From Abditibacteriaceae bacterium (lineage in GTDB: Bacteria; Armatimonadota; Abditibacteriia; Abditibacteriales; Abditibacteriaceae), in the NCBI GenBank assembly GCA_031425655.1, contig JANPJS010000312.1, positions 1-64,000 of the forward strand: a stretch of DNA of 64,000 nucleotides, read 5' to 3'. The translations under genes were made by a program, and so were the position numbers. Under the pieces are notes generated by a model. It searched no databases. It was given only the letters and a program-made list of their open reading frames with translations, and was not told the DNA's origin. Below are positions 1 to 64,000 of this stretch, in pieces. Numbering within the stretch: the stretch's first letter is position 1; each line of letters starts with the position of its first letter.

Positions 1-137
1 TAACACGGGTGGCTCCCCACCCTCCGGGTGGGTTTGGGGGCGGGCACGCCGGCGGCTTCGCCGCCGTCAACCCCCACCTAACCTCCCCCAAAGGGGAGGA
101 ACTATGCTCTTGAACTCCTTAACTTAATCCCATTGGG
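1..137. repeat. Partial MITE/REP-like element, inverted copy of the 18257-18415 family
   Basis: Reverse complement of ~62-137 (cccaatgggattaagttaagg...gggggaggttaggtgggggttgacggcg) closely matches 18256-18331; probably cut by the window edge. Confidence 0.8.
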
Positions 138-141
138 CTAA

Positions 142-191
142 CGCCCTCTTCCAAACGAGTAGTAGACAGGCTGCCTGTTTGGAAGAGGGCG
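142..191. terminator. Stem-loop downstream of the GT4 gene
   Basis: cgccctcttccaaac ... gtttggaagagggcg inverted repeat; no clear U-tract. Confidence 0.45.
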
Positions 192-220
192 CAGCCCCGC
201 CATCCTCGCAAAACAGTGCC

Positions 221-1480
221 TCAGCTACGCCCGGCGGCGCTCAACAGCCCATCGTGGACTTCGCGCAAGCGGGCGCCGATGACCGGCCAATCGTAATTTT
301 CCTGCACCATTTGCAGTCCGCCCGTCGTTAATTTCTGGCGCAGGTCTGAATTTGTGCAAATTTCGCTTAATGCCGCGTCGAATTCCTCGTCGCTTTCCGC
401 CAGCAGAATGTTTTCGCCGTGAATCACATTCAAGCCTTCGGCGCCTAATTCTGTCGAGACAATCGGCAGTTCGGCGGCCATCGCTTCCAAGATTTTCAAG
501 CGCGAACCGCCTCCGATGCGAAGCGGCACGACCGCAGCGATGGATTCGCGGCAGTAAGGCCGCACGTCGCGCACGCGGCCCGTGACTTCGATGCCCGGCG
601 ATTGCGCTAAAACCGTCACGTCCGGCGGCGGATTGCGCCCGACGATGGTGAAAATCAAGTGCGGGAATTTTGCGAACACTTGGGGCCAAACGTCGCGCGC
701 GAAGTGCGTCACGGCTTCGATGTTGGCGTGATAATCCATCGAGCCGATGAATACCACGCGATGCCGGGGCAGTTCTTCCTGTCCGGCTTTGGGCGAATAG
801 TATTCGACGTTGACGCCGTTTTCGATGACGTAAACCGGCGCGTTGGGCGAAAGCGCCATCAATTGCGCTTTGTCGCGCTCGCTGACGGCCAAATGCGCGT
901 CGAACTCGTGCAAAATGCGCTTTTCCATATCGGCCATGCGCTGCGCGGTGGCGCGGGCATAAAGGCGGCGCGGCAAATCTTTCATTTGCTCGCCGTAGCG
1001 CAGCATTAGCTCGGATTCGACGTTGTGCCAGTCGCAAATCACCACCGGGCGGCTGCGCGCGGCGCGAATAATCGGCAGATAATCGGCTAAATGCAAGCCT
1101 TGAACTTGCACGATGTCGAAATCGCGCTCGTCCAGCAATTGTTTCAGCGCCGTTTGCATGGCGGGCGTGGTGTAGTTCAAAACGGGCAGGGGAGTGCGAC
1201 CCAACAATCCGCGCGCCAGTTTGGCCGCGCTGTAACTGCTGTCCAGAGGAACCGTTATCAACTGCTCGCACCACTCGCCGACGGGGTTGCGATTCTCAAA
1301 TTGATAAGTGTCGGCGTCTTGGGCGTGCCGCGCGCGATTATCGGAAAAGCCGAGATAGGTGACCCGTTCGCCGGCGGCAGCGAGTTCGCGCGCCAGATAA
1401 AAATTGCGAAGCTGCCCGCCGGTGCTGGGCGGCCAGCATTCTTTCGGGGCGAAATAAAGTAGACGGAGTGAATCAGTCAC
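221..1480 (-). CDS. GT4 family glycosyltransferase (EPS cluster)
   Basis: FIGSMDYHAN and PLRIGGGSRLKILEAMA motifs; start taken as GTG 1480, just after the upstream gene's stop (ORF track extends to 1771). Confidence 0.9.
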   Translation of the reverse strand: MTDSLRLLYFAPKECWPPSTGGQLRNFYLARELAAAGERVTYLGFSDNRARHAQDADTYQFENRNPVGEWCEQLITVPLDSSYSAAKLARGLLGRTPLPVLNYTTPAMQTALKQLLDERDFDIVQVQGLHLADYLPIIRAARSRPVVICDWHNVESELMLRYGEQMKDLPRRLYARATAQRMADMEKRILHEFDAHLAVSERDKAQLMALSPNAPVYVIENGVNVEYYSPKAGQEELPRHRVVFIGSMDYHANIEAVTHFARDVWPQVFAKFPHLIFTIVGRNPPPDVTVLAQSPGIEVTGRVRDVRPYCRESIAAVVPLRIGGGSRLKILEAMAAELPIVSTELGAEGLNVIHGENILLAESDEEFDAALSEICTNSDLRQKLTTGGLQMVQENYDWPVIGARLREVHDGLLSAAGRS

Positions 1481-1482
1481 GG

Positions 1483-2718
1483 TCAGGAGCCTTGTGGGTC
1501 GGGGGACTTGTGGATTTCGGCAGAATCGCGCATCGGCTCCCAGCGTGCGTAGCGTTCGCCGCGTAGCCATTGCATGATGGCCATCGCCGAAGCCGCGTTC
1601 GATAAGACAAAGTAAAAGGGCAGCGTTGCCAATTTGGCGATTTTGCTTTGCGCGCCGCCGCGTTTCTCTTGTTTCCAACCGCAAGCGGCCAAAACATAAA
1701 ACGCGGTTTGCGCGAGAGTCGCGGCGCGATGAAAGAGCGAGCCGCGCGCCAAGACCATTGAGGACGGCCACAAGACCAAAAGGAAAAACGGCGCCAGATA
1801 ACGCAGCACTTTGTGCGACACCATTTGCACGCCGTAAAAGCCGCTGCGCAGCGGGCTAAACGTCGCGCGGTGCTGCCACAAATCGGTAATCGTTTGCGTG
1901 ATGATACGCACACGCATTTTGAACTCGCGGTCGGAGCGTTGGTTGGTTTCTTCGGTGCAGACGGCTTGCGGCTCGAAAACCGCGCGCAAACCTTGCTCGA
2001 CCATGACCGTTGCAATCACGAAATCGCTGCAAGCTTCGGGCGGCAAAGGCACATAAGCCGAGCGCCGCACCGCATAAAGACAGCCCGACACACCGATTAA
2101 AGAACCGATAGCGCTTTCGCAGGTTTTAAGGAAGGTTTCGTAGCCCCAGTAAGACTTCGCGCCGCTGCCCACGCCCGATTGCGCCGGGTCAACGTATAGC
2201 AATCGGCCCGCAACGCAGCCGACTTCCGCGTCGGCGAAATTGGGCATCATGGCGCGCAAAACGTCGGGTTGATAAAGCGTGGTCGCGTCCGAAAAAAGCA
2301 AAATCTCGCCTTGTGCCAGCTCGACGGCGGCGTTTTGCGCGGCGGTTTTACCTCCGCGCTGCATTTGGCGATGCAGTCGTGTTTGCAGCGAATTATCCTC
2401 GCGTGCGGCGAAGCAGCGCACGATGTCATCGGTGTCGTCGCTGGAGCAATCGGAGGCCACGATGATGTCTAATTTGTCCGCCGGATAATCGAGCGCGAGG
2501 GTGTTTTCTAATTTCGCGGGCAGGTCGCGTTCTTCGTTGTAAGCCGCGATAATCAGCGTGACTGAAGGCGTGTAATCGTCTTCGGGCCGCGCGCGTTGAA
2601 TCGGGCGCGTTTTATAGCGGCTGACGGCGGCCAACAGCAGCGGATAGCCGGCGTAGGTGTAGGCCAAAGTCGCCGCGCTGCTCCAGAAAACGGCGTTTGC
2701 CAGCTTGCGAGAGTTCAT
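1483..2718 (-). CDS. GT2 family glycosyltransferase (CESA-like)
   Basis: IIAAYNEE, SDCSSD, GKTAAQN, FSDA motifs and C-terminal TM helices; ATG 2718 overlaps the upstream stop (ATGA). Confidence 0.9.
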   Translation of the reverse strand: MNSRKLANAVFWSSAATLAYTYAGYPLLLAAVSRYKTRPIQRARPEDDYTPSVTLIIAAYNEERDLPAKLENTLALDYPADKLDIIVASDCSSDDTDDIVRCFAAREDNSLQTRLHRQMQRGGKTAAQNAAVELAQGEILLFSDATTLYQPDVLRAMMPNFADAEVGCVAGRLLYVDPAQSGVGSGAKSYWGYETFLKTCESAIGSLIGVSGCLYAVRRSAYVPLPPEACSDFVIATVMVEQGLRAVFEPQAVCTEETNQRSDREFKMRVRIITQTITDLWQHRATFSPLRSGFYGVQMVSHKVLRYLAPFFLLVLWPSSMVLARGSLFHRAATLAQTAFYVLAACGWKQEKRGGAQSKIAKLATLPFYFVLSNAASAMAIMQWLRGERYARWEPMRDSAEIHKSPDPQGS

Positions 2719-4064
2719 GCGAAGCGATTTCCTTCCATCACTGCGTCGGCGGGTTCCAAACGGCCTAATATGCGGCCGGGCCCGGTTTCGTAAACGCGCC
2801 GCAAACACACTGCGTAGCCGACGAGATAATAAACCACCCAATAATAGGCGACGGACAGAAAAAAGCTGCTCGCCATATAACCGGCCAGACCCGCCTGTAA
2901 GCCGATGCTTAGATAATGAAGATGCCGGTGCGACGGCACGCCGTCGGTTTCGCGCTCAATGCGGCGCAAATGGATCAGCGAACTCACCATGAACGCGACG
3001 TAAAACACCAGCGCCGGCAACCCCAATTCCGCCGCCACCTGTGTATAAGCGTTGTGGCTGGGCTTGCCGCGAGCCTCGTAACGCGGAAAATTAGCCATGC
3101 CGACGCCGAAAAAGGGATTCGCCGCCGCGACTTCGATGGAGCGAAACAGCAAGGCTTGGCGCGCGGCGGGAACGCCGGTTTCATCCAGTCCGGGGTTGGC
3201 AATCGAAGCCAACCGCGCCGCATAATTGCCCGGCGCCAGCATGATAAAGGCGATAAACAAGACCAGCGCGCCGGTTCCGACTAACAATCGCTTGCCCCGG
3301 CCCAATTTATAAGCTAAAACCGCGACGACCACGGTTAGGCCAAGAAAACCGCCGCGTGAATAGGTGAAAATCAAGCCGCCGAGCATGACGAACGTGCAGG
3401 CAATGTAGACAAGCTTGGCCCATAAGCTGCGTTCGCCCAGTAGCAAAGCGAAGGCAATCGGCATCACGGACACCAAAAACAGCGCCATGTCGTTCGGGTC
3501 GCGGAACATCCCGCTCACCGCGCCTTGCACGCGATAGCCTTCGAGCGGCGTGTTGCCGGTGCGAAAGTCGTTAATCGAACTGGCGGCTAACAAAACTGCC
3601 ACGGCCAGCGAAAGCCAGAACAAGCCTTTCCAACGCGATTCGGTGCGCACGACGTTAATCATCACTACGAACATCGCCACGACTTTAATAAATTGATCGG
3701 AAAACGCCGCCCACGCCTCGCCACGATCAAGGGCCAACGGCAGCGAAAGCAGGGCCGCCACGAACAGCAGCAGCAGCCATTTCATTTCGCGCGGCCAGGC
3801 CGTGAGGCGTCCTTCGAGCAAAATTTGCGTCGGCACGAAGACAATCAGTGTGAAGAGGGCCGTTACCAGAGGAAGGCGCAGGGCATCAATCACCGGCGAG
3901 TAACTCTGGGGCCGAAAATACAGCACGGCGGTGAACAGCATCAAACCGATATAGCTGATGCTGTGACCGGCGCGATCAGGCAAACGAAAGGCGAGCCAAC
4001 CGCCTTTCAGCGCATCCAATGCGCTTTCGCTTGATCTTGAAGCTTGAGTGTCGCTCGCGGCCAT
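2715..4064 (-). CDS. O-antigen ligase / Wzy polymerase family membrane protein
   Basis: Many TM segments; DPND, TYSRGG, PFFGVG, HNAYTQVAAELG motifs. Confidence 0.9.
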   Translation of the reverse strand: MAASDTQASRSSESALDALKGGWLAFRLPDRAGHSISYIGLMLFTAVLYFRPQSYSPVIDALRLPLVTALFTLIVFVPTQILLEGRLTAWPREMKWLLLLFVAALLSLPLALDRGEAWAAFSDQFIKVVAMFVVMINVVRTESRWKGLFWLSLAVAVLLAASSINDFRTGNTPLEGYRVQGAVSGMFRDPNDMALFLVSVMPIAFALLLGERSLWAKLVYIACTFVMLGGLIFTYSRGGFLGLTVVVAVLAYKLGRGKRLLVGTGALVLFIAFIMLAPGNYAARLASIANPGLDETGVPAARQALLFRSIEVAAANPFFGVGMANFPRYEARGKPSHNAYTQVAAELGLPALVFYVAFMVSSLIHLRRIERETDGVPSHRHLHYLSIGLQAGLAGYMASSFFLSVAYYWVVYYLVGYAVCLRRVYETGPGRILGRLEPADAVMEGNRFA

Positions 4065-4082
4065 GAAATTTAAGGGTTCTTA

Positions 4083-4287
4083 GAAACTGTCTGAGAATAG
4101 TCATTAATCCTGAGTTGAGTCGCTTTTAATATGACGCGGAGCTTCGCTTCGCGGATTTCATGCGCGGATTCTCGCTGATTTCTTTCGGTAAAACCGCGAA
4201 AATCAAAGCCGTTTCCGCGTAGCGAAGCTCCGTGTCCTATTAAAAGCGGCTCAACTACAGGATCAATGGCTATTCTCAGACAACTTC
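4083..4287. mobile_element. Long palindromic MITE-like element
   Basis: ~70 bp imperfect inverted arms (gaaactgtctgagaatag... / ...ctattctcagacaacttc) flanked by tta and tca. Confidence 0.75.
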
Positions 4288-6504
4288 TCAGGCTTTTACT
4301 ATGGCGTAACTGCGGTGCCCGTAGTAATCGTTACTTTCTTTGCCGGTGGTTTTATTGAGCAGCACGCCGATGACTTCGGTGTCCGATTGCGACAGCAAAT
4401 TCATGGTGCGCGCCACCTCGCGGCGTCCGGTTTCTTTGCTGGAAATCACCAAAAGCGTGGCGTCGGCCAGGGAAGTCACCACTTGCGCGTCGGCCAAAGC
4501 CAAGACGGGCGGCGTGTCCAGCACGATGAAATCGGCTTGTTCGCGCAGTTGTTGAAAAAGCGTCGCCGCCGCGCGCGATTTCAGCAGTTTGACCGCGTTC
4601 GGCGGAATCGTGCCGCTGGTGATGACGCGCAGGCCGGGAACATCCGTCGTTTGCAGTGCGTGTTCGAGCGGCTGAGCGCCGGTCAGCACGTTGCTGAGGC
4701 CAACTTGGTTGGGCAGCGAACACAAACGATGCAGCGCGGGCCGGCGCAGGTCGCAATCCACGAGAATAACGCGCTCTCCGCTTAAAGCCGCAGCGATGGC
4801 CAAATTCAGCGCCGTGACCGATTTGCCTTCGCCGGGCACGCTGCTGGTGATGGCAATAGCGCGAATCGGCTCGTCGGCGGCGGAAAACTCGATGTTGGTG
4901 TGCAAAAGCTGAAAGGTTTCGAGGAGCGGAGTCGGCTCAATCGAAGGCGCATACAAGTTATGCCCGACGCGATTGGCGAGGAACGGCACGCTGGCCAGCA
5001 TCGGCAATTGCGTGGCCTGGCGCACTTCGCGTTCCGAGTGCATTCGGTCGTCAAGTTGATCGGTTAAAGCGGCCAGACCGAGCGCCAAAATCAGGCCGGC
5101 CATCAATGCCAACACAATGGTTCGCGGAATGTTGGGCTTTATCTGCCTGACGCCGCTGAGTTCGGCGGGAAAGGCCAATTCGGCACTGGCCACGCGCGCT
5201 TGCTCGTTGATGCGTAAGGCTTGAAGGCGCTCGTTGAGCAAATCGTAGGTGCGTTGCAGCGCGCCGGCATCGAGAGTCAGGCGGCTGAGCGTTTGTTCGC
5301 GTTGCGGCATTCCGGCCAGACGCCTGCGCGCTGTTATCAGAGCGTGTTTATAAGCCGTGCCCTGCGCTTCGTTGGCCCAAACCTCGCCGCGCAAACGCGC
5401 GATGTCTTGCATCGCGGCGGCGCGCACTGGTGAGGCTTCAAAACGCCATGTTCCGACTTCGGTTTGCGCCTGCGATTGCAATTTGCGGCGCAGCGCGCTG
5501 ATTTGCCCGTTGATGGCGACAACCGGATCGCCGGTCGGCGTGTATTCTTGCAGCAGGCGAATGCGCTCGCCTTCCAAGCGCGTCAGTTCGAGCTTCATGG
5601 CCTCGACTTCGGGCTTGCGCCGGATGTCCACGGGCACGACTTTGGAAGCCGGAGTTTGCCGAACCACGCGCTGCAATTCCTGCAATTGCGCTAAGTTAGC
5701 GGCTTTGCTGGAACGCGCGTCCTGCCAGCCTTGTTCGATGCGCTGGGTTTGTTCGACCAGGCCGCCGGCCTCTTTGGACACGTCGAAAACGCCGCTGCGC
5801 TCTTTGAATTGGCGCAAATTCGTCTGCGCCTTATTGAGATTGGTGCGAGCCGTGCGAAGCTGATTTTGCACGTATTCGCGCGTCGAGCGCGTGCTTTGCC
5901 GATTTTTGCCCTGACTGAAATGCACGTATTGATTGCAAACCGCGTTGGCCAAAGCCGCCGCGCTTTTTTTGTCGCGGGTGTGTGCCGAAACTTCGATGAG
6001 ATCGGTGGCGGTAATCGGCTCGGCCTTAATGTCCGCCGTTTTGAACAAGTCCGGCTGCTGGTCAGCCGGCAGCGAACGGATGGCCCGTTTGAGAATCAAA
6101 TCGTTGCGCACGACCGCGACTTGCGTTTGCAGCGAGCGCGGCTGGCTTGGCCCCAATGCCTGAGTCAACAGGTCGTTTTCGGATTCGGAAGATTTGGCCA
6201 GCAGCGTGGCTTTGGCTTCGTAAACGCGCGGCGCCAACAGCAAATACAAAAGCGACAAGCCCACGACGGTTAAAAACGTCAGCAGCATAATGCGCGAACG
6301 ACGGCGCAAAATGGCGGCGACATCGGCCATTTCGACGGCATTTTTGCGTTGCGGCTCGGCAGGCCACAAAACGAATGGCGTGGCCGAGGCGGGCACCGTC
6401 GCTTGTCGCGGAGTGCGCGCTAAGGTGACATCGGAAGAAATATCGGGGGGTCTCTGACCGGATGGGTCGTGAGGAGGCGTGGGCGATGCGGTGTAATCGT
6501 TCAA
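4288..6504 (-). CDS. wzc: Wzc/GumC-type polysaccharide co-polymerase with BY-kinase domain
   Basis: Two TM helices, coiled coil, Walker A PGEGKS, VDCDLRRP, LDTPP, C-terminal Tyr residues; TTG start 6504 with AGGAG upstream (alternative ATG 6330). Confidence 0.88.
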   Translation of the reverse strand: MNDYTASPTPPHDPSGQRPPDISSDVTLARTPRQATVPASATPFVLWPAEPQRKNAVEMADVAAILRRRSRIMLLTFLTVVGLSLLYLLLAPRVYEAKATLLAKSSESENDLLTQALGPSQPRSLQTQVAVVRNDLILKRAIRSLPADQQPDLFKTADIKAEPITATDLIEVSAHTRDKKSAAALANAVCNQYVHFSQGKNRQSTRSTREYVQNQLRTARTNLNKAQTNLRQFKERSGVFDVSKEAGGLVEQTQRIEQGWQDARSSKAANLAQLQELQRVVRQTPASKVVPVDIRRKPEVEAMKLELTRLEGERIRLLQEYTPTGDPVVAINGQISALRRKLQSQAQTEVGTWRFEASPVRAAAMQDIARLRGEVWANEAQGTAYKHALITARRRLAGMPQREQTLSRLTLDAGALQRTYDLLNERLQALRINEQARVASAELAFPAELSGVRQIKPNIPRTIVLALMAGLILALGLAALTDQLDDRMHSEREVRQATQLPMLASVPFLANRVGHNLYAPSIEPTPLLETFQLLHTNIEFSAADEPIRAIAITSSVPGEGKSVTALNLAIAAALSGERVILVDCDLRRPALHRLCSLPNQVGLSNVLTGAQPLEHALQTTDVPGLRVITSGTIPPNAVKLLKSRAAATLFQQLREQADFIVLDTPPVLALADAQVVTSLADATLLVISSKETGRREVARTMNLLSQSDTEVIGVLLNKTTGKESNDYYGHRSYAIVKA

Positions 6505-6738
6505 GCTTCCAACTCCTATTCGCGCCGGAACTGGCCGGTTTCGCAATCTACTGGGAATTTCGCGTGATGCTCCACGCGCTTCCAATATGTTACTACAGTT
6601 GCTTGCGCGAAAACTCGCCACGCAGGCCATTCGGTCTCACACGCAACACGCGAGGGAACTTACGGCGTGGCAATGGCATTTAGCAGTGCGGCGATTTCGC
6701 ACAGTTTTGAAAGATAATTGATAGCTTTTCAGGAATTT

Positions 6739-7722
6739 ATGGTGTTCGATTTGGAATTTGCGCCCAACCGCTTCGCCAAAATGCTGGGCGAGCATCGGCA
6801 GGAATTGCGGCGCGCGGCGACGGAGATTTTACAAATCAACGTCGGCAAAAAGTGCAACCAAAGCTGCGCGCATTGCCACGTTAACGCCGGCCCGTCGCGT
6901 AAGGAAACTATGACGCGCGCCACGATGGATCGCGTTCTCGATTGGCTGGCGCAAACCACGATTCCGATTGTTGACATCACCGGCGGCGCGCCTGAACTCA
7001 ATCCCGACTTTCGCTATCTCGTCGAATGCGCGAAAGCGATGTCGCCGTCGCGCCACATCATTGATCGCTGCAATCTCACCATTCTTTTCGAGCCGGGACA
7101 GCACGATTTAGCCGAGTTTTTGGCCGCGCACGAAGTGGAAATCGTGGCCTCGCTGCCGTGTTATTCCGCCGCAAACGTCGAAGCGCAACGCGGCGAGGGC
7201 GTTTTTGAAAAAAGCATTCGCGCCTTGCAAAATCTCAACGCATTAGGCTACGGCACAAACGCGCAACTGCCTCTTAATTTGGTTTATAACCCGAACGGCG
7301 CGTTTTTGCCCGCCGCGCAAATCGGCTTGGAAGCGGCTTATAAAACCGAGTTGCGCCAGCAATTCGGCATCGTTTTTAACCGGCTTTATACCATCACCAA
7401 TATGCCCATTTCGCGCTTCGCGGCGTTTTTGCGGCGAAACGGGCAGCTCGAAGCCTATCAGCAGACGCTTATCGAAGCCTTCAATCCCGCGTCCATCGCC
7501 GGTTTGATGTGCCGCAATACTCTTAATATTGGCTGGCGAGGCGAAGTTTACGACTGCGATTTCAATCAAATGCTCGAAATGCCGTGGCGCAGCGGCAAAA
7601 CCTTATATCTGTGGGATATTGACCCGGCAGCCGTCGCTGGACGCGGTATTCTCACCGGCGACCATTGTTTCGGCTGCACAGCGGGCGCCGGTTCGAGCTG
7701 CGGCGGTGCGTTGGTAGCTTGA
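6739..7722 (+). CDS. arsS: Radical SAM protein, arsenosugar biosynthesis ArsS family (DUF3641)
   Basis: LQINVGKKCNQSCAHCHV (CxxxCxxC), DITGGAPE, YDCDFNQML, C-terminal HCFGCTAGAGSSCGGAL. Confidence 0.88.
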   Translation: MVFDLEFAPNRFAKMLGEHRQELRRAATEILQINVGKKCNQSCAHCHVNAGPSRKETMTRATMDRVLDWLAQTTIPIVDITGGAPELNPDFRYLVECAKAMSPSRHIIDRCNLTILFEPGQHDLAEFLAAHEVEIVASLPCYSAANVEAQRGEGVFEKSIRALQNLNALGYGTNAQLPLNLVYNPNGAFLPAAQIGLEAAYKTELRQQFGIVFNRLYTITNMPISRFAAFLRRNGQLEAYQQTLIEAFNPASIAGLMCRNTLNIGWRGEVYDCDFNQMLEMPWRSGKTLYLWDIDPAAVAGRGILTGDHCFGCTAGAGSSCGGALVA

Positions 7723-7765
7723 GAAAGTGTTGATTTAGCATCTCTTGAATACGAAAGGGATGCTC

Positions 7766-7830
7766 CAGTCAGACCCCGCCTGCCCAAAGGGCGCCCGCCC
7801 CTTAGCAAGGGGGCTTGGGGGTCTGACTGC
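7766..7830. repeat. REP-like inverted repeat
   Basis: cagtcagacccc ... ggggtctgactg arms. Confidence 0.55.
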
Positions 7831-7858
7831 GGCACGTTCTCTGGAAACCTTCAAACTA

Positions 7859-7899
7859 AATAAAAGCGCCGCGTCCCAATGGAACGCGGCGCTTTTATT
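7859..7899. terminator. Bidirectional intrinsic terminator
   Basis: aataaaagcgccgcgt-loop-acgcggcgcttttatt between convergent genes. Confidence 0.85.
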
Positions 7900-7912
7900 T
7901 GGCGGACAGCAA

Positions 7913-8308
7913 TTACATTTTGCCGTGCATCAGGCCGGCTTTGACGGCTTTCATCATCAAAGCCTTTTCCGAAGCCGACATCTTCATCATGGTCTTCTTT
8001 TCCGCCGGCGTCATCATGGACATCATGTGATCCATTTTCATTTTGTGGCCGCCGGACATCTTGTCTCCCATCATTTTACAGGCGCCGCACGACATCATTT
8101 TGCCGCCGGACATTTTGTGGCCGCCGGACATTTTGCTGCCCATCATCTTGTCGCCCGACATCTTGCCGGACATTTTATCGCCTGACATCTTGCCGTCGGA
8201 CATTTTACTGTCCATTTTGCCGCTCATTTTGTCTTCGGCCTGCGCGGGCAGGGTCAGGGTCGCGGCCAGCAGGCCGGCGGCGCACAGCGCCTTCATCAGG
8301 TGTTTCAT
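7913..8308 (-). CDS. Secreted methionine-rich repeat protein (MXKDX/MrpX-like)
   Basis: Signal peptide ending AQA; KMSG(D/G) repeats; about 30 Met in 131 aa; central CGAC. Confidence 0.85.
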   Translation of the reverse strand: MKHLMKALCAAGLLAATLTLPAQAEDKMSGKMDSKMSDGKMSGDKMSGKMSGDKMMGSKMSGGHKMSGGKMMSCGACKMMGDKMSGGHKMKMDHMMSMMTPAEKKTMMKMSASEKALMMKAVKAGLMHGKM

Positions 8309-8380
8309 TGGAATTCTCTCCCGAAAAAATTGTGCGGCGAATCGCGCCGCGCGAATATGAAAAGGGCGATGAAAACAACT

Positions 8381-9244
8381 TCAGTGCCCGGCATACCAAT
8401 CGTAGCCTTGCTCGGCCCAGTAATCGGCGGGACGCTGCGCGACGTAGCGAATCGTGCCGATGCGCTTGATGTGCTTGACGCCGTATTTCAGCGGCGTCAC
8501 CAAGCGCAAAGGCGCGCCGTGTTCCAGCGTGAGCGCCGCGCCGCTCATTTCGTAGCAAAGCAGGGTTTGCGGATGCAGCGCCGCTTCTCTTTCCAGTCCG
8601 ACGTAATAACCGCCGTCCGGCGTTTCCATGCCGACGAATTCCGGCAGATCGTTCGGCTTCGCGGCATTATACGCCTCGCCGCTGCGCGTGGTCGGCGGAT
8701 AGCGCGCGATGAAATCGGCCATGCGCGCTCCGGCCCAATGTGTAATCACGCTCCAGCCTTCGATGCACTTCAATTCCGTAATCATTTCAAAGCGTGGCAG
8801 CTTTTTTATCGCGGCCATGTCGAGCGTCAGTGGATCGTTTTCGGCCACGCCTTCGACCGTCAGTTGCCACTGCTCCGGGTTAAAATCTTCGCTCATTCCA
8901 ATCACGCCGTTGACGCGCTGCGGCGTAAGGGCCGAGCGCGGAAAAGTGGGTGCCAAACGCGCCGGCGAAAACAAATCGCGCGCGAGGGATTCGTTGGTTT
9001 GCAAAGCGCGGCGCAGAGGCCACGGCACGCCGTCTTCCTCGCGGCGCGTGTTGAGCCATTGCAAACCGCCGCCGGCAGCGCCAAAAGCTAAAATTGACCA
9101 CGCAAAACTGCGCCGCGACATCCGGCGCATTTGTTGTTCGGCGTCGTTGGCGGGCGGCGCGCCGGCTGCCAGCGCTTCGATTTCCGACGCTGCGTCCGCT
9201 GCGGATTCATCGGGTGCCGGGTTGTGTTGAAGTTCTTCGCTCAT
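8381..9244 (-). CDS. Sulfite-oxidase-family molybdopterin oxidoreductase (MsrP/YedY-like)
   Basis: SRRSF twin-arginine-like motif plus TM helix; KCIEGWS, HPQTLLCYEM, HGAPLRL..P.KYG.K motifs. Confidence 0.88.
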   Translation of the reverse strand: MSEELQHNPAPDESAADAASEIEALAAGAPPANDAEQQMRRMSRRSFAWSILAFGAAGGGLQWLNTRREEDGVPWPLRRALQTNESLARDLFSPARLAPTFPRSALTPQRVNGVIGMSEDFNPEQWQLTVEGVAENDPLTLDMAAIKKLPRFEMITELKCIEGWSVITHWAGARMADFIARYPPTTRSGEAYNAAKPNDLPEFVGMETPDGGYYVGLEREAALHPQTLLCYEMSGAALTLEHGAPLRLVTPLKYGVKHIKRIGTIRYVAQRPADYWAEQGYDWYAGH

Positions 9245-9251
9245 GGCGTTC

Positions 9252-9389
9252 TTAGCGGCTGGAATAAACCAAATAAATCAGGCTGGCAGCGATTAAAATT
9301 AGCAGCAGGCGCACGATGCTAAGCAGCGTTTGGCGCACGATGCGGTGCGATTTTGGGCACGTTGCGCCTTCAATCGGTTCGTTGGTCAT
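9252..9389 (-). CDS. Small single-TM protein (45 aa)
   Basis: MTNEPIEGATCPKSHRIVRQTLLSIVRLLLILIAASLIYLVYSSR; ATG overlaps the cytochrome b stop and the ORF ends 7 nt before the next start. Confidence 0.55.
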   Translation of the reverse strand: MTNEPIEGATCPKSHRIVRQTLLSIVRLLLILIAASLIYLVYSSR

Positions 9390-10072
9390 GGCGCCACACG
9401 AGGCGCCGGCTCGTCGGTGGTTACCAGTTCGTAGCCGGTTATCATGGCGCGGAAGTTGTTCCAACCGGCGCGGGCCACTTGCGCGACGTGAATCAGGAAA
9501 AACACGCAGTAGCCAATGGTCAGCCAGAAGTGAATAAAGCGCGCGATTCCATAGCCGCCAAAGAGCGCCGTCAGCCACGCGAATTGCACCGGTTTATAAA
9601 TCGCCAAGCCGGTCAGCAGCGAACCTAAACCCATCACCACGACCGATGTATAAGCGATTTGCTGCGCGCCGTTGAATTTGCGCGGCGGCAGCGGCTGTTT
9701 GCGGATTTTCAAGTCGTGCAGCACCACTTGAAACGCTTCGCGCAGCGTGCCGCGATTCGGCAATAAATAACGCCATTCGCCGGAAAACGCGGTGTATAAC
9801 ACATAAAGCAGGCCGTTCACGAAGAAAAGCCACATGAACGCGAAGTGAAACGCCATGCCCAGCGCCAAACGATGATCTACGTTGAAACGCTTGTAAAACG
9901 CTTCGGGAAAGAACTTGAAAAGCGTCCACTGGCCGAAGCCAACGCGATAAACATCGTTCGACCAGTAAATCAGCAAGCCGCTCCAGATCATCAGCATCAA
10001 GACCGGAAAGTTGATCCAGTGGAACCAGCGAATCGCTAAAGGATGCTTGCGTTCAAGGCGCGTCGTTTTCAT
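9386..10072 (-). CDS. Cytochrome b/b6-domain membrane subunit (YdhU/PhsC-like)
   Basis: RWFHWIN, FHFAFMW, KFNGAQQIAY, RFIHFW...LIHV: four TM helices with heme-ligand His residues. Confidence 0.88.
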   Translation of the reverse strand: MKTTRLERKHPLAIRWFHWINFPVLMLMIWSGLLIYWSNDVYRVGFGQWTLFKFFPEAFYKRFNVDHRLALGMAFHFAFMWLFFVNGLLYVLYTAFSGEWRYLLPNRGTLREAFQVVLHDLKIRKQPLPPRKFNGAQQIAYTSVVVMGLGSLLTGLAIYKPVQFAWLTALFGGYGIARFIHFWLTIGYCVFFLIHVAQVARAGWNNFRAMITGYELVTTDEPAPRVAP

Positions 10073-10119
10073 GGTGATTGCCTGAGAGTGGTCTGCTAAC
10101 TTGCCGTCTTCACGCAAGA

Positions 10120-10147
10120 AAACACGGTGCGGTGCGGTTTTGTTCCC
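10120..10147 (-). promoter_or_regulatory. Putative ECF sigma promoter for the cytochrome b/Mo-oxidoreductase operon
   Basis: GGGAAC-N15-CGTGTTT on the minus strand; the same boxes and spacing occur at 10684-10711. Confidence 0.7.
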
Positions 10148-10200
10148 GGCAATTTTCCGCAAATGCGTGAGCGTGCGAAAAATCGGTTGATAGCTCAGAG

Positions 10201-10336
10201 TGCTATTGGTAGAGAAACCCTCCCCTAACCCCTCCCGTTGGAGGGAAATTTACGCTATTTGAGTTCAAACGTGGTCTGAGAGGGCGTATTCCCCTCCAAC
10301 GGGAGGGGTTAGGGGAGGGTTCCTCTACTGATAGCA
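10201..10336. repeat. Palindromic REP/MITE element with CCCTCCCCTAACCCCTCCC core
   Basis: ~49 bp inverted arms tgctat..tagag.aaccctcccctaacccctcccgttggaggg. Confidence 0.85.
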
Positions 10337-10366
10337 TTGATTTGCTGCAATAGGTGGCGACTCGGA

Positions 10367-10639
10367 TTACGACTCGCTGGCAATACTTTCGTCGGCGGGC
10401 AAAGCGGCGCGGATGCGATCCATCAGGCCAGTGAGATTTTCGTCGGAGGTTTCGACGTGCTGGACTTTTTGCTTGAGTTCGCGCAGAAAATCGGCCTCGA
10501 AAGCGTAAATTTTGGAGCAGTGGCCGCAGATTTTGAGGTGGCGCTGCACCAGTGTCACTTCGCGCGCCGACAATTCTCGGTCGAGAAAATCATCGAGCCG
10601 CGCCAGCGTTTCCTTGCAGGTGAGAAGTGAGAGAAACAT
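10367..10639 (-). CDS. Zinc-binding anti-sigma factor (zf-HC2/ZAS, RsrA/RshA-like)
   Basis: N-terminal C plus HLKICGHC (HxxxCxxC); no TM helix; downstream of the ECF sigma. Confidence 0.9.
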   Translation of the reverse strand: MFLSLLTCKETLARLDDFLDRELSAREVTLVQRHLKICGHCSKIYAFEADFLRELKQKVQHVETSDENLTGLMDRIRAALPADESIASES

Positions 10640-10683
10640 GAGAATTCTGCGATCAATTGGTGATAATTGCGCTTTCGCTCTTG

Positions 10684-10711
10684 AAACACGAGGCGAGGCG
10701 AAATAGTTCCC
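10684..10711 (-). promoter_or_regulatory. Putative ECF sigma promoter for the anti-sigma gene
   Basis: GGGAAC-N15-CGTGTTT in the sigma/anti-sigma gap. Confidence 0.7.
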
Positions 10712-10718
10712 CGAAAAG

Positions 10719-11276
10719 TTATTTTTGCTCCTGCGTCAAATCCCAGAGCGATTTTTGCAACTGCTTGCGAGCGCGATGCAAGCGAGAGCGCACCGTGCCC
10801 AACGGACATCCCAAAACCTCGGCGATGGCCTCGTAAGGCAGCTCTTCGAGAAAATAAAGCACCGCGACGGCGCGAAACTCGTCGGGGAGCGCGTTCAGCG
10901 CGGCGTGGATGGCGGCGCCGTCAATTTTCTGCATCACCAGCGCGGCAGGATCATCGCGGCGCAGCAACCCGGCGCGGCGGCTGTGTTCATAGAGAAACAG
11001 ATCGGTGATGTCGTCGAGAGGAACCGACTGCGGCGCGCGATTATCGCTGCGCTTGTGGTTCAAAAAGCGGTTGACCAGAATTTTGAGAAACCACGCCCGG
11101 AAATTGGTGCCCGGCGTGAACGAAGCGAAGGCGCGAAAGGCTTGAATCGAGGCGTCCTGCACCAAATCTTCGGCGTCGTCGCGGTTGGTTGTCAGTCGCA
11201 GCGCCACGCGCAAAGCCGTGCTTAAAATCGGCGCGAGATGCTGTTCGAATTGTTGGGCGACCGCGCTGTCATTCAT
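10719..11276 (-). CDS. ECF sigma-70 factor (SigH/SigR-like)
   Basis: DAEDLVQD, F.PGTNFRAW, Y..IAEVLGCPLGTVRSRLHRAR. Confidence 0.93.
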   Translation of the reverse strand: MNDSAVAQQFEQHLAPILSTALRVALRLTTNRDDAEDLVQDASIQAFRAFASFTPGTNFRAWFLKILVNRFLNHKRSDNRAPQSVPLDDITDLFLYEHSRRAGLLRRDDPAALVMQKIDGAAIHAALNALPDEFRAVAVLYFLEELPYEAIAEVLGCPLGTVRSRLHRARKQLQKSLWDLTQEQK

Positions 11277-11315
11277 AACCGAAAAGTGACTTTGATTTTA
11301 CCAGATGAGAGTGTC

Positions 11316-13163
11316 ATGAAATTCAATAAATCATTGCTGCGCGTTGCATTTACGGCATTGGCGCTGGCGCCGACTTTCTATTTCACCACGCGCGGCGCGA
11401 CCCAGAACGGCGCTGCCGATGCGGGCATCGCTGCGGCAAACGTCGCGCCACGGCGCCCTCACTATAATCTGATGGTCAACATGGATTACGAGCTGCTTAC
11501 GCTGCGCGCGACGGCGGACATTACGATTCCCGTCGCGCCGGGCGATGCGATGCGCGACGTGGTTTTTTTCATTTACGCCAACGCGGGCGGCGTCGGCGGC
11601 GACGATAAGCGGCGCAAAAACATCGTGGTAGATGGTGTTTCGCTCGATGGCGCCAATGTGCCGTTTTCGTTGAACGGCGCGGTGCTGCGCGTGACTTTGC
11701 CCGCCGCGCGCCGCGCGCCGTTTACGTTAAAAATCGCCTCGCATGGCGTGGTTCCGCGCAGCGCGGCGGGCGCCGGTGGTTTGGCCGACATGATGGGCGG
11801 TTTGGGATCGCTCGGCGGCTCGCTCGGCGGTTCGCTCAGCGGCGAAGCGCAGAAACCGCAAAACGTGGATTACGGACTCTATACGTATGGAAACGGCGTG
11901 CTGAGCCTCGGTTCGTTTTGGTATCCGCAACTGGCGATTCGCCAAAACGGCAAGTGGATTGACGAGGCGCCCGAAGGCTTGGGCGATGTCGCTTTCTCCG
12001 AAATGAGCGACTACGACGTGCTGCTGGACGTGCCGCAAAACGTCACGGTAGCGGCGACGGGCGGGGCGGGGCCGCTCGAATATAAAACGCGGGCGGGCCG
12101 CAAACCCGCAGCGTTTCGCGTTGAAAACGCGCGCGATTTCGCGGTCTTGATGAGCGAAGATTGGGTCACCAAATCGAAGAATTTCGATGTGGCCGGCAAG
12201 CCGGTGCAAGTCACGGCTTACACGCTGAAAAAAGACGCCGCGAAGTCCGATAAAGCCATCGAAATCGCCGGGCGCGCTCTGCAAATTTACGCGCGGCGCT
12301 TCGGGCCGTATCTTTATGATGATTTCAAAGTCGTTGAGGGCACGATTCGCGGCGGCGCGGGCGGCATGGAATTTACCGGCATGACTTCGGTCGCTTCGAT
12401 GCTGTATCAGGATTTGGGCGCTCAACTCGGCCAATTAGCTGGCGTGCTCGGCGCGGGCGGTTTGGATCAAATTCTTGGCGGCTTTGAGGACGATGCAGCG
12501 CAACAGCCCAAAAAAGGCGCGCCGGGCGCACAAGCGGCGGATAATCCGGCGGGCGAGATGCTGAACAGCTTGCTCGGCCAGCAAAAAGAGATTCTCGACT
12601 CGATTTTCGAGATGACTATCGCGCACGAAGTCGCGCATCAATGGTGGGCTATTGGCGTGGGCAGCGACAGCCAACGCGCGCCGTTCGTGGACGAAAGCCT
12701 GGCCAATTACACCGCCGTTCTCTATTTCGAAGACCGTTACGGCAAGGAAAAAGCCGCCAAAATGATGGACACGCATCTGCGCGAAACTTACGCGATGGGC
12801 CGCATGATGGGCGGCCCGGATCGCCCGGCGAATTTGCGGACTTCGGCTTACGCGGGCAACGTGCAATACGGCGCGGTCGTTTACGGCAAAGGCGCGCTGT
12901 ATTACAACGCTCTGCGCCAAGCGGCAGGAGATGCAGCGTTTTTCGACGCGCTGCGCACTTATTATGCGCGCTATCAAGGCCGTCTGGCGGCGCCGCGCGA
13001 TTTCATCAGCATCTTAAAAACGAAGGCACCTAAAGCCAACGCCGAGGCGCTTTACGCGCGCTGGATCGAACAAGCGCACGGCGACGAAGACATCACTCAC
13101 GGCAAGCCAGCGGGGTTGGAAGATTTGCTCGGCGGATTGCTCGGCGGCATCGGAGCCGAGTAG
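11316..13163 (+). CDS. Secreted M1 family zinc aminopeptidase
   Basis: Signal peptide; GGMEF, HEVAHQWW...DESLANY, VYGKGA motifs. Confidence 0.88.
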   Translation: MKFNKSLLRVAFTALALAPTFYFTTRGATQNGAADAGIAAANVAPRRPHYNLMVNMDYELLTLRATADITIPVAPGDAMRDVVFFIYANAGGVGGDDKRRKNIVVDGVSLDGANVPFSLNGAVLRVTLPAARRAPFTLKIASHGVVPRSAAGAGGLADMMGGLGSLGGSLGGSLSGEAQKPQNVDYGLYTYGNGVLSLGSFWYPQLAIRQNGKWIDEAPEGLGDVAFSEMSDYDVLLDVPQNVTVAATGGAGPLEYKTRAGRKPAAFRVENARDFAVLMSEDWVTKSKNFDVAGKPVQVTAYTLKKDAAKSDKAIEIAGRALQIYARRFGPYLYDDFKVVEGTIRGGAGGMEFTGMTSVASMLYQDLGAQLGQLAGVLGAGGLDQILGGFEDDAAQQPKKGAPGAQAADNPAGEMLNSLLGQQKEILDSIFEMTIAHEVAHQWWAIGVGSDSQRAPFVDESLANYTAVLYFEDRYGKEKAAKMMDTHLRETYAMGRMMGGPDRPANLRTSAYAGNVQYGAVVYGKGALYYNALRQAAGDAAFFDALRTYYARYQGRLAAPRDFISILKTKAPKANAEALYARWIEQAHGDEDITHGKPAGLEDLLGGLLGGIGAE

Positions 13164-13165
13164 TT

Positions 13166-13259
13166 GGCTGGAGGCTGGGGGCTGGGGGTTAGAGGCTGGG
13201 GGCTGGATGTCGGATGTCGGATGTCCAGCATCGAATTATCCAGCATCCAGCATCCAGCG
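13166..13259. repeat. Short tandem (mostly heptamer) repeats arranged as an inverted pair
   Basis: ggctgga/ggctggg and ggatgtc units followed by tccagca units. Confidence 0.7.
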
Positions 13260-13299
13260 CCTTGCCTTGCTAAAATACTTTGCGGCTAAGGAGAAAACA

Positions 13300-14457
13300 A
13301 TGCTCAAAATGCGAATAGTCGGGCGATGGTTGGTCGTGGCGGTGGGCGTAGCGGCCTTCGGCACTCTGGATGGAACAGCGCAGGCTCAGGAATCACTCGG
13401 CGGTATGGGAGTGGCCTCTGGGATTTCCTCCTCCATGAGCGGCATGAGTAGCAGCGGCGTGACGACCGCCGGACAACGCGCTTCGGGCCAGATCGGCTCG
13501 ATGGGGTCGGGCGGCGGCGAATTTCCCGATCCGAGTGGTTCCGGCTCGCCCGGCTCCGGTTCCTCCGGCTCCGGCGGCGCGACTGGCGCCGCTGCCGTGC
13601 CGGTTCGTATCGAGCCGCGCCGCTGGAATCCGCGTTTTACCGGGCAATCCATTATCAGCGAGCTGCTTGGCGCCCAACAAATGCCACGCATTCCGTCGCC
13701 GATTGGCCAAAGCCGCTCGCCGCGCGGCCAGGCGAGACTGGCCACCCGCATCGAAAAAATGACGGCTCAGCAGCGCAAGCAATTGGTCTTGAAGAAATAC
13801 GACATCCGACCGCGCAACTGGCTCGCTCACTACGTGCTGGAAGATCGCTACAAAATCAATTCCGGCTTGTGGAACTTCGTAACCACGCGCACCAGCCGCT
13901 ATTACTACCGTCCGTGGGCCATCGCGATGCTCAAAGCCGATTCCAATCACACGATTGGTTTTCGCACCTGGCAGGACGCGATGTTGGCGGGTTATCGGCC
14001 CGATCCGGTTTCGCGGCCCGAACCGGGCGCGCAAATCGCCGATTTGGCCTCGCTCACGCGCGGCGCCGCTTTAGTGCGCTACGTTGAATTCGTTTACGCG
14101 GGCCAAATCACTCCGACCGTTTTCAGCCTCAATTACAAATACGTCAAGGATGTCGCGCAGGTTGTGCGAAGCCATTCGCACACGCGGCCTTTGCTTGGCG
14201 AAACCGTAGATCAAATTTTGTTGGCATCGTTGGGAGAAGGCTCGCCGCCCCGTTCGATTGGTGGCCCGCCTCCGGTGCCCGCGACTATCGCAGGCGGCGA
14301 AGGCGGTTCAGGGATGTCGAGCGGCGGGAATATGGGCAGCGGAAACCTCGGCATGTCCGGGATGCAAGGCGGCAGCACCGACAAGCGCAGCGAAGAATTC
14401 AACACCTTCTCGTCACGCGCTGGAAGTCTGGCGAATGTGCCGGCCAATCGTCCGTAG
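13300..14457 (+). CDS. Secreted hypothetical protein with Gly/Ser-rich linkers and an Ada-like domain
   Basis: AAGGAG RBS; signal peptide ending AQA; domain shared with the next gene. Confidence 0.75.
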   Translation: MLKMRIVGRWLVVAVGVAAFGTLDGTAQAQESLGGMGVASGISSSMSGMSSSGVTTAGQRASGQIGSMGSGGGEFPDPSGSGSPGSGSSGSGGATGAAAVPVRIEPRRWNPRFTGQSIISELLGAQQMPRIPSPIGQSRSPRGQARLATRIEKMTAQQRKQLVLKKYDIRPRNWLAHYVLEDRYKINSGLWNFVTTRTSRYYYRPWAIAMLKADSNHTIGFRTWQDAMLAGYRPDPVSRPEPGAQIADLASLTRGAALVRYVEFVYAGQITPTVFSLNYKYVKDVAQVVRSHSHTRPLLGETVDQILLASLGEGSPPRSIGGPPPVPATIAGGEGGSGMSSGGNMGSGNLGMSGMQGGSTDKRSEEFNTFSSRAGSLANVPANRP

Positions 14458-14485
14458 CACGAATTGGATAAGGAAAGCGATTTCT

Positions 14486-15523
14486 ATGGAATTCCGAAAA
14501 TTTTCGTATCGTGTTTCGCTGGCGCTGCCTGTTTTGTGCGGCGTTTTGGCGTGTTCGCTCCTGCTTCCATCGTCGGCACAGGACGATGTCGCGCCTGCCG
14601 ATGCCGGCGATGTGCAGCCCACTCCGACCCCGATTGCCAAACCAAAAATGCCCAATGGCCCGTCGGCTAAAATGGCGGCGGAGCTAATGCGCGAGCCGCC
14701 GCCGGCTCCCTCGTGGGTCGCGCATTATCTGCCCACCGACCGCTACAAAGTCGCGGGCGGCATTTGGAAATACGTGTCTACCGAACTCGACACTTATTAT
14801 CATTTGCCCAACAGCCCGCTGATGATGAGCCAGCCCAATAACATTGTGATTGGCTTTTCCGACCAGAAAATGGCCGAAGAAGCCGGTTATCGCCCCGATA
14901 ATACCATCGCCGCGCAAATTAAAGCGGCGGAAATCAGCAAAGCGACAAGCATTGAAGGCGCAATGGGGCCGAAAGCGTTTACCCGGCCAACGAACGTGAC
15001 TTTAGGCGATGGACAATCGAAAGTTACGGTGCCTGCAGGCTGGACGCATATCAAAATGCCCAACATGGCCGGTTTTATGAAGAATTTTAGCGTTGACATT
15101 TTCTTGCCTAAAGGCGGCGACGCGAGTTCAGCAATGCTCCGCTCGCAAAAGCGGCCCAAGGCCATAACAATCGTAACCGCGACCGACCCGCGTGGAACCA
15201 ATTTAGAAGGCGCGATGCAAGCCGATTTTCTGAAAACAACAGTGACGCAAGATCGCGGCGCCAATAATGCGATGGCCGAATTGGGCAGCCAGAATCCACA
15301 ACTTAGTCAACTCACCACAATGTGGAAAGATGCTGACGCCACACCGTCGAATTGGGGCGGAGCGAAGGCCGTCAAGTTCAGCGCCAAAAAAGGCTCGAAA
15401 AACACCGATATGATCGGTTCCAGCATCATCGCCGCGCGCGGCTCGAAAGTTTATATCTATAAGGACACGACGGGCGGCGGCAAAGACTCCAGCCAGATTC
15501 GCAACTCCTTCGTAGCGCGCTAA
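14486..15523 (+). CDS. Secreted hypothetical protein sharing a domain with the upstream gene
   Basis: Signal peptide; WVAHY..DRYK...YYHLP...IGF...AEEAGYRPD. Confidence 0.75.
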   Translation: MEFRKFSYRVSLALPVLCGVLACSLLLPSSAQDDVAPADAGDVQPTPTPIAKPKMPNGPSAKMAAELMREPPPAPSWVAHYLPTDRYKVAGGIWKYVSTELDTYYHLPNSPLMMSQPNNIVIGFSDQKMAEEAGYRPDNTIAAQIKAAEISKATSIEGAMGPKAFTRPTNVTLGDGQSKVTVPAGWTHIKMPNMAGFMKNFSVDIFLPKGGDASSAMLRSQKRPKAITIVTATDPRGTNLEGAMQADFLKTTVTQDRGANNAMAELGSQNPQLSQLTTMWKDADATPSNWGGAKAVKFSAKKGSKNTDMIGSSIIAARGSKVYIYKDTTGGGKDSSQIRNSFVAR

Positions 15524-15541
15524 AACCCGGCAGGTGCAGGC

Positions 15542-16135
15542 ATGGCGACAGCAAATCCGAAAATTGGTGTTTCTCCCGAAGGCTCGCGTCCGTGGCGCTG
15601 GTCGGTCGCGCAATATCATCAACTGGCGGGCGCCGGCTGGTTCGATGAAAAACGCGTCGAGCTTATCGAAGGAGAGATCGTTGAAATGCCTCCAATCGGC
15701 GACGAGCACAGAGCGGTGGGAATGGGATCAATTAAGGTCTTCCAAGCCGCTTTCGGAGTGGGTTTTGTCCTCAGCGTGCAAAGTTCGTTAGTTCTCAACG
15801 ACTTGTCGGAGCCGGAACCGGATGTCGTCATCGCGCGGGGAACATGGCGCGATTTTGTCGGCGGTTTGCCCGTTACCGCTGTGGTTTTGGTTGCCGAAAT
15901 CTCTAAAACCACGCTGCGCGACGACCTCACGACTAAAGCCGTGCTTTATGCGCGTTCAGGTATTCCCGAATACTGGGTTATAGATTTAGTGAACCGTGAA
16001 CTCATCGTGCATCGCCATCCGGAGCAGGGCGATGTGGCGCGTTATATTGAAGTGACGCATTTGAAAAAGGGCGAAAATATCGCGCCGCTGCACGCGCCGG
16101 AGTCTCCGATTTTGGTCGGCGATTTGATGCCTTGA
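15542..16135 (+). CDS. Uma2 (DUF820) family putative endonuclease
   Basis: RVELIEGEIVEMPPIG, PEPD, VAEIS, K..LYARSGIPEYWVIDL. Confidence 0.92.
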   Translation: MATANPKIGVSPEGSRPWRWSVAQYHQLAGAGWFDEKRVELIEGEIVEMPPIGDEHRAVGMGSIKVFQAAFGVGFVLSVQSSLVLNDLSEPEPDVVIARGTWRDFVGGLPVTAVVLVAEISKTTLRDDLTTKAVLYARSGIPEYWVIDLVNRELIVHRHPEQGDVARYIEVTHLKKGENIAPLHAPESPILVGDLMP

Positions 16136-16159
16136 AGCAATTGCAAAGCAGGTGTTTTA

Positions 16160-16756
16160 ATGGCCGTGGCAATCCAAACGACTGTGGGCAAAACAATATC
16201 CGGCGCCCGTCCGTGGCGCTGGTCGGTCGAGCAATATTACAAAGCTGGTGCAGTCGGGCTTTTTGAGGGCGGGCGTGTCGAACTTCTTGACGGGGAGATT
16301 ATTGAAATGCCTCCGATTGGCGACGATCATGTTGCGTCCAGCATCGGTGCGCCACACGCTTTGCTGAAAGCCTTCGGCGATGGCTTTGAAGTCAGCGTGC
16401 AGAATCCCCTGAAGATTCCGCCAACCTCGGCGCCAGAGCCGGATATTGTCGTTATTCGCGGGTCGTGGCGGTTGTCTGGTGGCGTGACGGCAGAGCAAGC
16501 CGTATTGGTCGTTGAAATCTCCGACTCCACGCTCCATGATGATCTCACCAAAAAAGCGATGCTCTACGCGCGAGCCGACATTCCTGAATATTGGGTTATT
16601 GATCTTTTGAAGCGCGAACTGGTAACGCACCGCCAACCCATACGCTCAGAAGCGAATTCGTATTATGCACAAGTGCAACGCTTGAAAAAGGGCGAAAAAA
16701 TCGCGCCTTTGCACGCGCCGGATTCGCTTGTTGCGGTGAGCGATTTGATGTTGTAA
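16160..16756 (+). CDS. Uma2 (DUF820) family putative endonuclease, tandem paralogue
   Basis: RVELLDGEIIEMPPIG, PEPD, VVEISDST, IPEYWVIDL. Confidence 0.92.
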   Translation: MAVAIQTTVGKTISGARPWRWSVEQYYKAGAVGLFEGGRVELLDGEIIEMPPIGDDHVASSIGAPHALLKAFGDGFEVSVQNPLKIPPTSAPEPDIVVIRGSWRLSGGVTAEQAVLVVEISDSTLHDDLTKKAMLYARADIPEYWVIDLLKRELVTHRQPIRSEANSYYAQVQRLKKGEKIAPLHAPDSLVAVSDLML

Positions 16757-16773
16757 TTGTCGAAAAGTCACTG

Positions 16774-16810
16774 AAAACGCCGTGCGCGAGATTTCGCGCA
16801 CGGCGTTTTT
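16774..16810 (+). terminator. Intrinsic terminator
   Basis: aaaacgccgtgcgcga-loop-tcgcgcacggcgttttt. Confidence 0.8.
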
Positions 16811-16828
16811 GTTTAAACTGTCGCCACT

Positions 16829-18247
16829 ATGAGTGAGACGACATCGCCGCAACAACCGCACGACGACAGTGAATTTCTCGCGCTACGCAAGCAGCGTTTA
16901 GTGCAACTGCAAGCCGCCGGACGCGATCCTTACGCGCAAACCCGCTTCGACCGCACGCACCTCGCCGCCGCCATCAATACCGACTTTGAGGCACTTGACG
17001 GGCAGGAAGTGCGCGTTGCCGGGCGCTTGAAAACCAAGCGCGGGCAGGGCAAAATCGCCTTCGCCGATTTGTGGGACGATTCCGGCAAAATCCAGCTTTT
17101 GGCCCAATTCGACCGACTGGGCGACGAGAAAATGGCCGCGTTCGTTGACCTTGAACTCGGTGACATCATCGGCGCGACGGGAACCGTGACCAAAACGCGA
17201 CGCGGCGAAATTTCGGTCGCCGTCGGAGACTTCGTTTTGCTCGCAACTTCGGTTCAGCCGCCGCCCGAAAAGTATCACGGTCTGACCGACGTGGAAACGC
17301 GCTATCGCCAACGCTACGCCGATTTGATCGCCAATCCCGAAGTGGGAGAATTGTTTCGCAAACGCAGCCTGATCGTGCGCTCGATGCGCGAGTTTCTCGA
17401 CGCGCGCCAGTTTCTCGAAGTCGAAACGCCGATGATGCAGCCGATTGCCGGCGGCGCGGCAGCGCGGCCTTTTATCACGCATCACAACGCGCTGAATATT
17501 CCGCTTTATCTGCGAATCGCGCCGGAATTGTATCTCAAGCGCCTTGTTGTCGGCGGTTTGGAGCGCGTTTACGAAATCAATCGCAACTTCCGCAACGAGG
17601 GCGTGGACACGCGCCACAACCCCGAATTCACGATGATGGAGTTGTATCAGGCTTACGCCGATTACGACGACATGATGGCGCTGACCGAGCAAATGGTGGC
17701 GCACATTTGCCAGAAGGTCAACGGCACGCTGCAAATCAAATTCGGCGAGCACACTCTTGATCTCACGCCGCCGTGGCGCCGCGCCACGATGCGCGAATTG
17801 GTGCGCGAAGCCCTTGATCTCGATATTCGCGGCGGGCACGACTTGGTTCACGCCTTTGAAAACAGCGTCGAAGAAAAATTGATTCAGCCGACGTTCGTAA
17901 CCGATTTTCCCGTCGAAGTTTCGCCGCTCGCCAAACGCAAAAACGACGAGCCGACCATGACTTATCGCTTTGAATTGTTCATCGCCGGGCAGGAAATCGG
18001 CAACGCTTTTTCGGAATTGAATGACCCTCTCGATCAGGAAGAACGCTTTCGCCAGCAAGCCGCGCAAAAAGCCAAAGGCGACGAAGAAGCGCAGTCCTAC
18101 GACGCCGATTACGTGCGCGCTTTGCAATACGGCCTGCCTCCGACCGGCGGCTTGGGCATCGGCATTGACCGCCTCGTCATGCTGCTGACCAACAATCAAT
18201 CTATCCGCGAAGTGATTCTCTTTCCGCTACTCAAGCCGGAACATTGA
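16829..18247 (+). CDS. lysS: Lysine--tRNA ligase (class II)
   Basis: [52 protein letters not shown]. Confidence 0.98.
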
Positions 18248-18256
18248 TGCGCCTGC

Positions 18257-18415
18257 CCAATGGCATTAAGTTAAGGCGTTCGGTAGCGTAGTTCCTCCCC
18301 TGTGGGGGAGGTTAGGTGGGGGTTGACGGCGCCACAGCCGCCGGCCTGCCCTCCCTCAATCCCTCCCGGAGGGAGGGAAGCTACGTTTTCGCACCGCTTA
18401 ACCTAATGCCATTGG
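18257..18415. mobile_element. MITE-like element with 19 bp terminal inverted repeats
   Basis: ccaatggcattaagttaag ... cttaacctaatgccattgg (1 mismatch) enclosing two CCCTCCC/GGGAGGG hairpins. Confidence 0.8.
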
Positions 18416-18440
18416 ACGCAAGCCCCGCTCCGACTCATAA

Positions 18441-19376
18441 TCAATCCATTGTCAGCACGATTTTGCCGCGTGTGTGCCGCGTCTCGCTGTGCGCCAGAGC
18501 TTCGCGCGCCTGCGCTAAGGGAAAAGTCTCGCTGAGGGGAACGCGCACTGTTCCGCTGTCCACAAGCGCGCCGATTTCCTGCAATTGTCCGGCGTCGGGG
18601 CGGGCCATGAAAACCGCTGTGCGAACTTTGTGCGCTTCGGCTTTGGCGGCGTCGGGCGCGCTGACAATCGAAACTAAAATGCCGCCGGGTTTCAAAACCG
18701 CGAACGAGCGATCTTGCGTTTCGCCGCCGGCGCAGTCGAGAACCATGTCGAAGTCGTCACATTCGTCCTCGAAACGCTGCGTGGTGTAGTCAATCACGGC
18801 GTTCGCGCCCAATTCGCGCACGTAATCAGCGTTGCGCGCCGACGCGGTGCCCCAAATTTGCGCGTCTTTCCAACGCGCGAATTGCACTGCGAACGAGCCG
18901 ACGCCGCCCGCCGCTGCGTGAATCAGAATCTTCTGGCCCGACTGCAAATCGCCGTGTTCGAATAATCCCTGCGACGCGGTCAGCGCCACGACGGGCATGG
19001 CCGCCGCTTGCACGAAATCGAGAGTTTGCGGCTTGGGCGCCACCAATTCCTGCGGCAGCACGATGAATTCGGCGAAAGCGCCGCCCGCAACGCCGGGCAT
19101 CGCGTAAACCGCTTCGCCGACTTGATGTTTCGTCGCGCCGGGGCCGATTTCTTCGATGGTTCCGGCCACATCGCAGCCTAAAATCAGCGGCAGTTGGTGA
19201 TTCGCCATCTCTTGTAGCCAGCCCTTGCGGATTTTCCAATCCACCGGGTTTACGCCTGCTGCGCGCACCCGCACCAGCACTTCGCCGGCCTGCGCTTGCG
19301 GACGCGGCACGTCTTCGTAGTGCGTCACGTCCGGCCCGCCGTATTCGTGGATTCGCACCGCTTTCATGGTTGTCAT
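18441..19376 (-). CDS. NADP-dependent MDR oxidoreductase (quinone reductase-like)
   Basis: [35 protein letters not shown]. Confidence 0.92.
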
Positions 19377-19500
19377 GTGAATTCTCTCTCAATTTTCCGG
19401 CGCCTTTGGCTGCGCGCCGATGAGAATGCAGTTTAAGCGGTCTCCACTTTGGGTTGCTGCGCTTGCTAAAATTGGATTCTGAAAGACAAAAAAGGAAAAC

Positions 19501-20463
19501 ATGAAAGCAATTCGTGTCGAGCAGTTTGGTGGGCCGGAAGTTTTGCAATTGGCGGAGGTGCCGGAACCGCAGGCCGGGCCGGGCCAGGTTGTGGTGGCGC
19601 TTCGTGCCGTCGGCGTCAATCCCGTGGATACCTACATTCGTTCCGGCAATTATGGTTTGATGATGCAGCCGCCTTACACGCCGGGCAACGACGCGGCGGG
19701 CGAAATCAGCGCGGTCGGCGAAGGCGTCACGAATTGGAAAGTGGGCGAGCGTGTTTATATCTGGTGCGGGACGGGCGGCGCTTACGCCGAAAAAATGCTG
19801 TGCGAGCAAAATCAAGTCTTCGCGCTGCCGCACAACGCTTCTTTTGAGCAGGGCGCGGCTTTGGGAGTGCCTTACGCCACGGCGCATCGCGCGCTTTTCG
19901 GGCGCGGCGGCGCGCGCGCGGGTGAAACGGTTTTAATTCATGGCGCCAGCGGTGGCGTTGGCAACGCCGCGATTCAACTGGCGCGGGCCTTTGGCCTGAC
20001 TGTCATCGGCACCGCCGGCACCGAGGAAGGCCGCCGTCTGGTGGCGGAACTGGGCGCTCATCACGTTCTCGATCACAGCGCCGAAGATTATTTGCAGGCC
20101 GTGCCGGATTTAACAAGTGGACGCGGCGCCGATTTAATCCTCGAAATGTTGGCGAATGTGAATTTGGGCCGCGATTTGGAAATACTGGCACAGAATGGCC
20201 GCGTGGTTATAGTCGGCAGTCGCGGCGAAGTGATGATTAATCCGCGCGAAACCATGAAGCGCGATGCGGATATTCGCGGCATGACGCTGTTCAACGTGCC
20301 GCCGCATGAGTTGCCCGGAATCCACGCCGCATTGCGCGCAGGGTTGGAAAACGGCACTTTAAATCCGCGCATCGGACGCCGCTTCGCATTGGCCGAGGCC
20401 GCGTTGGCTCATCAGGAAATCTTGGCACCCGGCGCATGGGGTAAAATCATTCTAACGCCGTAA
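19501..20463 (+). CDS. qor: NADPH:quinone reductase (zeta-crystallin family)
   Basis: GVNPVDTYIRSG, YTPGNDAAG, LIHGASGGVG, EMLANVNL. Confidence 0.9.
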   Translation: MKAIRVEQFGGPEVLQLAEVPEPQAGPGQVVVALRAVGVNPVDTYIRSGNYGLMMQPPYTPGNDAAGEISAVGEGVTNWKVGERVYIWCGTGGAYAEKMLCEQNQVFALPHNASFEQGAALGVPYATAHRALFGRGGARAGETVLIHGASGGVGNAAIQLARAFGLTVIGTAGTEEGRRLVAELGAHHVLDHSAEDYLQAVPDLTSGRGADLILEMLANVNLGRDLEILAQNGRVVIVGSRGEVMINPRETMKRDADIRGMTLFNVPPHELPGIHAALRAGLENGTLNPRIGRRFALAEAALAHQEILAPGAWGKIILTP

Positions 20464-20465
20464 CC

Positions 20466-20828
20466 CCCCTTACGCGGTCTCGCCGCTTTAAACGGGAAGA
20501 CGGAAAGAACGGGAAGTCTTTTAGAGATAGTCTGAAAAGTCCCCTCCCCTTGCCGTTTAAGGGGAGGGTTAGGGTGGGGTTCTGGAAAAGCCGAACCCCA
20601 TCCCCGACCCTTCCCCTTGATACGGCAAAGGGGAAGGGAGTCTCCGCCACTTTTCAGACTATCTCTTAGGGTTGACAACGCAAAAAGCGGCTTGAACACT
20701 GTCCTGATAGCGCACCGCACGTAAGCAAGCCCCAAAATTGCTTCCCGTCCGCCCAAAGCACTCAAATCTCTTCCCGCCTTCCCGTTCTTTCCGTCTTCCC
20801 GTTTAAAGCGGCGAGACCGCGTAAGGGG
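20466..20828. mobile_element. Outer MITE-like element with perfect 51 bp inverted repeats
   Basis: 20466-20516 is the exact reverse complement of 20778-20828. Confidence 0.85.
20524..20665. mobile_element. Inner MITE with 17 bp TIRs and TTA target duplication (IS5/IS1031-like ends)
   Basis: tta-GAGATAGTCTGAAAAGT ... ACTTTTCAGACTATCTC-tta. Confidence 0.8.
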
Positions 20829-20881
20829 AGGCCGTAAATTGCTTTGATAATTATTCGGTTTGTTCCTATTTTGCGAAAATC

Positions 20882-22675
20882 ATGGCTGAAACCTCTGCGC
20901 CGGACACGATTTGGGAGCATCAACCTGCTTTTCTCGCGGCGGTTCTCGACACGGTTGCCAATTTAGTGGTCGTTCTCGATTCACAGGGACGCATCGTGCG
21001 CTTCAACCGCGCTTGTGAGCAAAGCACGGGTTACGCGGCTTCCGAGGTTGTCGGGCGCCCGTTTTGGGATATTTTCCTGGCCGATGAAGAGCGCGATGCG
21101 GTTAAGCGCGAATTTGCCGGAATATGCGCGGGTAGCGACTGCGCGATTGCTCCATTTGAAAACTACTGGGTCGCTAAAGACGGCACGCGGCGCCACATTC
21201 AATGGATTAATTCGCCGCTGCGCGAAGGCGACAAACTCTGGATCATCTCAGCAGGCACGGATATTACGGAGCAGATTCAAGCGCAGGCCGAATTGCAGGC
21301 CAGCGAAGAGCAATTTCGCGCATTCATGGATAACTCGCCGTTGCTGGCCTACATCCGCGACGAAGCAGGCCGGTTCGTTTACGTCAATCGAGGTTTTGAG
21401 CGTGCATCGAAGATTTCGCGCGCTGATTTTATCGGCAAAACCAATTATGATATTCTTCCGCCTGATGAGGCGCGCGAGGCGTGCGAGCATGATCTTCGAG
21501 TGCTGGAATCGAATCAAGCCGACGAAGTGACCAAAACGACCCACAGTGCCGGCGGCGCAGTTCATCATTGGCTGGTCAACAAATTTCCTTTGCACGATGC
21601 AGCGGGCGCGCGTTTCGTCGGCGGCGTGGCGATGGACATCTCGGAGCGCAAGCGCGCCGAGGAAAAGCTGCGCGACAGCGAAGAGCGTTATTCGCTGGCC
21701 ATGCGCGGCGCCAACGATGGATTGTGGGACTGGAACCTCGTCAGCGACGAAATTTACTTTTCTCCGCGTTGGAAAGCGATGCTTTCTTACGAAGAAAACG
21801 AAGTCGGAAGCCATGCCGACGCTTGGTTTTCGCGCATTCATCCGGCGGACATCGAACAAGTTCGCGCCGATCTTCAACTCCATTTCGAGGGCGCAACCGA
21901 TTATTTTGAAAACGAACATCGCTTGCTGCAAAAAGACGAGACTTATCGCTGGATGCTGGCGCGCGGATTGGCCATTCGTAGCGACGACAGCAAGCCGCTA
22001 CGCATGGCCGGCTCGATGACCGACATGACCGAGCGCAAAGTCGCCGAGCAGCAGCTTTTGCACGATGTTCTGCACGATCATCTGACCGGATTGCCCAATC
22101 GCGCGCTGTTTCTTGACCGCGTCGAGCAAATGCTGATGCGTTCGCGGCGCCGCGAGAGCTATTGTTTTGCCGTTTTGTTTCTCGATCTGGATAACTTCAA
22201 GGGCATCAACGATACACTGGGCCACGAAATCGGCGACCAACTTTTGAAAGCGGTGGCCGGACGTTTGAAAGGCTGCCTGCGACGTAACGATACTGTGGCT
22301 CGCGCAGACGCACCGCCCGCTACGGCGAGCGGCGAGCGGCGCAGCCTGATTCCCGGCGCGCGTCCAACGCTTCTGGAGTCAGGTTCTTTAGATATGGTGG
22401 CGCGTCTGGGCGGCGACGAATTCACGATTCTGCTCGAAGATGTGGCCGATCAAGAGTCCGCAATGTTGGTGGCCGACCGCTTTCGACAAGAATTGGAAGT
22501 GCCTTTTGTTCTCAGTGGCATGGCTGTGCAGACCACACTGAGCATTGGAATCGCGTTGTCGGAACCGGAACACGAATCGCCCCACGATTTGCTGCGCCAA
22601 GCCGACTCCGCGATGTATGAGGCCAAGGCGCGCGGCAAATCGCAAGCGCGCCTTTTTGTTAAAAGCGTCGAATAA
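20882..22675 (+). CDS. PAS-PAS-PAS-GGDEF diguanylate cyclase
   Basis: Three PAS/PAC domains; D.LTGLPNR, LDLDNFKGIND..GH..GD, ARLGGDEF, AMYEAK; no EAL domain. Confidence 0.93.
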   Translation: MAETSAPDTIWEHQPAFLAAVLDTVANLVVVLDSQGRIVRFNRACEQSTGYAASEVVGRPFWDIFLADEERDAVKREFAGICAGSDCAIAPFENYWVAKDGTRRHIQWINSPLREGDKLWIISAGTDITEQIQAQAELQASEEQFRAFMDNSPLLAYIRDEAGRFVYVNRGFERASKISRADFIGKTNYDILPPDEAREACEHDLRVLESNQADEVTKTTHSAGGAVHHWLVNKFPLHDAAGARFVGGVAMDISERKRAEEKLRDSEERYSLAMRGANDGLWDWNLVSDEIYFSPRWKAMLSYEENEVGSHADAWFSRIHPADIEQVRADLQLHFEGATDYFENEHRLLQKDETYRWMLARGLAIRSDDSKPLRMAGSMTDMTERKVAEQQLLHDVLHDHLTGLPNRALFLDRVEQMLMRSRRRESYCFAVLFLDLDNFKGINDTLGHEIGDQLLKAVAGRLKGCLRRNDTVARADAPPATASGERRSLIPGARPTLLESGSLDMVARLGGDEFTILLEDVADQESAMLVADRFRQELEVPFVLSGMAVQTTLSIGIALSEPEHESPHDLLRQADSAMYEAKARGKSQARLFVKSVE

Positions 22676-22730
22676 GCGGATTTCTCCCCGTTCGGATTAA
22701 TTCTTAATTCACCTTACGCAAAGGAAACTT

Positions 22731-23888
22731 ATGGCTGACGAAGCAGTTTTGCAATTTGCCAAAATCCTCATCGTAGACGACGAAGAAGCCAACGTGCGAC
22801 TTTTAGAGCGCACTTTGCAACGCTGGGGCTATACCAATTTAGTGACGACCAGCGATCCGCACGAAGTTTTACCGCTGTTTCTTCAGCACAAGCCCGATTT
22901 AGTGCTTCTCGATTTGATGATGCCCGGAATAGACGGTTTTCAAGTGATGGAAACGCTGAAAGCCAACAAGCAAGGCGAGCTTTTTTTGCCGATTTTGGTG
23001 CTGACCGCCGATTCCAATCCGCAGGTCAAGCGCCGCGCATTGTCGGCGGGCGCCAAAGACTTTCTGACTAAGCCCTTCGATCACAACGAGTTGCTGTTGC
23101 GTATCATGAATATGCTCGAAACGCGCTTTTTGCAAATCGAGTTGGCCAATCAAAATCAGATGCTCGAAAAAAAGGTCGTCGAGCGCACGGGAGAATTGGC
23201 CGCAGCGCAAATGGAAATTTTGGAGCGACTGGCGCGTGCCTCGGAATACCGCGATGACGATACCGGCCAGCACACGCAGCGTGTCGGTTTGGTTTCGGCT
23301 TTGATAGCCGGCGCTCTGAATTTGCCGTCGGCGCGCGTGGAAATCATTCGTCGCGCCGCGCCGTTGCACGATGTCGGCAAAATCGGCGTTCCCGACAACA
23401 TTCTGCTCAAACCCGGACGCCTGACGCCCGAAGAATTTGAGATCATCAAGCCGCACACCACCATCGGGGCCGCGCTGCTATCGGGCGGGCGCTCGGAAAT
23501 GGTTTTGGTCGCCGAAAGCATCGCCTTGACGCACCACGAACGCTGGGAAGGCTCCGGTTATCCTGCCTGTTTAAAAGGCGAGGAAATCCCAATCGAAGGC
23601 CGCATCGTCAGTGTCGCCGACGTTTTCGATGCTCTGTCGCATGACCGGCCTTACAAAAAAGCGTGGCCTTTGGAAGAAGCGGTCGCGGAAATCGAGCGCA
23701 ACGCCGGGCGCCAATTCGACCCCGAAGTTGTGGCGGCGTTTCTTGGCTTGTGGAAACAGGGCGTGCTGGTTCAAGTGGAGCATACGTTTTTGCATCGCCT
23801 GGGCAACAAGATGATTTCGTATGAGGTGCAGGTCGAAGCCGCCGAAGCTGCCGAAGCTGCCGAAGCCATGTCGCACGCGCAAGACTGA
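22731..23888 (+). CDS. Receiver + HD-GYP c-di-GMP phosphodiesterase (RpfG-like)
   Basis: IVDD, LLDLMMP receiver; [23 protein letters not shown]. Confidence 0.93.
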
Positions 23889-23940
23889 GGAGTCTGCAGC
23901 TTTCACCTTTTCTTAACATGAGCGGCCTACACTGTGGTTG

Positions 23941-24651
23941 ATGGAGCAAAAGATACTTATCGTGGACGACGAGCGCGTGCTCGTGGAAGCTATCGCCTAT
24001 AATCTGCAAAAGGCGGGCTTTGAAACCTTGACGGCGTTCGATGGCGAAAGCGCACTGGCTCAGGCCAAGAGTCACGCTCCGCACCTGATCGTTCTCGATT
24101 TGATGCTGCCCAAGATTTCAGGCTGGGAAGTTTGTCGCGTCTTGCGACACGACCCCGGATACCGCCTCAATGCGCCAATTCTGATGCTTACGGCACGCGG
24201 CGAGGAAGCCGATAAAATCGTCGGACTCGAAATGGGTGCCGACGATTACATGGTCAAGCCCTTCGGAATGCGCGAATTGGTCGCGCGCGTGCGCGCTTTG
24301 CTGCGTCGCTCGGCCAGCGAGAATCCGCCTGACCAAAGTTTGCTGCAAGTCGCCAACGTCACTTTAGATATTGCGCGCCACGAAGTTAAAGTCATCAAGG
24401 ACGCTTCGGGGCCGGTCGAAATTAAATTATCGCTCAAAGAATTCGAGTTGCTGCGCGCCCTGCTGTCCAACGCCGGCAAAGCCGTCCCGCGCGAAACCCT
24501 GCTCGAACGCGTTTGGGGCGACGATTTTTATGGCGACGAGCGCACTTTGGATGTGCATATTCGTTGGCTGCGCGAAAAGCTCGAACTCAATCCCTCGCAG
24601 CCGCAACACATTCTCACGGTGCGCGGCGTCGGCTATAAATTCAAAGAATAA
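23941..24651 (+). CDS. OmpR/PhoB-family response regulator (no adjacent kinase)
   Basis: LDLMLP, GADDYMVKPF, RTLDVHIRWLREK, TVRGVGY. Confidence 0.95.
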   Translation: MEQKILIVDDERVLVEAIAYNLQKAGFETLTAFDGESALAQAKSHAPHLIVLDLMLPKISGWEVCRVLRHDPGYRLNAPILMLTARGEEADKIVGLEMGADDYMVKPFGMRELVARVRALLRRSASENPPDQSLLQVANVTLDIARHEVKVIKDASGPVEIKLSLKEFELLRALLSNAGKAVPRETLLERVWGDDFYGDERTLDVHIRWLREKLELNPSQPQHILTVRGVGYKFKE

Positions 24652-24667
24652 ATGGGTTGTAAACCAG

Positions 24668-24702
24668 AAACGCCCTCTCCGAATTTCGGAGAGGGCGTTT
24701 TT
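24668..24702 (+). terminator. Intrinsic terminator
   Basis: aaacgccctctccgaa-t-ttcggagagggcgttttt. Confidence 0.8.
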
Positions 24703-24755
24703 GTGTTCGCAGCCAGCGCACGCGGCACGAAACTGGGGCATAATCCAGCTTGATA

Positions 24756-25352
24756 ATGCCTACTCAATCGAAGCCTCGCGCTCGCAAAATTCTGCGAACC
24801 TTTGTGTCACTCGCCGCGCTGACTTTGGCGGCACTCATGATTTTTCTCGACCGCTGGGGCCAACCTGACCGCGCGCAAAAAGCGGACGCGATTATCGTTT
24901 TAGGCGCTTTTGTTGATAAAAAAGGCCGCGCCAGCGCCTCCCTGCGAGGCCGTGCGCTGCACGCTGCCGCATTGTATCGGCGCGGTTTGGCGCCAAAGAT
25001 TATCACGACCGGGGGCGTCGGCGCTAATTGGCCGGCTGAAGCGCGCGCATCGGCTTCGGTGGCCCGGCAAAACGGCGTGCCGGCGAGTGGTGTGTTGAGC
25101 GAAGAAACTTCGACTTCAACGTGGGAAAACGCCGCCAATGCCGCCGAAATTTGTCGCGCGCACGGTTGGAAAAGTGTAATTGTGGTCAGCGAGCCGTTTC
25201 ATTTGTGGCGGGCGACGCGAAATTTTGAAAAATGCGGCCTGCGAGCTTTCGCGTCGCCATCGCCAAACCGCCCGTGGCGCTTGCGTTTGCAGATGACGCT
25301 GCGCGAAGTGCCGGCGGTGCTACGCGATATTCTCGTGCGCCGCGTGTGGTAG
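24756..25352 (+). CDS. YdcF/DUF218 family protein
   Basis: N-terminal TM helix, ADAIIVLGA, TTGG, E..S.STWENA, SEPFHLWRA. Confidence 0.9.
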   Translation: MPTQSKPRARKILRTFVSLAALTLAALMIFLDRWGQPDRAQKADAIIVLGAFVDKKGRASASLRGRALHAAALYRRGLAPKIITTGGVGANWPAEARASASVARQNGVPASGVLSEETSTSTWENAANAAEICRAHGWKSVIVVSEPFHLWRATRNFEKCGLRAFASPSPNRPWRLRLQMTLREVPAVLRDILVRRVW

Positions 25353-25357
25353 CTGAT

Positions 25358-25462
25358 CCCCGATTGAAATCGGGGCCTATTCTTACGAAACCCGCCTGCG
25401 CGGGTTATTTCGCAGTCCGCGTAGGCGGACTTTGTTGGGGTAGACCGCGATTTCAATCGGGG
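25358..25462. repeat. REP-like element (CCCCGATTGAAATCG / AGTCCGCGTAGGCGGACT family)
   Basis: Terminal ccccgattgaaatcg...cgatttcaatcgggg with internal hairpins; related copy at 43080-43270. Confidence 0.8.
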
Positions 25463-25531
25463 TCGGCTTGCGCCGTCCTCGCCGCTCCCGCAAACTTGGC
25501 TGGCCGCTTTACTTTCATTTCAGGAGGCATT

Positions 25532-26503
25532 ATGCCCGTTGTTGATATGTCGTTGGAACGCTTGCGTGAATATCAGGGACGCAACCCCAAACCGCACGAT
25601 TTTGACTTATTTTGGGATGACGCATTGGCGGAAATGCGCGCTCTCGACCCGCAAATCGAACTGGTGCCGCATCAAATTAACGCGCCTTTCGCCGAGTGTT
25701 TCGATTTATATTTCACGGGCACCGGCGGTGCGCGCGTTCACGCCAAATATCTGCGTCCGACGGCGGGCGCCGCGCCGCATCCGGCGGTTTTGCAGTTTCA
25801 CGGCTATTCGGGCAGCAGCGGCGACTGGCACGACAAATTGAGTTGGATCGGGCGCGGCTACAGCGTGGCGGCATTGGATTGTCGCGGGCAGGGCGGGGCG
25901 TCCAACGATGCCGGCGGCGTGTCGGGCAACACTTTGCGCGGCCATATTATTCGCGGTTTGGCCGATGCGCTGAACGGCGAGCCGCGCAAATTGTATTACC
26001 GTGACGTGTTTCTCGACACCGCTTTGCTGGCGCGCATCGTGATGGATTTCGAGGAAGTGGATGCGCTTCGTGTCGGCGCGATGGGCGGCTCGCAGGGCGG
26101 CGGCCTGACTTTGGCCTGCGCGGCGTTAGAGCCAAAAATCAAGCTCGCGGCGCCGACGTTTCCATTTTTATGCGATTATCAGCGCGTCTGGGAAATGGAT
26201 TTGGACGTGGCGGCTTATGAGGAACTGCGCCAGTGGTTTCGCCACTTTGATCCGCGCCACGAGCGCGAAGCGGACGTGTTCACTGCGCTGGGCTACATTG
26301 ATAACCAACATCTCGCTGCGCGGATTCGCGCGAGGGTTCTGATGCCACTCGGTTTGATAGACACGGTTTGCCCACCCAGCACGCAGTTCGCGGCTTTCAA
26401 TAAAATCACTGCGCCCAAAGATGTGCTGATTTACCCCGATTTCGGCCACGAAGGTTTGCCCGGCGCGGGCGATATTATTTGGGATTTCATGGGGAATTTG
26501 TAA
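25532..26503 (+). CDS. Acetylxylan esterase / cephalosporin-C deacetylase (CE7)
   Basis: AGGAGG RBS; FHGY, DCRGQGG, GGSQGG, D.VCPPSTQFA, GHE. Confidence 0.93.
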   Translation: MPVVDMSLERLREYQGRNPKPHDFDLFWDDALAEMRALDPQIELVPHQINAPFAECFDLYFTGTGGARVHAKYLRPTAGAAPHPAVLQFHGYSGSSGDWHDKLSWIGRGYSVAALDCRGQGGASNDAGGVSGNTLRGHIIRGLADALNGEPRKLYYRDVFLDTALLARIVMDFEEVDALRVGAMGGSQGGGLTLACAALEPKIKLAAPTFPFLCDYQRVWEMDLDVAAYEELRQWFRHFDPRHEREADVFTALGYIDNQHLAARIRARVLMPLGLIDTVCPPSTQFAAFNKITAPKDVLIYPDFGHEGLPGAGDIIWDFMGNL

Positions 26504-26513
26504 ATGCATACGC

Positions 26514-26557
26514 AAACAGCAACGCCCGCTTCCATGAAGAAGCGGGCGTTGCTGTTT
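26514..26557. terminator. Terminator between convergent genes
   Basis: aaacagcaacgcccgcttc-loop-gaagcgggcgttgctgttt. Confidence 0.8.
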
Positions 26558-26638
26558 CGGTCGTAATTCCGTCGCAACTTTTGATTTTTGCGTTGCGGTA
26601 GACGGCTACGGCGCCATGAAAACCGCTTAATCCCTTTC

Positions 26639-29600
26639 CTATTGCGCCGCTATGGTGAGCGTTCCGGCGACGATGGCGCGACCTTGCGTGTCGAGCAATT
26701 GGGGCCTTGTAATGGTCACGGTATCGCCTTTTTGCAGCGCGCCTTGATGCAAAACCAGTAAAAGGCTCTGGAAATCAAGGTCGTAACTCATGCCTTCAAT
26801 GGGAACGGCTTTGCCGTTAACCGTGACGATAAAGCGATTCTTATCCGAAAGCGCGTCTTCGCTGGGACGTCCGGTGAAGCTCAGTTGCACAGCGTCTTCT
26901 TCGGCTAAAGCCCAGGCGCGCGATACCGTAATGCTCGAAGCCGCGATGCGGGACGCCGCCGGTTTGCTGATAGTAACGCTGATTTGCTTCGCGGCGGTGT
27001 TACCGGCTTTGTCGAAGGCGACGGCTTTCAGATAATACAGACCGTTCGCCAGGTCGGTGCCGGACGGTAGATATTGCGTGCAATTCCAGTTGGTTCCGTT
27101 AATAACGGTGGAAATGCCGGTTTCCTGCGGCACCCAGGTCGTGAAGCTCCATCGCTTGTTGTCGCTGGCGCGGCGAATCACCAAATCCACGCGATCAATG
27201 CCGCTTCCGCCTTCGCTGAAGGTTCCGGCAACGCTCGATAGGCCGCTCAGCGTGGCACCGTTGCCCGGAGTGGAAATGGTAACTGTGGGTGCGGTGCGAT
27301 CTAATGTGAAGTTCGCCGTCCGAGTTTTGGTCAGCGTCGAATTGTCCAACGCCCGTGCGATCAGCGTGTATTTTCCGTCCACTAATTGAGCGCCCAACGG
27401 CACGTTGTCATTCCACTGCCAAGTGCCCGAAGACGCGATGTAAGCGGCCTCCACGTAAACGCGCGTTGCTCCCCACGTTGCGCCGTTCCAGTATTCGGAT
27501 GTCGTGGTGCCGGTCTTGAGACGCGAAAGCGAAACCGTCACCGAAGCGATTCCACTGCCGTTTGTGGCCGATGCAGTGCCGTTCGCGCCGGCAAAACCGG
27601 TTAGCACGGCATTGTTGGCCGGTGACGTGATGGAGATGGTTGGATACGTCAGCGGATAAGTGCGCGCCACGATTTGCAGGCCGTTAATGGGCGCTCGTGG
27701 TGAAGTGTCGCCGCTGGGGCCGGGCGTTGCGCTGAGCGTAAACGCAGCCCCGCCGAGGTTGGCGAACTTCACATAATTTCCGGTGCGATTGCTGCCATTG
27801 ACGTAGCTGCCGTTGAACTGAACGCCCTGAGCATCGGTGTTTTTGTAGCTCAGGCTGCCGATTTTGTAAACACCCGACCGCGTGGCGAAACCGTTATCGT
27901 CGTCGCAATAAACGTAAACGTCGTAGCCGTTTTGCGTAAAAGCCGCAGGCAAGGTGGAAACCGTCACCGTGGTCGTCGTGGTGTTTCCCGTGTTGAGATA
28001 GCCCTTCATCATGCGCGCATCGCCGGCAGTTTCGGTGATAGCCGTGTTCCAAATTCCGTTAGCCGACCATGTGACCGACGCCGTGGAAACCGCGCCGCCG
28101 TTTTGTTTCAGCGCGTTCAAAGTGCCGGCTTGCGTGAGGGCATTATTCCAGTTTGAAACGCGCACGACGCCAGCCAATTCGCCTGCCGCCATCGGCGAGG
28201 GAACGCCCGCTGTTTTTCCTCCGACGAAGTCAATGCTGATCGCCATCGTCGGCGCCGTGGGAGGCGGAGCTGCCGGCTTGGCCGATACTATGTTGGAATC
28301 CGGGCCTTGTCCTGCCGCATTTGAGGCCGACACTTTATAAAAATACGTGGTGCCGTTGGTCAGGCCGGTGTTGGTGTAGGAAGCGGCCGCGACTCTGGCC
28401 GCAATAGTCGTAAAAGTTCCCGTCGCCGAAAGCGAGCGCTTGACGCTGTAAAAGGCCGCGTTCGTCACAGCGTTCCATTTCAGCACGACTTGCGTGTTGC
28501 CGGGCGTGGCCGTCAAATTGACGGGCGCGACGGGTTTCGGCTGCGCGCCAAGCAAGCCGAAAACGTGAATCTCGTTGGAAAATGTGGGCACGTAAACTTT
28601 GCCGTTGGCGACTGATACGAACGAAAATTTGGAATACAATCCCAATGCGTCGCGCCCGGCGTTTTGCTGGCTGTTCCACAATTCTCTGGATAAATCGCTG
28701 GCATCGAAGGCGCGCAGCACGCCGGGCACTGTGCCCTGATTGGCGTCGCCGGAAAAGGGCATCAGCGACCAGATAATGCCGGTGCCGGGTGAACTTCCAT
28801 AAGCCGAAAGCGAAAGAAATCCGCCCGGCATTCCATCTTCGGCTGTAAAAGTGCTTTGGGTAGCCGGTGTGATGTTGAAGCGCCCGTTGACATAGCGAAA
28901 GCCCTTCAAAAAGTCTTCTTCGCTCCAACCGTAAATCATCGGGCCAAGATTAGGGCTTTTCCAATAAACGGGCGAGCCGTGAAAATGGCCGCTGAAAGCT
29001 GGAAACGTCTGCACAATCTGGCTGTCATTGTCCGTCCGGTGCTTGCCCATATTGGCGCGATCTATTAAGTAAAGCCAGCCGGTTTTGCCGGCGCCCACAA
29101 TATAGTTGGTTCCGGGCAAAACCAGCGGCCCGGCGCTGCCTAAATCAAGGTCATAACGCTCCATTTCCTTTTCGTTCCATGGCGTGAAATAATCAAGCAC
29201 ATTAATCGAGGTTTTGTTGGCAGAAGCTGCGAGCTTTACGAAGCTGTCACCGTAATTTTTGCCGCCGCTATTGGCGTCGAACGTTCCGTTGCCGGTCATC
29301 ACATAGATATTGCCGCTGGAATCGGCAGCGGGGCCTTGACCCGAAGCCCACAGCGTTGCGCCCTGACCATCCGGCGCGCCGCACCACGCGAACTTGCGTT
29401 GCAAAGTCGTCGCATCGTAACCCACGATCCATCCGTAAAAAGTGTCGGTCGGCGCTTCACCGGCCACAGCGCCAAAACTGAGATAAATAATGTTGTTCAG
29501 CAGCAATAAGGCGGGCCGCTGCCGCGCCAAATTCTGATTGAGCGTCATGACGCCGCCCACGCTGCCGATTCCGGTGCCGGGCACACTGGCGTTGACTTGC

Positions 29601-30139
29601 ACCGATGCGGGAATGCCCGCTTTGGGCTGGCCGGTCGCGGCGTCTAAAGCGTTCAGCGTGAGAATATATTTGCCGTTGCCATCGGCCATTTTGCAGGTGG
29701 CGTAAAGCGTATTCGTGGCCGGATCAATGACCGGCGTGGCGATAACGCCATGATAATGTGTCGTGTAGCCCGCAGGCACCAGGTTGGCCCACCAAATCGG
29801 GTTGACGCGCGAAGCATCATCGGCATCGAAGGCCCACATCGTGCCCAATTCGGTGCCGACATAAACCAAATTTCTCACGCCCAAACCCGGCACGTTCACG
29901 CCGCTGAGAACCAAAGGCTGCGACCAGATTTTGGCATCCACGCTGCGCGAAAACAGCTTGCCGAATCCACTGACCTTTACATTCGAGGTGTTAAGCGCGG
30001 CTTCGCTGAGATTGGCGCCGGTGCGCGCGACATCGTTGTGCTGCGTCAAAACGCTGACTTGTGCCGGCGCCGGGTTCTGCCAAGCTGACAGCAGCGCAGC
30101 GGCGGCAAGAATTACTTTTGTTAATAGATGATGTTTCAT
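26639..30139 (-). CDS. Large secreted protein: PQQ-like beta-propeller, FN3, Ig-like repeats and a C-terminal domain
   Basis: Signal peptide; VLTQHND.ARTGAN, QRPALLL, DLDLGSAGP, VANGKVYV; FN3 (P.NLTATPGN..V.LKW, YFYKVSASN); PTISITSP Ig repeats. Confidence 0.85.
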   Translation of the reverse strand: MKHHLLTKVILAAAALLSAWQNPAPAQVSVLTQHNDVARTGANLSEAALNTSNVKVSGFGKLFSRSVDAKIWSQPLVLSGVNVPGLGVRNLVYVGTELGTMWAFDADDASRVNPIWWANLVPAGYTTHYHGVIATPVIDPATNTLYATCKMADGNGKYILTLNALDAATGQPKAGIPASVQVNASVPGTGIGSVGGVMTLNQNLARQRPALLLLNNIIYLSFGAVAGEAPTDTFYGWIVGYDATTLQRKFAWCGAPDGQGATLWASGQGPAADSSGNIYVMTGNGTFDANSGGKNYGDSFVKLAASANKTSINVLDYFTPWNEKEMERYDLDLGSAGPLVLPGTNYIVGAGKTGWLYLIDRANMGKHRTDNDSQIVQTFPAFSGHFHGSPVYWKSPNLGPMIYGWSEEDFLKGFRYVNGRFNITPATQSTFTAEDGMPGGFLSLSAYGSSPGTGIIWSLMPFSGDANQGTVPGVLRAFDASDLSRELWNSQQNAGRDALGLYSKFSFVSVANGKVYVPTFSNEIHVFGLLGAQPKPVAPVNLTATPGNTQVVLKWNAVTNAAFYSVKRSLSATGTFTTIAARVAAASYTNTGLTNGTTYFYKVSASNAAGQGPDSNIVSAKPAAPPPTAPTMAISIDFVGGKTAGVPSPMAAGELAGVVRVSNWNNALTQAGTLNALKQNGGAVSTASVTWSANGIWNTAITETAGDARMMKGYLNTGNTTTTTVTVSTLPAAFTQNGYDVYVYCDDDNGFATRSGVYKIGSLSYKNTDAQGVQFNGSYVNGSNRTGNYVKFANLGGAAFTLSATPGPSGDTSPRAPINGLQIVARTYPLTYPTISITSPANNAVLTGFAGANGTASATNGSGIASVTVSLSRLKTGTTTSEYWNGATWGATRVYVEAAYIASSGTWQWNDNVPLGAQLVDGKYTLIARALDNSTLTKTRTANFTLDRTAPTVTISTPGNGATLSGLSSVAGTFSEGGSGIDRVDLVIRRASDNKRWSFTTWVPQETGISTVINGTNWNCTQYLPSGTDLANGLYYLKAVAFDKAGNTAAKQISVTISKPAASRIAASSITVSRAWALAEEDAVQLSFTGRPSEDALSDKNRFIVTVNGKAVPIEGMSYDLDFQSLLLVLHQGALQKGDTVTITRPQLLDTQGRAIVAGTLTIAAQ

Positions 30140-30219
30140 GTTGATTCCTGACGAACAACTCCGCTATGCGGGATTATTGCCAAGCAAAGATACGCAAAGT
30201 TTTGTTCGCTTAAATGGGC

Positions 30220-31050
30220 TTAAATAATGAAGCGATCCGGGTCGAAACCTGCGGTTTTGAATTCGGCGGTTGCGCGCCGCGAAAAGCGCATCGGATCGTC
30301 TTCGTAGGTTTGCGAAACTTGCAAGAAAAGCTCCACAACACGCGGCAAAGCCAGCGCCATCGCTTCGAGAACTTCGCTTTGAGTCAAAGGATGCGGCGCG
30401 ATGCCGGCGGCGAAATTCGTCACGATGGAAACGCCCGCGTAAGAAATGCCGGCTTCGCGCGCGAGGGTGACTTCGGGCACGCCGGTCATGCCGACCACAT
30501 CGCCCCATTGGGAAAAAACGCGGATTTCCGCCGGTGTCTCGAAGCGTGGGCCTTCGGCGCAAACGTAGGTGCCGCCGTCGTGCAAAGCGAGGCCGAGTTG
30601 AGATGCGCCATCCAAAAGCAGCGTCCGCAAATTCGGGCAATAAGGCTGTGTAACGTCAATATGCACGGCGCCGAAATCGAAGAACGTCTTGGCGCGTGAA
30701 ACCGTGCAGTCAATGAATTGGTCGAGCAAAACTAAGGTGCCGGGCGGCCACTCTCGGCGCATTCCGCCAACCGCCGTGGACGCGAGAATCGCCGTCACGC
30801 CGAGCTTTTTCAAAGCCGCGATATTGGCGCGATAATTCACGCGATGCGGCGGCAAATGTCGTGAAAGGTGCTGCGTTTGCGGGTCGGGGTTGGCATGGCG
30901 ATGCAAAAACGCGATTTCGTGGCCCTCAAAGCGCGCCAGCGTCACTAAAACGCTGCCATGCAGTGTGGTCACGATTTCTTCGCGTGCGCCTTCGAGCGGC
31001 GAATCTTCGCCGCGCAAATCCACGCCCGTCCCCCCGATAATAGCTAACAT
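30220..31050 (-). CDS. mtnP: S-methyl-5'-thioadenosine/thioinosine phosphorylase
   Basis: IIGGTG, PPHRVNYRANI, EGPRFETPAE, VVGMTGVPE, VTNFAAG. Confidence 0.93.
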   Translation of the reverse strand: MLAIIGGTGVDLRGEDSPLEGAREEIVTTLHGSVLVTLARFEGHEIAFLHRHANPDPQTQHLSRHLPPHRVNYRANIAALKKLGVTAILASTAVGGMRREWPPGTLVLLDQFIDCTVSRAKTFFDFGAVHIDVTQPYCPNLRTLLLDGASQLGLALHDGGTYVCAEGPRFETPAEIRVFSQWGDVVGMTGVPEVTLAREAGISYAGVSIVTNFAAGIAPHPLTQSEVLEAMALALPRVVELFLQVSQTYEDDPMRFSRRATAEFKTAGFDPDRFII

Positions 31051-31056
31051 TTCAAG

Positions 31057-31125
31057 AGTTATGAGTTTTGAATTTTGAGTTATGAGTTTAGTTCACTCAA
31101 AATTCATAACTTAAAACTCAAAACT
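31057..31125. repeat. Inverted heptamer tandem repeat (gagttat/gagtttt versus aactcaa)
   Basis: agttatgagttttgaattttgagt ... actcaaaattcataacttaaaactcaaaact. Confidence 0.75.
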
Positions 31126-31130
31126 GCCGT

Positions 31131-31292
31131 TCAGTCGTCGTCAATTTTTAGCTGGCGACGGAATTCGTCGGAAGCTTTGCGAATTTCGCGCATTCCTTTG
31201 CCCAACATCTTGGCGAGTTCGGGCAATTTGTCAGGGCCAAACAGCAATAGCACTAACACGAAGATAACAATAAGTTCGCCTGATCCTGGCAT
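31131..31292 (-). CDS. tatA: Twin-arginine translocase TatA/E subunit (53 aa, absent from the ORF track)
   Basis: Translated by hand: MPGSGELIVIFVLVLLLFGPDKLPELAKMLGKGMREIRKASDEFRRQLKIDDD. Confidence 0.9.
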   Translation of the reverse strand: MPGSGELIVIFVLVLLLFGPDKLPELAKMLGKGMREIRKASDEFRRQLKIDDD

Positions 31293-31319
31293 ATTTCCTC
31301 GCGCGGCGGCGCCGCGATT

Positions 31320-32558
31320 TTATTCAATTTCCGGCCAATCCGTCATCTGGGCCACGACTTTCTGACCGGATTCCAAGCGCGTCGTGTCGGCGCAAACCAC
31401 CAGCAGCGCGTTGGCGCGTGTCATGGTGGAAAGGCGTCCGCTGCCTTGATCCCCGGTTAAATTCGCTTTCCAGCCATCGCCATCGGGCGCAACCAAAGCG
31501 CGCACGAATTCGACTTTGCCCGCTGGAGATTTCAACGGCGCGTCTAATTTTGCGGTTACCTCAACGCGCCGCAGCGCACGACGGCCCAGCATTTTTAAAA
31601 GCGCGGGCCGCACGAACTGCTCGAACGTCACCATCACCGACACAGGATTGCCCGGCAAGCCGAAAACCGGGACAGTGCGCCCGTCGCTTTTCCATCCGGC
31701 AAACATCACAGGCTTGCCCGGTTTCATGGCGATTTTCCAGAAATGCACCGTTGCCTGAGCCAGCAGCACGTCGCGCACCGGATCGAAATCACCCATCGAA
31801 ACGCCGCCCGAAGTCACGATGGCATCGCTGCACAGTGCGGCTTCTCGCAACGCTTTTTCAAACTCGCCTGTGTCGTCGCCGACGTGCATGAGGCCGGCTT
31901 CAGCGCCCGCCGCCTGCACTAAGGCGCTCAGCGTGAACGAATTGGAATCACGAATTTGGCCCGGTTTCAATGGCTCGCCGGGCGAAACCAGTTCGTCGCC
32001 CGTCGTCAAAATCGTCACGCGAGGACGGGAAAAAACTTCGACCTGCGCTTGATTCAAACTCGCCAGCATTCCCCATTCGGCAGCCCGCACGACGCTTCCG
32101 GCCCGCAAAACCGTTTCGCCTCGTCGCACATCGTCGCCGGCGCGCCGGATATTCTGGCCGGGCCGCGCCGAAGCCAAAATCGCCACACTTTCAGCGTTTT
32201 CGTGCGTGTCTTCGCGCATAATCACGGCATCGGCGCCGGGCGGAATCGGCGCGCCGGTCATAATTTTGGCGCAGGCGCCGGGTGTGACTTCAACTTGGGA
32301 AAAATCTCCCGCCGCGATAGTCTGGACGACGCGCAAAGTGACCGGCGAATTTTCCGAGGCGGCTTGCACATCAGCGGCGCGCAGAGCGTAGCCGTCCATC
32401 GCGGAATTGTCGAAGGGCGGCAAATCAAGCTCGCTCCTGATGTCGCGCGCCAAAGTTTGGCCCAGCGCATCGGCGTGTGGAATGGTGCGCGCCGTTAAAG
32501 TCTGAATATTTTCGAGGATGATTTGCAGCGCCTCATCGGGCGTTACCATTTGGCGCAT
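31320..32558 (-). CDS. moeA: Molybdopterin molybdotransferase
   Basis: PPFDNSAMDGYA, IMTGAPIP, TGDEL, TSGGVSMGDFD, MKPGKP, GLPGNPVS. Confidence 0.97.
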   Translation of the reverse strand: MRQMVTPDEALQIILENIQTLTARTIPHADALGQTLARDIRSELDLPPFDNSAMDGYALRAADVQAASENSPVTLRVVQTIAAGDFSQVEVTPGACAKIMTGAPIPPGADAVIMREDTHENAESVAILASARPGQNIRRAGDDVRRGETVLRAGSVVRAAEWGMLASLNQAQVEVFSRPRVTILTTGDELVSPGEPLKPGQIRDSNSFTLSALVQAAGAEAGLMHVGDDTGEFEKALREAALCSDAIVTSGGVSMGDFDPVRDVLLAQATVHFWKIAMKPGKPVMFAGWKSDGRTVPVFGLPGNPVSVMVTFEQFVRPALLKMLGRRALRRVEVTAKLDAPLKSPAGKVEFVRALVAPDGDGWKANLTGDQGSGRLSTMTRANALLVVCADTTRLESGQKVVAQMTDWPEIE

Positions 32559-32578
32559 GAGAAGAGTTGATCGGAGGT

Positions 32579-33022
32579 TTATTGGCCCGGCGCATCGCCC
32601 GATAATCGGCTGCCACCTTCGGCATAGTATCGTGCGAGATCATCGAGATCGTCCATCGCTGGGTCGGGAACCGGCGGCGCCACGCCCGGCTGCGGCAGGT
32701 CATCGCGCGATTCTTTGGGATGCGAAAAGGCGTGGCGCTGCAAATAAAACGCGTAAGCCAAACCGAACAAAAACATCACTTCGCTAAAACGCGATAATTG
32801 AAAGCGATGCAGACCGCCCCACTCGAAGCTTTCAGCCATGCGCAGCGCCAGCGTAAACGCAAAAAGCACGCTGGAAATGCACAAAATGCGCCACGAATGC
32901 CCAACTTGAGCCGTGCGCAGCAAGCGATACATATCAATTGCCAGCACGGCGGCAACGACACTGAAAGCAAACGACAGCAGCGTGAGAAATTGCAGGTAAG
33001 CGGCGTTGATATTGTCCAGCAT
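32579..33022 (-). CDS. Hypothetical membrane protein (3 TM)
   Basis: Three hydrophobic segments; co-oriented between ispE and moeA. Confidence 0.65.
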   Translation of the reverse strand: MLDNINAAYLQFLTLLSFAFSVVAAVLAIDMYRLLRTAQVGHSWRILCISSVLFAFTLALRMAESFEWGGLHRFQLSRFSEVMFLFGLAYAFYLQRHAFSHPKESRDDLPQPGVAPPVPDPAMDDLDDLARYYAEGGSRLSGDAPGQ

Positions 33023-33062
33023 GAAAGGTTCCCGGCACAGGTTTGCTTGCCTGTATGCTATT

Positions 33063-33977
33063 TTAACCCGCTTTCTCTTCGCCGGAAAACCGCACTGCCT
33101 GGTCACAGAGCGGAATTGCGGCCACGAACTCTAAATTCAGCTTGTCACGCTGGTTTTCGAGGTGCGAAACCGCTTTGCGCGCCGCGTTTTCACTGTCGAA
33201 AATGCCGAACACCGCCGAGCCGCTCCCTGTCATTTCAGCGCCCAAAGCGCCGTGTTCGAGCAAGAGATTTTTTAATTGGCCGATGTCGAGGCCGAGATGT
33301 TGTGCTGCCGGCGTCAGGTCGTTGCCCAACACTTTCGCCGCCTGTGTTAAGTCGCCGGAGCGCAGGCAATCCAGCATTCGCGGCGTATGCGCGCTCACAG
33401 GCGTTTTCACGAGGCAAACTTCGTCCCACGCTCGAAAAACCGCAGGCGTGGACAATTTTTGCGGCGGCTGCACGACGACGATCCAGCCCGATAAATCAGG
33501 CAAAGGCGACAGTTTTTCACCGATGCCTTCCATTAAAGCGCAGCCACCTTCGAGAAACAGCGGCACGTCGGCCCCGACCTTCGCGGCTACGAGGTGCAGC
33601 GATTTTTCGTCGAGCAAATTCTGGCAGTGGCGGTTAAGCGCTAACAAAGTCGCCGCCGCGTTGCCGCTGCCGCCGCCCAGTCCGGCGCCCATTGGAATGC
33701 GCTTTTCGACATGGATTTGCACGCCGTTAAACTTGTTTTGTCCCAATTTTTCGGCGGCTTCTCGCCACAGGCGCAGGGCTTTCCAACACAAATTATCTTC
33801 GTTGGCAAGGTGTTTTAAATTGCAGGTAATCTCGAATTCGGGCTGGAAATCGAAGGTCAGGGTGTCCCACAGGCCGATGGTGTGAATCACGCTTTGCAAC
33901 GCGTGATAGCCATCGCTGCGGCGCGATAAAACATCTAATGTAAGGTTGATTTTGGCTGACGATTGAACAGTTATCAC
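33063..33977 (-). CDS. ispE: 4-diphosphocytidyl-2-C-methyl-D-erythritol kinase
   Basis: AKINLTLDV, DGYH, KRIPMGAGLGGGSGNAA, GADVP, MTGSGSAVF. Confidence 0.97.
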   Translation of the reverse strand: MITVQSSAKINLTLDVLSRRSDGYHALQSVIHTIGLWDTLTFDFQPEFEITCNLKHLANEDNLCWKALRLWREAAEKLGQNKFNGVQIHVEKRIPMGAGLGGGSGNAAATLLALNRHCQNLLDEKSLHLVAAKVGADVPLFLEGGCALMEGIGEKLSPLPDLSGWIVVVQPPQKLSTPAVFRAWDEVCLVKTPVSAHTPRMLDCLRSGDLTQAAKVLGNDLTPAAQHLGLDIGQLKNLLLEHGALGAEMTGSGSAVFGIFDSENAARKAVSHLENQRDKLNLEFVAAIPLCDQAVRFSGEEKAG

Positions 33978-34088
33978 GCCGGGAGTTTACGAATCAGCAC
34001 AACGTCATGCCGCAAAAGGAGCTTTGCGGCTGATGTGGAGCAGCGGAGCGGGGCATCAGCCCCGCTATGAAAGGCATCGCCGTCCACG

Positions 34089-35747
34089 CTACGCATCCGA
34101 GCGGCTATCCGTGTCAGATTTGAGGTAGAAAATTCCGGTGCGTGTGCCGATCCACAGGCCTTCGGGCACGACGCAGAGCGCTTGTGCTTCGGGTTCGAGC
34201 CACGGCGCGCGTTCGCGCATCGGCTGCAACTTGCCTTTGGCATCGCGGTGCCAGACGCCTTTTCGCGTGGCGACGTAAAGTCCGCCCGCGCCGTCGCTAT
34301 CCAACGCCGTGACGCATTCGCCGCCAAATTCCGGCGCGACTTGCCATTTGAGGCCGTCCCAACGCGCCAGACCGCCGACGAAGGTGCCCGCGAAAATTTC
34401 GGTGCCGACTTTGGCAAGGCAGGTAATCCAATCGTCGGGCAAACCCAGACGCTCGTCGTGCCAGCGGATTTTTCCGGTGGCGCGCTCGATTTCGGCGATG
34501 CCCCGGCTTTGCGTGGCGAACCATAACGTGTCGCCGTCGGGCAAAAGCGCCATTGGCGGGATGCCTTGCAGCGCCGGTAAATTCAAGAAATGCTGCCAAA
34601 CTCTCCCGTTCCATTCGCTCCAGCCGCCCCATTGTCCGGCAAAAAGGCGCTCGCGGTCGGCGGCGATAGCTAAAGCCTTTTGGCGGGGCAGCGTGGCGAA
34701 GACGTTTTTGTGCCAAGCCGAACCGTCGAAGCTATCTATCTGCCCGCCGCCGTGCCGCACGAACAGCGTGTTTTGGAACGGCACCATTTGGCGCGGCGCG
34801 TTGGACGACAAAGTTTCGGCGTTTGCGTGACGCCAGCCGGCACCGGTGCGAACCGACAGGCCATCCTCCAAAGTGCTGACGAAAAGCGCGCCTTTGAAAA
34901 CGAGCATCGCCTGTGCGTTGTGAGCGAACGGCTCGTCGGGTTGCAGATTCTGACGCCATGATTCGCCCTCGCGCCGCCAGATTCCCGCGCGGCGTGTGCC
35001 CACCCATTGCGGCGTTTTGTCGCCGGCCAATGCGGTGATTTCGCGCGCCTCGTCGGGCACTTGCAACGAAGCCGGTGCCGGATTCCACTTTTTGCCGTCG
35101 GTCAGCCACAGGCCGTCGCCAAAGAGCGCGGCGCATACGTCACGCTCGCGCGGTAGCAGCGCCGAAACGTGTGTCCCGACTCCGCCCGGCAAGGCCAAAA
35201 TTTGCACCTGCGCGCTGTCCGAATCGCGTTGCTTTTGTGACGGCGCGGCTTCGCGCGGCGGCGTGTCAAAGCGTAATCCTGAAAACGTGGCTTCAATCGG
35301 AGCGCCGCGCCACAACGCGCTCGCCGTGACGCGCGGCACGCTGCTGCCCGGTTTTGCCGCGTTTTTGCCCGGCGCGATGGGCGTCCAACGCTCTCCATCG
35401 AAAATCGCCTCGCCGCGCGGCGTTTGTGCAACGACCAAGCCGGTTGCGTCCTTGCGAAAGGCGCGGATTTCGTGGCACGGCAAGCCATCGCGCGTCGTGA
35501 ATTTGCGCCACGCGCCATCGTTCGTGCGCAACAACAGGCCGCCGCCGGTTGCGGCCCACAGTGCATCGCCGTCAAGGAATAAAGAAGTCACTTCGCCGGT
35601 GCTGCTGAAAACCCGGTCGGCGGCGGGCGGCGGAGCAGGCGAGTAGAGCGGCGCCAGCGCGCCCCGGCACGACCAGTCTTGCAAAAGCATCGCGCCAAAA
35701 AGGGCGACAGGCGCCGCGCGGCGCAGAAGAAAAGTGTTACGGTTCAT
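34089..35747 (-). CDS. Secreted beta-propeller protein (two-component regulator propeller-like repeats)
   Basis: Repeated LW.AT.GGL / GLP blades; N-terminal signal-like segment. Confidence 0.75.
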   Translation of the reverse strand: MNRNTFLLRRAAPVALFGAMLLQDWSCRGALAPLYSPAPPPAADRVFSSTGEVTSLFLDGDALWAATGGGLLLRTNDGAWRKFTTRDGLPCHEIRAFRKDATGLVVAQTPRGEAIFDGERWTPIAPGKNAAKPGSSVPRVTASALWRGAPIEATFSGLRFDTPPREAAPSQKQRDSDSAQVQILALPGGVGTHVSALLPRERDVCAALFGDGLWLTDGKKWNPAPASLQVPDEAREITALAGDKTPQWVGTRRAGIWRREGESWRQNLQPDEPFAHNAQAMLVFKGALFVSTLEDGLSVRTGAGWRHANAETLSSNAPRQMVPFQNTLFVRHGGGQIDSFDGSAWHKNVFATLPRQKALAIAADRERLFAGQWGGWSEWNGRVWQHFLNLPALQGIPPMALLPDGDTLWFATQSRGIAEIERATGKIRWHDERLGLPDDWITCLAKVGTEIFAGTFVGGLARWDGLKWQVAPEFGGECVTALDSDGAGGLYVATRKGVWHRDAKGKLQPMRERAPWLEPEAQALCVVPEGLWIGTRTGIFYLKSDTDSRSDA

Positions 35748-35748
35748 T

Positions 35749-38280
35749 TTATTGCTCCATATCCACCGTCACGCTGGTGCGGTTGTGGGCGCGGTCGGTG
35801 ACGATGTAAGTCACGCTGGCCGCGCGATTGAGGAAGGCGGCGGGCACTTCGGCGAGGGCGAAAAAGCCATTAGCGTGCTGCGTTGAAGGCGCGAGTTCGA
35901 TTTTCTCGCCCCACGGGAGCAGCGCGGCAACGCGAGCCGTTTCGTCATCGCCGGCCCATTCGAGGCGAAGACGCGGCGCGGCGTTTATCGCCAGATTTGC
36001 CTTCCCGCTACCCTGCGGCGCCGTCATATCCACGCAGTAGCGCAACTTCAGCGTGCGCCGCTTGCCGTCTTTGTCCACGATGATGACCGTGATGGTGTAA
36101 TCGCCTTCGGCGGCGTAAGTCGGAATGTCGAAGCGCGCTTCCCAACGCTTGTTTTGCGCGTTGAAAACCAGCGTTTTGATCTCGCCGTCCGGCAGCAGCG
36201 CGACAATTTGCCGCGCATCCGGCGATGCTGCGATGCTAATCAGCGGGTCGCCCTGACGCATGAAATACTCATGCGCGTTGATTTCCGGTTGGTTGGCGTC
36301 CACACGCCATTTTTCCCATTGCAGGAATTCCTGTGCGCCGGTGCCCGATTTGGACGCCAGCGAAGTCAATTCTTCGCGCCATGCAGCGATGCGCGTGGCA
36401 TCCGGTGCGGCCCGTTTTTCTGCCGTCAGGATACGATGGGCCAGAACGTGCGCTCGCGCGTGGTAGGCTTGTTGAGGCCGCCAATTGACTCGCCAGTAAT
36501 CCCATCGCGCTCGCTTGTTCGCGGCGTTAAGTTGATCGAATTTCTTCTGCAATTGCTGCGCGGTCGCAGCGTTCTGCCGTCCGGCGACGATTTCCTCGCT
36601 CAGACGATTGGCTACGGTTTCCAATTCTGCGCGGTCAGCTTGTGCTTGTGCGCGCAGAATATAATCTCGCGGCTTTTGGTTCATTTCGCCCGTCAGACGG
36701 CGCAGTTGGAGATCGAGGGCGGTCAATCGTTTGCGATTCGGTTTGGCGGCTCGCTTTTCCTGCACGATTGAGGCGGCGATTTCGTTGGCTGCCCCACCAA
36801 ATAAAGCACGCGCATTTGTTTGCAAATAGCCCTTTGCGGCAAGCCCTGTGGCCCGCGAAAGGCGCTCTAATTCGCGCCGAAGCTCGTGTGTGCGTCGGCG
36901 ATTGGCTGCGGCGTGGCGTTCGCGCACCAGAGCCGTCGCAACTTCGTTCAAGCGCCCGGTAAGGTGTTCCCGCAAAGCCTGCTGCGGATCGTAACCGGCG
37001 GTGCGGCAGGCTTGATCCAACTGCTTTTTCAGGCGGCGTCCGCTCTGGCTGTTTGCGCGGTTTTGAGACACGGCCAATGCCAATTGGCGGCTAAAAAACT
37101 GCACGTCCGCCCACGCCTGCTCGGTTCGATAACGTTGCATTTCCGACTGCGGCACCGCCAGCCACGAAGCGTATTTGCTCGGCAGTGTGAAGCGATAACT
37201 GAGATCAACGACGTGTTCGATGGTGGCAGGCGTGTTGGCCTCCGTCAATTGCGCGATGCGCCGGGATGCCCACAGCTTGGTCGCAAGATTGTTGTCCTCG
37301 CGCGTCTTGCCGAAAATTGCGCTTTGGCGCGCACTCCATTTACCGGATGGCGCCCAGCCCGACACAGTGAAAGTCGCCGCGCCGCTGCCTTTATAACGCC
37401 CGCAAACGATGACTTCGCGTCCCGCCTGCAAATCCGGCAAACGGGCCGGCAAAACATCATAAACGCGCACGCCGCTGATGCTTAACGCTGGTCGCCGCAG
37501 CGACTGGCCGGCGGTTAATGCCAGAGCGAAGAACCCATCCGGCCCGCCGGACGGCGCCGCGTAAAGCGCCGCCCGAAGCGATTGCCTTTTGCGAATCAGA
37601 GTGACGCGCAGGTTCTGCGGCGCGCGATAATTGGCCTGTGACAAATTCAGATGGAAGCCGTCGTCCTCACTCGTCACCGGCAAACTGTAGTTGTTCGCCA
37701 CTTTCTCAATGCTCGCGTCTGGCTTAACCGACACACTGAAATTCAAGGTATCAAGCGTGCCTTTTCCAGCTTCTTCGGACATCAGAGGGAATTCATAAAA
37801 AGCGCCATCCTGAGAAGAACGCAGAGCTTGCGCCAGATGAATTTCCACGCGCAGGTCGGCGTTTGGCTCGATGGGAAAAATGCGGGCGCGCAGCGTGTCT
37901 TTGCCGACCATTTCAACCAGAGCCGGGTCGCGCTGACGAGGCGGCGCCTTGATGTAATTGTAAATCTGCGCGGCCCGCTCTTTTTCTACGATGCGCGCCA
38001 CGACTTTTTCTTCGCCATACCAGTAAGCGAAATATGTGGCCGACGCGCCTTTGGGCAGGGCGTAAATGAAATCGGCCTCGATGCGCTCGGACGTTTCGTT
38101 CTGAAAGGTGTAATTCAAGGTCGTCGCGGCAAATTGGCCGCTGATTTTTACGTCGGCCTTCAATTCCTTCACGCGCAGCGGCGCGGCGTTTTGCCCGTTG
38201 GGTTTCAGCAAAATCTGCGCGTTGCCCGCCGAAGCGCAGAGCGCCAATCCCAAACAACCGATCAAGATGCGACGAAACAT
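35749..38280 (-). CDS. Secreted VIT-domain protein
   Basis: Signal peptide; F.N.....IEA.F.Y.LP.GA, IVEKERA..IY, RDPALVE, RIFPI; no vWA MIDAS motif seen. Confidence 0.8.
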   Translation of the reverse strand: MFRRILIGCLGLALCASAGNAQILLKPNGQNAAPLRVKELKADVKISGQFAATTLNYTFQNETSERIEADFIYALPKGASATYFAYWYGEEKVVARIVEKERAAQIYNYIKAPPRQRDPALVEMVGKDTLRARIFPIEPNADLRVEIHLAQALRSSQDGAFYEFPLMSEEAGKGTLDTLNFSVSVKPDASIEKVANNYSLPVTSEDDGFHLNLSQANYRAPQNLRVTLIRKRQSLRAALYAAPSGGPDGFFALALTAGQSLRRPALSISGVRVYDVLPARLPDLQAGREVIVCGRYKGSGAATFTVSGWAPSGKWSARQSAIFGKTREDNNLATKLWASRRIAQLTEANTPATIEHVVDLSYRFTLPSKYASWLAVPQSEMQRYRTEQAWADVQFFSRQLALAVSQNRANSQSGRRLKKQLDQACRTAGYDPQQALREHLTGRLNEVATALVRERHAAANRRRTHELRRELERLSRATGLAAKGYLQTNARALFGGAANEIAASIVQEKRAAKPNRKRLTALDLQLRRLTGEMNQKPRDYILRAQAQADRAELETVANRLSEEIVAGRQNAATAQQLQKKFDQLNAANKRARWDYWRVNWRPQQAYHARAHVLAHRILTAEKRAAPDATRIAAWREELTSLASKSGTGAQEFLQWEKWRVDANQPEINAHEYFMRQGDPLISIAASPDARQIVALLPDGEIKTLVFNAQNKRWEARFDIPTYAAEGDYTITVIIVDKDGKRRTLKLRYCVDMTAPQGSGKANLAINAAPRLRLEWAGDDETARVAALLPWGEKIELAPSTQHANGFFALAEVPAAFLNRAASVTYIVTDRAHNRTSVTVDMEQ

Positions 38281-38328
38281 AACAACCTCACTATAAAATC
38301 AGAGATGTCATCTCTTATACACAACAGA

Positions 38329-38369
38329 GCGCGCCGCTGCAAGGGAAACTTTGCAGCGGCGCGAAAAAA
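38329..38369 (-). terminator. Possible terminator or hairpin after the regulator gene
   Basis: cgcgccgctgcaa-loop-ttgcagcggcgcg followed by an A-tract on the + strand. Confidence 0.5.
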
Positions 38370-39491
38370 TTAGCGGCGTAGCTTCGAGCGAATAATGACG
38401 ACAGGTTCGGCGGGAGTTTCGCCGTTCATTAGGGTTTCGAGCATAGTGAAAAGCGCGGCCACAATTTCGGCGGGGTCAACTTCGATGAGCGTCAGGTCGT
38501 CTTCGTAGCCGTGCAGCGCCGTCGAGCCTTTGTTCAAGTGCGTGGCGATTTTAATATCCTGGCCGGGACGAATGCCCAGCCGGGCCAGAGCGACTAAAGC
38601 GCCGCGCGCCATCATGTCGTCAAGAATTACGATGCCGTCCGGGCGTGCCGTGCTTTCGCCGCATAATTCGCTGAGGGCGCGAAAACCTTGTTCCTGATTC
38701 GATTCCGACGGATGCGCCGGGATAGCCGCGCTGAGTTCGCTTTCGCGCCACACAAGGGCCGAATCGTAAGGAATGCCGGCTTTTTTGAGCGCATTTTTGA
38801 AGGCGTCAAGTTCGGGAAACGATTTTTCGCCCTCAGCCCGGCCCAATCCGCTGCCCTGTGGAATCAGGAGCGCAACGCGCCCGCAGCCTTGTGCGGCTAA
38901 GGTTTTTACGCCCAATCGCACGGTTTCGGCGTGGTCAATTTTCACGCGCCACGGCGCGAGATCGGTGTAAGCCAAAGCCGCCATCGGCACGTCTTGCTTT
39001 TGCAGCCAGAGCGCGGCTTCGGGATTTTGCTCGCCGACAAAAAGCACGCCGTGCAGTCGCCGCGCGCGAATCGCTTCGACTAAATCTTCATGCACCGGCG
39101 CGCCGCTGGGCGACGGCACGGCCAGAAACATACTGAAACTTTCCTGACCCGCAGCAGCGCGGCGGCGCGCTTCTTCGACGAGAAGCGATGCGAAAGGCGA
39201 GGTGTTCGGTTGAAAAATATCGCGGTCGTAAACCAGTCCTATGGTTTTCTGTTGCAGCCGCGACGACACGAAAATCCCGACGCCGTGTTTGCGCGTGATG
39301 ACGTTTTGCGCTTCGAGTTCGCTCAGCGCGCGGTTGAGCGTGACCACACTGACCTGCAATTCTTCGCAAAGCTGTTGCATGGTCGGAAGGCGCGCTTCGG
39401 GGCCGAGTTGATGCGCCAAATCGGTGAGATACGAGGTCAGGGCTTGGGTTTTGGTGCGATGGGAGAACGGCGAGAGCTTTGGAGTTGCCAT
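38370..39491 (-). CDS. GntR-HTH / LacI-type sensor regulator (AraR-like)
   Basis: RLPT...LC.ELQVS.VT.NRAL.ELE...I.RKHGVGIFV; C-terminal PDGIVILDD.MARG periplasmic-binding fold. Confidence 0.9.
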   Translation of the reverse strand: MATPKLSPFSHRTKTQALTSYLTDLAHQLGPEARLPTMQQLCEELQVSVVTLNRALSELEAQNVITRKHGVGIFVSSRLQQKTIGLVYDRDIFQPNTSPFASLLVEEARRRAAAGQESFSMFLAVPSPSGAPVHEDLVEAIRARRLHGVLFVGEQNPEAALWLQKQDVPMAALAYTDLAPWRVKIDHAETVRLGVKTLAAQGCGRVALLIPQGSGLGRAEGEKSFPELDAFKNALKKAGIPYDSALVWRESELSAAIPAHPSESNQEQGFRALSELCGESTARPDGIVILDDMMARGALVALARLGIRPGQDIKIATHLNKGSTALHGYEDDLTLIEVDPAEIVAALFTMLETLMNGETPAEPVVIIRSKLRR

Positions 39492-39581
39492 GATGAATTG
39501 ATGCGCAGTCTATCGCAAGACTGCCTTCCGCTGCATTCATTTCAGCGTATTTCAGTGCATTGCGTCAAACCTCGCAAGGCT

Positions 39582-39626
39582 AAAGCAAAGGCCGCCGCTC
39601 CTATCGGGAGCGACGGCCTTTGCTTT
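39582..39626. terminator. Intrinsic terminator
   Basis: aaagcaaaggccg.cgctcc-loop-ggagcgacggcctttgcttt. Confidence 0.75.
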
Positions 39627-39724
39627 TGATGCTGGGCAACTACAAATTGAGCGCGAAGTTAGCGTCGGGGACGCCAATACGGTTGAAATCAAGGCCGGTT
39701 TTTGCGCGGCCTTTTCAGCGAAGC

Positions 39725-40450
39725 CTACCGGTAGTTGTTTGCATCGCCGAATACTCCGTCGGGGGTATAGTCCAATCCAAGGCGCGCCGGCGCCGCGAGT
39801 GCGGCGGGGCCGGCGTTTGTGCCGCCGGTGCCGTTGCCGGTGGTGCCAACGCTTTTAGCCCACTTGACGTGACCATCGCCAAAGGCGTAATTGGCGCCTT
39901 CCAAATGTCGGTCGGCTATGATGTGACCAGCCTGATCGTCTGTGCTGTTGGCGTCTCCGGCATTGGCGTAGCGCCCGACCATGTTGGTCGTGTTCATGGA
40001 GAAAATCAGGCACTGAGTGGCAGTGCTGGTGCCTCTGGCGTCAATGACTGTAGGCGATAGCGCGGCAAAAGGTATGTCTGCTAAAGCGCGGCCAGCGTTT
40101 CCACCAAAACCTAAGTTATAGGTATAAGAGAGCGTTCTTCCACCGGTGTTGCTGGGGCAAACGAGCACCTGCCTACTCTTGATGTAAGGCTGAATAAGCT
40201 GGTGCCAGGCAAAGTGTGGCGACGGGTTGCCGCCGGTGCGAATCGGAACGGACAACTCGTCGTAATCTTGCGAATACTGAAGCATACCGAGGCCGATTTG
40301 CTTGAGATTGTTGGCGCAAGATGACTTGCGCGCATTTTCGCGCGCTCTTGCGAAAACCGGGAACAAAATCGCGGCGAGCAGCGCGATGATTGCTATGACA
40401 ACCAGCAGTTCGATCAGCGTGAAGGCGCGGCGTTTGGGATACGAATTCAT
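39725..40450 (-). CDS. DUF1559 prepilin-type N-methylation domain protein with H-X9-DG motif
   Basis: [54 protein letters not shown]. Confidence 0.95.
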
Positions 40451-40598
40451 GAGAAAACCTCTTCGAAATTGGATGTTTAATAGGATAACCAGATTACAGG
40501 ATAATTAAACACGCTTTAAGTAAAATAGCGATCAAGTGCGCCGAAGGTCACCGTAAACGCGGAGCAGCAAAACGGGGCGCGCCAGAACAATCACGCCG

Positions 40599-40634
40599 AA
40601 TAAAACCGCCCCGAAAGTTCGGGGCGGTTTTATT
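40599..40634. terminator. Intrinsic terminator
   Basis: aataaaaccgccccgaa-loop-ttcggggcggttttatt. Confidence 0.85.
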
Positions 40635-40657
40635 GTGGCTGTAACCGAGCCTCTCGT

Positions 40658-41497
40658 TTAGCCCACGCCGCGGCAAATGCCACCGAGCGCAACGTCGCAG
40701 TTGGTAGCAGGGATGGTCGTATTTGCATTCCCGTCTCCCACAGTGCCGTCGGTGTCGTAGTCAATGCCTCGGCTGGCCGGGCCTCGGCGGAATTCACCGG
40801 TATAATTGCCCATGCCTCCGAAACCGGGGCCGGCGTAGTTATCATCCACGTAATGAAGCCATTTGACATGGCCATCGGCGAAGGCATAGTTGGCGCCGTC
40901 TGAATGTTTATCGGCATCAATGGCACCCTCGGTTTCAGCGGCGCCCCCAGTCCATCCGGGCGAGGCGTTGTGATGGTTCGTGCTGCTGGGGCTAAGTAAA
41001 TAGCGTCCCACCACAACTTTTCCGGGCGTGCTGGAAGGGCAAAAAAAGGCAAGCGACTGGTCGGGCTGATTGGCCATGCCGTTGGCGTCAATAAAAAGGG
41101 GCGTCTGGCTGGTTTTTTGTATTTCGGCCAGAGCACGCCCGGCTCCGGCCAGCGAAGCGCTGTAGGTGTAACTGAGCGTGATATTGCCGGCGCTGCTGGG
41201 ACATTTGAACAGTTGCGAACTCTTGGCGTAAGGCTGAAGAATGTAGCGCCAGTTGAAATGCCTGCCGGTGGAGAAGCCGGAACTGGAGTAAGGCAGCGAA
41301 GTTTCGTCGTAATCTTGCGTGTATTGCATCCACGCCAGGCTCATTTGCTTGAGGTTGTTCGCGCAACTGGATTTGCGGGCGTTTTCCCTCGCGCGGGCAA
41401 AGACGGGAAACAGAATCGCGGCGAGCAACGCGATTATCGCTATCACGACCAGCAATTCGATCAGCGTGAAGGCGCGGCGTTGAACAGAATTTGTCAT
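40658..41497 (-). CDS. DUF1559 prepilin-type protein with H-X9-DG motif, paralogue
   Basis: Same N-terminus; [17 protein letters not shown]. Confidence 0.95.
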
Positions 41498-41593
41498 GAG
41501 TGAACCTCAGAAAGATCAGGCTACTCTTATTATTGCCCATCTTCACATGACCAGAACCGACACTAAGTAATCGTGCCAATATTCTGCGGTGAT

Positions 41594-41694
41594 GTAGGGA
41601 CGTGATTTATCAAGTCCGCTGCGAAACGTGCTGCGCAATGAAGACGGCCCACGCGCCAGTTGGTAGGAGCGGACGTGATAAATCATGTCCCTAC
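41594..41694. repeat. GTAG-type REP doublet (REPIN-like)
   Basis: gtagggacgtgatttatca.gtcc ... ggacgtgataaatcatgtccctac. Confidence 0.8.
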
Positions 41695-41723
41695 ATTTTG
41701 CCGCTTTGCTTTTTCGTGGTTAC

Positions 41724-43036
41724 CTAAGACATATCGCGGCGAAAAACAGCACCGTGGTCAACTTCGCCCACCGTTGTGAAGGAGCCGGCGATGCAAATTG
41801 TGTCGTGCGGTGCCGCTAAATCAAGCGCGCGTGTCACTGCCTCGGAGATGGGCACTAAGGTTTCTACGTCTTCGCAGTGCCGCCGGGCAACGATGGCGAG
41901 AAGTTCGGCGGCGGCGCGTGGCGACTGCGATTGCGTGGCGATAACGGTTTTTGCCAGAGGCGCAAGAAGCTCGGTCATCGCCGCGAAATCTTTATCGGCC
42001 AAAATTCCCAGCACTAAAATCAGGTTTTCACGCGGTATTATCAATTCATCGCGCAAAGCGTGCGCTAAATGCAAAGCGCCGTCGGGATTGTTGCAAACAT
42101 CGAGAATCACACGCGGATTTTCGCGCACGATTTCCAATCGCCCCGGCACCGTTGCAGAAACGAAATTATCGAAAGATGGTGCATGAATCGGCAGGCTATG
42201 CTCAGTTTGGAACGCATAAAACGCCGCGAGCGCAGTTTGCCGATTTACGCTCTGAAAACCGCCGTGGTGAAAATTCGACCGCGAATTTGTAAACGCCAGA
42301 CACTTTTGGAGATTTTCGGCATCGTTCGACCAAGCGGGAGCTAAAATCGGCCAAAATCGAGTGCCGCGCGCGTCGCAAAAGGCCTGAAACACGCGCAGAA
42401 CAGAGTTTTTCGTCTCCGCCGTAACCAAAACGCGGTCGGGGCGAGCGATTTCGACTTTATCGGCGGCGATGGCTTCGAGCGTATCGCCCAAGCGGTCGCA
42501 GTGATCGAGCGCGACGTGCGTAATCACCGAAACCAGTGGATTGGCCACATTCGTCGCGTCCCAACGCCCGCCTAATCCGACTTCCAAAACTGCGGCGCCC
42601 ACTTTTTTGCGCGCGAAATGCCAGAGGCCAAGCGCGGTCAGGGCTTCAAACTCCGTCGGTTGCCCCAATTCGGCGGCGACGGCATCAAGATGCGGCTTCG
42701 CATCGTCGAAAAGCGCATCCAATTCTGCATCCGAAATCGCGTCGGGAAAAGGGAGGCCGACTTCCGACTTCTGACTTCTGACTTCACAATTCGCAGTCGT
42801 TCGTTCCAGCGATACAAATGCGGCGAAGTGTAAAGCCCGATTTCTGCGCCGTCCGCCGCCAAAAGTTGCGCTAAAAATTCGCAGGTCGAGCCTTTGCCGT
42901 TGGTGCCGCCGACTAAAACGTGCGGATAGTTTTGCTGAGGCTGATTGAGGCGCGTCAGAAGCGCCTGAACACGTTCGAGGCCGGGTTGAATGCCGAAGCG
43001 TTGCAGATTTGCGAGATAGTTTTCAAAGCGCGTCAT
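41724..43036 (-). pseudogene. folC: Folylpolyglutamate synthase/dihydrofolate synthase, frameshifted as assembled
   Basis: N-terminal half (GTNGKGST, YTSPHL..WNER) and C-terminal half (T.FEALT, LEVGLGGRWDATN, PGRLE) lie in different frames; the switch is at a 4x7 nt repeat, 42758-42785. Confidence 0.85.
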
Positions 43037-43079
43037 AGATTTTCACAGGGGTATTCAGTTCTATCTTGGCGGTGCCTAA

Positions 43080-43270
43080 CCCCCGATTAAAATCGAGGTC
43101 TACCGCTACAAAGCCGACCTTCGTCGGCTGAACCAAGCAGGGATAGTCCGCGAAGGCGGACTTCGTAGCCGTAGACCCCGATTTCAATCGGGGGGCGAGC
43201 AGATGATGCCTTAAGTTGATGCCTATGGGGCACGGGACTTCGTAACCATAGACCGCGATTTAATCGGGGC
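43080..43270. repeat. REP-like element, same family as 25358-25462, with an extra right-end unit
   Basis: ccccgattaaaatcg, agtccgcgaaggcggact, and two tagacc.cgattt.aatcgggg units. Confidence 0.8.
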
Positions 43271-43358
43271 CGTATCGCGCCGCACAAGAACGGAATGACC
43301 CTGTGGCTTTTCATTTTAGCGATTGCCGATTACGCCTTGCCGCCGCACACTGAAGCGC

Positions 43359-44417
43359 GTGAACTTATCGGCAATTTTCGACGAAGCTGCCGCGCGGCGC
43401 GTGTTTCCCGGCGGCGTTGTCTTCACTGCGCGCGACGACCAAATTCGCGCGCACGAAGCGTTCGGCACCACGGCCTATGACGCTGCGATTTCCCGTCCTG
43501 TCTCGCTCAACACGCTTTACGATGTGGCTTCACTCTCGAAACTCGTCACTCTGACGGCCTTTCTCGTTGCCAAACGCTCTGCAAATGTCAGCGAAACCGA
43601 GCCGCTCGCGCGTTTTTTGCCGGCCTTCGACACCGATGATAAACGCGCCATCACGCTGCGCCATTTGATGATGCACAGCGCCGGTTTCGGCTTGCATTTA
43701 CAGCGCTTGCACGGCGAAGAATGCGCGACTTGGATTGAAAAAATCGCTGCGGCGCCTCTCGAAAACGCTCCCGGCGAAGAAGTGAATTACACCTGCACTG
43801 CGTATTTTCTGCTGGCGCGTGTCATCGAAAAATTATGCGGCGAAGCGGCGGATGCCTTTATCGAGCGCGAAATTTTTGCGCCGCTGAATTTAAAGCACAG
43901 CAGCTTTCAATCCCTTGCGCATTTTTCCTCCGACGAAATCGCACCGACTGAATTGAAAGATGATGGCAAACCATGGCACGGCATTGTGCATGATGAAGCC
44001 GCGCGACGATGGCAGAGCGAAACCGGCGGCTTTTGCGGCAATGCCGGCCTCTTTTCGACGGCGGCGGATTTGGCGCGTTTCTGCCGAATGTGGATAAGCG
44101 ATGGCGAAGATATTTTGCATCCCGACGACGTGCAATCTGCCTTCAACGACACGCGCTTGGAAAACGATGCGGGCGGCGTTTATCGCGGCTGGGGCTGGCA
44201 GTTCGACAACGAAACTCACATGACACGCGATGCGCCGCCGGGAACTGCCGGGCATCAAGGCTTTACGGGGCCGACGCTGTTTTTGAACCCGCACACGCGC
44301 GACATGGTGATCGTCCTCAACAATCGCGTTTATCCGACACGAAACGGCCCGGCGCGCTTTGTTTATCACCGCCGCATCGCGCACGAGCATTTTTCGAGAG
44401 TTGGAGCAATGCCGTAA
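43359..44417 (+). CDS. Serine hydrolase, beta-lactamase/AmpC-like family
   Basis: YDVASLSK (SxxK), ITLRHLM.HSAG, G.VHD..A, GNAGLFST, GHQGFTG; start uncertain. Confidence 0.9.
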   Translation: MNLSAIFDEAAARRVFPGGVVFTARDDQIRAHEAFGTTAYDAAISRPVSLNTLYDVASLSKLVTLTAFLVAKRSANVSETEPLARFLPAFDTDDKRAITLRHLMMHSAGFGLHLQRLHGEECATWIEKIAAAPLENAPGEEVNYTCTAYFLLARVIEKLCGEAADAFIEREIFAPLNLKHSSFQSLAHFSSDEIAPTELKDDGKPWHGIVHDEAARRWQSETGGFCGNAGLFSTAADLARFCRMWISDGEDILHPDDVQSAFNDTRLENDAGGVYRGWGWQFDNETHMTRDAPPGTAGHQGFTGPTLFLNPHTRDMVIVLNNRVYPTRNGPARFVYHRRIAHEHFSRVGAMP

Positions 44418-44633
44418 ATTCACCGCAGAGACGCAAAGGGCGCAGAGAAGACACGGAGACAAGAGAAGGGGAGACACGAAGAGATCATTGCTTGTTCGCT
44501 TCCGTGTCTCTTGTCTCCGTGTCTCTTGTCTCCGTGTCTCTTGTCTCCGTGTCTCCGTGTCTCTTGTCTCCGTGTCTCCGTGTCTCTTGTCTCCGTGTCT
44601 TCTCTGCGCCCTCTGCGTCTCTGCGGTGAATTT
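44416..44633. repeat. ACCGCAGAG-family inverted repeat with an internal GTCTCTT/GTCTCCGT tandem array
   Basis: ~51 bp arms with 1 mismatch; fills the gap between convergent stop codons. Confidence 0.85.
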
Positions 44634-45616
44634 TATTGTCCGGCGGCTTTGTAAATTTCGGCCATGACACGGCTTTCCTCGGCGGCTTCGGCGACGGGCA
44701 CGAGAGGCACGTTCTGGCCCAATTGCTTATCCCAAAACAACTCAAAAGCGTGCGGCAGAGCTTCGGGCAATTGCGTCCATTCGCCGCCGTCGGCGCCTTC
44801 GACAAGTTCACTGAAATAGCGCACTTTGCCATCGGCGATGATGATTTCGCCCTTCGTGCCGTGAATTTCGACCGGCGCGTGCAATTTCGGGTCAACCCAC
44901 GAGGCTTCCATCACGGCCAAAGCGCCGCTTTCGAAAGTGATGATACCGGCGCCGTATTCGTCAATGTCGCCGTAGCGCCGCGTTGCGGTTCCCACGCTGC
45001 CACAGACGCTTTTTACAGCGCCACAGGCCGGAATCATCACCCATAAAATGATGTCCAGCGAATGCGCGCCCAAATCGGCGAAACCGCCGCCGCCGGCTTC
45101 GTTTTTATCGGCAATCCAGCGCCAATCGGTGTCGAACCAGCCGCCCAAACTTCCCATGTGGCAGTTGGTGTGGCGCATTCGCGTAATGGTTCCGAGATGC
45201 CCGGCTTCCACTTCCTGCTTGATGAACTGCATCGCCGCGCTGCTGCGCTGAAAAAAGCCGGTCTGGAAAATCACGCCGGCTTTTTCAATCGCCGCCTGCA
45301 TTTGCGCGGCTTCTTCGCCCGTTGTGGCCAGCGGCTTTTCCGCGAAGATGTGTTTGCCCGCAATGGCCGCTTTTTCGACCAATTCGAGGTGCCGTGCGGT
45401 TTCCGAGCAGATAATAACGGAGGTGATTTCCGAGTCGCTCAAAATCGCGTCCACGTTGTCCACGAATGCGGCGTCGAGTTCTTCGGCGCGCTTCTGGCCG
45501 CGTTCGGCTTGCCAATCGTAAACCGCTTTGACGCGAATATCTCCGCGCTTTTTGATGGTGTTGATGAATCCCGGCGTGTGAATGTGCGCCACACCGAGAA
45601 AAGCTGTCGTTAACAT
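44633..45616 (-). CDS. Gfo/Idh/MocA family oxidoreductase
   Basis: H......A..AGKHIFAEKP, GGGGFADLGAHSLD. Confidence 0.92.
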   Translation of the reverse strand: MLTTAFLGVAHIHTPGFINTIKKRGDIRVKAVYDWQAERGQKRAEELDAAFVDNVDAILSDSEITSVIICSETARHLELVEKAAIAGKHIFAEKPLATTGEEAAQMQAAIEKAGVIFQTGFFQRSSAAMQFIKQEVEAGHLGTITRMRHTNCHMGSLGGWFDTDWRWIADKNEAGGGGFADLGAHSLDIILWVMIPACGAVKSVCGSVGTATRRYGDIDEYGAGIITFESGALAVMEASWVDPKLHAPVEIHGTKGEIIIADGKVRYFSELVEGADGGEWTQLPEALPHAFELFWDKQLGQNVPLVPVAEAAEESRVMAEIYKAAGQ

Positions 45617-45685
45617 GAAATAAAACCTTTCGTAAAAATCATCCTAATTTTAACCGACAAATGCGCGGCGCGTTATCCTAATCTC

Positions 45686-46681
45686 ATGGAAATCAGCCGT
45701 CGTAAATTTTTGGTTTTGGCCGCGAGTCTGCCCGTCGCGGCGTGGGCGGCGCCTTATGGAAACACGGCGCGCGATGTCGAAATCTGGCGCGAAAAGTGGC
45801 GCGATGCCAAGCGCGACCGCGACGTGCCGGTGAAGTTTTATTATCCGCTGCGTGGCGAAGCGCCGTATCCAGTCATCGTGTTTTCGCACGGACTGGGCGG
45901 TTCGCGCGAAGGCTACGAATATTTGGGCCGCTACTGGGCCGGTCAGGGCTACATTTCGATGCATGTGCAGCACATCGGCAGCGACGAATCGCTGCTGATA
46001 AATCGCGCCGACGTGCGCGCAACTCTGGCCGAAGCCGCCAACGCGCGCAATTCGTTTCAGCGCGCCCGCGACATTGTTTTTGCCCTCGATCAACTGGCGG
46101 CCATGAACGAAGCCGCCGCTTCGCCGTTGCGCGGCAAATTGGATTTAGCGCGCATCGGCATGGCCGGCCATTCGTTCGGCGCCAACACCACGCTGCTATC
46201 GTGCGGCATGAAGATGGCCGGGCCGCGCGGACAATCTTTTGCCGCGTTCGACCGGCGCATTAAAGCCGGTTTGGTTCTTAGCCCACCTGCGCCGAGAATG
46301 GGCGATTATAACTTGATTTTCGGCGCTATTCGCCTGCCGCTGTTGCACATGACCGGCACACGCGACGAAAGCCCCATCGCCGACGTTGGCACCACAGCGG
46401 CGATGCGCCGTTTGCCGTTCGACAACATTCGCGGTGCCGACAGCTATTTGCTGACGCTGCAAAACGGCGATCACATGGTCTTTTCAGGCCGCGCTGCACC
46501 GGGCCGCGACACGCGATTGGATGCGCGTCATCACGAACTGATTCTGCAAAGTTCCACCGCGTTCTGGGACGCTTATTTGCGCGACGACGTAAGAGGCCGT
46601 TCGTGGCTGCGCGGCGAATTTGCCGGCGAATTGGGCGATAGCGGCGTTTTCGAGCAAAAATCGGCGAAAGCAAAAGCTTAG
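45686..46681 (+). CDS. Tat-exported alpha/beta hydrolase (PAF-acetylhydrolase-like)
   Basis: SRRKFL signal; PVIVFSHGLGGS, GHSFG nucleophile, TGTRD, GDHM. Confidence 0.88.
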   Translation: MEISRRKFLVLAASLPVAAWAAPYGNTARDVEIWREKWRDAKRDRDVPVKFYYPLRGEAPYPVIVFSHGLGGSREGYEYLGRYWAGQGYISMHVQHIGSDESLLINRADVRATLAEAANARNSFQRARDIVFALDQLAAMNEAAASPLRGKLDLARIGMAGHSFGANTTLLSCGMKMAGPRGQSFAAFDRRIKAGLVLSPPAPRMGDYNLIFGAIRLPLLHMTGTRDESPIADVGTTAAMRRLPFDNIRGADSYLLTLQNGDHMVFSGRAAPGRDTRLDARHHELILQSSTAFWDAYLRDDVRGRSWLRGEFAGELGDSGVFEQKSAKAKA

Positions 46682-46701
46682 ACGACCTTTAGATTGAACC
46701 C

Positions 46702-46872
46702 ATGGCCCTCATTGCTATCGGAGATATTCACGGAAATTATCTCGCCCTAAACGACTTGTTAACGAAGGTCACATCGGAACTTGGTGCAGGCGACACACTG
46801 GTGTTTTTAGGCGACTACATTGATCGCGGGCCGGACAGCCAAAGCAAGCGTTTCCTCAATTCCGAATTATAA
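46702..46872 (+). pseudogene. Truncated PPP-family metallophosphoesterase
   Basis: Hand translation MALIAIGDIHGNYLALNDLLTKVTSELGAGDTLVFLGDYIDRGPDSQSKRFLNSEL*: GDIHG and GDYIDRG present, GNHE absent. Confidence 0.85.
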
Positions 46873-47033
46873 TTTGCGGCAACCCAAAGAATTTTTTGCT
46901 GTCGGAATCATTCCATTTCGCCCTCTTGACGCTGTTTCGCGCCAAAGCTGTCGAACTATAATAATTTCAGATTTCATTTTTGACGCATTTGTGCTGCATG
47001 AGAGATATGAACAACATCCAAGCTCGGATTTCG

Positions 47034-50000
47034 ATGATGCGACTTCTTGCGAATTTCGCGTTGACGCTGCTGTTTTGCGCGGTCGCTTCGGCCAAGACCG
47101 ATTTTAACCGCGATATTCGCCCGATTCTCTCGAATACGTGTTTCGTTTGCCACGGGCCGGACGAGGCTCAGCGCAAAGCAAAATTACGCTTGGACGTGCG
47201 CGAAAACGCCATCGAGCGCCGCGCTATCGTGCCGGGAAAGCCCGATCAAAGCGAAGCCTTCAAGCGCCTAATTTCCAAAGACCCGGACGAAAAAATGCCG
47301 CCGGCAGAATTTCCTCACACGCTGACGGCGGAGCAAATTTCTACCGTGCGCCAGTGGATTACAGAAGGCGCCGAATACAAGGCGCATTGGGCTTACGAAA
47401 AGCCGCAGCGCGCGGCGCCGCCGGCGGTGAAAAGCACGAAATGGCCGCGCAACGCGATTGACAATTTCATTTTGGCGCGCCTCGAACGCGAAGGATTGCT
47501 GCCACAGCCCGAAGCCGACCGATATTCGCTGATTCGCCGCGTTTCGCTCGATTTAACCGGTCTTCCACCCACGCCCGCCGAAGCCGATGCCTTCGTAGCG
47601 GATAAAGCGCCGGACGCTTATGAGCGTGTCGTTGATCGTTTGCTGGCCACGCCGGCGTTTGGCGAGCATCAAGCGCGTGGTTGGCTCGATTTAGCCCGCT
47701 ACGCCGATTCCGCCGGTTATGCCGACGATCCGTCGCGCTCTATTTGGGCCTACCGCGATTATGTGATTCGCTCCTTCAACGCGAACAAGCCGTTCGACCA
47801 ATTCACGATTGAACAAATCGCCGGAGATTTATTGCCGAATCCAAGCGATGAGCAGCTTATTGCCACAGCCTTTCATCGCAACACGATGACGAATAACGAA
47901 GGCGGCACCGACGACGAAGAGTTTCGCACCGCCGCCGTCGTAGATCGCGTGAACACCACGATGTCGGTGTGGATGGGCACTTCGATGGCCTGCGCGCAGT
48001 GCCACACGCACAAATATGATCCGATTACGCAAACCGAATATTTTCGGATGCTGGCCTTTTTCAACAACACCGCCGACGCCGATAAAAGAGATGAGTCGCC
48101 GCTGCATTCCTTCTTAAGCGAAGAGCAAAAAGCGCAACGCGCGGCGTGGGAAACCGAGCGCGCCGAAGTAGATGCCAAATTGAATAATCCATCGCCTGCC
48201 ATCGTTACAGCGGCAGAAAAATGGGCGCGCGAATTCCCGTTAAACCTTGATTGGCAGCCGTTGAAATCGGCGGCGCAAAAAGCGCAATCCGGCGCGGTGA
48301 TGACGACGCGAGACGACGCTTCGATTATCGTAGCAGGCGGCGCCAAAACGGATAATTACACGCTGGAATTGCCGATTACAGCATCAAAACTCACAGCGCT
48401 GCGACTCGAAACTGTGCCGGACGAGACGCTGCCGGGCAAAGGGCCGGGCCACGCGGCGGGCAATTTCGTGGTGACGCGCGTGCGTGCCTCGCTGCAAACG
48501 CCGCAAGCGCAAGGCGGCCCGAAAGCGCGTTTTGTGCGCATCGAGTTGCCGGGAAAAGATCGGCTTTTGCAAGTCGCCGAAGTGCAGATTTTCAGCGGCA
48601 ATGAAAACATCGCGTTGCGCGGCGCGGCCAGTCAAAGCAGCACTTATGCCGGGGCCGAAGCGAAGCGCGCCATTGACAGCAACACAGCCGGCGAATACGA
48701 CAAAAACTCCGTCGCGCACACCTCAGAAGGCGATGCAAATGTGTGGTGGGAAGTGGATTTAAAGTCGGAGCAAACGCTGGATCGCGTGGTGATCTGGAAC
48801 CGCACCGAACTTCCCGAACGCTTGCAGGGTTTTCGCGTGGTCGCATTGGACGAAAAACGCCAAACGGTTTGGGAAAAATCCGGCAACGAAGCACCGCCGA
48901 TTAGCGCCACCTTTGCACTCAGCGGTGCGCGCGACTTGAAATTTGTGGAAGCCGTCGCCGATTTCACGCAGCCGGAATTCGATGCCAAAGACGTATTGGG
49001 CGCGCCCGGCGACAAGAAAGATACCAAGCGCGGTTGGGCCATCGGAGGTGCGATAGGTCAGGCGCACACGCTTTCTTTGTTGACCGAGCAACCGGTTGAA
49101 GTTCCGGCGGGCGCCCGATTGATCGTGACCATCGAGCAGCAATCGCCATCCGAGAATCACACGTTAGGCCGTTTCCGACTTTCGGCCAGCGCCGACACGC
49201 GCGCTGGGGAAAATCTCCGCACGCCACCGCCGATTTTGGCTGCGCTCGCTGCGCCGCCCGACAAAGCGCGGACAGAAACCCTGAATCGCTACTACACGCG
49301 CCAAATCGCGCCCGAATTGAAACCCGAACGCGAAAAAATTGCTACATTGGCCCGGCAAATCGAAACTTTAGCGCCGACGACTGTGCCGATTTTGCGCGAC
49401 CTCGAAGCCGGGAAGCGCCGCAAAACTCAGGTGCAGATTCGCGGTAGCCACCTGATTCTCGGTGACGAAGTTTCCGAAGGCGTGCCTGTTGCGTTCAATC
49501 CGCTGCCGCAAGGCGCGCCGATGAACCGCTTGACTTTTGCGAATTGGCTGGCAGACGAAAACAACCCGCTCACCGCGCGCGTGATTGCCAACCGCTTTTG
49601 GGAAGATATTTTCGGCATCGGCTTGGTTCGCACCAGCGAGGAATTCGGTGCGCAGGGCGAAATGCCTTCGCATCCCGAATTGCTCGATTACTTGGCGACT
49701 GAACTTGTGAAAAACAAGTGGAATACCAAGCAGTTTTTGAAGATGCTCGTGACTTCGGCGGCTTATCGTCAATCGTCGCGCGTCACGGCGCAATTGCTCG
49801 AAAAAGACCCGGAAAACCGGCTTTTGGCGCGCGGCCCGCGTTTTCGCATGACCGGCGAAACGGTGCGCGATCAAGCGCTTTTTGTCGGCGGATTGCTGTC
49901 GCGCAAAATGTATGGCGTGCCGGTGCGCCCGATTCGCCCTTCGTTCGGCTTAAATGCGGCGTTCGGCGGCGGCCTCGACTGGCAAACCAGCGCCGGTGAA

Positions 50001-50462
50001 GACCGCCACCGCCGCGCGCTTTACACCGAACTGCGCCGCACCAGCCCGTATCCGTCGCTGACGACCTTCGACGCGCCCAACCGCGAGGTTTGCACTGTGC
50101 GTCGTGGGCGAACCAACACGCCTTTGCAAGCACTTGTCACGATGAACGATCCGGTTTTCATCGAAGCGGCGCAATCGCTGGCGCGCCGCATGGTGGCGAT
50201 TGCGGGCACGCCCGCCGAGCGCGTCAATTTCGGGATTCGCGCTTGTCTGACGCGCCCGGCACGCGATAACGAGGTGCAACGCCTCTTGGGTTTACACGCC
50301 GAATCTTTGGCCCTTTACAAAACCAAACCCGAAAAAGCGCGCGACATGGCGACCAATCCCATCGGCGCCGCGCCGCCAAACACCGATATCGCAGACTTGG
50401 CAGCGTGGACAACCGTCGCCAACGTGCTGCTGAACTTGGACGAGACTTTGATGAAACGGTGA
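47034..50462 (+). CDS. PSD1/planctomycete cytochrome c protein (PSCyt1-DUF1549-DUF1553) with a discoidin-like insert
   Basis: DFNRDIRPILS..CFVCHGPD, WLDLARYADS, CAQCHTHKYDP, NPLTARVIANRFW, TNTPLQAL; start uncertain (47007/47034). Confidence 0.92.
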   Translation: MMRLLANFALTLLFCAVASAKTDFNRDIRPILSNTCFVCHGPDEAQRKAKLRLDVRENAIERRAIVPGKPDQSEAFKRLISKDPDEKMPPAEFPHTLTAEQISTVRQWITEGAEYKAHWAYEKPQRAAPPAVKSTKWPRNAIDNFILARLEREGLLPQPEADRYSLIRRVSLDLTGLPPTPAEADAFVADKAPDAYERVVDRLLATPAFGEHQARGWLDLARYADSAGYADDPSRSIWAYRDYVIRSFNANKPFDQFTIEQIAGDLLPNPSDEQLIATAFHRNTMTNNEGGTDDEEFRTAAVVDRVNTTMSVWMGTSMACAQCHTHKYDPITQTEYFRMLAFFNNTADADKRDESPLHSFLSEEQKAQRAAWETERAEVDAKLNNPSPAIVTAAEKWAREFPLNLDWQPLKSAAQKAQSGAVMTTRDDASIIVAGGAKTDNYTLELPITASKLTALRLETVPDETLPGKGPGHAAGNFVVTRVRASLQTPQAQGGPKARFVRIELPGKDRLLQVAEVQIFSGNENIALRGAASQSSTYAGAEAKRAIDSNTAGEYDKNSVAHTSEGDANVWWEVDLKSEQTLDRVVIWNRTELPERLQGFRVVALDEKRQTVWEKSGNEAPPISATFALSGARDLKFVEAVADFTQPEFDAKDVLGAPGDKKDTKRGWAIGGAIGQAHTLSLLTEQPVEVPAGARLIVTIEQQSPSENHTLGRFRLSASADTRAGENLRTPPPILAALAAPPDKARTETLNRYYTRQIAPELKPEREKIATLARQIETLAPTTVPILRDLEAGKRRKTQVQIRGSHLILGDEVSEGVPVAFNPLPQGAPMNRLTFANWLADENNPLTARVIANRFWEDIFGIGLVRTSEEFGAQGEMPSHPELLDYLATELVKNKWNTKQFLKMLVTSAAYRQSSRVTAQLLEKDPENRLLARGPRFRMTGETVRDQALFVGGLLSRKMYGVPVRPIRPSFGLNAAFGGGLDWQTSAGEDRHRRALYTELRRTSPYPSLTTFDAPNREVCTVRRGRTNTPLQALVTMNDPVFIEAAQSLARRMVAIAGTPAERVNFGIRACLTRPARDNEVQRLLGLHAESLALYKTKPEKARDMATNPIGAAPPNTDIADLAAWTTVANVLLNLDETLMKR

Positions 50463-50470
50463 TTTTCAAA

Positions 50471-50569
50471 GGAACACGGATTTGCGCGGAAACGGCCACA
50501 GATTTTCGCAGATCAATCCGAGGAAAAAACCGTGTGAATCCGTGGCCGTTTCCGTGAAACCCGTGTTCC
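50471..50569. repeat. CACGGA-type inverted repeat element
   Basis: ggaacacgg.ttt..gcggaaacggccac ... gtggccgtttccgtgaaacccgtgttcc. Confidence 0.75.
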
Positions 50570-50590
50570 ATTGAAAGTATGAGATTCGAT

Positions 50591-52048
50591 ATGCAACCAG
50601 ACCTCGAAAATTTACAAAACGTCACGCGCCGGCATTTTCTTAAAAGTGCCGGGTGCCTCAGTCTGGGCGCGATTGCGCTTGATGTGCTGCAAGCGCGCCC
50701 CGCTGCCGCCGATGCGATACAAGGCACGATTAATCCGCTGGCGCCGCACAAGCCGCATTTCGCGCCGAAAATTAAGCGCGTCATTTATCTGCATATGTCG
50801 GGCGGGCCGCCGCATCTCGATATTCTCGATTACAAGCCGGAACTGGTCAAACGCGACGGCCAAAACGCGCCCGATGAGTTCGTAAAAGGGAAAAAGTTCG
50901 CCTTCACGAGCGGCACGCCGAAACTGATGGGCACGCCGCGCACCTTTGCGCAGCACGGCAAAAACGGCTTGTGGCTGTCGGACGCCGTGCCGCATTTTCA
51001 AGGCATCGCCGATGAATTGTGCGTGATTAAATCCATGCACACCGACCAGTTCAACCACGCGCCCGCCGAACTGCTTTTATTTACCGGGTCGCCGCGACAA
51101 GGGCGGCCTTCGATGGGTTCGTGGGTGACTTACGGGCTGGGTAGCGAAAACGAAAACTTGCCCGGCTTCGTAGTGCTAATTAGCAGCGGCGTGCAGCCGA
51201 GCGCCGGACAAAGCGCGTGGGGCAGTGGGTTTCTGCCGTCAGTTTTTCAGGGCGTGCAATGCCGCTCGAAAGGCGATCCGGTGCTTTATGTTTCCGACCC
51301 GCCCGGCATGGACAGGGAGCTTCGCCGCAAAACTTTGGACGCGCTGCGCGACCTCAACGCTGAGCAGGGCCGCGAGATGGGCAACCCGGAAACGCAGACG
51401 CGCATCGCGCAATATGAACTGGCGTTTCGGATGCAAACCAGCGTGCCCGAAGTGATGGACATCGCGCGCGAACCGCCCGCAACATTAGAAGCCTACGGCG
51501 CGCAGCCGGGCGAATCGAGCTTCGCCAACAATTGCCTTTTGGCGCGTCGTTTAGTCGAGCAGGGCGTGCGCTTCGTGCATCTTTTCGACTGGGGTTGGGA
51601 TTTTCACGGCACCGGCCCGCAGGAAGACATCCGCGACGGGCTGACCAAAAAAATGACGCGCACCGATAAACCCGTCGCGGCACTGATAAAAGACCTCAAA
51701 CAGCGCGGCCTTCTGGACGACACGTTGATTATTTGGGGCGGAGAATTCGGGCGCACGCCGTTCCGCGAAGGGCGCACGTCGGGCAGCAGCGTTTTGGGCC
51801 GCGACCACTTTCCCGATGCTTTCAGCCTCGTTTTAGCGGGCGGCGGCGTGAAATCCGGCTTTTCCTACGGCCAAACCGACGAATTGGGCTTTTCCGTCGC
51901 CGAAAACCCGGTTCACATCCACGATTTACAAGCCACAATCATGCATTTGCTCGGCTTCGATCACGAAAAGCTGACCTATCGCTTTCAAGGCCGCGACTTC
52001 CGTTTGAGCGATGTTCACGGCCACGTCGTGAAAGACATTCTGGCATAG
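50591..52048 (+). CDS. DUF1501 family Tat-exported protein (usual PSD1 partner)
   Basis: TRRHFL; YLHMSGGP.HLD..DYKP, CLLARRLVEQGVRFV, WGGEFGRTP, GRDH, HIHDLQAT. Confidence 0.93.
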   Translation: MQPDLENLQNVTRRHFLKSAGCLSLGAIALDVLQARPAAADAIQGTINPLAPHKPHFAPKIKRVIYLHMSGGPPHLDILDYKPELVKRDGQNAPDEFVKGKKFAFTSGTPKLMGTPRTFAQHGKNGLWLSDAVPHFQGIADELCVIKSMHTDQFNHAPAELLLFTGSPRQGRPSMGSWVTYGLGSENENLPGFVVLISSGVQPSAGQSAWGSGFLPSVFQGVQCRSKGDPVLYVSDPPGMDRELRRKTLDALRDLNAEQGREMGNPETQTRIAQYELAFRMQTSVPEVMDIAREPPATLEAYGAQPGESSFANNCLLARRLVEQGVRFVHLFDWGWDFHGTGPQEDIRDGLTKKMTRTDKPVAALIKDLKQRGLLDDTLIIWGGEFGRTPFREGRTSGSSVLGRDHFPDAFSLVLAGGGVKSGFSYGQTDELGFSVAENPVHIHDLQATIMHLLGFDHEKLTYRFQGRDFRLSDVHGHVVKDILA

Positions 52049-52053
52049 GCAGA

Positions 52054-52128
52054 TTAACCGCAGAGAACGCAGAGGGCGCAGAGAATTCTTGAAATCCTCT
52101 CTGCGCCCTCTGCGTTCTCTGCGGTTAA
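52054..52128. repeat. Short ACCGCAGAG-family palindrome
   Basis: ttaaccgcagagaacgcagagggcgcagag and its reverse complement, between convergent genes. Confidence 0.85.
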
Positions 52129-52134
52129 ATTATG

Positions 52135-53445
52135 CTACGCGGGTGACAATTCGCGTTCGCGGCGTGCGGTTATTGCGCGGTCTTCGGGCAAGTCGTCGGT
52201 TGGCTCGCCGTAAGGCAGGTCTTCGGGCAGCGGCACGAATTCACGAATCCAAGTCCACAACTGCGAAAAGTCTTTGCCCACATCGCCGGACAAGCAGTCA
52301 GTGATTTGTCCGGCGGCGTCGGGATAGCGTTTGATGACTTGCCCGAACGAGAAATTCGGGTCGTAGAAGGCGTAAACCAACTTCCGCATATTCTCGACGC
52401 TGGCGCGCAGCGTGGCACCGTAAGGTGCGAAGTGCGCGGGCGACAAATCACCTGAAACCAATCCTTCATGCACCGATTCGCCCGCCATCATGCCGCTTTT
52501 CAAGGCCAGCATCACGCCGCTGCTGAAAACCGGGTCGAGAAACGCGAAGGCATCGCCGACGAGCAGCAAACCGGGCGCGGCGCAATGGCGCGAATGGCGC
52601 GAATATTCGCTGGTGATGAAGTAATCGCCGGTGGATTCGCCCAATGCGAGGTGGGTTTTAATCCACTGATTTTCTTCGATTTCGCGCTCGAAAATCGCTT
52701 TGGGATCGCGCACGCCATCGCGCGTGAGATACGGGCCTTCGGCGACGACGCCAACGCTGGTCATCTTATCATGCTGCGGAATGTGCCAGAACCAGCCTTT
52801 GTCGGGCACATAAGCGACCGTTGTGTCGCCCTCGTCAATGCCTTCGCCGCGCTGTGAGCCTTTGTAATACGTCCAGACCGCGATTTTATTGAGATACGGG
52901 TCTTGCATCCGCCAGCCCTGACGCACGGCAGAAAACGCTTCTTTTCCGGTGCAGTCGAGCGTCATTTGGGCGCGATATTCCGTCACGTTGCCGTCTTTAT
53001 CCAGCGCTTGCGCGCCGGCCACGCGCCCGTCTTCCTTAATGAGCGCGGTGACTTTGGTTTCTTCGCGCACATGGGCGCCTTTTTCGCGCGCGTTGTCGAG
53101 CAGCATCTGGTCGAACTCAGAGCGCAAGACCTGCCACGTTTGCGCGATGGTTTCGCGGTCGTAGCGGTTGAAAAAGTAAAACGGCTGCGAACGCTTGCCA
53201 TCCGGCGACACGAAAGTCACGCTGTATTTCTTGACGAAGTTTGAGGCCTTCATCTTGGGAATCATGCCGATGCGCTTGAGCGGCTCGAACGTGAAGGGAA
53301 TCAGTGATTCGCCGATGTGATAGCGCGGAAATTTTTCGCGCTCTAAAACCACGACATTGTGGCCGTATTCGGCCAAAATCGCCGCTGAGCAGGAGCCGGC
53401 GGGGCCGCCGCCGATAATCAGAACGTCGCAAGTGTGTGTGTCCAT
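52135..53445 (-). CDS. Flavin-dependent halogenase family protein
   Basis: GGGPAG, FPRYHIGES, GWFWHIP (WxWxIP), GDAFAFLDPVFSSG. Confidence 0.85.
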   Translation of the reverse strand: MDTHTCDVLIIGGGPAGSCSAAILAEYGHNVVVLEREKFPRYHIGESLIPFTFEPLKRIGMIPKMKASNFVKKYSVTFVSPDGKRSQPFYFFNRYDRETIAQTWQVLRSEFDQMLLDNAREKGAHVREETKVTALIKEDGRVAGAQALDKDGNVTEYRAQMTLDCTGKEAFSAVRQGWRMQDPYLNKIAVWTYYKGSQRGEGIDEGDTTVAYVPDKGWFWHIPQHDKMTSVGVVAEGPYLTRDGVRDPKAIFEREIEENQWIKTHLALGESTGDYFITSEYSRHSRHCAAPGLLLVGDAFAFLDPVFSSGVMLALKSGMMAGESVHEGLVSGDLSPAHFAPYGATLRASVENMRKLVYAFYDPNFSFGQVIKRYPDAAGQITDCLSGDVGKDFSQLWTWIREFVPLPEDLPYGEPTDDLPEDRAITARRERELSPA

Positions 53446-53706
53446 GAGTCAGAAGTTTAACCCTTTTCTGAAATAATCTCACGCAGAGATGCTTGAAGTA
53501 GACAAATGTTCCGTGCCTTTGTCTCATTCATGACTCATTTTTGTAAAATTTCTCGTAAGCGCAAAGGCACGCATGAGCAAAGGAGGTTGAAGGAATTGCG
53601 GCGCGCGAGTTTTCATAAGACCTTTTTCTTCTTTGGGGCCTTGTGTTTAAGTTCAATGCTCCGCGTTGAGCGGCGTATACTTTGAGCGACGTTGATTCCG
53701 CCATAA

Positions 53707-55206
53707 ATGGAACGAAGCATGAGCGCATTTTTTACACCGCTGAACGACGAGCCGATTATTGACGAGCAAGACCTGCTTGGTCGCCGGACGCTGCTGAACG
53801 AAATGAAACACGCCATCGCGGAAGGCACGCCGCCGCACGTCTTCGGAATTCATGGCGACTGGGGTTCGGGTAAGACGAGTTTTCTCCGGCAATTGCGTTA
53901 TGAACTCACCGGCGAACGAGTGCTTGGCCCGCACGAAAAGTTGACCGGCAAACAAGAAAAGCAATCGAAGGATTTCGCTACGACAAACGCGCACGTCACT
54001 ACGATTTGGTTTGAAGCGTGGCGCTATCAGAATGAATCGGCGCCGATTGTCGCGCTGCTGCATGAAATCCGTTCGCAGATGACATGGCGCACTCATGCGG
54101 CTGCGCAAAGTAAGCAGCATTTGCAGAAGTATGCTGAAGTGGCGATTCGTGGCGGTTTACTGCAGATGGAGCAGGTCACGAAGATGATCGGCTTTCAAGC
54201 GTCTAAAGTGCAGGACGCGGGAGAAGCGTGGGAGCGCGAGCATCTTGCGGTGACGTTGCCCTCGGATCAGATTCGCGCTCTGCTGGATGAAGTCTTGGGC
54301 CAGTTGCTGCCCTCAACCGGCAATGAAGAATGGGATGATAAGCGCCGTCTCGTGGTATTTATTGACGATCTTGACCGTTGCGAGGCGGAAACCGCATTTC
54401 GTTTGCTGGAAGGCATTAAGATTTATTTAAATCTCACCCGCTGCGTCTTCGTGTTGGGACTCAATCAGCGGGAAATTCAGCGTGCGATAGCCAAGTTCAT
54501 TCCGTCCTATAAGAAAGAGTCGGACGAAGGCGAAGTGCTGATTCGCGCGCAGGAATACATGGAGAAGCTTTGTGGCAACATTCAGCACTTGCCGCTGCCA
54601 ACCCCCAGCGCGCAGGCGAAGATTGTCGGGCATTTTCTATCGAATGTCGCCAAAGAGCCGCGGGCCAAAGACGTGAACGCGGAAATCGTGCGTCTGATTG
54701 GCGTAGAACCGTCTCTGCCGGCTAATCCGCGTCGCATTAAAGGGCTGTGTAACACCATCGCGCGGCTCGTGATGCGCCGCCTGCATAATTTGACCAATGG
54801 CGAACCGATTCCCATCGCGGAAGCGCGTGTTGTGCTGCTGGTGGCGAGCCTTTATCAGTTTCATCCGGCGATTTATCGTGTGCTGGCCAGTGACCTGCGT
54901 TTCATTGAGGTTCTAAAACGCAAGGCGCGCGAAGTAAAGCCTGCCGGAGATGCCAAATCGCCGACGATTCACGCTGTTTTGGACGACCTGCAACTAACCT
55001 TTCACCAGCCGCCCAGCGCCGAAAGCTCCGTGACGCCTGCAAGCGCGCCGCCGTCGCCCGAATCGCTGTTTGCCGACCCGGCTTATGGAAACGTGCTGCA
55101 CTGCCAACGCTTTCTCGCCGCTGTCGGCGCCGATGAAATCACCGAACAGCAGTTGCGTCCCTACGTGTCGGGAAATGAAAACGATGCCGCAAAATTCACC
55201 ATCTAA
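53707..55206 (+). CDS. KAP family P-loop NTPase (soluble)
   Basis: D.LGR, GIHGDWGSGKTS, IWFEAWRY, VVFIDDLDRC, LEGIK, EYMEK, NPRRIK. Confidence 0.92.
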   Translation: MERSMSAFFTPLNDEPIIDEQDLLGRRTLLNEMKHAIAEGTPPHVFGIHGDWGSGKTSFLRQLRYELTGERVLGPHEKLTGKQEKQSKDFATTNAHVTTIWFEAWRYQNESAPIVALLHEIRSQMTWRTHAAAQSKQHLQKYAEVAIRGGLLQMEQVTKMIGFQASKVQDAGEAWEREHLAVTLPSDQIRALLDEVLGQLLPSTGNEEWDDKRRLVVFIDDLDRCEAETAFRLLEGIKIYLNLTRCVFVLGLNQREIQRAIAKFIPSYKKESDEGEVLIRAQEYMEKLCGNIQHLPLPTPSAQAKIVGHFLSNVAKEPRAKDVNAEIVRLIGVEPSLPANPRRIKGLCNTIARLVMRRLHNLTNGEPIPIAEARVVLLVASLYQFHPAIYRVLASDLRFIEVLKRKAREVKPAGDAKSPTIHAVLDDLQLTFHQPPSAESSVTPASAPPSPESLFADPAYGNVLHCQRFLAAVGADEITEQQLRPYVSGNENDAAKFTI

Positions 55207-57454
55207 ATCGCCAACAATTGAATCCATTCCGGCGCCGCAAAAGCCCGACACCGGCGCGTTTCTCGACACCTTCAACGACAAAACGCTGCTGGCCTATTTT
55301 CGGGCAGTGCACGACTGGCACGGCTATATCAAGTTTCTGGGGTTGCCGGCGCTGATTGAAACCAGCCGCGATGTGCCGCTGCGGAACCTTTATGTCGAGC
55401 CGCGCTTTGCGGCGCAACACCTGACGCCGGAGAGCTTCGACGACGTGGAGAAAGCGCCGGAAACGGTGGCGGCGATTGAGGCTTTAAAGCAGCATCAGCG
55501 GCTGGTGCTGCTCGGCGATCCGGGGTCGGGCAAGTCTACGCTGGTCAACTGGCTGGCCGAGTGTTTGACGTTCCCGCTCGCCACGTCGGTGACGAGCGCA
55601 CTGGGGCCGTTGGTGCCCATTCCGCTGATTCTGCGCGAGTTGCAGATTGACGCCTCGATAACGTGGGACGCGCTGATGAAGCAGTTTTTGGAGCGTCCCG
55701 TCGCCAAGAGTCTGAAGGAGAACCCCGAAACCCTCGAAACGCTGCTGCAAAGTGGGCAGGCGTTCGTGATGCTCGACGGCATTGACGAAATCGCCAGCGT
55801 GGAAACGCGCCAAGCGTTGCGCGATGCGGTGCATGATGGTTTTCGGCGTTACCTGCGCGCTCAGTGGCTGCTCACCTCGCGGGTGGTGGGCTATGATGAG
55901 GCTTCGTTCAATTTTTCCATCTGGCCGAGTTGGACGAGACAAGGGGAGACTATCCATTGGCGACTAAAAGAAATAGGTCTCCTCTACGCTGCGCCGTTTA
56001 ACGACGCACAAATCGAGCAGTTTGCGCGCAATTGGTATCATCAGCACGAGAGTAATCCGCATTTGGCGGAGCAAAGCCCGGCGGAGTTTGTCGCGGTCGT
56101 CGCGGCGAATCAGGGCATACGGCGGCTGGCGCGCATTCCAAATCTGCTGACGTTTATGGCGTTGATCCATCGCATTCATGCCGACCTGCCGGATGGCCGT
56201 GCGCTGCTTTACGCGAAAGTCTCGGAGGCGTATCTCAATACCATTGATTCGTTTCGCAAACTGCCGCTGCCGGTCAACTTCAGCTTAGCCGACAAAGAGC
56301 GTTGGCTGGCAGTCGTCGGCTTTCGGATGCAAATGCGCCGCTACGAGGCGACATTAAAAGGCGAGGCAGCGCAAAGCGAAATCTTAGTGCCGGGCGCCGA
56401 GGTGCGGCAATGGCTGGCGGAGGCGATGCGTCCCAAAGTGGGCGACGAAGCGGACAAGACGGCGGCGGCGCTGCTCGATTACATCGGACGGCGCAGCGGA
56501 CTGCTGCTGCCGCGCGGTGAAGACCTCTTCGCCTTCCTGCACCTGACGTTTCAGGAATACTTCGCGGCGCTTTTCATCAAAGAGAAGATCAAGTCGCTGA
56601 CGTGGATGAGGCGCAACACGGTGACGAACGACGACGACTCGGACACCGCGCTGTCGCGTTTGCGCGACTACGCCAACTCGACGGTGTGGCAGGAAACGCT
56701 GCTGCTGCTCTTCGAGAGTCTTTCCGAAGAAGGCGAATGGCCCGACGACCTGACGCGCCTGCTCTTTGAAAACGACTTCGACCTGGCCGAGCCGCAGCCG
56801 TTGAAACAGCGGTTTGTTTGGAATGAAACCCGGCGCAAACATGCTCATAACGACCAAATGCAAACGCTGGTGCTGCTGGCAGCGATTTCGGTAGACCCGC
56901 ACAGCGGCCTCAGCGCCGGACTGCGCCCCGGCGTCTGGCGCGCCTGCTGGCAATGGGAGTTGGAACGGCAGAAAGAAACGGGAGTAGATACGCCCATCGT
57001 CGAGAATCAAGTAGCGTGTGCGTTGATGGCCCCGGTCACCTCCCTGCCGCAGGTGATGACGCAGTTTGCACAAGCGGCGCAGTTGTCACAGCCGGACTGC
57101 TTGTGGCTTGGCTACTGTGTAGGTTTGAATGACGTGACGCCGTTGGCGGCTTTGACCAACCTGTATTACCTCGTTTTGAGCGACACGGCGGTGAGAGACG
57201 TGAGGCCGTTGGCGGCTCTGACCAATCTGTATTACCTCGATTTGAGCAATACGGCGGTGAGAGACGTGAGGCCGTTAGCGGCGCTGACCGAGCTGGGCTA
57301 CCTCTCTTTGAGAAACACGGCGGTGAGCGACGTGACGCCATTGGCGGCGCTGACCAATCTGAAACTTCTCACTTTGAGCGACACGGCGGTGAGCGAGGCT
57401 GACGTGGCGGCGTTAAAGAAGAAGTTGCCGCACACCCAGATTAGCGGGCCGTAG
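55175..57454 (+). CDS. NACHT NTPase with C-terminal leucine-rich repeats (bacterial NLR-like)
   Basis: LLGDPGSGKST, FVMLDGIDE, LTSR, IPNLL, RRSGLL, FAFLHLTFQEYFAA; four complete 22-aa LRRs; start 55175 or 55184 overlaps the KAP gene end. Confidence 0.92.
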   Translation: MKTMPQNSPSKSPTIESIPAPQKPDTGAFLDTFNDKTLLAYFRAVHDWHGYIKFLGLPALIETSRDVPLRNLYVEPRFAAQHLTPESFDDVEKAPETVAAIEALKQHQRLVLLGDPGSGKSTLVNWLAECLTFPLATSVTSALGPLVPIPLILRELQIDASITWDALMKQFLERPVAKSLKENPETLETLLQSGQAFVMLDGIDEIASVETRQALRDAVHDGFRRYLRAQWLLTSRVVGYDEASFNFSIWPSWTRQGETIHWRLKEIGLLYAAPFNDAQIEQFARNWYHQHESNPHLAEQSPAEFVAVVAANQGIRRLARIPNLLTFMALIHRIHADLPDGRALLYAKVSEAYLNTIDSFRKLPLPVNFSLADKERWLAVVGFRMQMRRYEATLKGEAAQSEILVPGAEVRQWLAEAMRPKVGDEADKTAAALLDYIGRRSGLLLPRGEDLFAFLHLTFQEYFAALFIKEKIKSLTWMRRNTVTNDDDSDTALSRLRDYANSTVWQETLLLLFESLSEEGEWPDDLTRLLFENDFDLAEPQPLKQRFVWNETRRKHAHNDQMQTLVLLAAISVDPHSGLSAGLRPGVWRACWQWELERQKETGVDTPIVENQVACALMAPVTSLPQVMTQFAQAAQLSQPDCLWLGYCVGLNDVTPLAALTNLYYLVLSDTAVRDVRPLAALTNLYYLDLSNTAVRDVRPLAALTELGYLSLRNTAVSDVTPLAALTNLKLLTLSDTAVSEADVAALKKKLPHTQISGP
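57131..57394 (+). repeat. Four 66 bp tandem repeats encoding LRRs
   Basis: Units start at 57131, 57197, 57263 and 57329 (gacgtga.gcc.tt.gcggc..tgacc). Confidence 0.92.
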
Positions 57455-57459
57455 CCGAG

Positions 57460-57612
57460 GCGAAAATGCGTCCGGCAGCCGCGAAAATCGCGCTGACACG
57501 CACGCAATTGATGCTGACAGCCGCGAAAACGAGAGTGGCGCCCGCGAAAAGCGTGCTGACACTTACGAAATGGTGTCGGCTGCGGCAAAAATGATGGTGG
57601 CAGCGACAAAAT
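57460..57612. repeat. Degenerate 21 nt periodic repeat
   Basis: (g/a)cgaaaa-like words at 57460, 57481, 57502, 57523, 57544, 57565, 57585 and 57606. Confidence 0.55.
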
Positions 57613-57827
57613 GGGCTTTTGACGAGCGCCTGATGACCCGATTTCGCAAAGACCACGGCGAATTCGTGACCGCCTAACAGGGCGCCCGCGTCATCATAGA
57701 CCGAGCCGGCACCGTCAAAACCAAGCTCGCGCCTGCCACGCCGTAGACATGGAGACACGAAAAAAGGAGACACGGAAATCATTCCGCGTCTCCTTTTCTT
57801 TTCACTGACATCGAAGCGCAATTGAAT

Positions 57828-57875
57828 GTAGGGGCACGCTACGGCGTGCCCGGACACGCCATAGCGTGTCGCTAC
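57828..57875. repeat. GTAG-type REP pair
   Basis: gtaggggcacgctacggcgtgccc followed by ggacacgccatagcgtgtcgctac. Confidence 0.7.
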
Positions 57876-57879
57876 GAAA

Positions 57880-60800
57880 TCAATCTTTCACGCTGAGCCG
57901 CGTTTCGTCGGAGATTGCGCGGACTTCCGGTGCATACATCGCGTAGCCGTTGGTCGGCAAAGCGTGGAAGCGGCCCGGAATCTCGGCGCGCATTCGGTAG
58001 CGAAGCACGCGCACGCCTTGCGGCAGATGATCCACGAACAGGGCGACTTTGGTGTCGCGCAGTTCGACGTTGCTGCACAAGCCGTCGCCCCACGCAGAGC
58101 CGCTTCGCAAATCAACGGCTTCAAGGCCCGCCGCTTTCATGTCCTCGAACACCAGATACGAATAATCGTTGTCGGCATCGAGCGTGAGTTCGACTTCGAT
58201 TAAATCGCTGCTGACAAGCGTTGCGCCGTCTTTGATTTCGGTGCGCGTGAACTCTTGCTTCGGCGGCTCTGCCGGGCGCGGACGCGGGAACGGTGGCATA
58301 ATGCCGCGTCCGCCCACCGCGATTTTGGCGGACGCAACCGCCGGTGCCGTGGTCGTCGCGGCGCCTGCGCCTTGCTCCGGTTTCACTTCGGGATTGCGCG
58401 TCAACTTGAAGTAGCGGCGTTTGATCGCAATGGCGTTGCCCGACGCTTTGATCGGCTCTTCGAGCGAGAAGTATTCGCTGGCCGCGCTCCAATACACGTT
58501 GCCGCGTCCCTGCTTCTCAATCGTCACTTTGTTGGCGCCGTCTGCAAGGAACAAGTCGCCGCTGATGAAGCGATTATCGAAGAACAGCATATTGTCGGCG
58601 GTGACGCGATAGCTGCGCTTGATGCGGTCGTTCAGCGTGACGGTCAGCGTGTAATCCACATCCAGTTCTTTGTTGACGCGCACGTAATCGTTCAAGGCGC
58701 TGACGGCCATCGCGGTGGCTTTGGTGCTGCGCCAGTGGTTGCCGCGCGACTTGGTGACCAGCCATTTCATGCTGCGGTCAACCATCGCGTTTTTCGGGTC
58801 AATCTGCAAAAAGGCTTTGAGCGCCCAGGCGTTGGTTTCCACGTCGTCGTTCCACCAATACCACCATTGATTCGCCATTTTCCAGCGCGCGGTGCCGTTG
58901 GCGGCGTCCACGAGCGCGGTGTTTTCCAGATTGCGAACCATCACGCCGGCTTTGTCTTTTTCGCCGCTATTGGAAAGCGCCAACGCCAGCAACGCTTGCG
59001 AATACGGCGTCAGGCGTTCGCGCTGCGTGAATAAGCGGCCCGCCACGACTTTCTGCGCTGCATCGCCCATTTTGCCACGCAGCGACAGCGCGTGCGCCAT
59101 CCACGTTAAAAGGTGCAGATTGTCTTCGTCCGTCATCTGTTTTTCGAGATAAGCGAAGCCGCGATTCAAAACGTCGTCGCGCACCTTCACTTCGGCGGCT
59201 TTGGCCGTCGCCAATCCCCACATCACATAGGCAGTCATGTATTCGTCGCTCTGCGAGGAGCCGGGCCACCAGCCCCAGCCGCCGTCGCCGCGCTGCATTC
59301 CGTAAAGGCGGTCGAGGCCTTCTTTGGTCATCTGATTGACGACAGCTTGGTCGTAAACCGGATTCGAGCCGCGATGCGATGTCCACCACATCCGCGAAGC
59401 CATTTGTTGCAAATCGCGCGAATTCGGCATTCCCGTCGGATAGGTGTAGCCGGTATTTTTCACGCGCTCGCCGATGGGCGCGGCTTTGGCTTCGGCTTCG
59501 TAGGCTTGCGCGCGGGCTTTGAGCGTGGCCAAGTTGACGCCGCTATCGGACAGCGTTTTTTGCACGAGAACCGTCGGCATAAAGCGCGACAGCGTTTGCT
59601 CGACGCAGCCATATGGATAATCGGCCAAATAGGGCAGGGCGTCCATCATCGTGGCCGCGAGGCTCGGATTAAGCTGCACGTTGAGCGAAGTCGCGCCGAA
59701 ACGACGCTCTTTGGGCAGATTTATCGTCGCCGTGGCCGAATTCACGCCGTTTTTGAGGACGCCGCTTTGCGATGCGAAACGCTGGATACCATGCACCAAA
59801 ACCGGGAAATTCATCTTGACGGCGTCGGCGTCTTCGTCGGTTTGCGCGGTCATTTGCACATGGGTGTCGCCGTCGCGCGTGACGTTGACAACCCAGTTCA
59901 CGCGCGCTTCTTCGCCCGCTTTGACTTCGATAAAGCCGGACGCGGCTTTAAACATTTCGCCCGTTGCGAGGTTGGTTTCGGGTTTGGCTTCGACTTCCAA
60001 ACCGCTGCCCAAATCGAGCGCGATTTTGACGCGCTTGGCCGACTTCAAATAGTTGTGGACGTTGGCTGTTAGCACAACTTGATCGCGCTCTACGAAGAAG
60101 CGCGGCGCCTGCAAGCGCACGAGCAGGTTTTTCTTGGTTTCCACGTCGTTTTCGCCCGCGCCGACTTGCACATTTGGCGTGACGCCGCGCGCCGTGGCGT
60201 GCCATTGCGTCAGCGAATCCGGGAAAGTGACTTCGACTTTAGCTGTGCCGCCTTCGGTGACGACGGCGGGCGACCAAAACGCGGTTTCGGCGAAGTTGGA
60301 GCGCACTTGCGCCGTGGCGAGTTGGGTTTCGCCTGCTTGCCGTTGGTCTTTTTTGTCTCCAGCCGATTCTTTGCGGGCTGCTTTAGCCATCGTTTCCATC
60401 GGCGCTCCGCCGAGTCCGCCGGCAGCCGAAGCCATCGGCGCGGAGGCTGGCATGGCCATCGCGCTATTCGCGGACACCGCGCCGTCGGCCAGCATAAAGT
60501 TCTCGGCGCCGCGCATTCCGAGGCGCCGATTGTAGCGCCCGTAGTAACCAAACTGGCCTGGCGGCAGGTTCAACTGGCCCAGTTCGTCGGGGAATTCCCA
60601 GCCGTGCTGCTCGTAATTCTGGTATTTCTGGTCGTCTTCGGTGTGGCCCTGCGGCTGGCCCGAACGGTGCGAATCGAGGTTGACCGAGTTGGCGCGGCGC
60701 TCGCCGTAATAAAACAAGCGAATGTCCGGCGCGTAGTCTTTTTGAATGTAAAACAGGCTGGCGTCAATCATCGCCACGCTGACTTCGGCGCGGGCCGGAT

Positions 60801-63800
60801 TGCCTTTCCAGTCTTTCGCAGCGATGGTGAAAGTGCCTTTTTCGCCCGGTTTGTATTCGCTTTTGTCGCCTTTTACGGAAATATCGAGGAACTGCTTGGT
60901 CGGCGGCACGAAAACTTCCTGCTGCGCCTGATACACCTGAAAATTCTTGACCATCGCGGCGGCGATGGCGAAGTTCGGGACGTGCCTGTGTTCAATCGGA
61001 ATCGTGATTTCCTTGCTTTTACCTTCGATGAAAATCACGTCGCGCCGCAAAATATCGCCGCCCGACTCCTGTGTCAGCAAAACCGTGCTGCCCGGCGAAT
61101 CGGCGATGAGCAGCACTTTGGCGGTGTCGCCTTCTTCATAATTGCGCTTATCAAGCACAATCGTCACGCCTTGCAAGCGGAACTGCGTGTTATTGAGGCC
61201 CGGCCCGGCGACCCAGATCGTTGTCGAGCCGACGACTTTGTTGCCCCAATCGTCCGTGCTTTCCCACGCGATGCGAAAATGCCCGGCGTTGTCGGTCGGC
61301 CATGTCCAGATGGCGCGGCCTTTCTCGTCGGTGCGAATTGCTTCTTCGAAAATCTTTTCTTCTTTGTTATCGGGCAGCAGCTTGTAAACCACCATTTTGC
61401 CCGCCGTGCTTTGCGGTTTGTCGTTGGCGTCCTGGGTTACGATTTCGATTTGCACACGGTCGCCGCTGATGTAATAACCCTGTTTGGCGTTGAGAAACGC
61501 GAAATATTGCTGATTCGCCACGCGCACTTCGCCTTGTCCTTCAATCGTGCGGCGGCTGGAATCGGTCACTTCGGCTTCGATGGTGTAGAGCGGGTTGGAA
61601 TAGCGCTGCCACCAATCGGTCTCGGATACCTCTTCGCGCTTCGTCGCAAAGCTCACTTCGGCGTTACCTTGCGCGTCGGTTTTGACCGTTCCTTCTTTGA
61701 TGATTTCGCCCGCGCCTTCGCCGCCGATGTTGCGCCGTCCCGTGTTGTAATCGCCGACGCCCCAGTAGGAATAAAGCCACGCGAACGGCTGCGGGAAGCG
61801 ATAATTGGCCCACCAACGGCTGCGGCGCACGGTATATTTCACGGTCGCATTCGGGACGGGCGAGCCGAAATAATACTTCGCGTTGATTTTCGCGGCGACG
61901 GTTTCGCCGGGCTTGACGGCGTTGTCGGGCGCGTCTACCGTGACGATAAATTCGGGGCGCTTATATTCCTCGACGCGAAAGCGATTGGCGCCATGCGCCG
62001 CGACGTTTTGTTTGGTTTGCGGAACGTGAGCCTGCACCGTGTATTCGCCGAGTGGTGTTTCCATCGGCAGCATGAATTCGCCGTTGACGGTGCCGAATTC
62101 TGAAGTCGTCAGCTTCTTGGTGAAGATGTTCTCGCCCTTCGGATTTGTTACCGTGACGTTGACTTCGACGCCCACCATCGGCGCTTGATCGCCTCCGGCC
62201 ACGCGCTTCGTGAGAATCTGGCGAAAATAGACTTTTTGATTCGGGCGATAAACCGGGCGGTCGGTGTAGGAATAAACTTTGGCTTCTTCACGATTGCCGC
62301 CGTAATAGCCGCCGTAATAATTGCTGCCGGTCAGCGCGTAACGGTTGCCGACCCACGCGAAAGCCTGCACTTGCTGCGAGTTGCGATTCGGGCCGCGCAC
62401 TAATTTTTTCTCGAAGAAGCCGACTTCGCCGCTGGTGCCTTTAGCCAAGTCAACGTGGTTGGCGCTGTTTTCCCAGTAAGTCTCTTTGAGAATCACGTTC
62501 GCGCCGTTAATCGGCGCGCCGCTGCGCGCGTCGGCGACAAAAGCCAGAGCTTCGTCGCGGTCGGTTTTCTTGAGAATCGCAAGGTCGCTGATGAGCAAAA
62601 CGCGCGCGGTGCGGATGCCGTCGCCTTCGGCGACAATCGCGTAGGCGCCGAGTTCTTTCAGCGGCGTGTCAATGGTTTCGTTGACGCCCTGATAATCGCC
62701 CTTGTCTTTGGAATTAAACGTCCATTCCCCCGCTTTTTCGCCGAAATACTGGCGCGCGTTGGCAATGCTGCCGAAGTTGCGATCCCACTCGGTGAATTGA
62801 AGATTCGGCTGGTTCAGTTTGGCGTCCTGCGCGATGATTTTCTCAAGCTGCACGCGATAAGCGGTGAACTTCACGCTTTTTAAATTGCGCGTATTGACCG
62901 TGATTTTCGCGGCTTCGCCGGGCTTTTGCTGGCCCATCGTGTCTAATGAGATTTCGCGCCGCGTAATCTGCTGGATTTGCGCTCTGGCGTCGCTCGTCCA
63001 CTTCGATTTGGGGAATTTATCCAGTAATTCGCGGTAAGCGGCCAGCGACTTGACTTGATCGCCGTTTTGCTGATGCGTTTGCGCGATGAGAATGAGAACG
63101 CGGTCGGCAATCGGGTCGCGCGGGAACTTTTCAATCACTTCGCGCCAAATGGGAATCGCTTCGAGATGATCGAAGGGATATTCGCGCGTGATATAAGTCT
63201 TTTTATCGGGGTCATACCAGTTGGCCCAGCCTTGCATTTGCTGGCGATAGGCGCGCACGAACATCCCTTTGGCCAGCAGCGAAAGAACGGTATCGTGCTT
63301 GTCGGCGCCTTGATCTAAAGCGCGGATTTCGTTGTAAAGATAAAGAACTTTGGTCGGCAGATTCCATTTTGGGTCGTAAGGCAAGCTTTGGTCAACGGTT
63401 TCGTCGAGCTTTTTGCGCCCGTCTTTCCACGCTTTTTCGAGCGCCTCGATGAATTTGCTTTGCTCGCGCGTCGGCAAATAAGCGGCGAGATCGAAATTGA
63501 GATCGTTTTCTTCATCCCACGCCATCGGGTGAATCGCCACCAAATAGCGACGGGTTTTGGCCCATTCGCGCTCTTGCTGCGCCTGCACTTTAGCTTTCTC
63601 GAAATAGTCGAGCGTGGCCTGCGCGTCTTCTTCGCCGAGATAAACCTGCACCGGCTTTTCGGCGCCTTCGACTTTAGGATAATCCTGCCCGCGATAGGTT
63701 TTGCCGCCGACTTTGTAGCCTTGATGCGGCACGACGGTGTAAAGCCGGCCCAGCCAGTAATAAATGCGCGCTTTCCACTCGGTTTTGCCGAGCAGAGTGT

Positions 63801-64000
63801 TGGCTGAAGCGAACGCCTCGTCCCACTTTTCGGTTTTGCCCAGGGAAACCGCGATGCGATATTCGATTTCTTCGCGGTCGCGCACGGCGCCGGCAACCAG
63901 CGCCGCCCGGTAAAGTTCGAGCGCGCGGGCGTAGCTTTTCTCGTTCCACGCGGCGTCGGCTTGTTTCACAACGTCCTCCTGCGCGCTTGCCGGTCGCGGC
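57880..64000 (-). CDS. Bacterial alpha-2-macroglobulin family protein (5' end probably outside the window)
   Basis: TDRPVYRP, FRVEEYKRPEF, VRSNFAETAFW, FPDSLTQW, YPYGCVEQ thioester motif, DGGWGWW, AMYAPE; no signal peptide within the window. Confidence 0.95.
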   Translation of the reverse strand, partial: PRPASAQEDVVKQADAAWNEKSYARALELYRAALVAGAVRDREEIEYRIAVSLGKTEKWDEAFASANTLLGKTEWKARIYYWLGRLYTVVPHQGYKVGGKTYRGQDYPKVEGAEKPVQVYLGEEDAQATLDYFEKAKVQAQQEREWAKTRRYLVAIHPMAWDEENDLNFDLAAYLPTREQSKFIEALEKAWKDGRKKLDETVDQSLPYDPKWNLPTKVLYLYNEIRALDQGADKHDTVLSLLAKGMFVRAYRQQMQGWANWYDPDKKTYITREYPFDHLEAIPIWREVIEKFPRDPIADRVLILIAQTHQQNGDQVKSLAAYRELLDKFPKSKWTSDARAQIQQITRREISLDTMGQQKPGEAAKITVNTRNLKSVKFTAYRVQLEKIIAQDAKLNQPNLQFTEWDRNFGSIANARQYFGEKAGEWTFNSKDKGDYQGVNETIDTPLKELGAYAIVAEGDGIRTARVLLISDLAILKKTDRDEALAFVADARSGAPINGANVILKETYWENSANHVDLAKGTSGEVGFFEKKLVRGPNRNSQQVQAFAWVGNRYALTGSNYYGGYYGGNREEAKVYSYTDRPVYRPNQKVYFRQILTKRVAGGDQAPMVGVEVNVTVTNPKGENIFTKKLTTSEFGTVNGEFMLPMETPLGEYTVQAHVPQTKQNVAAHGANRFRVEEYKRPEFIVTVDAPDNAVKPGETVAAKINAKYYFGSPVPNATVKYTVRRSRWWANYRFPQPFAWLYSYWGVGDYNTGRRNIGGEGAGEIIKEGTVKTDAQGNAEVSFATKREEVSETDWWQRYSNPLYTIEAEVTDSSRRTIEGQGEVRVANQQYFAFLNAKQGYYISGDRVQIEIVTQDANDKPQSTAGKMVVYKLLPDNKEEKIFEEAIRTDEKGRAIWTWPTDNAGHFRIAWESTDDWGNKVVGSTTIWVAGPGLNNTQFRLQGVTIVLDKRNYEEGDTAKVLLIADSPGSTVLLTQESGGDILRRDVIFIEGKSKEITIPIEHRHVPNFAIAAAMVKNFQVYQAQQEVFVPPTKQFLDISVKGDKSEYKPGEKGTFTIAAKDWKGNPARAEVSVAMIDASLFYIQKDYAPDIRLFYYGERRANSVNLDSHRSGQPQGHTEDDQKYQNYEQHGWEFPDELGQLNLPPGQFGYYGRYNRRLGMRGAENFMLADGAVSANSAMAMPASAPMASAAGGLGGAPMETMAKAARKESAGDKKDQRQAGETQLATAQVRSNFAETAFWSPAVVTEGGTAKVEVTFPDSLTQWHATARGVTPNVQVGAGENDVETKKNLLVRLQAPRFFVERDQVVLTANVHNYLKSAKRVKIALDLGSGLEVEAKPETNLATGEMFKAASGFIEVKAGEEARVNWVVNVTRDGDTHVQMTAQTDEDADAVKMNFPVLVHGIQRFASQSGVLKNGVNSATATINLPKERRFGATSLNVQLNPSLAATMMDALPYLADYPYGCVEQTLSRFMPTVLVQKTLSDSGVNLATLKARAQAYEAEAKAAPIGERVKNTGYTYPTGMPNSRDLQQMASRMWWTSHRGSNPVYDQAVVNQMTKEGLDRLYGMQRGDGGWGWWPGSSQSDEYMTAYVMWGLATAKAAEVKVRDDVLNRGFAYLEKQMTDEDNLHLLTWMAHALSLRGKMGDAAQKVVAGRLFTQRERLTPYSQALLALALSNSGEKDKAGVMVRNLENTALVDAANGTARWKMANQWWYWWNDDVETNAWALKAFLQIDPKNAMVDRSMKWLVTKSRGNHWRSTKATAMAVSALNDYVRVNKELDVDYTLTVTLNDRIKRSYRVTADNMLFFDNRFISGDLFLADGANKVTIEKQGRGNVYWSAASEYFSLEEPIKASGNAIAIKRRYFKLTRNPEVKPEQGAGAATTTAPAVASAKIAVGGRGIMPPFPRPRPAEPPKQEFTRTEIKDGATLVSSDLIEVELTLDADNDYSYLVFEDMKAAGLEAVDLRSGSAWGDGLCSNVELRDTKVALFVDHLPQGVRVLRYRMRAEIPGRFHALPTNGYAMYAPEVRAISDETRLSVKD

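Follow-up and report, generated by a model that had tools for sequence, protein, structure and literature searches.

A KAP NTPase and an effector-less NACHT-LRR protein encoded as a linked pair: a candidate two-NTPase, NLR-type module

What do a KAP ATPase and an NLR-like NACHT protein do together when their genes overlap? The question is raised by two plus-strand genes in a 64,000-nucleotide stretch of the Abditibacteriaceae contig JANPJS010000312.1, here called the window. A sequence-only reading of the window had described a soluble KAP ATPase followed by a NACHT-WHD-LRR protein, placed between unrelated genes of the opposite strand, and this is the arrangement found. The two open reading frames occupy 53707..55206 (499 amino acids) and 55070..57454. 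The neighbors, identified from the ORF list and domain searches, are a Trp-halogenase-like FAD enzyme gene on the 5' side (52135-53445, minus strand) and a giant alpha-2-macroglobulin (A2M)-like gene on the 3' side (57880-63999, minus strand). The promoter of the pair presumably lies in the region (53446..53706, plus strand) that separates the KAP start from the divergently oriented halogenase-like gene; a promoter scan upstream of KAP gave no signal exceeding shuffled controls. The GC content of this region and of the KAP gene is 0.52-0.54, compared to 0.57-0.60 in the surroundings. Downstream (57455..57879) there is a terminator-like hairpin at 57762-57797, common to the pair and the convergent A2M gene. 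It is formed by inverted repeat I3, whose 16-nt arms are 94% complementary and are followed by a T-run.

The first gene (53707..55206, plus strand) encodes a soluble KAP-family P-loop NTPase, which is 499 residues long if read from 53707, and 495 residues long from M5 (nucleotide 53719), the start used by the homolog on record. Its membership in the family is given by a Pfam KAP_NTPase match of 103.8 bits, above the gathering cut-off of 20 (E 1.3e-29, profile positions 18-289 of 293), and by intact Walker A and B motifs. The Walker A motif, GDWGSGKTS (53854..53880, plus strand), has G, W, G, G, K, T and S invariant in 37 relatives; so are D216, D217, D219, R220 and C221 (495-residue numbering) of the Walker B motif, LVVFIDDLDRC (54349..54381, plus strand). 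In many classical KAP members the NTPase domain is interrupted by transmembrane helices. No transmembrane segment was found in the present protein, the best 19-residue Kyte-Doolittle mean being 1.41, and the AF2 model (pLDDT 83.7) shows the insert as a helical hairpin of soluble type. Both the solubility and the intact motifs had been proposed earlier. Among solved folds the model is closest to RdrA of the RADAR system (Z 16.5 and 16.3), with ORC/Cdc6 next, and the family profile also matches RdrA (PDB 8fnu) at 5.5e-05. The family comprises ~1,000 clusters at 50% identity (E<=1e-30).

The second gene (55184..57454, plus strand) encodes a NACHT-WHD-LRR STAND NTPase of 756 residues that has no effector domain. 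The ATG at 55184 yields the protein on record, and its N terminus, MPQNSPSKSPTIESIPAPQKPD, aligns with those of its two closest homologs. Pfam detects NACHT (36.4 bits, cut-off 26.7) and LRR_4 (41.1 bits, cut-off 27; 1.9e-10). All 36 relatives conserve G111, D112, P113, G114, G116 and K117 of the Walker A motif, GDPGSGKST (55514..55540, plus strand), and D198, G199, D201 and E202 of the Walker B motif, FVMLDGIDE (55763..55789, plus strand). The latter has the D[GAS]hDE signature of NACHT, as defined in the available text of the bNACHT preprint by Kibby et al. (10.1101/2022.07.19.500537). The winged-helix extension is recognized by an FxHLxFQE motif with invariant F451, H453, Q457 and E458; its conserved histidine, the Pfam score and the Walker B signature together place the protein in the NACHT clade. 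The AF2 model has a pLDDT of 87.6. The C-terminal LRR domain comprises about residues 636-756 (57089..57451, plus strand), as delimited by model strands, TRF and internalin-type LRR matches. Six β-strands are predicted at 639-754, five of them spaced 22 residues apart from 662, and the DNA of this region contains a tandem array of four 66-bp units at 57131-57393 (TRF: period 66, 4.0 copies, 83% matches). Distant NACHT relatives have other, unnamed C-terminal regions in place of the LRR.

The N-terminal 110 residues preceding Walker A (55184..55513, plus strand) comprise ~13 low-confidence residues and then a conserved pre-NACHT segment with the consensus FxDPFxDxxLL...WHGYIRFLGLP...LYVEP, modelled with a pLDDT of 94-96 at residues 21-40 and 85 at 41-50. 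Searches of Pfam, NCBIfam and PADLOC at E<=0.01 detected no domain in these residues, and none of the three collections yielded a match to a nuclease, TIR, SIR2 or caspase family; an atlas look-up gave no more than leads. Walker A begins at residue 111, in accord with the earlier description of some 110 effector-less residues ahead of it. Of the tripartite NLR architecture, the protein has the C-terminal repeats but not the N-terminal effector or adaptor. Its best solved folds are NLRC4 (E 6.6e-15), NOD2, NLRP3 and NAIP, with ~800 aligned columns. The match extends over the whole chain, NBD-HD1-WHD-HD2-LRR, and the modelled fold has the animal NLR architecture that had been noted from the sequence, although the TM-scores are modest (0.25-0.41) and the identity is 12-15%. 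Unlike the animal proteins, gene 2 has no CARD, PYD or BIR domain and is partnered by a KAP ATPase instead of an adaptor or caspase.

The 3' end of the KAP gene overlaps the 5' end of the NACHT gene by 23 nt (55184..55206, plus strand), from the start codon fixed by homolog N termini to the KAP stop codon, TAA, at 55204-55206. If ATG 55175 were the start, the overlap would be 32 nt; these are the limits given previously. In 21 related loci the junctions range from -41 to +22 nt, and seven of them are 4-nt overlaps when the longest-ORF starts are used. In the same-genus genome G002, a GTG start follows the KAP stop by 3 nt and has GGAGG 8 nt upstream.

The sequence-only reading had called for a neighborhood analysis, which revealed conserved KAP-NACHT linkage. 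All 26 genome loci with a close KAP (a family-profile score of at least 177 bits, or a frameshift-split KAP, as in L008 and L012) have a NACHT-module gene immediately downstream in the same orientation, compared to 0 of 54 genome loci with weaker KAP relatives. Four of 22 viral-contig KAP loci have close KAPs, and NACHT is downstream in all four. The reverse test covered 79 metagenome loci. Eleven have a close NACHT (at least 270 bits), nine of these have upstream sequence, and KAP is upstream in eight of the nine; 66 weaker NACHT relatives are without KAP, and ~43 of these have at least 1.4 kb of upstream sequence. KAP (E<=1e-40) and close NACHT (E<=1e-64) co-occur in the identical four of 61 relatives' genomes. 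The two proteins have also diverged together: their distance matrices are correlated with a Mantel r of 0.95, a value that none of 2000 permutations reached, and the nearest neighbor is the same for both in 20 of 29 pairs. No third conserved gene is present at these loci, and the flanks are never conserved. The strict two-way linkage, the tight or overlapping junctions and the co-divergence support the conclusion that the two genes function as a single unit. Because of the linkage counts the adjacency is not due to chance; that two functionally unrelated genes merely happen to be neighbors is refuted by these counts together with the co-divergence and the overlapping junctions, and has a probability close to nil.

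The unit could also be an instance of a system that already has a name, such as PDC-S20, Qat, Pif, RADAR or a catalogued bNACHT. The KAP protein does match PADLOC models of the defense-linked KAP NTPases PDC-S20, QatA and PifA, which are its best PADLOC matches, as well as NCBIfam QatA. All of these matches are partial, however, and limited to the NTPase core. The best match, PDC-S20 (7.1e-25), is confined to positions 17-236 of a 464-position profile, and the catalogue entry for PDC-S20 is a one-gene candidate that lacks a NACHT partner. The Qat system was rejected, with 76 bits for NCBIfam QatA against a cut-off of 600 and no QatB, QatC or QatD neighbors. RADAR was rejected as well. RdrA (PDB 8fnu, 8fnt, 8hr8) is the closest solved KAP fold and belongs, as a ring ATPase annotated as KAP, to a two-gene defense system, but it has ~800-900 residues and a deaminase partner, RdrB, whereas the present KAP has 495 residues and a NACHT-LRR partner. 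The likeness is that of the RdrA fold only; the flanks in the window contain no deaminase, and among the 136 flank ORFs scanned there is a RibD-type cytidine-deaminase domain (L020) but no adenosine deaminase of RdrB type. The NACHT protein has no match to a PADLOC NLR model at E<=0.01, only weak P-loop matches to IetA (E >= 1e-4), and scores 34.9 bits with NCBIfam EruA against a cut-off of 1000. Apart from the partial PDC-S20 match, no tested system's cut-off or gene set is reached, and literature searches turned up no description of a KAP-NACHT module. A paper on DGRs mentions KAP solely as an alternative NTPase of DGR targets. A named system is very unlikely; the sequence-only reading had not recognized one either.

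The bNACHT proteins are the nearest described relatives in kind. According to the available text of the preprint, they, and in particular the LRR-bearing bNACHT16, share with gene 2 the D[GAS]hDE signature, the conserved WHD histidine and antigen-receptor-type repeats at the C terminus, and they have a similarly patchy, accessory-gene-style distribution. Each of those described there is encoded by one gene and has its effector at the N terminus, whereas the present clade is effector-less and has an obligate upstream KAP. The same text reports that bNACHT genes are only rarely in operons, which are poorly conserved, and does not mention KAP (10.1101/2022.07.19.500537).

The pair is an obligate, presumably co-expressed two-NTPase module and probably an NLR-type anti-phage (conflict) system. 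The module is spread over ~eight phyla, yet is patchy among relatives, being absent from each of the 23 genomes of the family that lie outside the genus. Culturable carriers include Pseudomonas putida QH1, which has the L006 copy, Alteromonas sp. a30 and Pseudoduganella sp. LjRoot289, and further copies are borne by prophages. In the related prophages L094-L096 the order is integrase, KAP, NACHT-LRR, excisionase; in L097 it is P2-like tail genes, endolysin, spanin, KAP, NACHT-LRR, integrase remnant. These are two independent prophage contexts only, as L094-L096 are one int-xis lineage. Integrase-adjacent hotspots of P2-like prophages house defense systems, according to the part of PMC9122126 that is available. 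A type III REase or MTase lies beside the pair in L001, L002 and L003 (full-length PADLOC matches), other full-length PADLOC neighbors are PDC-S01, PDC-S70 and HNH, and one neighboring kinase matches the PD-T4-6 model over the kinase domain. Toxin-antitoxin or mobility genes are found in L002, L006, L008, L010, L015 and L019. The context of the module across loci appears defense-like.

The most rapidly changing part of the module is the LRR. Among the three related prophages the identity is 90-94% for the integrase, 83-91% for KAP and 82-90% for the NACHT core, but 34-56% for the LRR, and dN is 0.37-0.53 for the LRR compared to 0.05-0.11 for KAP. Since dS is saturated, positive selection on the LRR is indistinguishable from relaxed constraint.

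Ordinary regulators are known among bacterial STAND proteins (MalT-, AfsR-type), and the pair might likewise be a non-immune signaling or housekeeping STAND/KAP device that controls a cellular process through an internal ligand. That some members of the superfamily act so was counted for this explanation, as was the location of many copies, including that in the window, among housekeeping genes. Such flanks occur in most scanned genome loci, for example dnaA-dnaN-recF-gyrB (L022), secA and lpxC (L009), a cbb3 oxidase operon (L016) and priA (L024). Pfam and PADLOC searches of the neighbors in the window found no defense gene or island around the pair, only metabolic and structural genes, and the module has no match in GenBank phages or PLSDB plasmids. 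The housekeeping flanks, the window free of defense genes and the lack of phage or plasmid matches were counted against the defense reading. However, no output domain, for DNA binding or otherwise, is present in either protein, and a regulator of this kind is difficult to reconcile with a patchy distribution over so many phyla, never-conserved flanks, carriage by prophages, a hypervariable LRR and decayed copies (L008, L012, L124). A non-immune role is accordingly improbable.

How would a module of the anti-phage type operate? The sequence-only reading had cast the NACHT-LRR protein as sensor and the KAP protein as its partner or effector. Linkage, junctions and co-divergence uphold the pair as one unit; the division of roles is assigned by no result of the analysis. 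Sensor/helper NLR pairs (NAIP-NLRC4, plant paired NLRs) consist of two STAND/AAA+ initiator-type NTPases that act together, one with a variable sensor. The present pair resembles them in that two NTPases are encoded together with the variable sensor part on one, and differs in that the second protein is a repeat-less KAP and not an NLR. In the proposed scheme, gene 2 would be the receptor, whose fast-evolving C-terminal LRR binds an invader-derived ligand. Binding would free the NACHT-WHD switch for ATP binding and oligomerization, as in NLRC4 and NLRP3, and the signal would be handed to the gene 1 product, the soluble RdrA/ORC-like KAP ATPase, produced in a fixed ratio via the overlapping junction. 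The KAP ATPase would then execute or gate the response, growth arrest or abortive infection. The output is proposed to pass to KAP because gene 2 has no effector domain. We infer the sensing of a ligand by the LRR, the protein-protein contact, the identity of the executor and the defense phenotype; as neither protein has a recognizable toxic or enzymatic effector, the killing step is a guess.

The same defense module might work with its roles reversed or shared, KAP being a regulator, loader, guard or sensor, and the NACHT oligomer the executor. KAP could, for instance, keep NACHT-LRR off or assemble it, and NACHT could sequester a phage protein or act through its conserved N-terminal 100 residues. 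RdrA, the closest solved KAP relative, serves RADAR as a regulatory or sensing ATPase and not as its effector, according to the available text of PMC9994260, and the ORC/Cdc6, TnsC and BrxC-type relatives of KAP are loaders and matchmakers. The conserved and confidently modelled N-terminal segment of NACHT could also have a function of its own. Nevertheless, this segment matches no known effector family, and it is the NACHT protein, rather than KAP, that has the variable part marking a sensor. Reversed roles are thus unlikely, though the most credible of the alternatives.

Signaling from the NACHT-LRR receptor to KAP, the preferred direction, may possibly define a widespread, undescribed class of bacterial NLRs, in which an effector-less receptor, NACHT with a hypervariable LRR or other repeats, signals to a dedicated, ring-forming RdrA/ORC-type KAP whose ATP-driven activity is the output; this generalization is tentative. 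It would constitute a prokaryotic pair of sensor NLR and helper NTPase that has no nuclease, TIR, protease or pore-forming domain. Bacterial NLR-related proteins have been described as single polypeptides that join sensor, switch and effector, whereas here, within a large family, the NLR has lost or never had its effector and is tied to a second ATPase. If anti-phage, the module would exemplify an NLR that relays its signal to a separate NTPase, a bacterial counterpart of the plant and animal sensor/helper arrangements, and would pose the question of how two ATPases free of toxin domains halt an infection.

An FxDP-type segment, at the C terminus of KAP and the N terminus of NACHT, is a possible coupler in such a class. 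EAD- and amyloid-motif-coupled pairs reportedly (Kaur et al.; Dyrka et al.) carry the same short domain or motif on the NLR N terminus and on the neighbor. The FxDP motif is present in both proteins; for the various window sizes, 2-8 of 300 shuffles reach the best ungapped profile score, a weak test, and hhalign gives the two termini a probability of 1.4%. A shared adaptor domain that would join them was not found. In Nonomuraea, distant relatives of the two proteins are fused in a single chain, in the order KAP, then NACHT.

The KAP and NACHT genes of the window form a real, strictly coupled and mobile module of NLR type with two NTPases, which is probably anti-phage. They occupy two long open reading frames on the forward strand, at 53707-55206 and 55070-57454. 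The first encodes a KAP-family P-loop NTPase, matched by nearly the whole Pfam KAP_NTPase profile (103.8 bits, cut-off 20). Its start is taken at M5 (nucleotide 53719, giving 495 residues) in the recorded protein and in its two closest homologues. The second encodes a protein with a NACHT domain (36.4 bits, cut-off 26.7) and LRR_4 repeats in Pfam. Translation of this gene starts at the ATG at 55184, which gives the recorded protein of 756 residues; its N-terminus, MPQNSPSKSPTIESIPAPQKPD, can be aligned with those of its closest homologues, P0004 and P0005. The TAA stop codon of the KAP gene lies at 55204-55206, and the two genes thus overlap by 23 nucleotides; an alternative ATG at 55175 would make the overlap 32 nucleotides. 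These are the two ends of the range of about 23-32 nucleotides that the sequence-only reading had proposed. In G002, a genome of the same genus, the NACHT gene begins with a GTG 3 nucleotides past the KAP stop, and a GGAGG motif is found 8 nucleotides upstream. Over the KAP gene and the spacer upstream of it (53000-55000), the GC content is 0.52-0.54, lower than on either side and in the NACHT gene (0.57-0.60).

The Walker A and B motifs are intact in both proteins and are invariant in 37 KAP and 36 NACHT relatives. No transmembrane segment was found in the KAP protein, in agreement with its earlier description as a soluble ATPase with intact Walker motifs. The protein belongs to the KAP family by its Pfam match, but lacks the membrane insert; the model and the hydropathy profile place a soluble helical hairpin where classical KAPs have membrane helices. 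The NACHT Walker B motif, LDGIDE, conforms to the signature D[GAS]hDE, which defines NACHT modules according to the text of the preprint on bacterial anti-phage NACHT (bNACHT) proteins (10.1101/2022.07.19.500537), and the WHD histidine (H453) is conserved. The protein therefore shows the features by which the NACHT clade is defined, and the NACHT-WHD-LRR architecture first read from the sequence holds. The NACHT Walker A motif comes after precisely 110 residues, which the sequence-only reading had put at about 110 with no recognisable effector, and comparison with Pfam, NCBIfam and PADLOC revealed no effector family in this protein. Of the NLR architecture, it therefore has the repeats but not the N-terminal effector. 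A look-up of the NACHT N-terminus in the atlas gave unnamed clusters at up to 0.91 and NNH families at 0.77-0.80, which serve as leads only.

A first hint that the pairing is general came from at least 23 contigs that appeared to be common to the best 120 NACHT and the best 120 KAP matches. In a Phycisphaerae MAG the two genes carry adjacent locus tags, and in Haloferula sargassicola they lie on one contig. The linkage was then examined from the KAP side in 80 genome loci around KAP relatives, in which all six-frame open reading frames were scored with KAP, NACHT-module (residues 1-620) and LRR profiles made in this analysis. A NACHT-module gene lies directly downstream on the same strand in 26 of the 26 loci with a close KAP (at least 177 bits, or split by a frameshift as in L008 and L012), whereas none of the 54 loci with a distant KAP (at most 162 bits) has one. 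In L014, which belongs to these 26, the NACHT match is weaker (105 bits); its reading frame begins within the KAP gene and is truncated where the contig ends. From the NACHT side, 79 metagenome loci were examined, of which 11 have a NACHT match of at least 270 bits. Two of these are without upstream sequence, and in 8 of the other 9 the KAP gene is immediately upstream. The ninth is L124, whose NACHT gene is frameshifted; KAP is absent from the 1.3 kb of upstream sequence present. Two lower-scoring loci, L132 and L133, also have KAP; their NACHT genes are cut by the contig end. For the 66 remaining, weaker NACHT relatives, no upstream KAP was found in the approximately 43 that have at least 1.4 kb of upstream sequence. 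The conserved linkage for which a neighbourhood check had been proposed is thus borne out in both directions.

The 61 genomes of relatives give the same picture: KAP (E<=1e-40) and close NACHT (E<=1e-64) occur in the same four. In G002 and G041 the genes lie side by side, and in G001 they are divided between contig ends; the window's own genome has one copy of the pair. In 21 loci the junction distance, using the longest-frame starts, ranges from -41 to +22 nucleotides and is a 4-nucleotide overlap in seven. Pairwise distances of KAP and of the NACHT module are correlated with r=0.95 over 29 pairs, a value reached in none of 2000 permutations, and the correlation is 0.82 for pairs with a KAP distance above 0.55. 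The nearest neighbor is identical for both proteins in 20 of the 29 pairs. The broken or cut loci L008, L012, L014 and L025 were left out of this comparison. Clearly, the two genes move and diverge as one unit, though kinship inflates the correlation figures.

An all-against-all BLAST of the flank open reading frames detected no third conserved gene. The recurrences consist solely of antisense artefacts and of a biosynthetic arginine decarboxylase gene that comes after the NACHT-LRR gene in two loci from Gammaproteobacteria (L011, 10673-12556; L025, 4206-6179); it is probably synteny of relatives and not part of the system. Broken copies show turnover of the module. The KAP gene is split by a frameshift in L008 (5899-7392, Cognatilysobacter bugurensis) and in L012 (5920-7403), and in L124 (948-3924), alone among the nine close-NACHT loci with upstream sequence in having no KAP there, it is the NACHT gene that is frameshifted.

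The KAP subfamily has 1,016 representatives (E<=1e-30) among 1.84 billion clusters at 50% identity. Paired loci occur in Gamma- and Betaproteobacteria, Magnetococcales, a 'Deltaproteobacteria' MAG, Verrucomicrobiota, Bacteroidota, Acidobacteriota, Nitrospirota and Campylobacterota, which makes about eight phyla with the host of the window counted. The distribution is patchy, with the pair in 4 of the 61 genomes of relatives and in none of the 23 same-family genomes outside the genus. In G003, a genome of the same genus that is without the pair, the three flanking genes are on three different contigs, so that no indel can be drawn. Of 22 viral-contig KAP loci, 4 have the full pair, and these four are prophages. 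In L094-L096, which are related prophages with integrases 90-94% identical, the pair sits between the integrase and a PrtN-like excisionase. In L097, P2-like gpU, gpD, endolysin and Rz-spanin genes are followed by the pair and then by an integrase remnant. The independent prophage contexts thus amount to two. Defense hotspots adjoining the integrase are described for P2-related prophages in PMC9122126. The KAP protein had no match in GenBank phages (E<=1e-20) or PLSDB plasmids (E<=1e-30).

The flank scan covered 136 of 145 open reading frames. Full-length PADLOC matches comprise a type III restriction enzyme or methyltransferase in L001, L002 and L003, an HNH enzyme in L007, and the candidate defense models PDC-S01 in L001 and PDC-S70 in L004. 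The PD-T4-6 model is matched by a Ser/Thr kinase of L022, over the kinase domain, and an exonuclease in L006 matches PDC-S48 in part. Pfam added HipA, BrnT, PIN, resolvase, integrase and an IS200 transposase. Many other loci, and the window, have only housekeeping neighbors, and the defense-type chromosomal neighbors are only suggestive of function. Several PADLOC matches were discarded as generic housekeeping cross-matches: ClpB to PDC-M37B, ABC and RecF proteins to mad3, MoaA to pVip, a sigma-54 activator to RtcR, TatD to QatD and ThiF to E1-E2.

The predicted structure of the NACHT-LRR protein (pLDDT 87.6) aligns over about 800 columns with NLRC4 (E 6.6e-15), NOD2, NLRP3 and NAIP. Its LRR part has six predicted strands, five of them spaced 22 residues apart, and is encoded by a tandem array of four 66-bp units at 57131-57393. 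An LRR is present in 15 of the 26 linked NACHT partners and the other 11 have different C-terminal regions, so that KAP and NACHT constitute a constant core, onto which an exchangeable C-terminal part is attached. No Pfam repeat family was detected in the nine non-LRR regions scanned; contig ends truncate the remaining two. Among the three related prophages, the KAP proteins are 83-91% and the NACHT cores 82-90% identical, but the LRRs only 34-56%. Synonymous sites are saturated (pS 0.57-0.82) in the comparison of dN/dS by domain, and therefore dN alone is informative: it is 0.37-0.53 for the LRR, 0.05-0.11 for KAP and 0.04-0.05 for the integrase. A β-meander is inserted in the NBD at about residues 244-269 (55913-55990). 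Its length and sequence vary even between P0004 and P0005, and it lies within the 200-400 stretch, which is more variable in the prophage NACHT alleles; this insert may therefore constitute another variable surface.

In anatomy, the module is like an NLR with its output transferred to another protein. The parts list, the coupling and the evolutionary behavior are observed; the roles of the two proteins are inferred, and a reading that runs from LRR sensing to KAP output is the most likely. The variable C-terminal repeats would bind an invader-derived ligand, upon which the NACHT-WHD switch would oligomerize. The KAP ATPase, kept at a fixed ratio by the coupled junction, would then be recruited or released, and would execute or gate an abortive response. 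The predicted KAP structure (pLDDT 83.7) has RdrA, which is the ring ATPase of the RADAR defense system, as its nearest solved fold (Z 16.5 and 16.3, up to 328 residues aligned), followed by ORC/Cdc6, TnsC and BrxC, and the family profile also matches RdrA by sequence (8fnu, 5.5e-05). All four of these solved relatives are regulators or loaders, which favors the main rival explanation, namely that the module is defensive but KAP is its regulator or loader. The module is experimentally tractable.

The pair reaches the cut-off or gene set of none of the named systems tested. QatA was rejected as the identity of KAP (76 bits where the cut-off is 600, and Qat partners absent from the neighborhood), and RADAR as that of the pair, which has no deaminase. 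The single-gene PADLOC candidate PDC-S20 is matched by KAP only in part. No description of a KAP-then-NACHT operon was found in the literature searched, which took in passages of PMC10907252, PMC7159879, PMC8195603 and PMC9122126 and of the preprints 10.64898/2026.10.19.760177 and 10.64898/2026.05.29.728809. In the passages of PMC8195603, KAP is mentioned solely as an NTPase able to displace the STAND module, and in those of PMC10907252 solely as an alternative NTPase of DGR targets. The word 'KAP' occurs nowhere in the main text of the bNACHT preprint; according to this text, its NACHT genes are only rarely in operons, and those operons are poorly conserved (10.1101/2022.07.19.500537).

A complex prediction with full-length KAP and NACHT residues 1-500 gave a score of 0.01, which bears neither way on binding. 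No adaptor or amyloid-type motif common to the KAP C-terminus and the NACHT N-terminus was found by BLASTP or hhalign (probability 1.4%). A conserved segment, F-x-D-P-[AF]-x-[GD]-x-x-[LF], is present at about residues 452-468 of KAP (495-residue numbering) and 25-41 of NACHT, but 8 of 300 shuffles scored as well as this alignment in a weak, ungapped profile test, and homology of the two segments is without statistical support. In NACHT relatives without KAP the profile match mostly begins at position 30 or later.

When longer proteins were sought, a single distant match was obtained, P0243 from Nonomuraea. This protein and L033 (5434-8304) are single-chain, membrane-anchored KAP-NACHT fusions of another NACHT clade, composed of a signal or transmembrane segment, about 130 residues between two hydrophobic stretches, a transmembrane helix, KAP and NACHT. 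The domain order is the same as the gene order of the pair. These fusions resemble a membrane-receptor-like union of the two NTPases, and support an affinity of KAP and NACHT domains in general, but not in the family of the window's pair, where none of the best 150 of the 1,016 KAP representatives is longer than 559 residues.

As the sequence-only reading had it, the pair lies between unrelated genes, both on the minus strand: a Trp-halogenase-like flavoenzyme gene and a giant α-2-macroglobulin-like gene of more than 2,000 residues with a TPR segment (57880-63999). Farther upstream, the region from 46980 to 52048 encodes a PSCyt1/PSCyt2/PSD1 protein and its DUF1501 partner. Such a pair is typical of planctomycetes, where bacterial α-2-macroglobulin is likewise ordinary. 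A scan for promoters and terminators around the pair gave nothing above shuffled controls. Right after the NACHT-LRR stop, at 57460-57610, is a degenerate array of GCGAAAA-type boxes, with starts spaced by 21 or 42 nucleotides (57460, 57481, 57523 and 57544, and more weakly 57586 and 57607). No convincing open reading frame covers it, and a 138-residue minus-strand frame at 57441-57857 has no family match; the array may be a set of binding sites or the remains of a small repeat gene. Nested REP-like palindromes, GGGGCACGC..GCGTGCCC and GGACACGC..GCGTGTC, are found at 57812-57875, between the pair and the α-2-macroglobulin-like gene. The element, about 50 nucleotides long, matches many G002 contigs on both strands, and similar short repeated pieces occur at about 50525-50580 and at 52052-52134. 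A hairpin at 57762-57797, with 16-nucleotide arms that are 94% complementary and an A-run and a T-run on its flanks, resembles a bidirectional terminator serving the convergent NACHT-LRR and α-2-macroglobulin-like genes, between which it lies.
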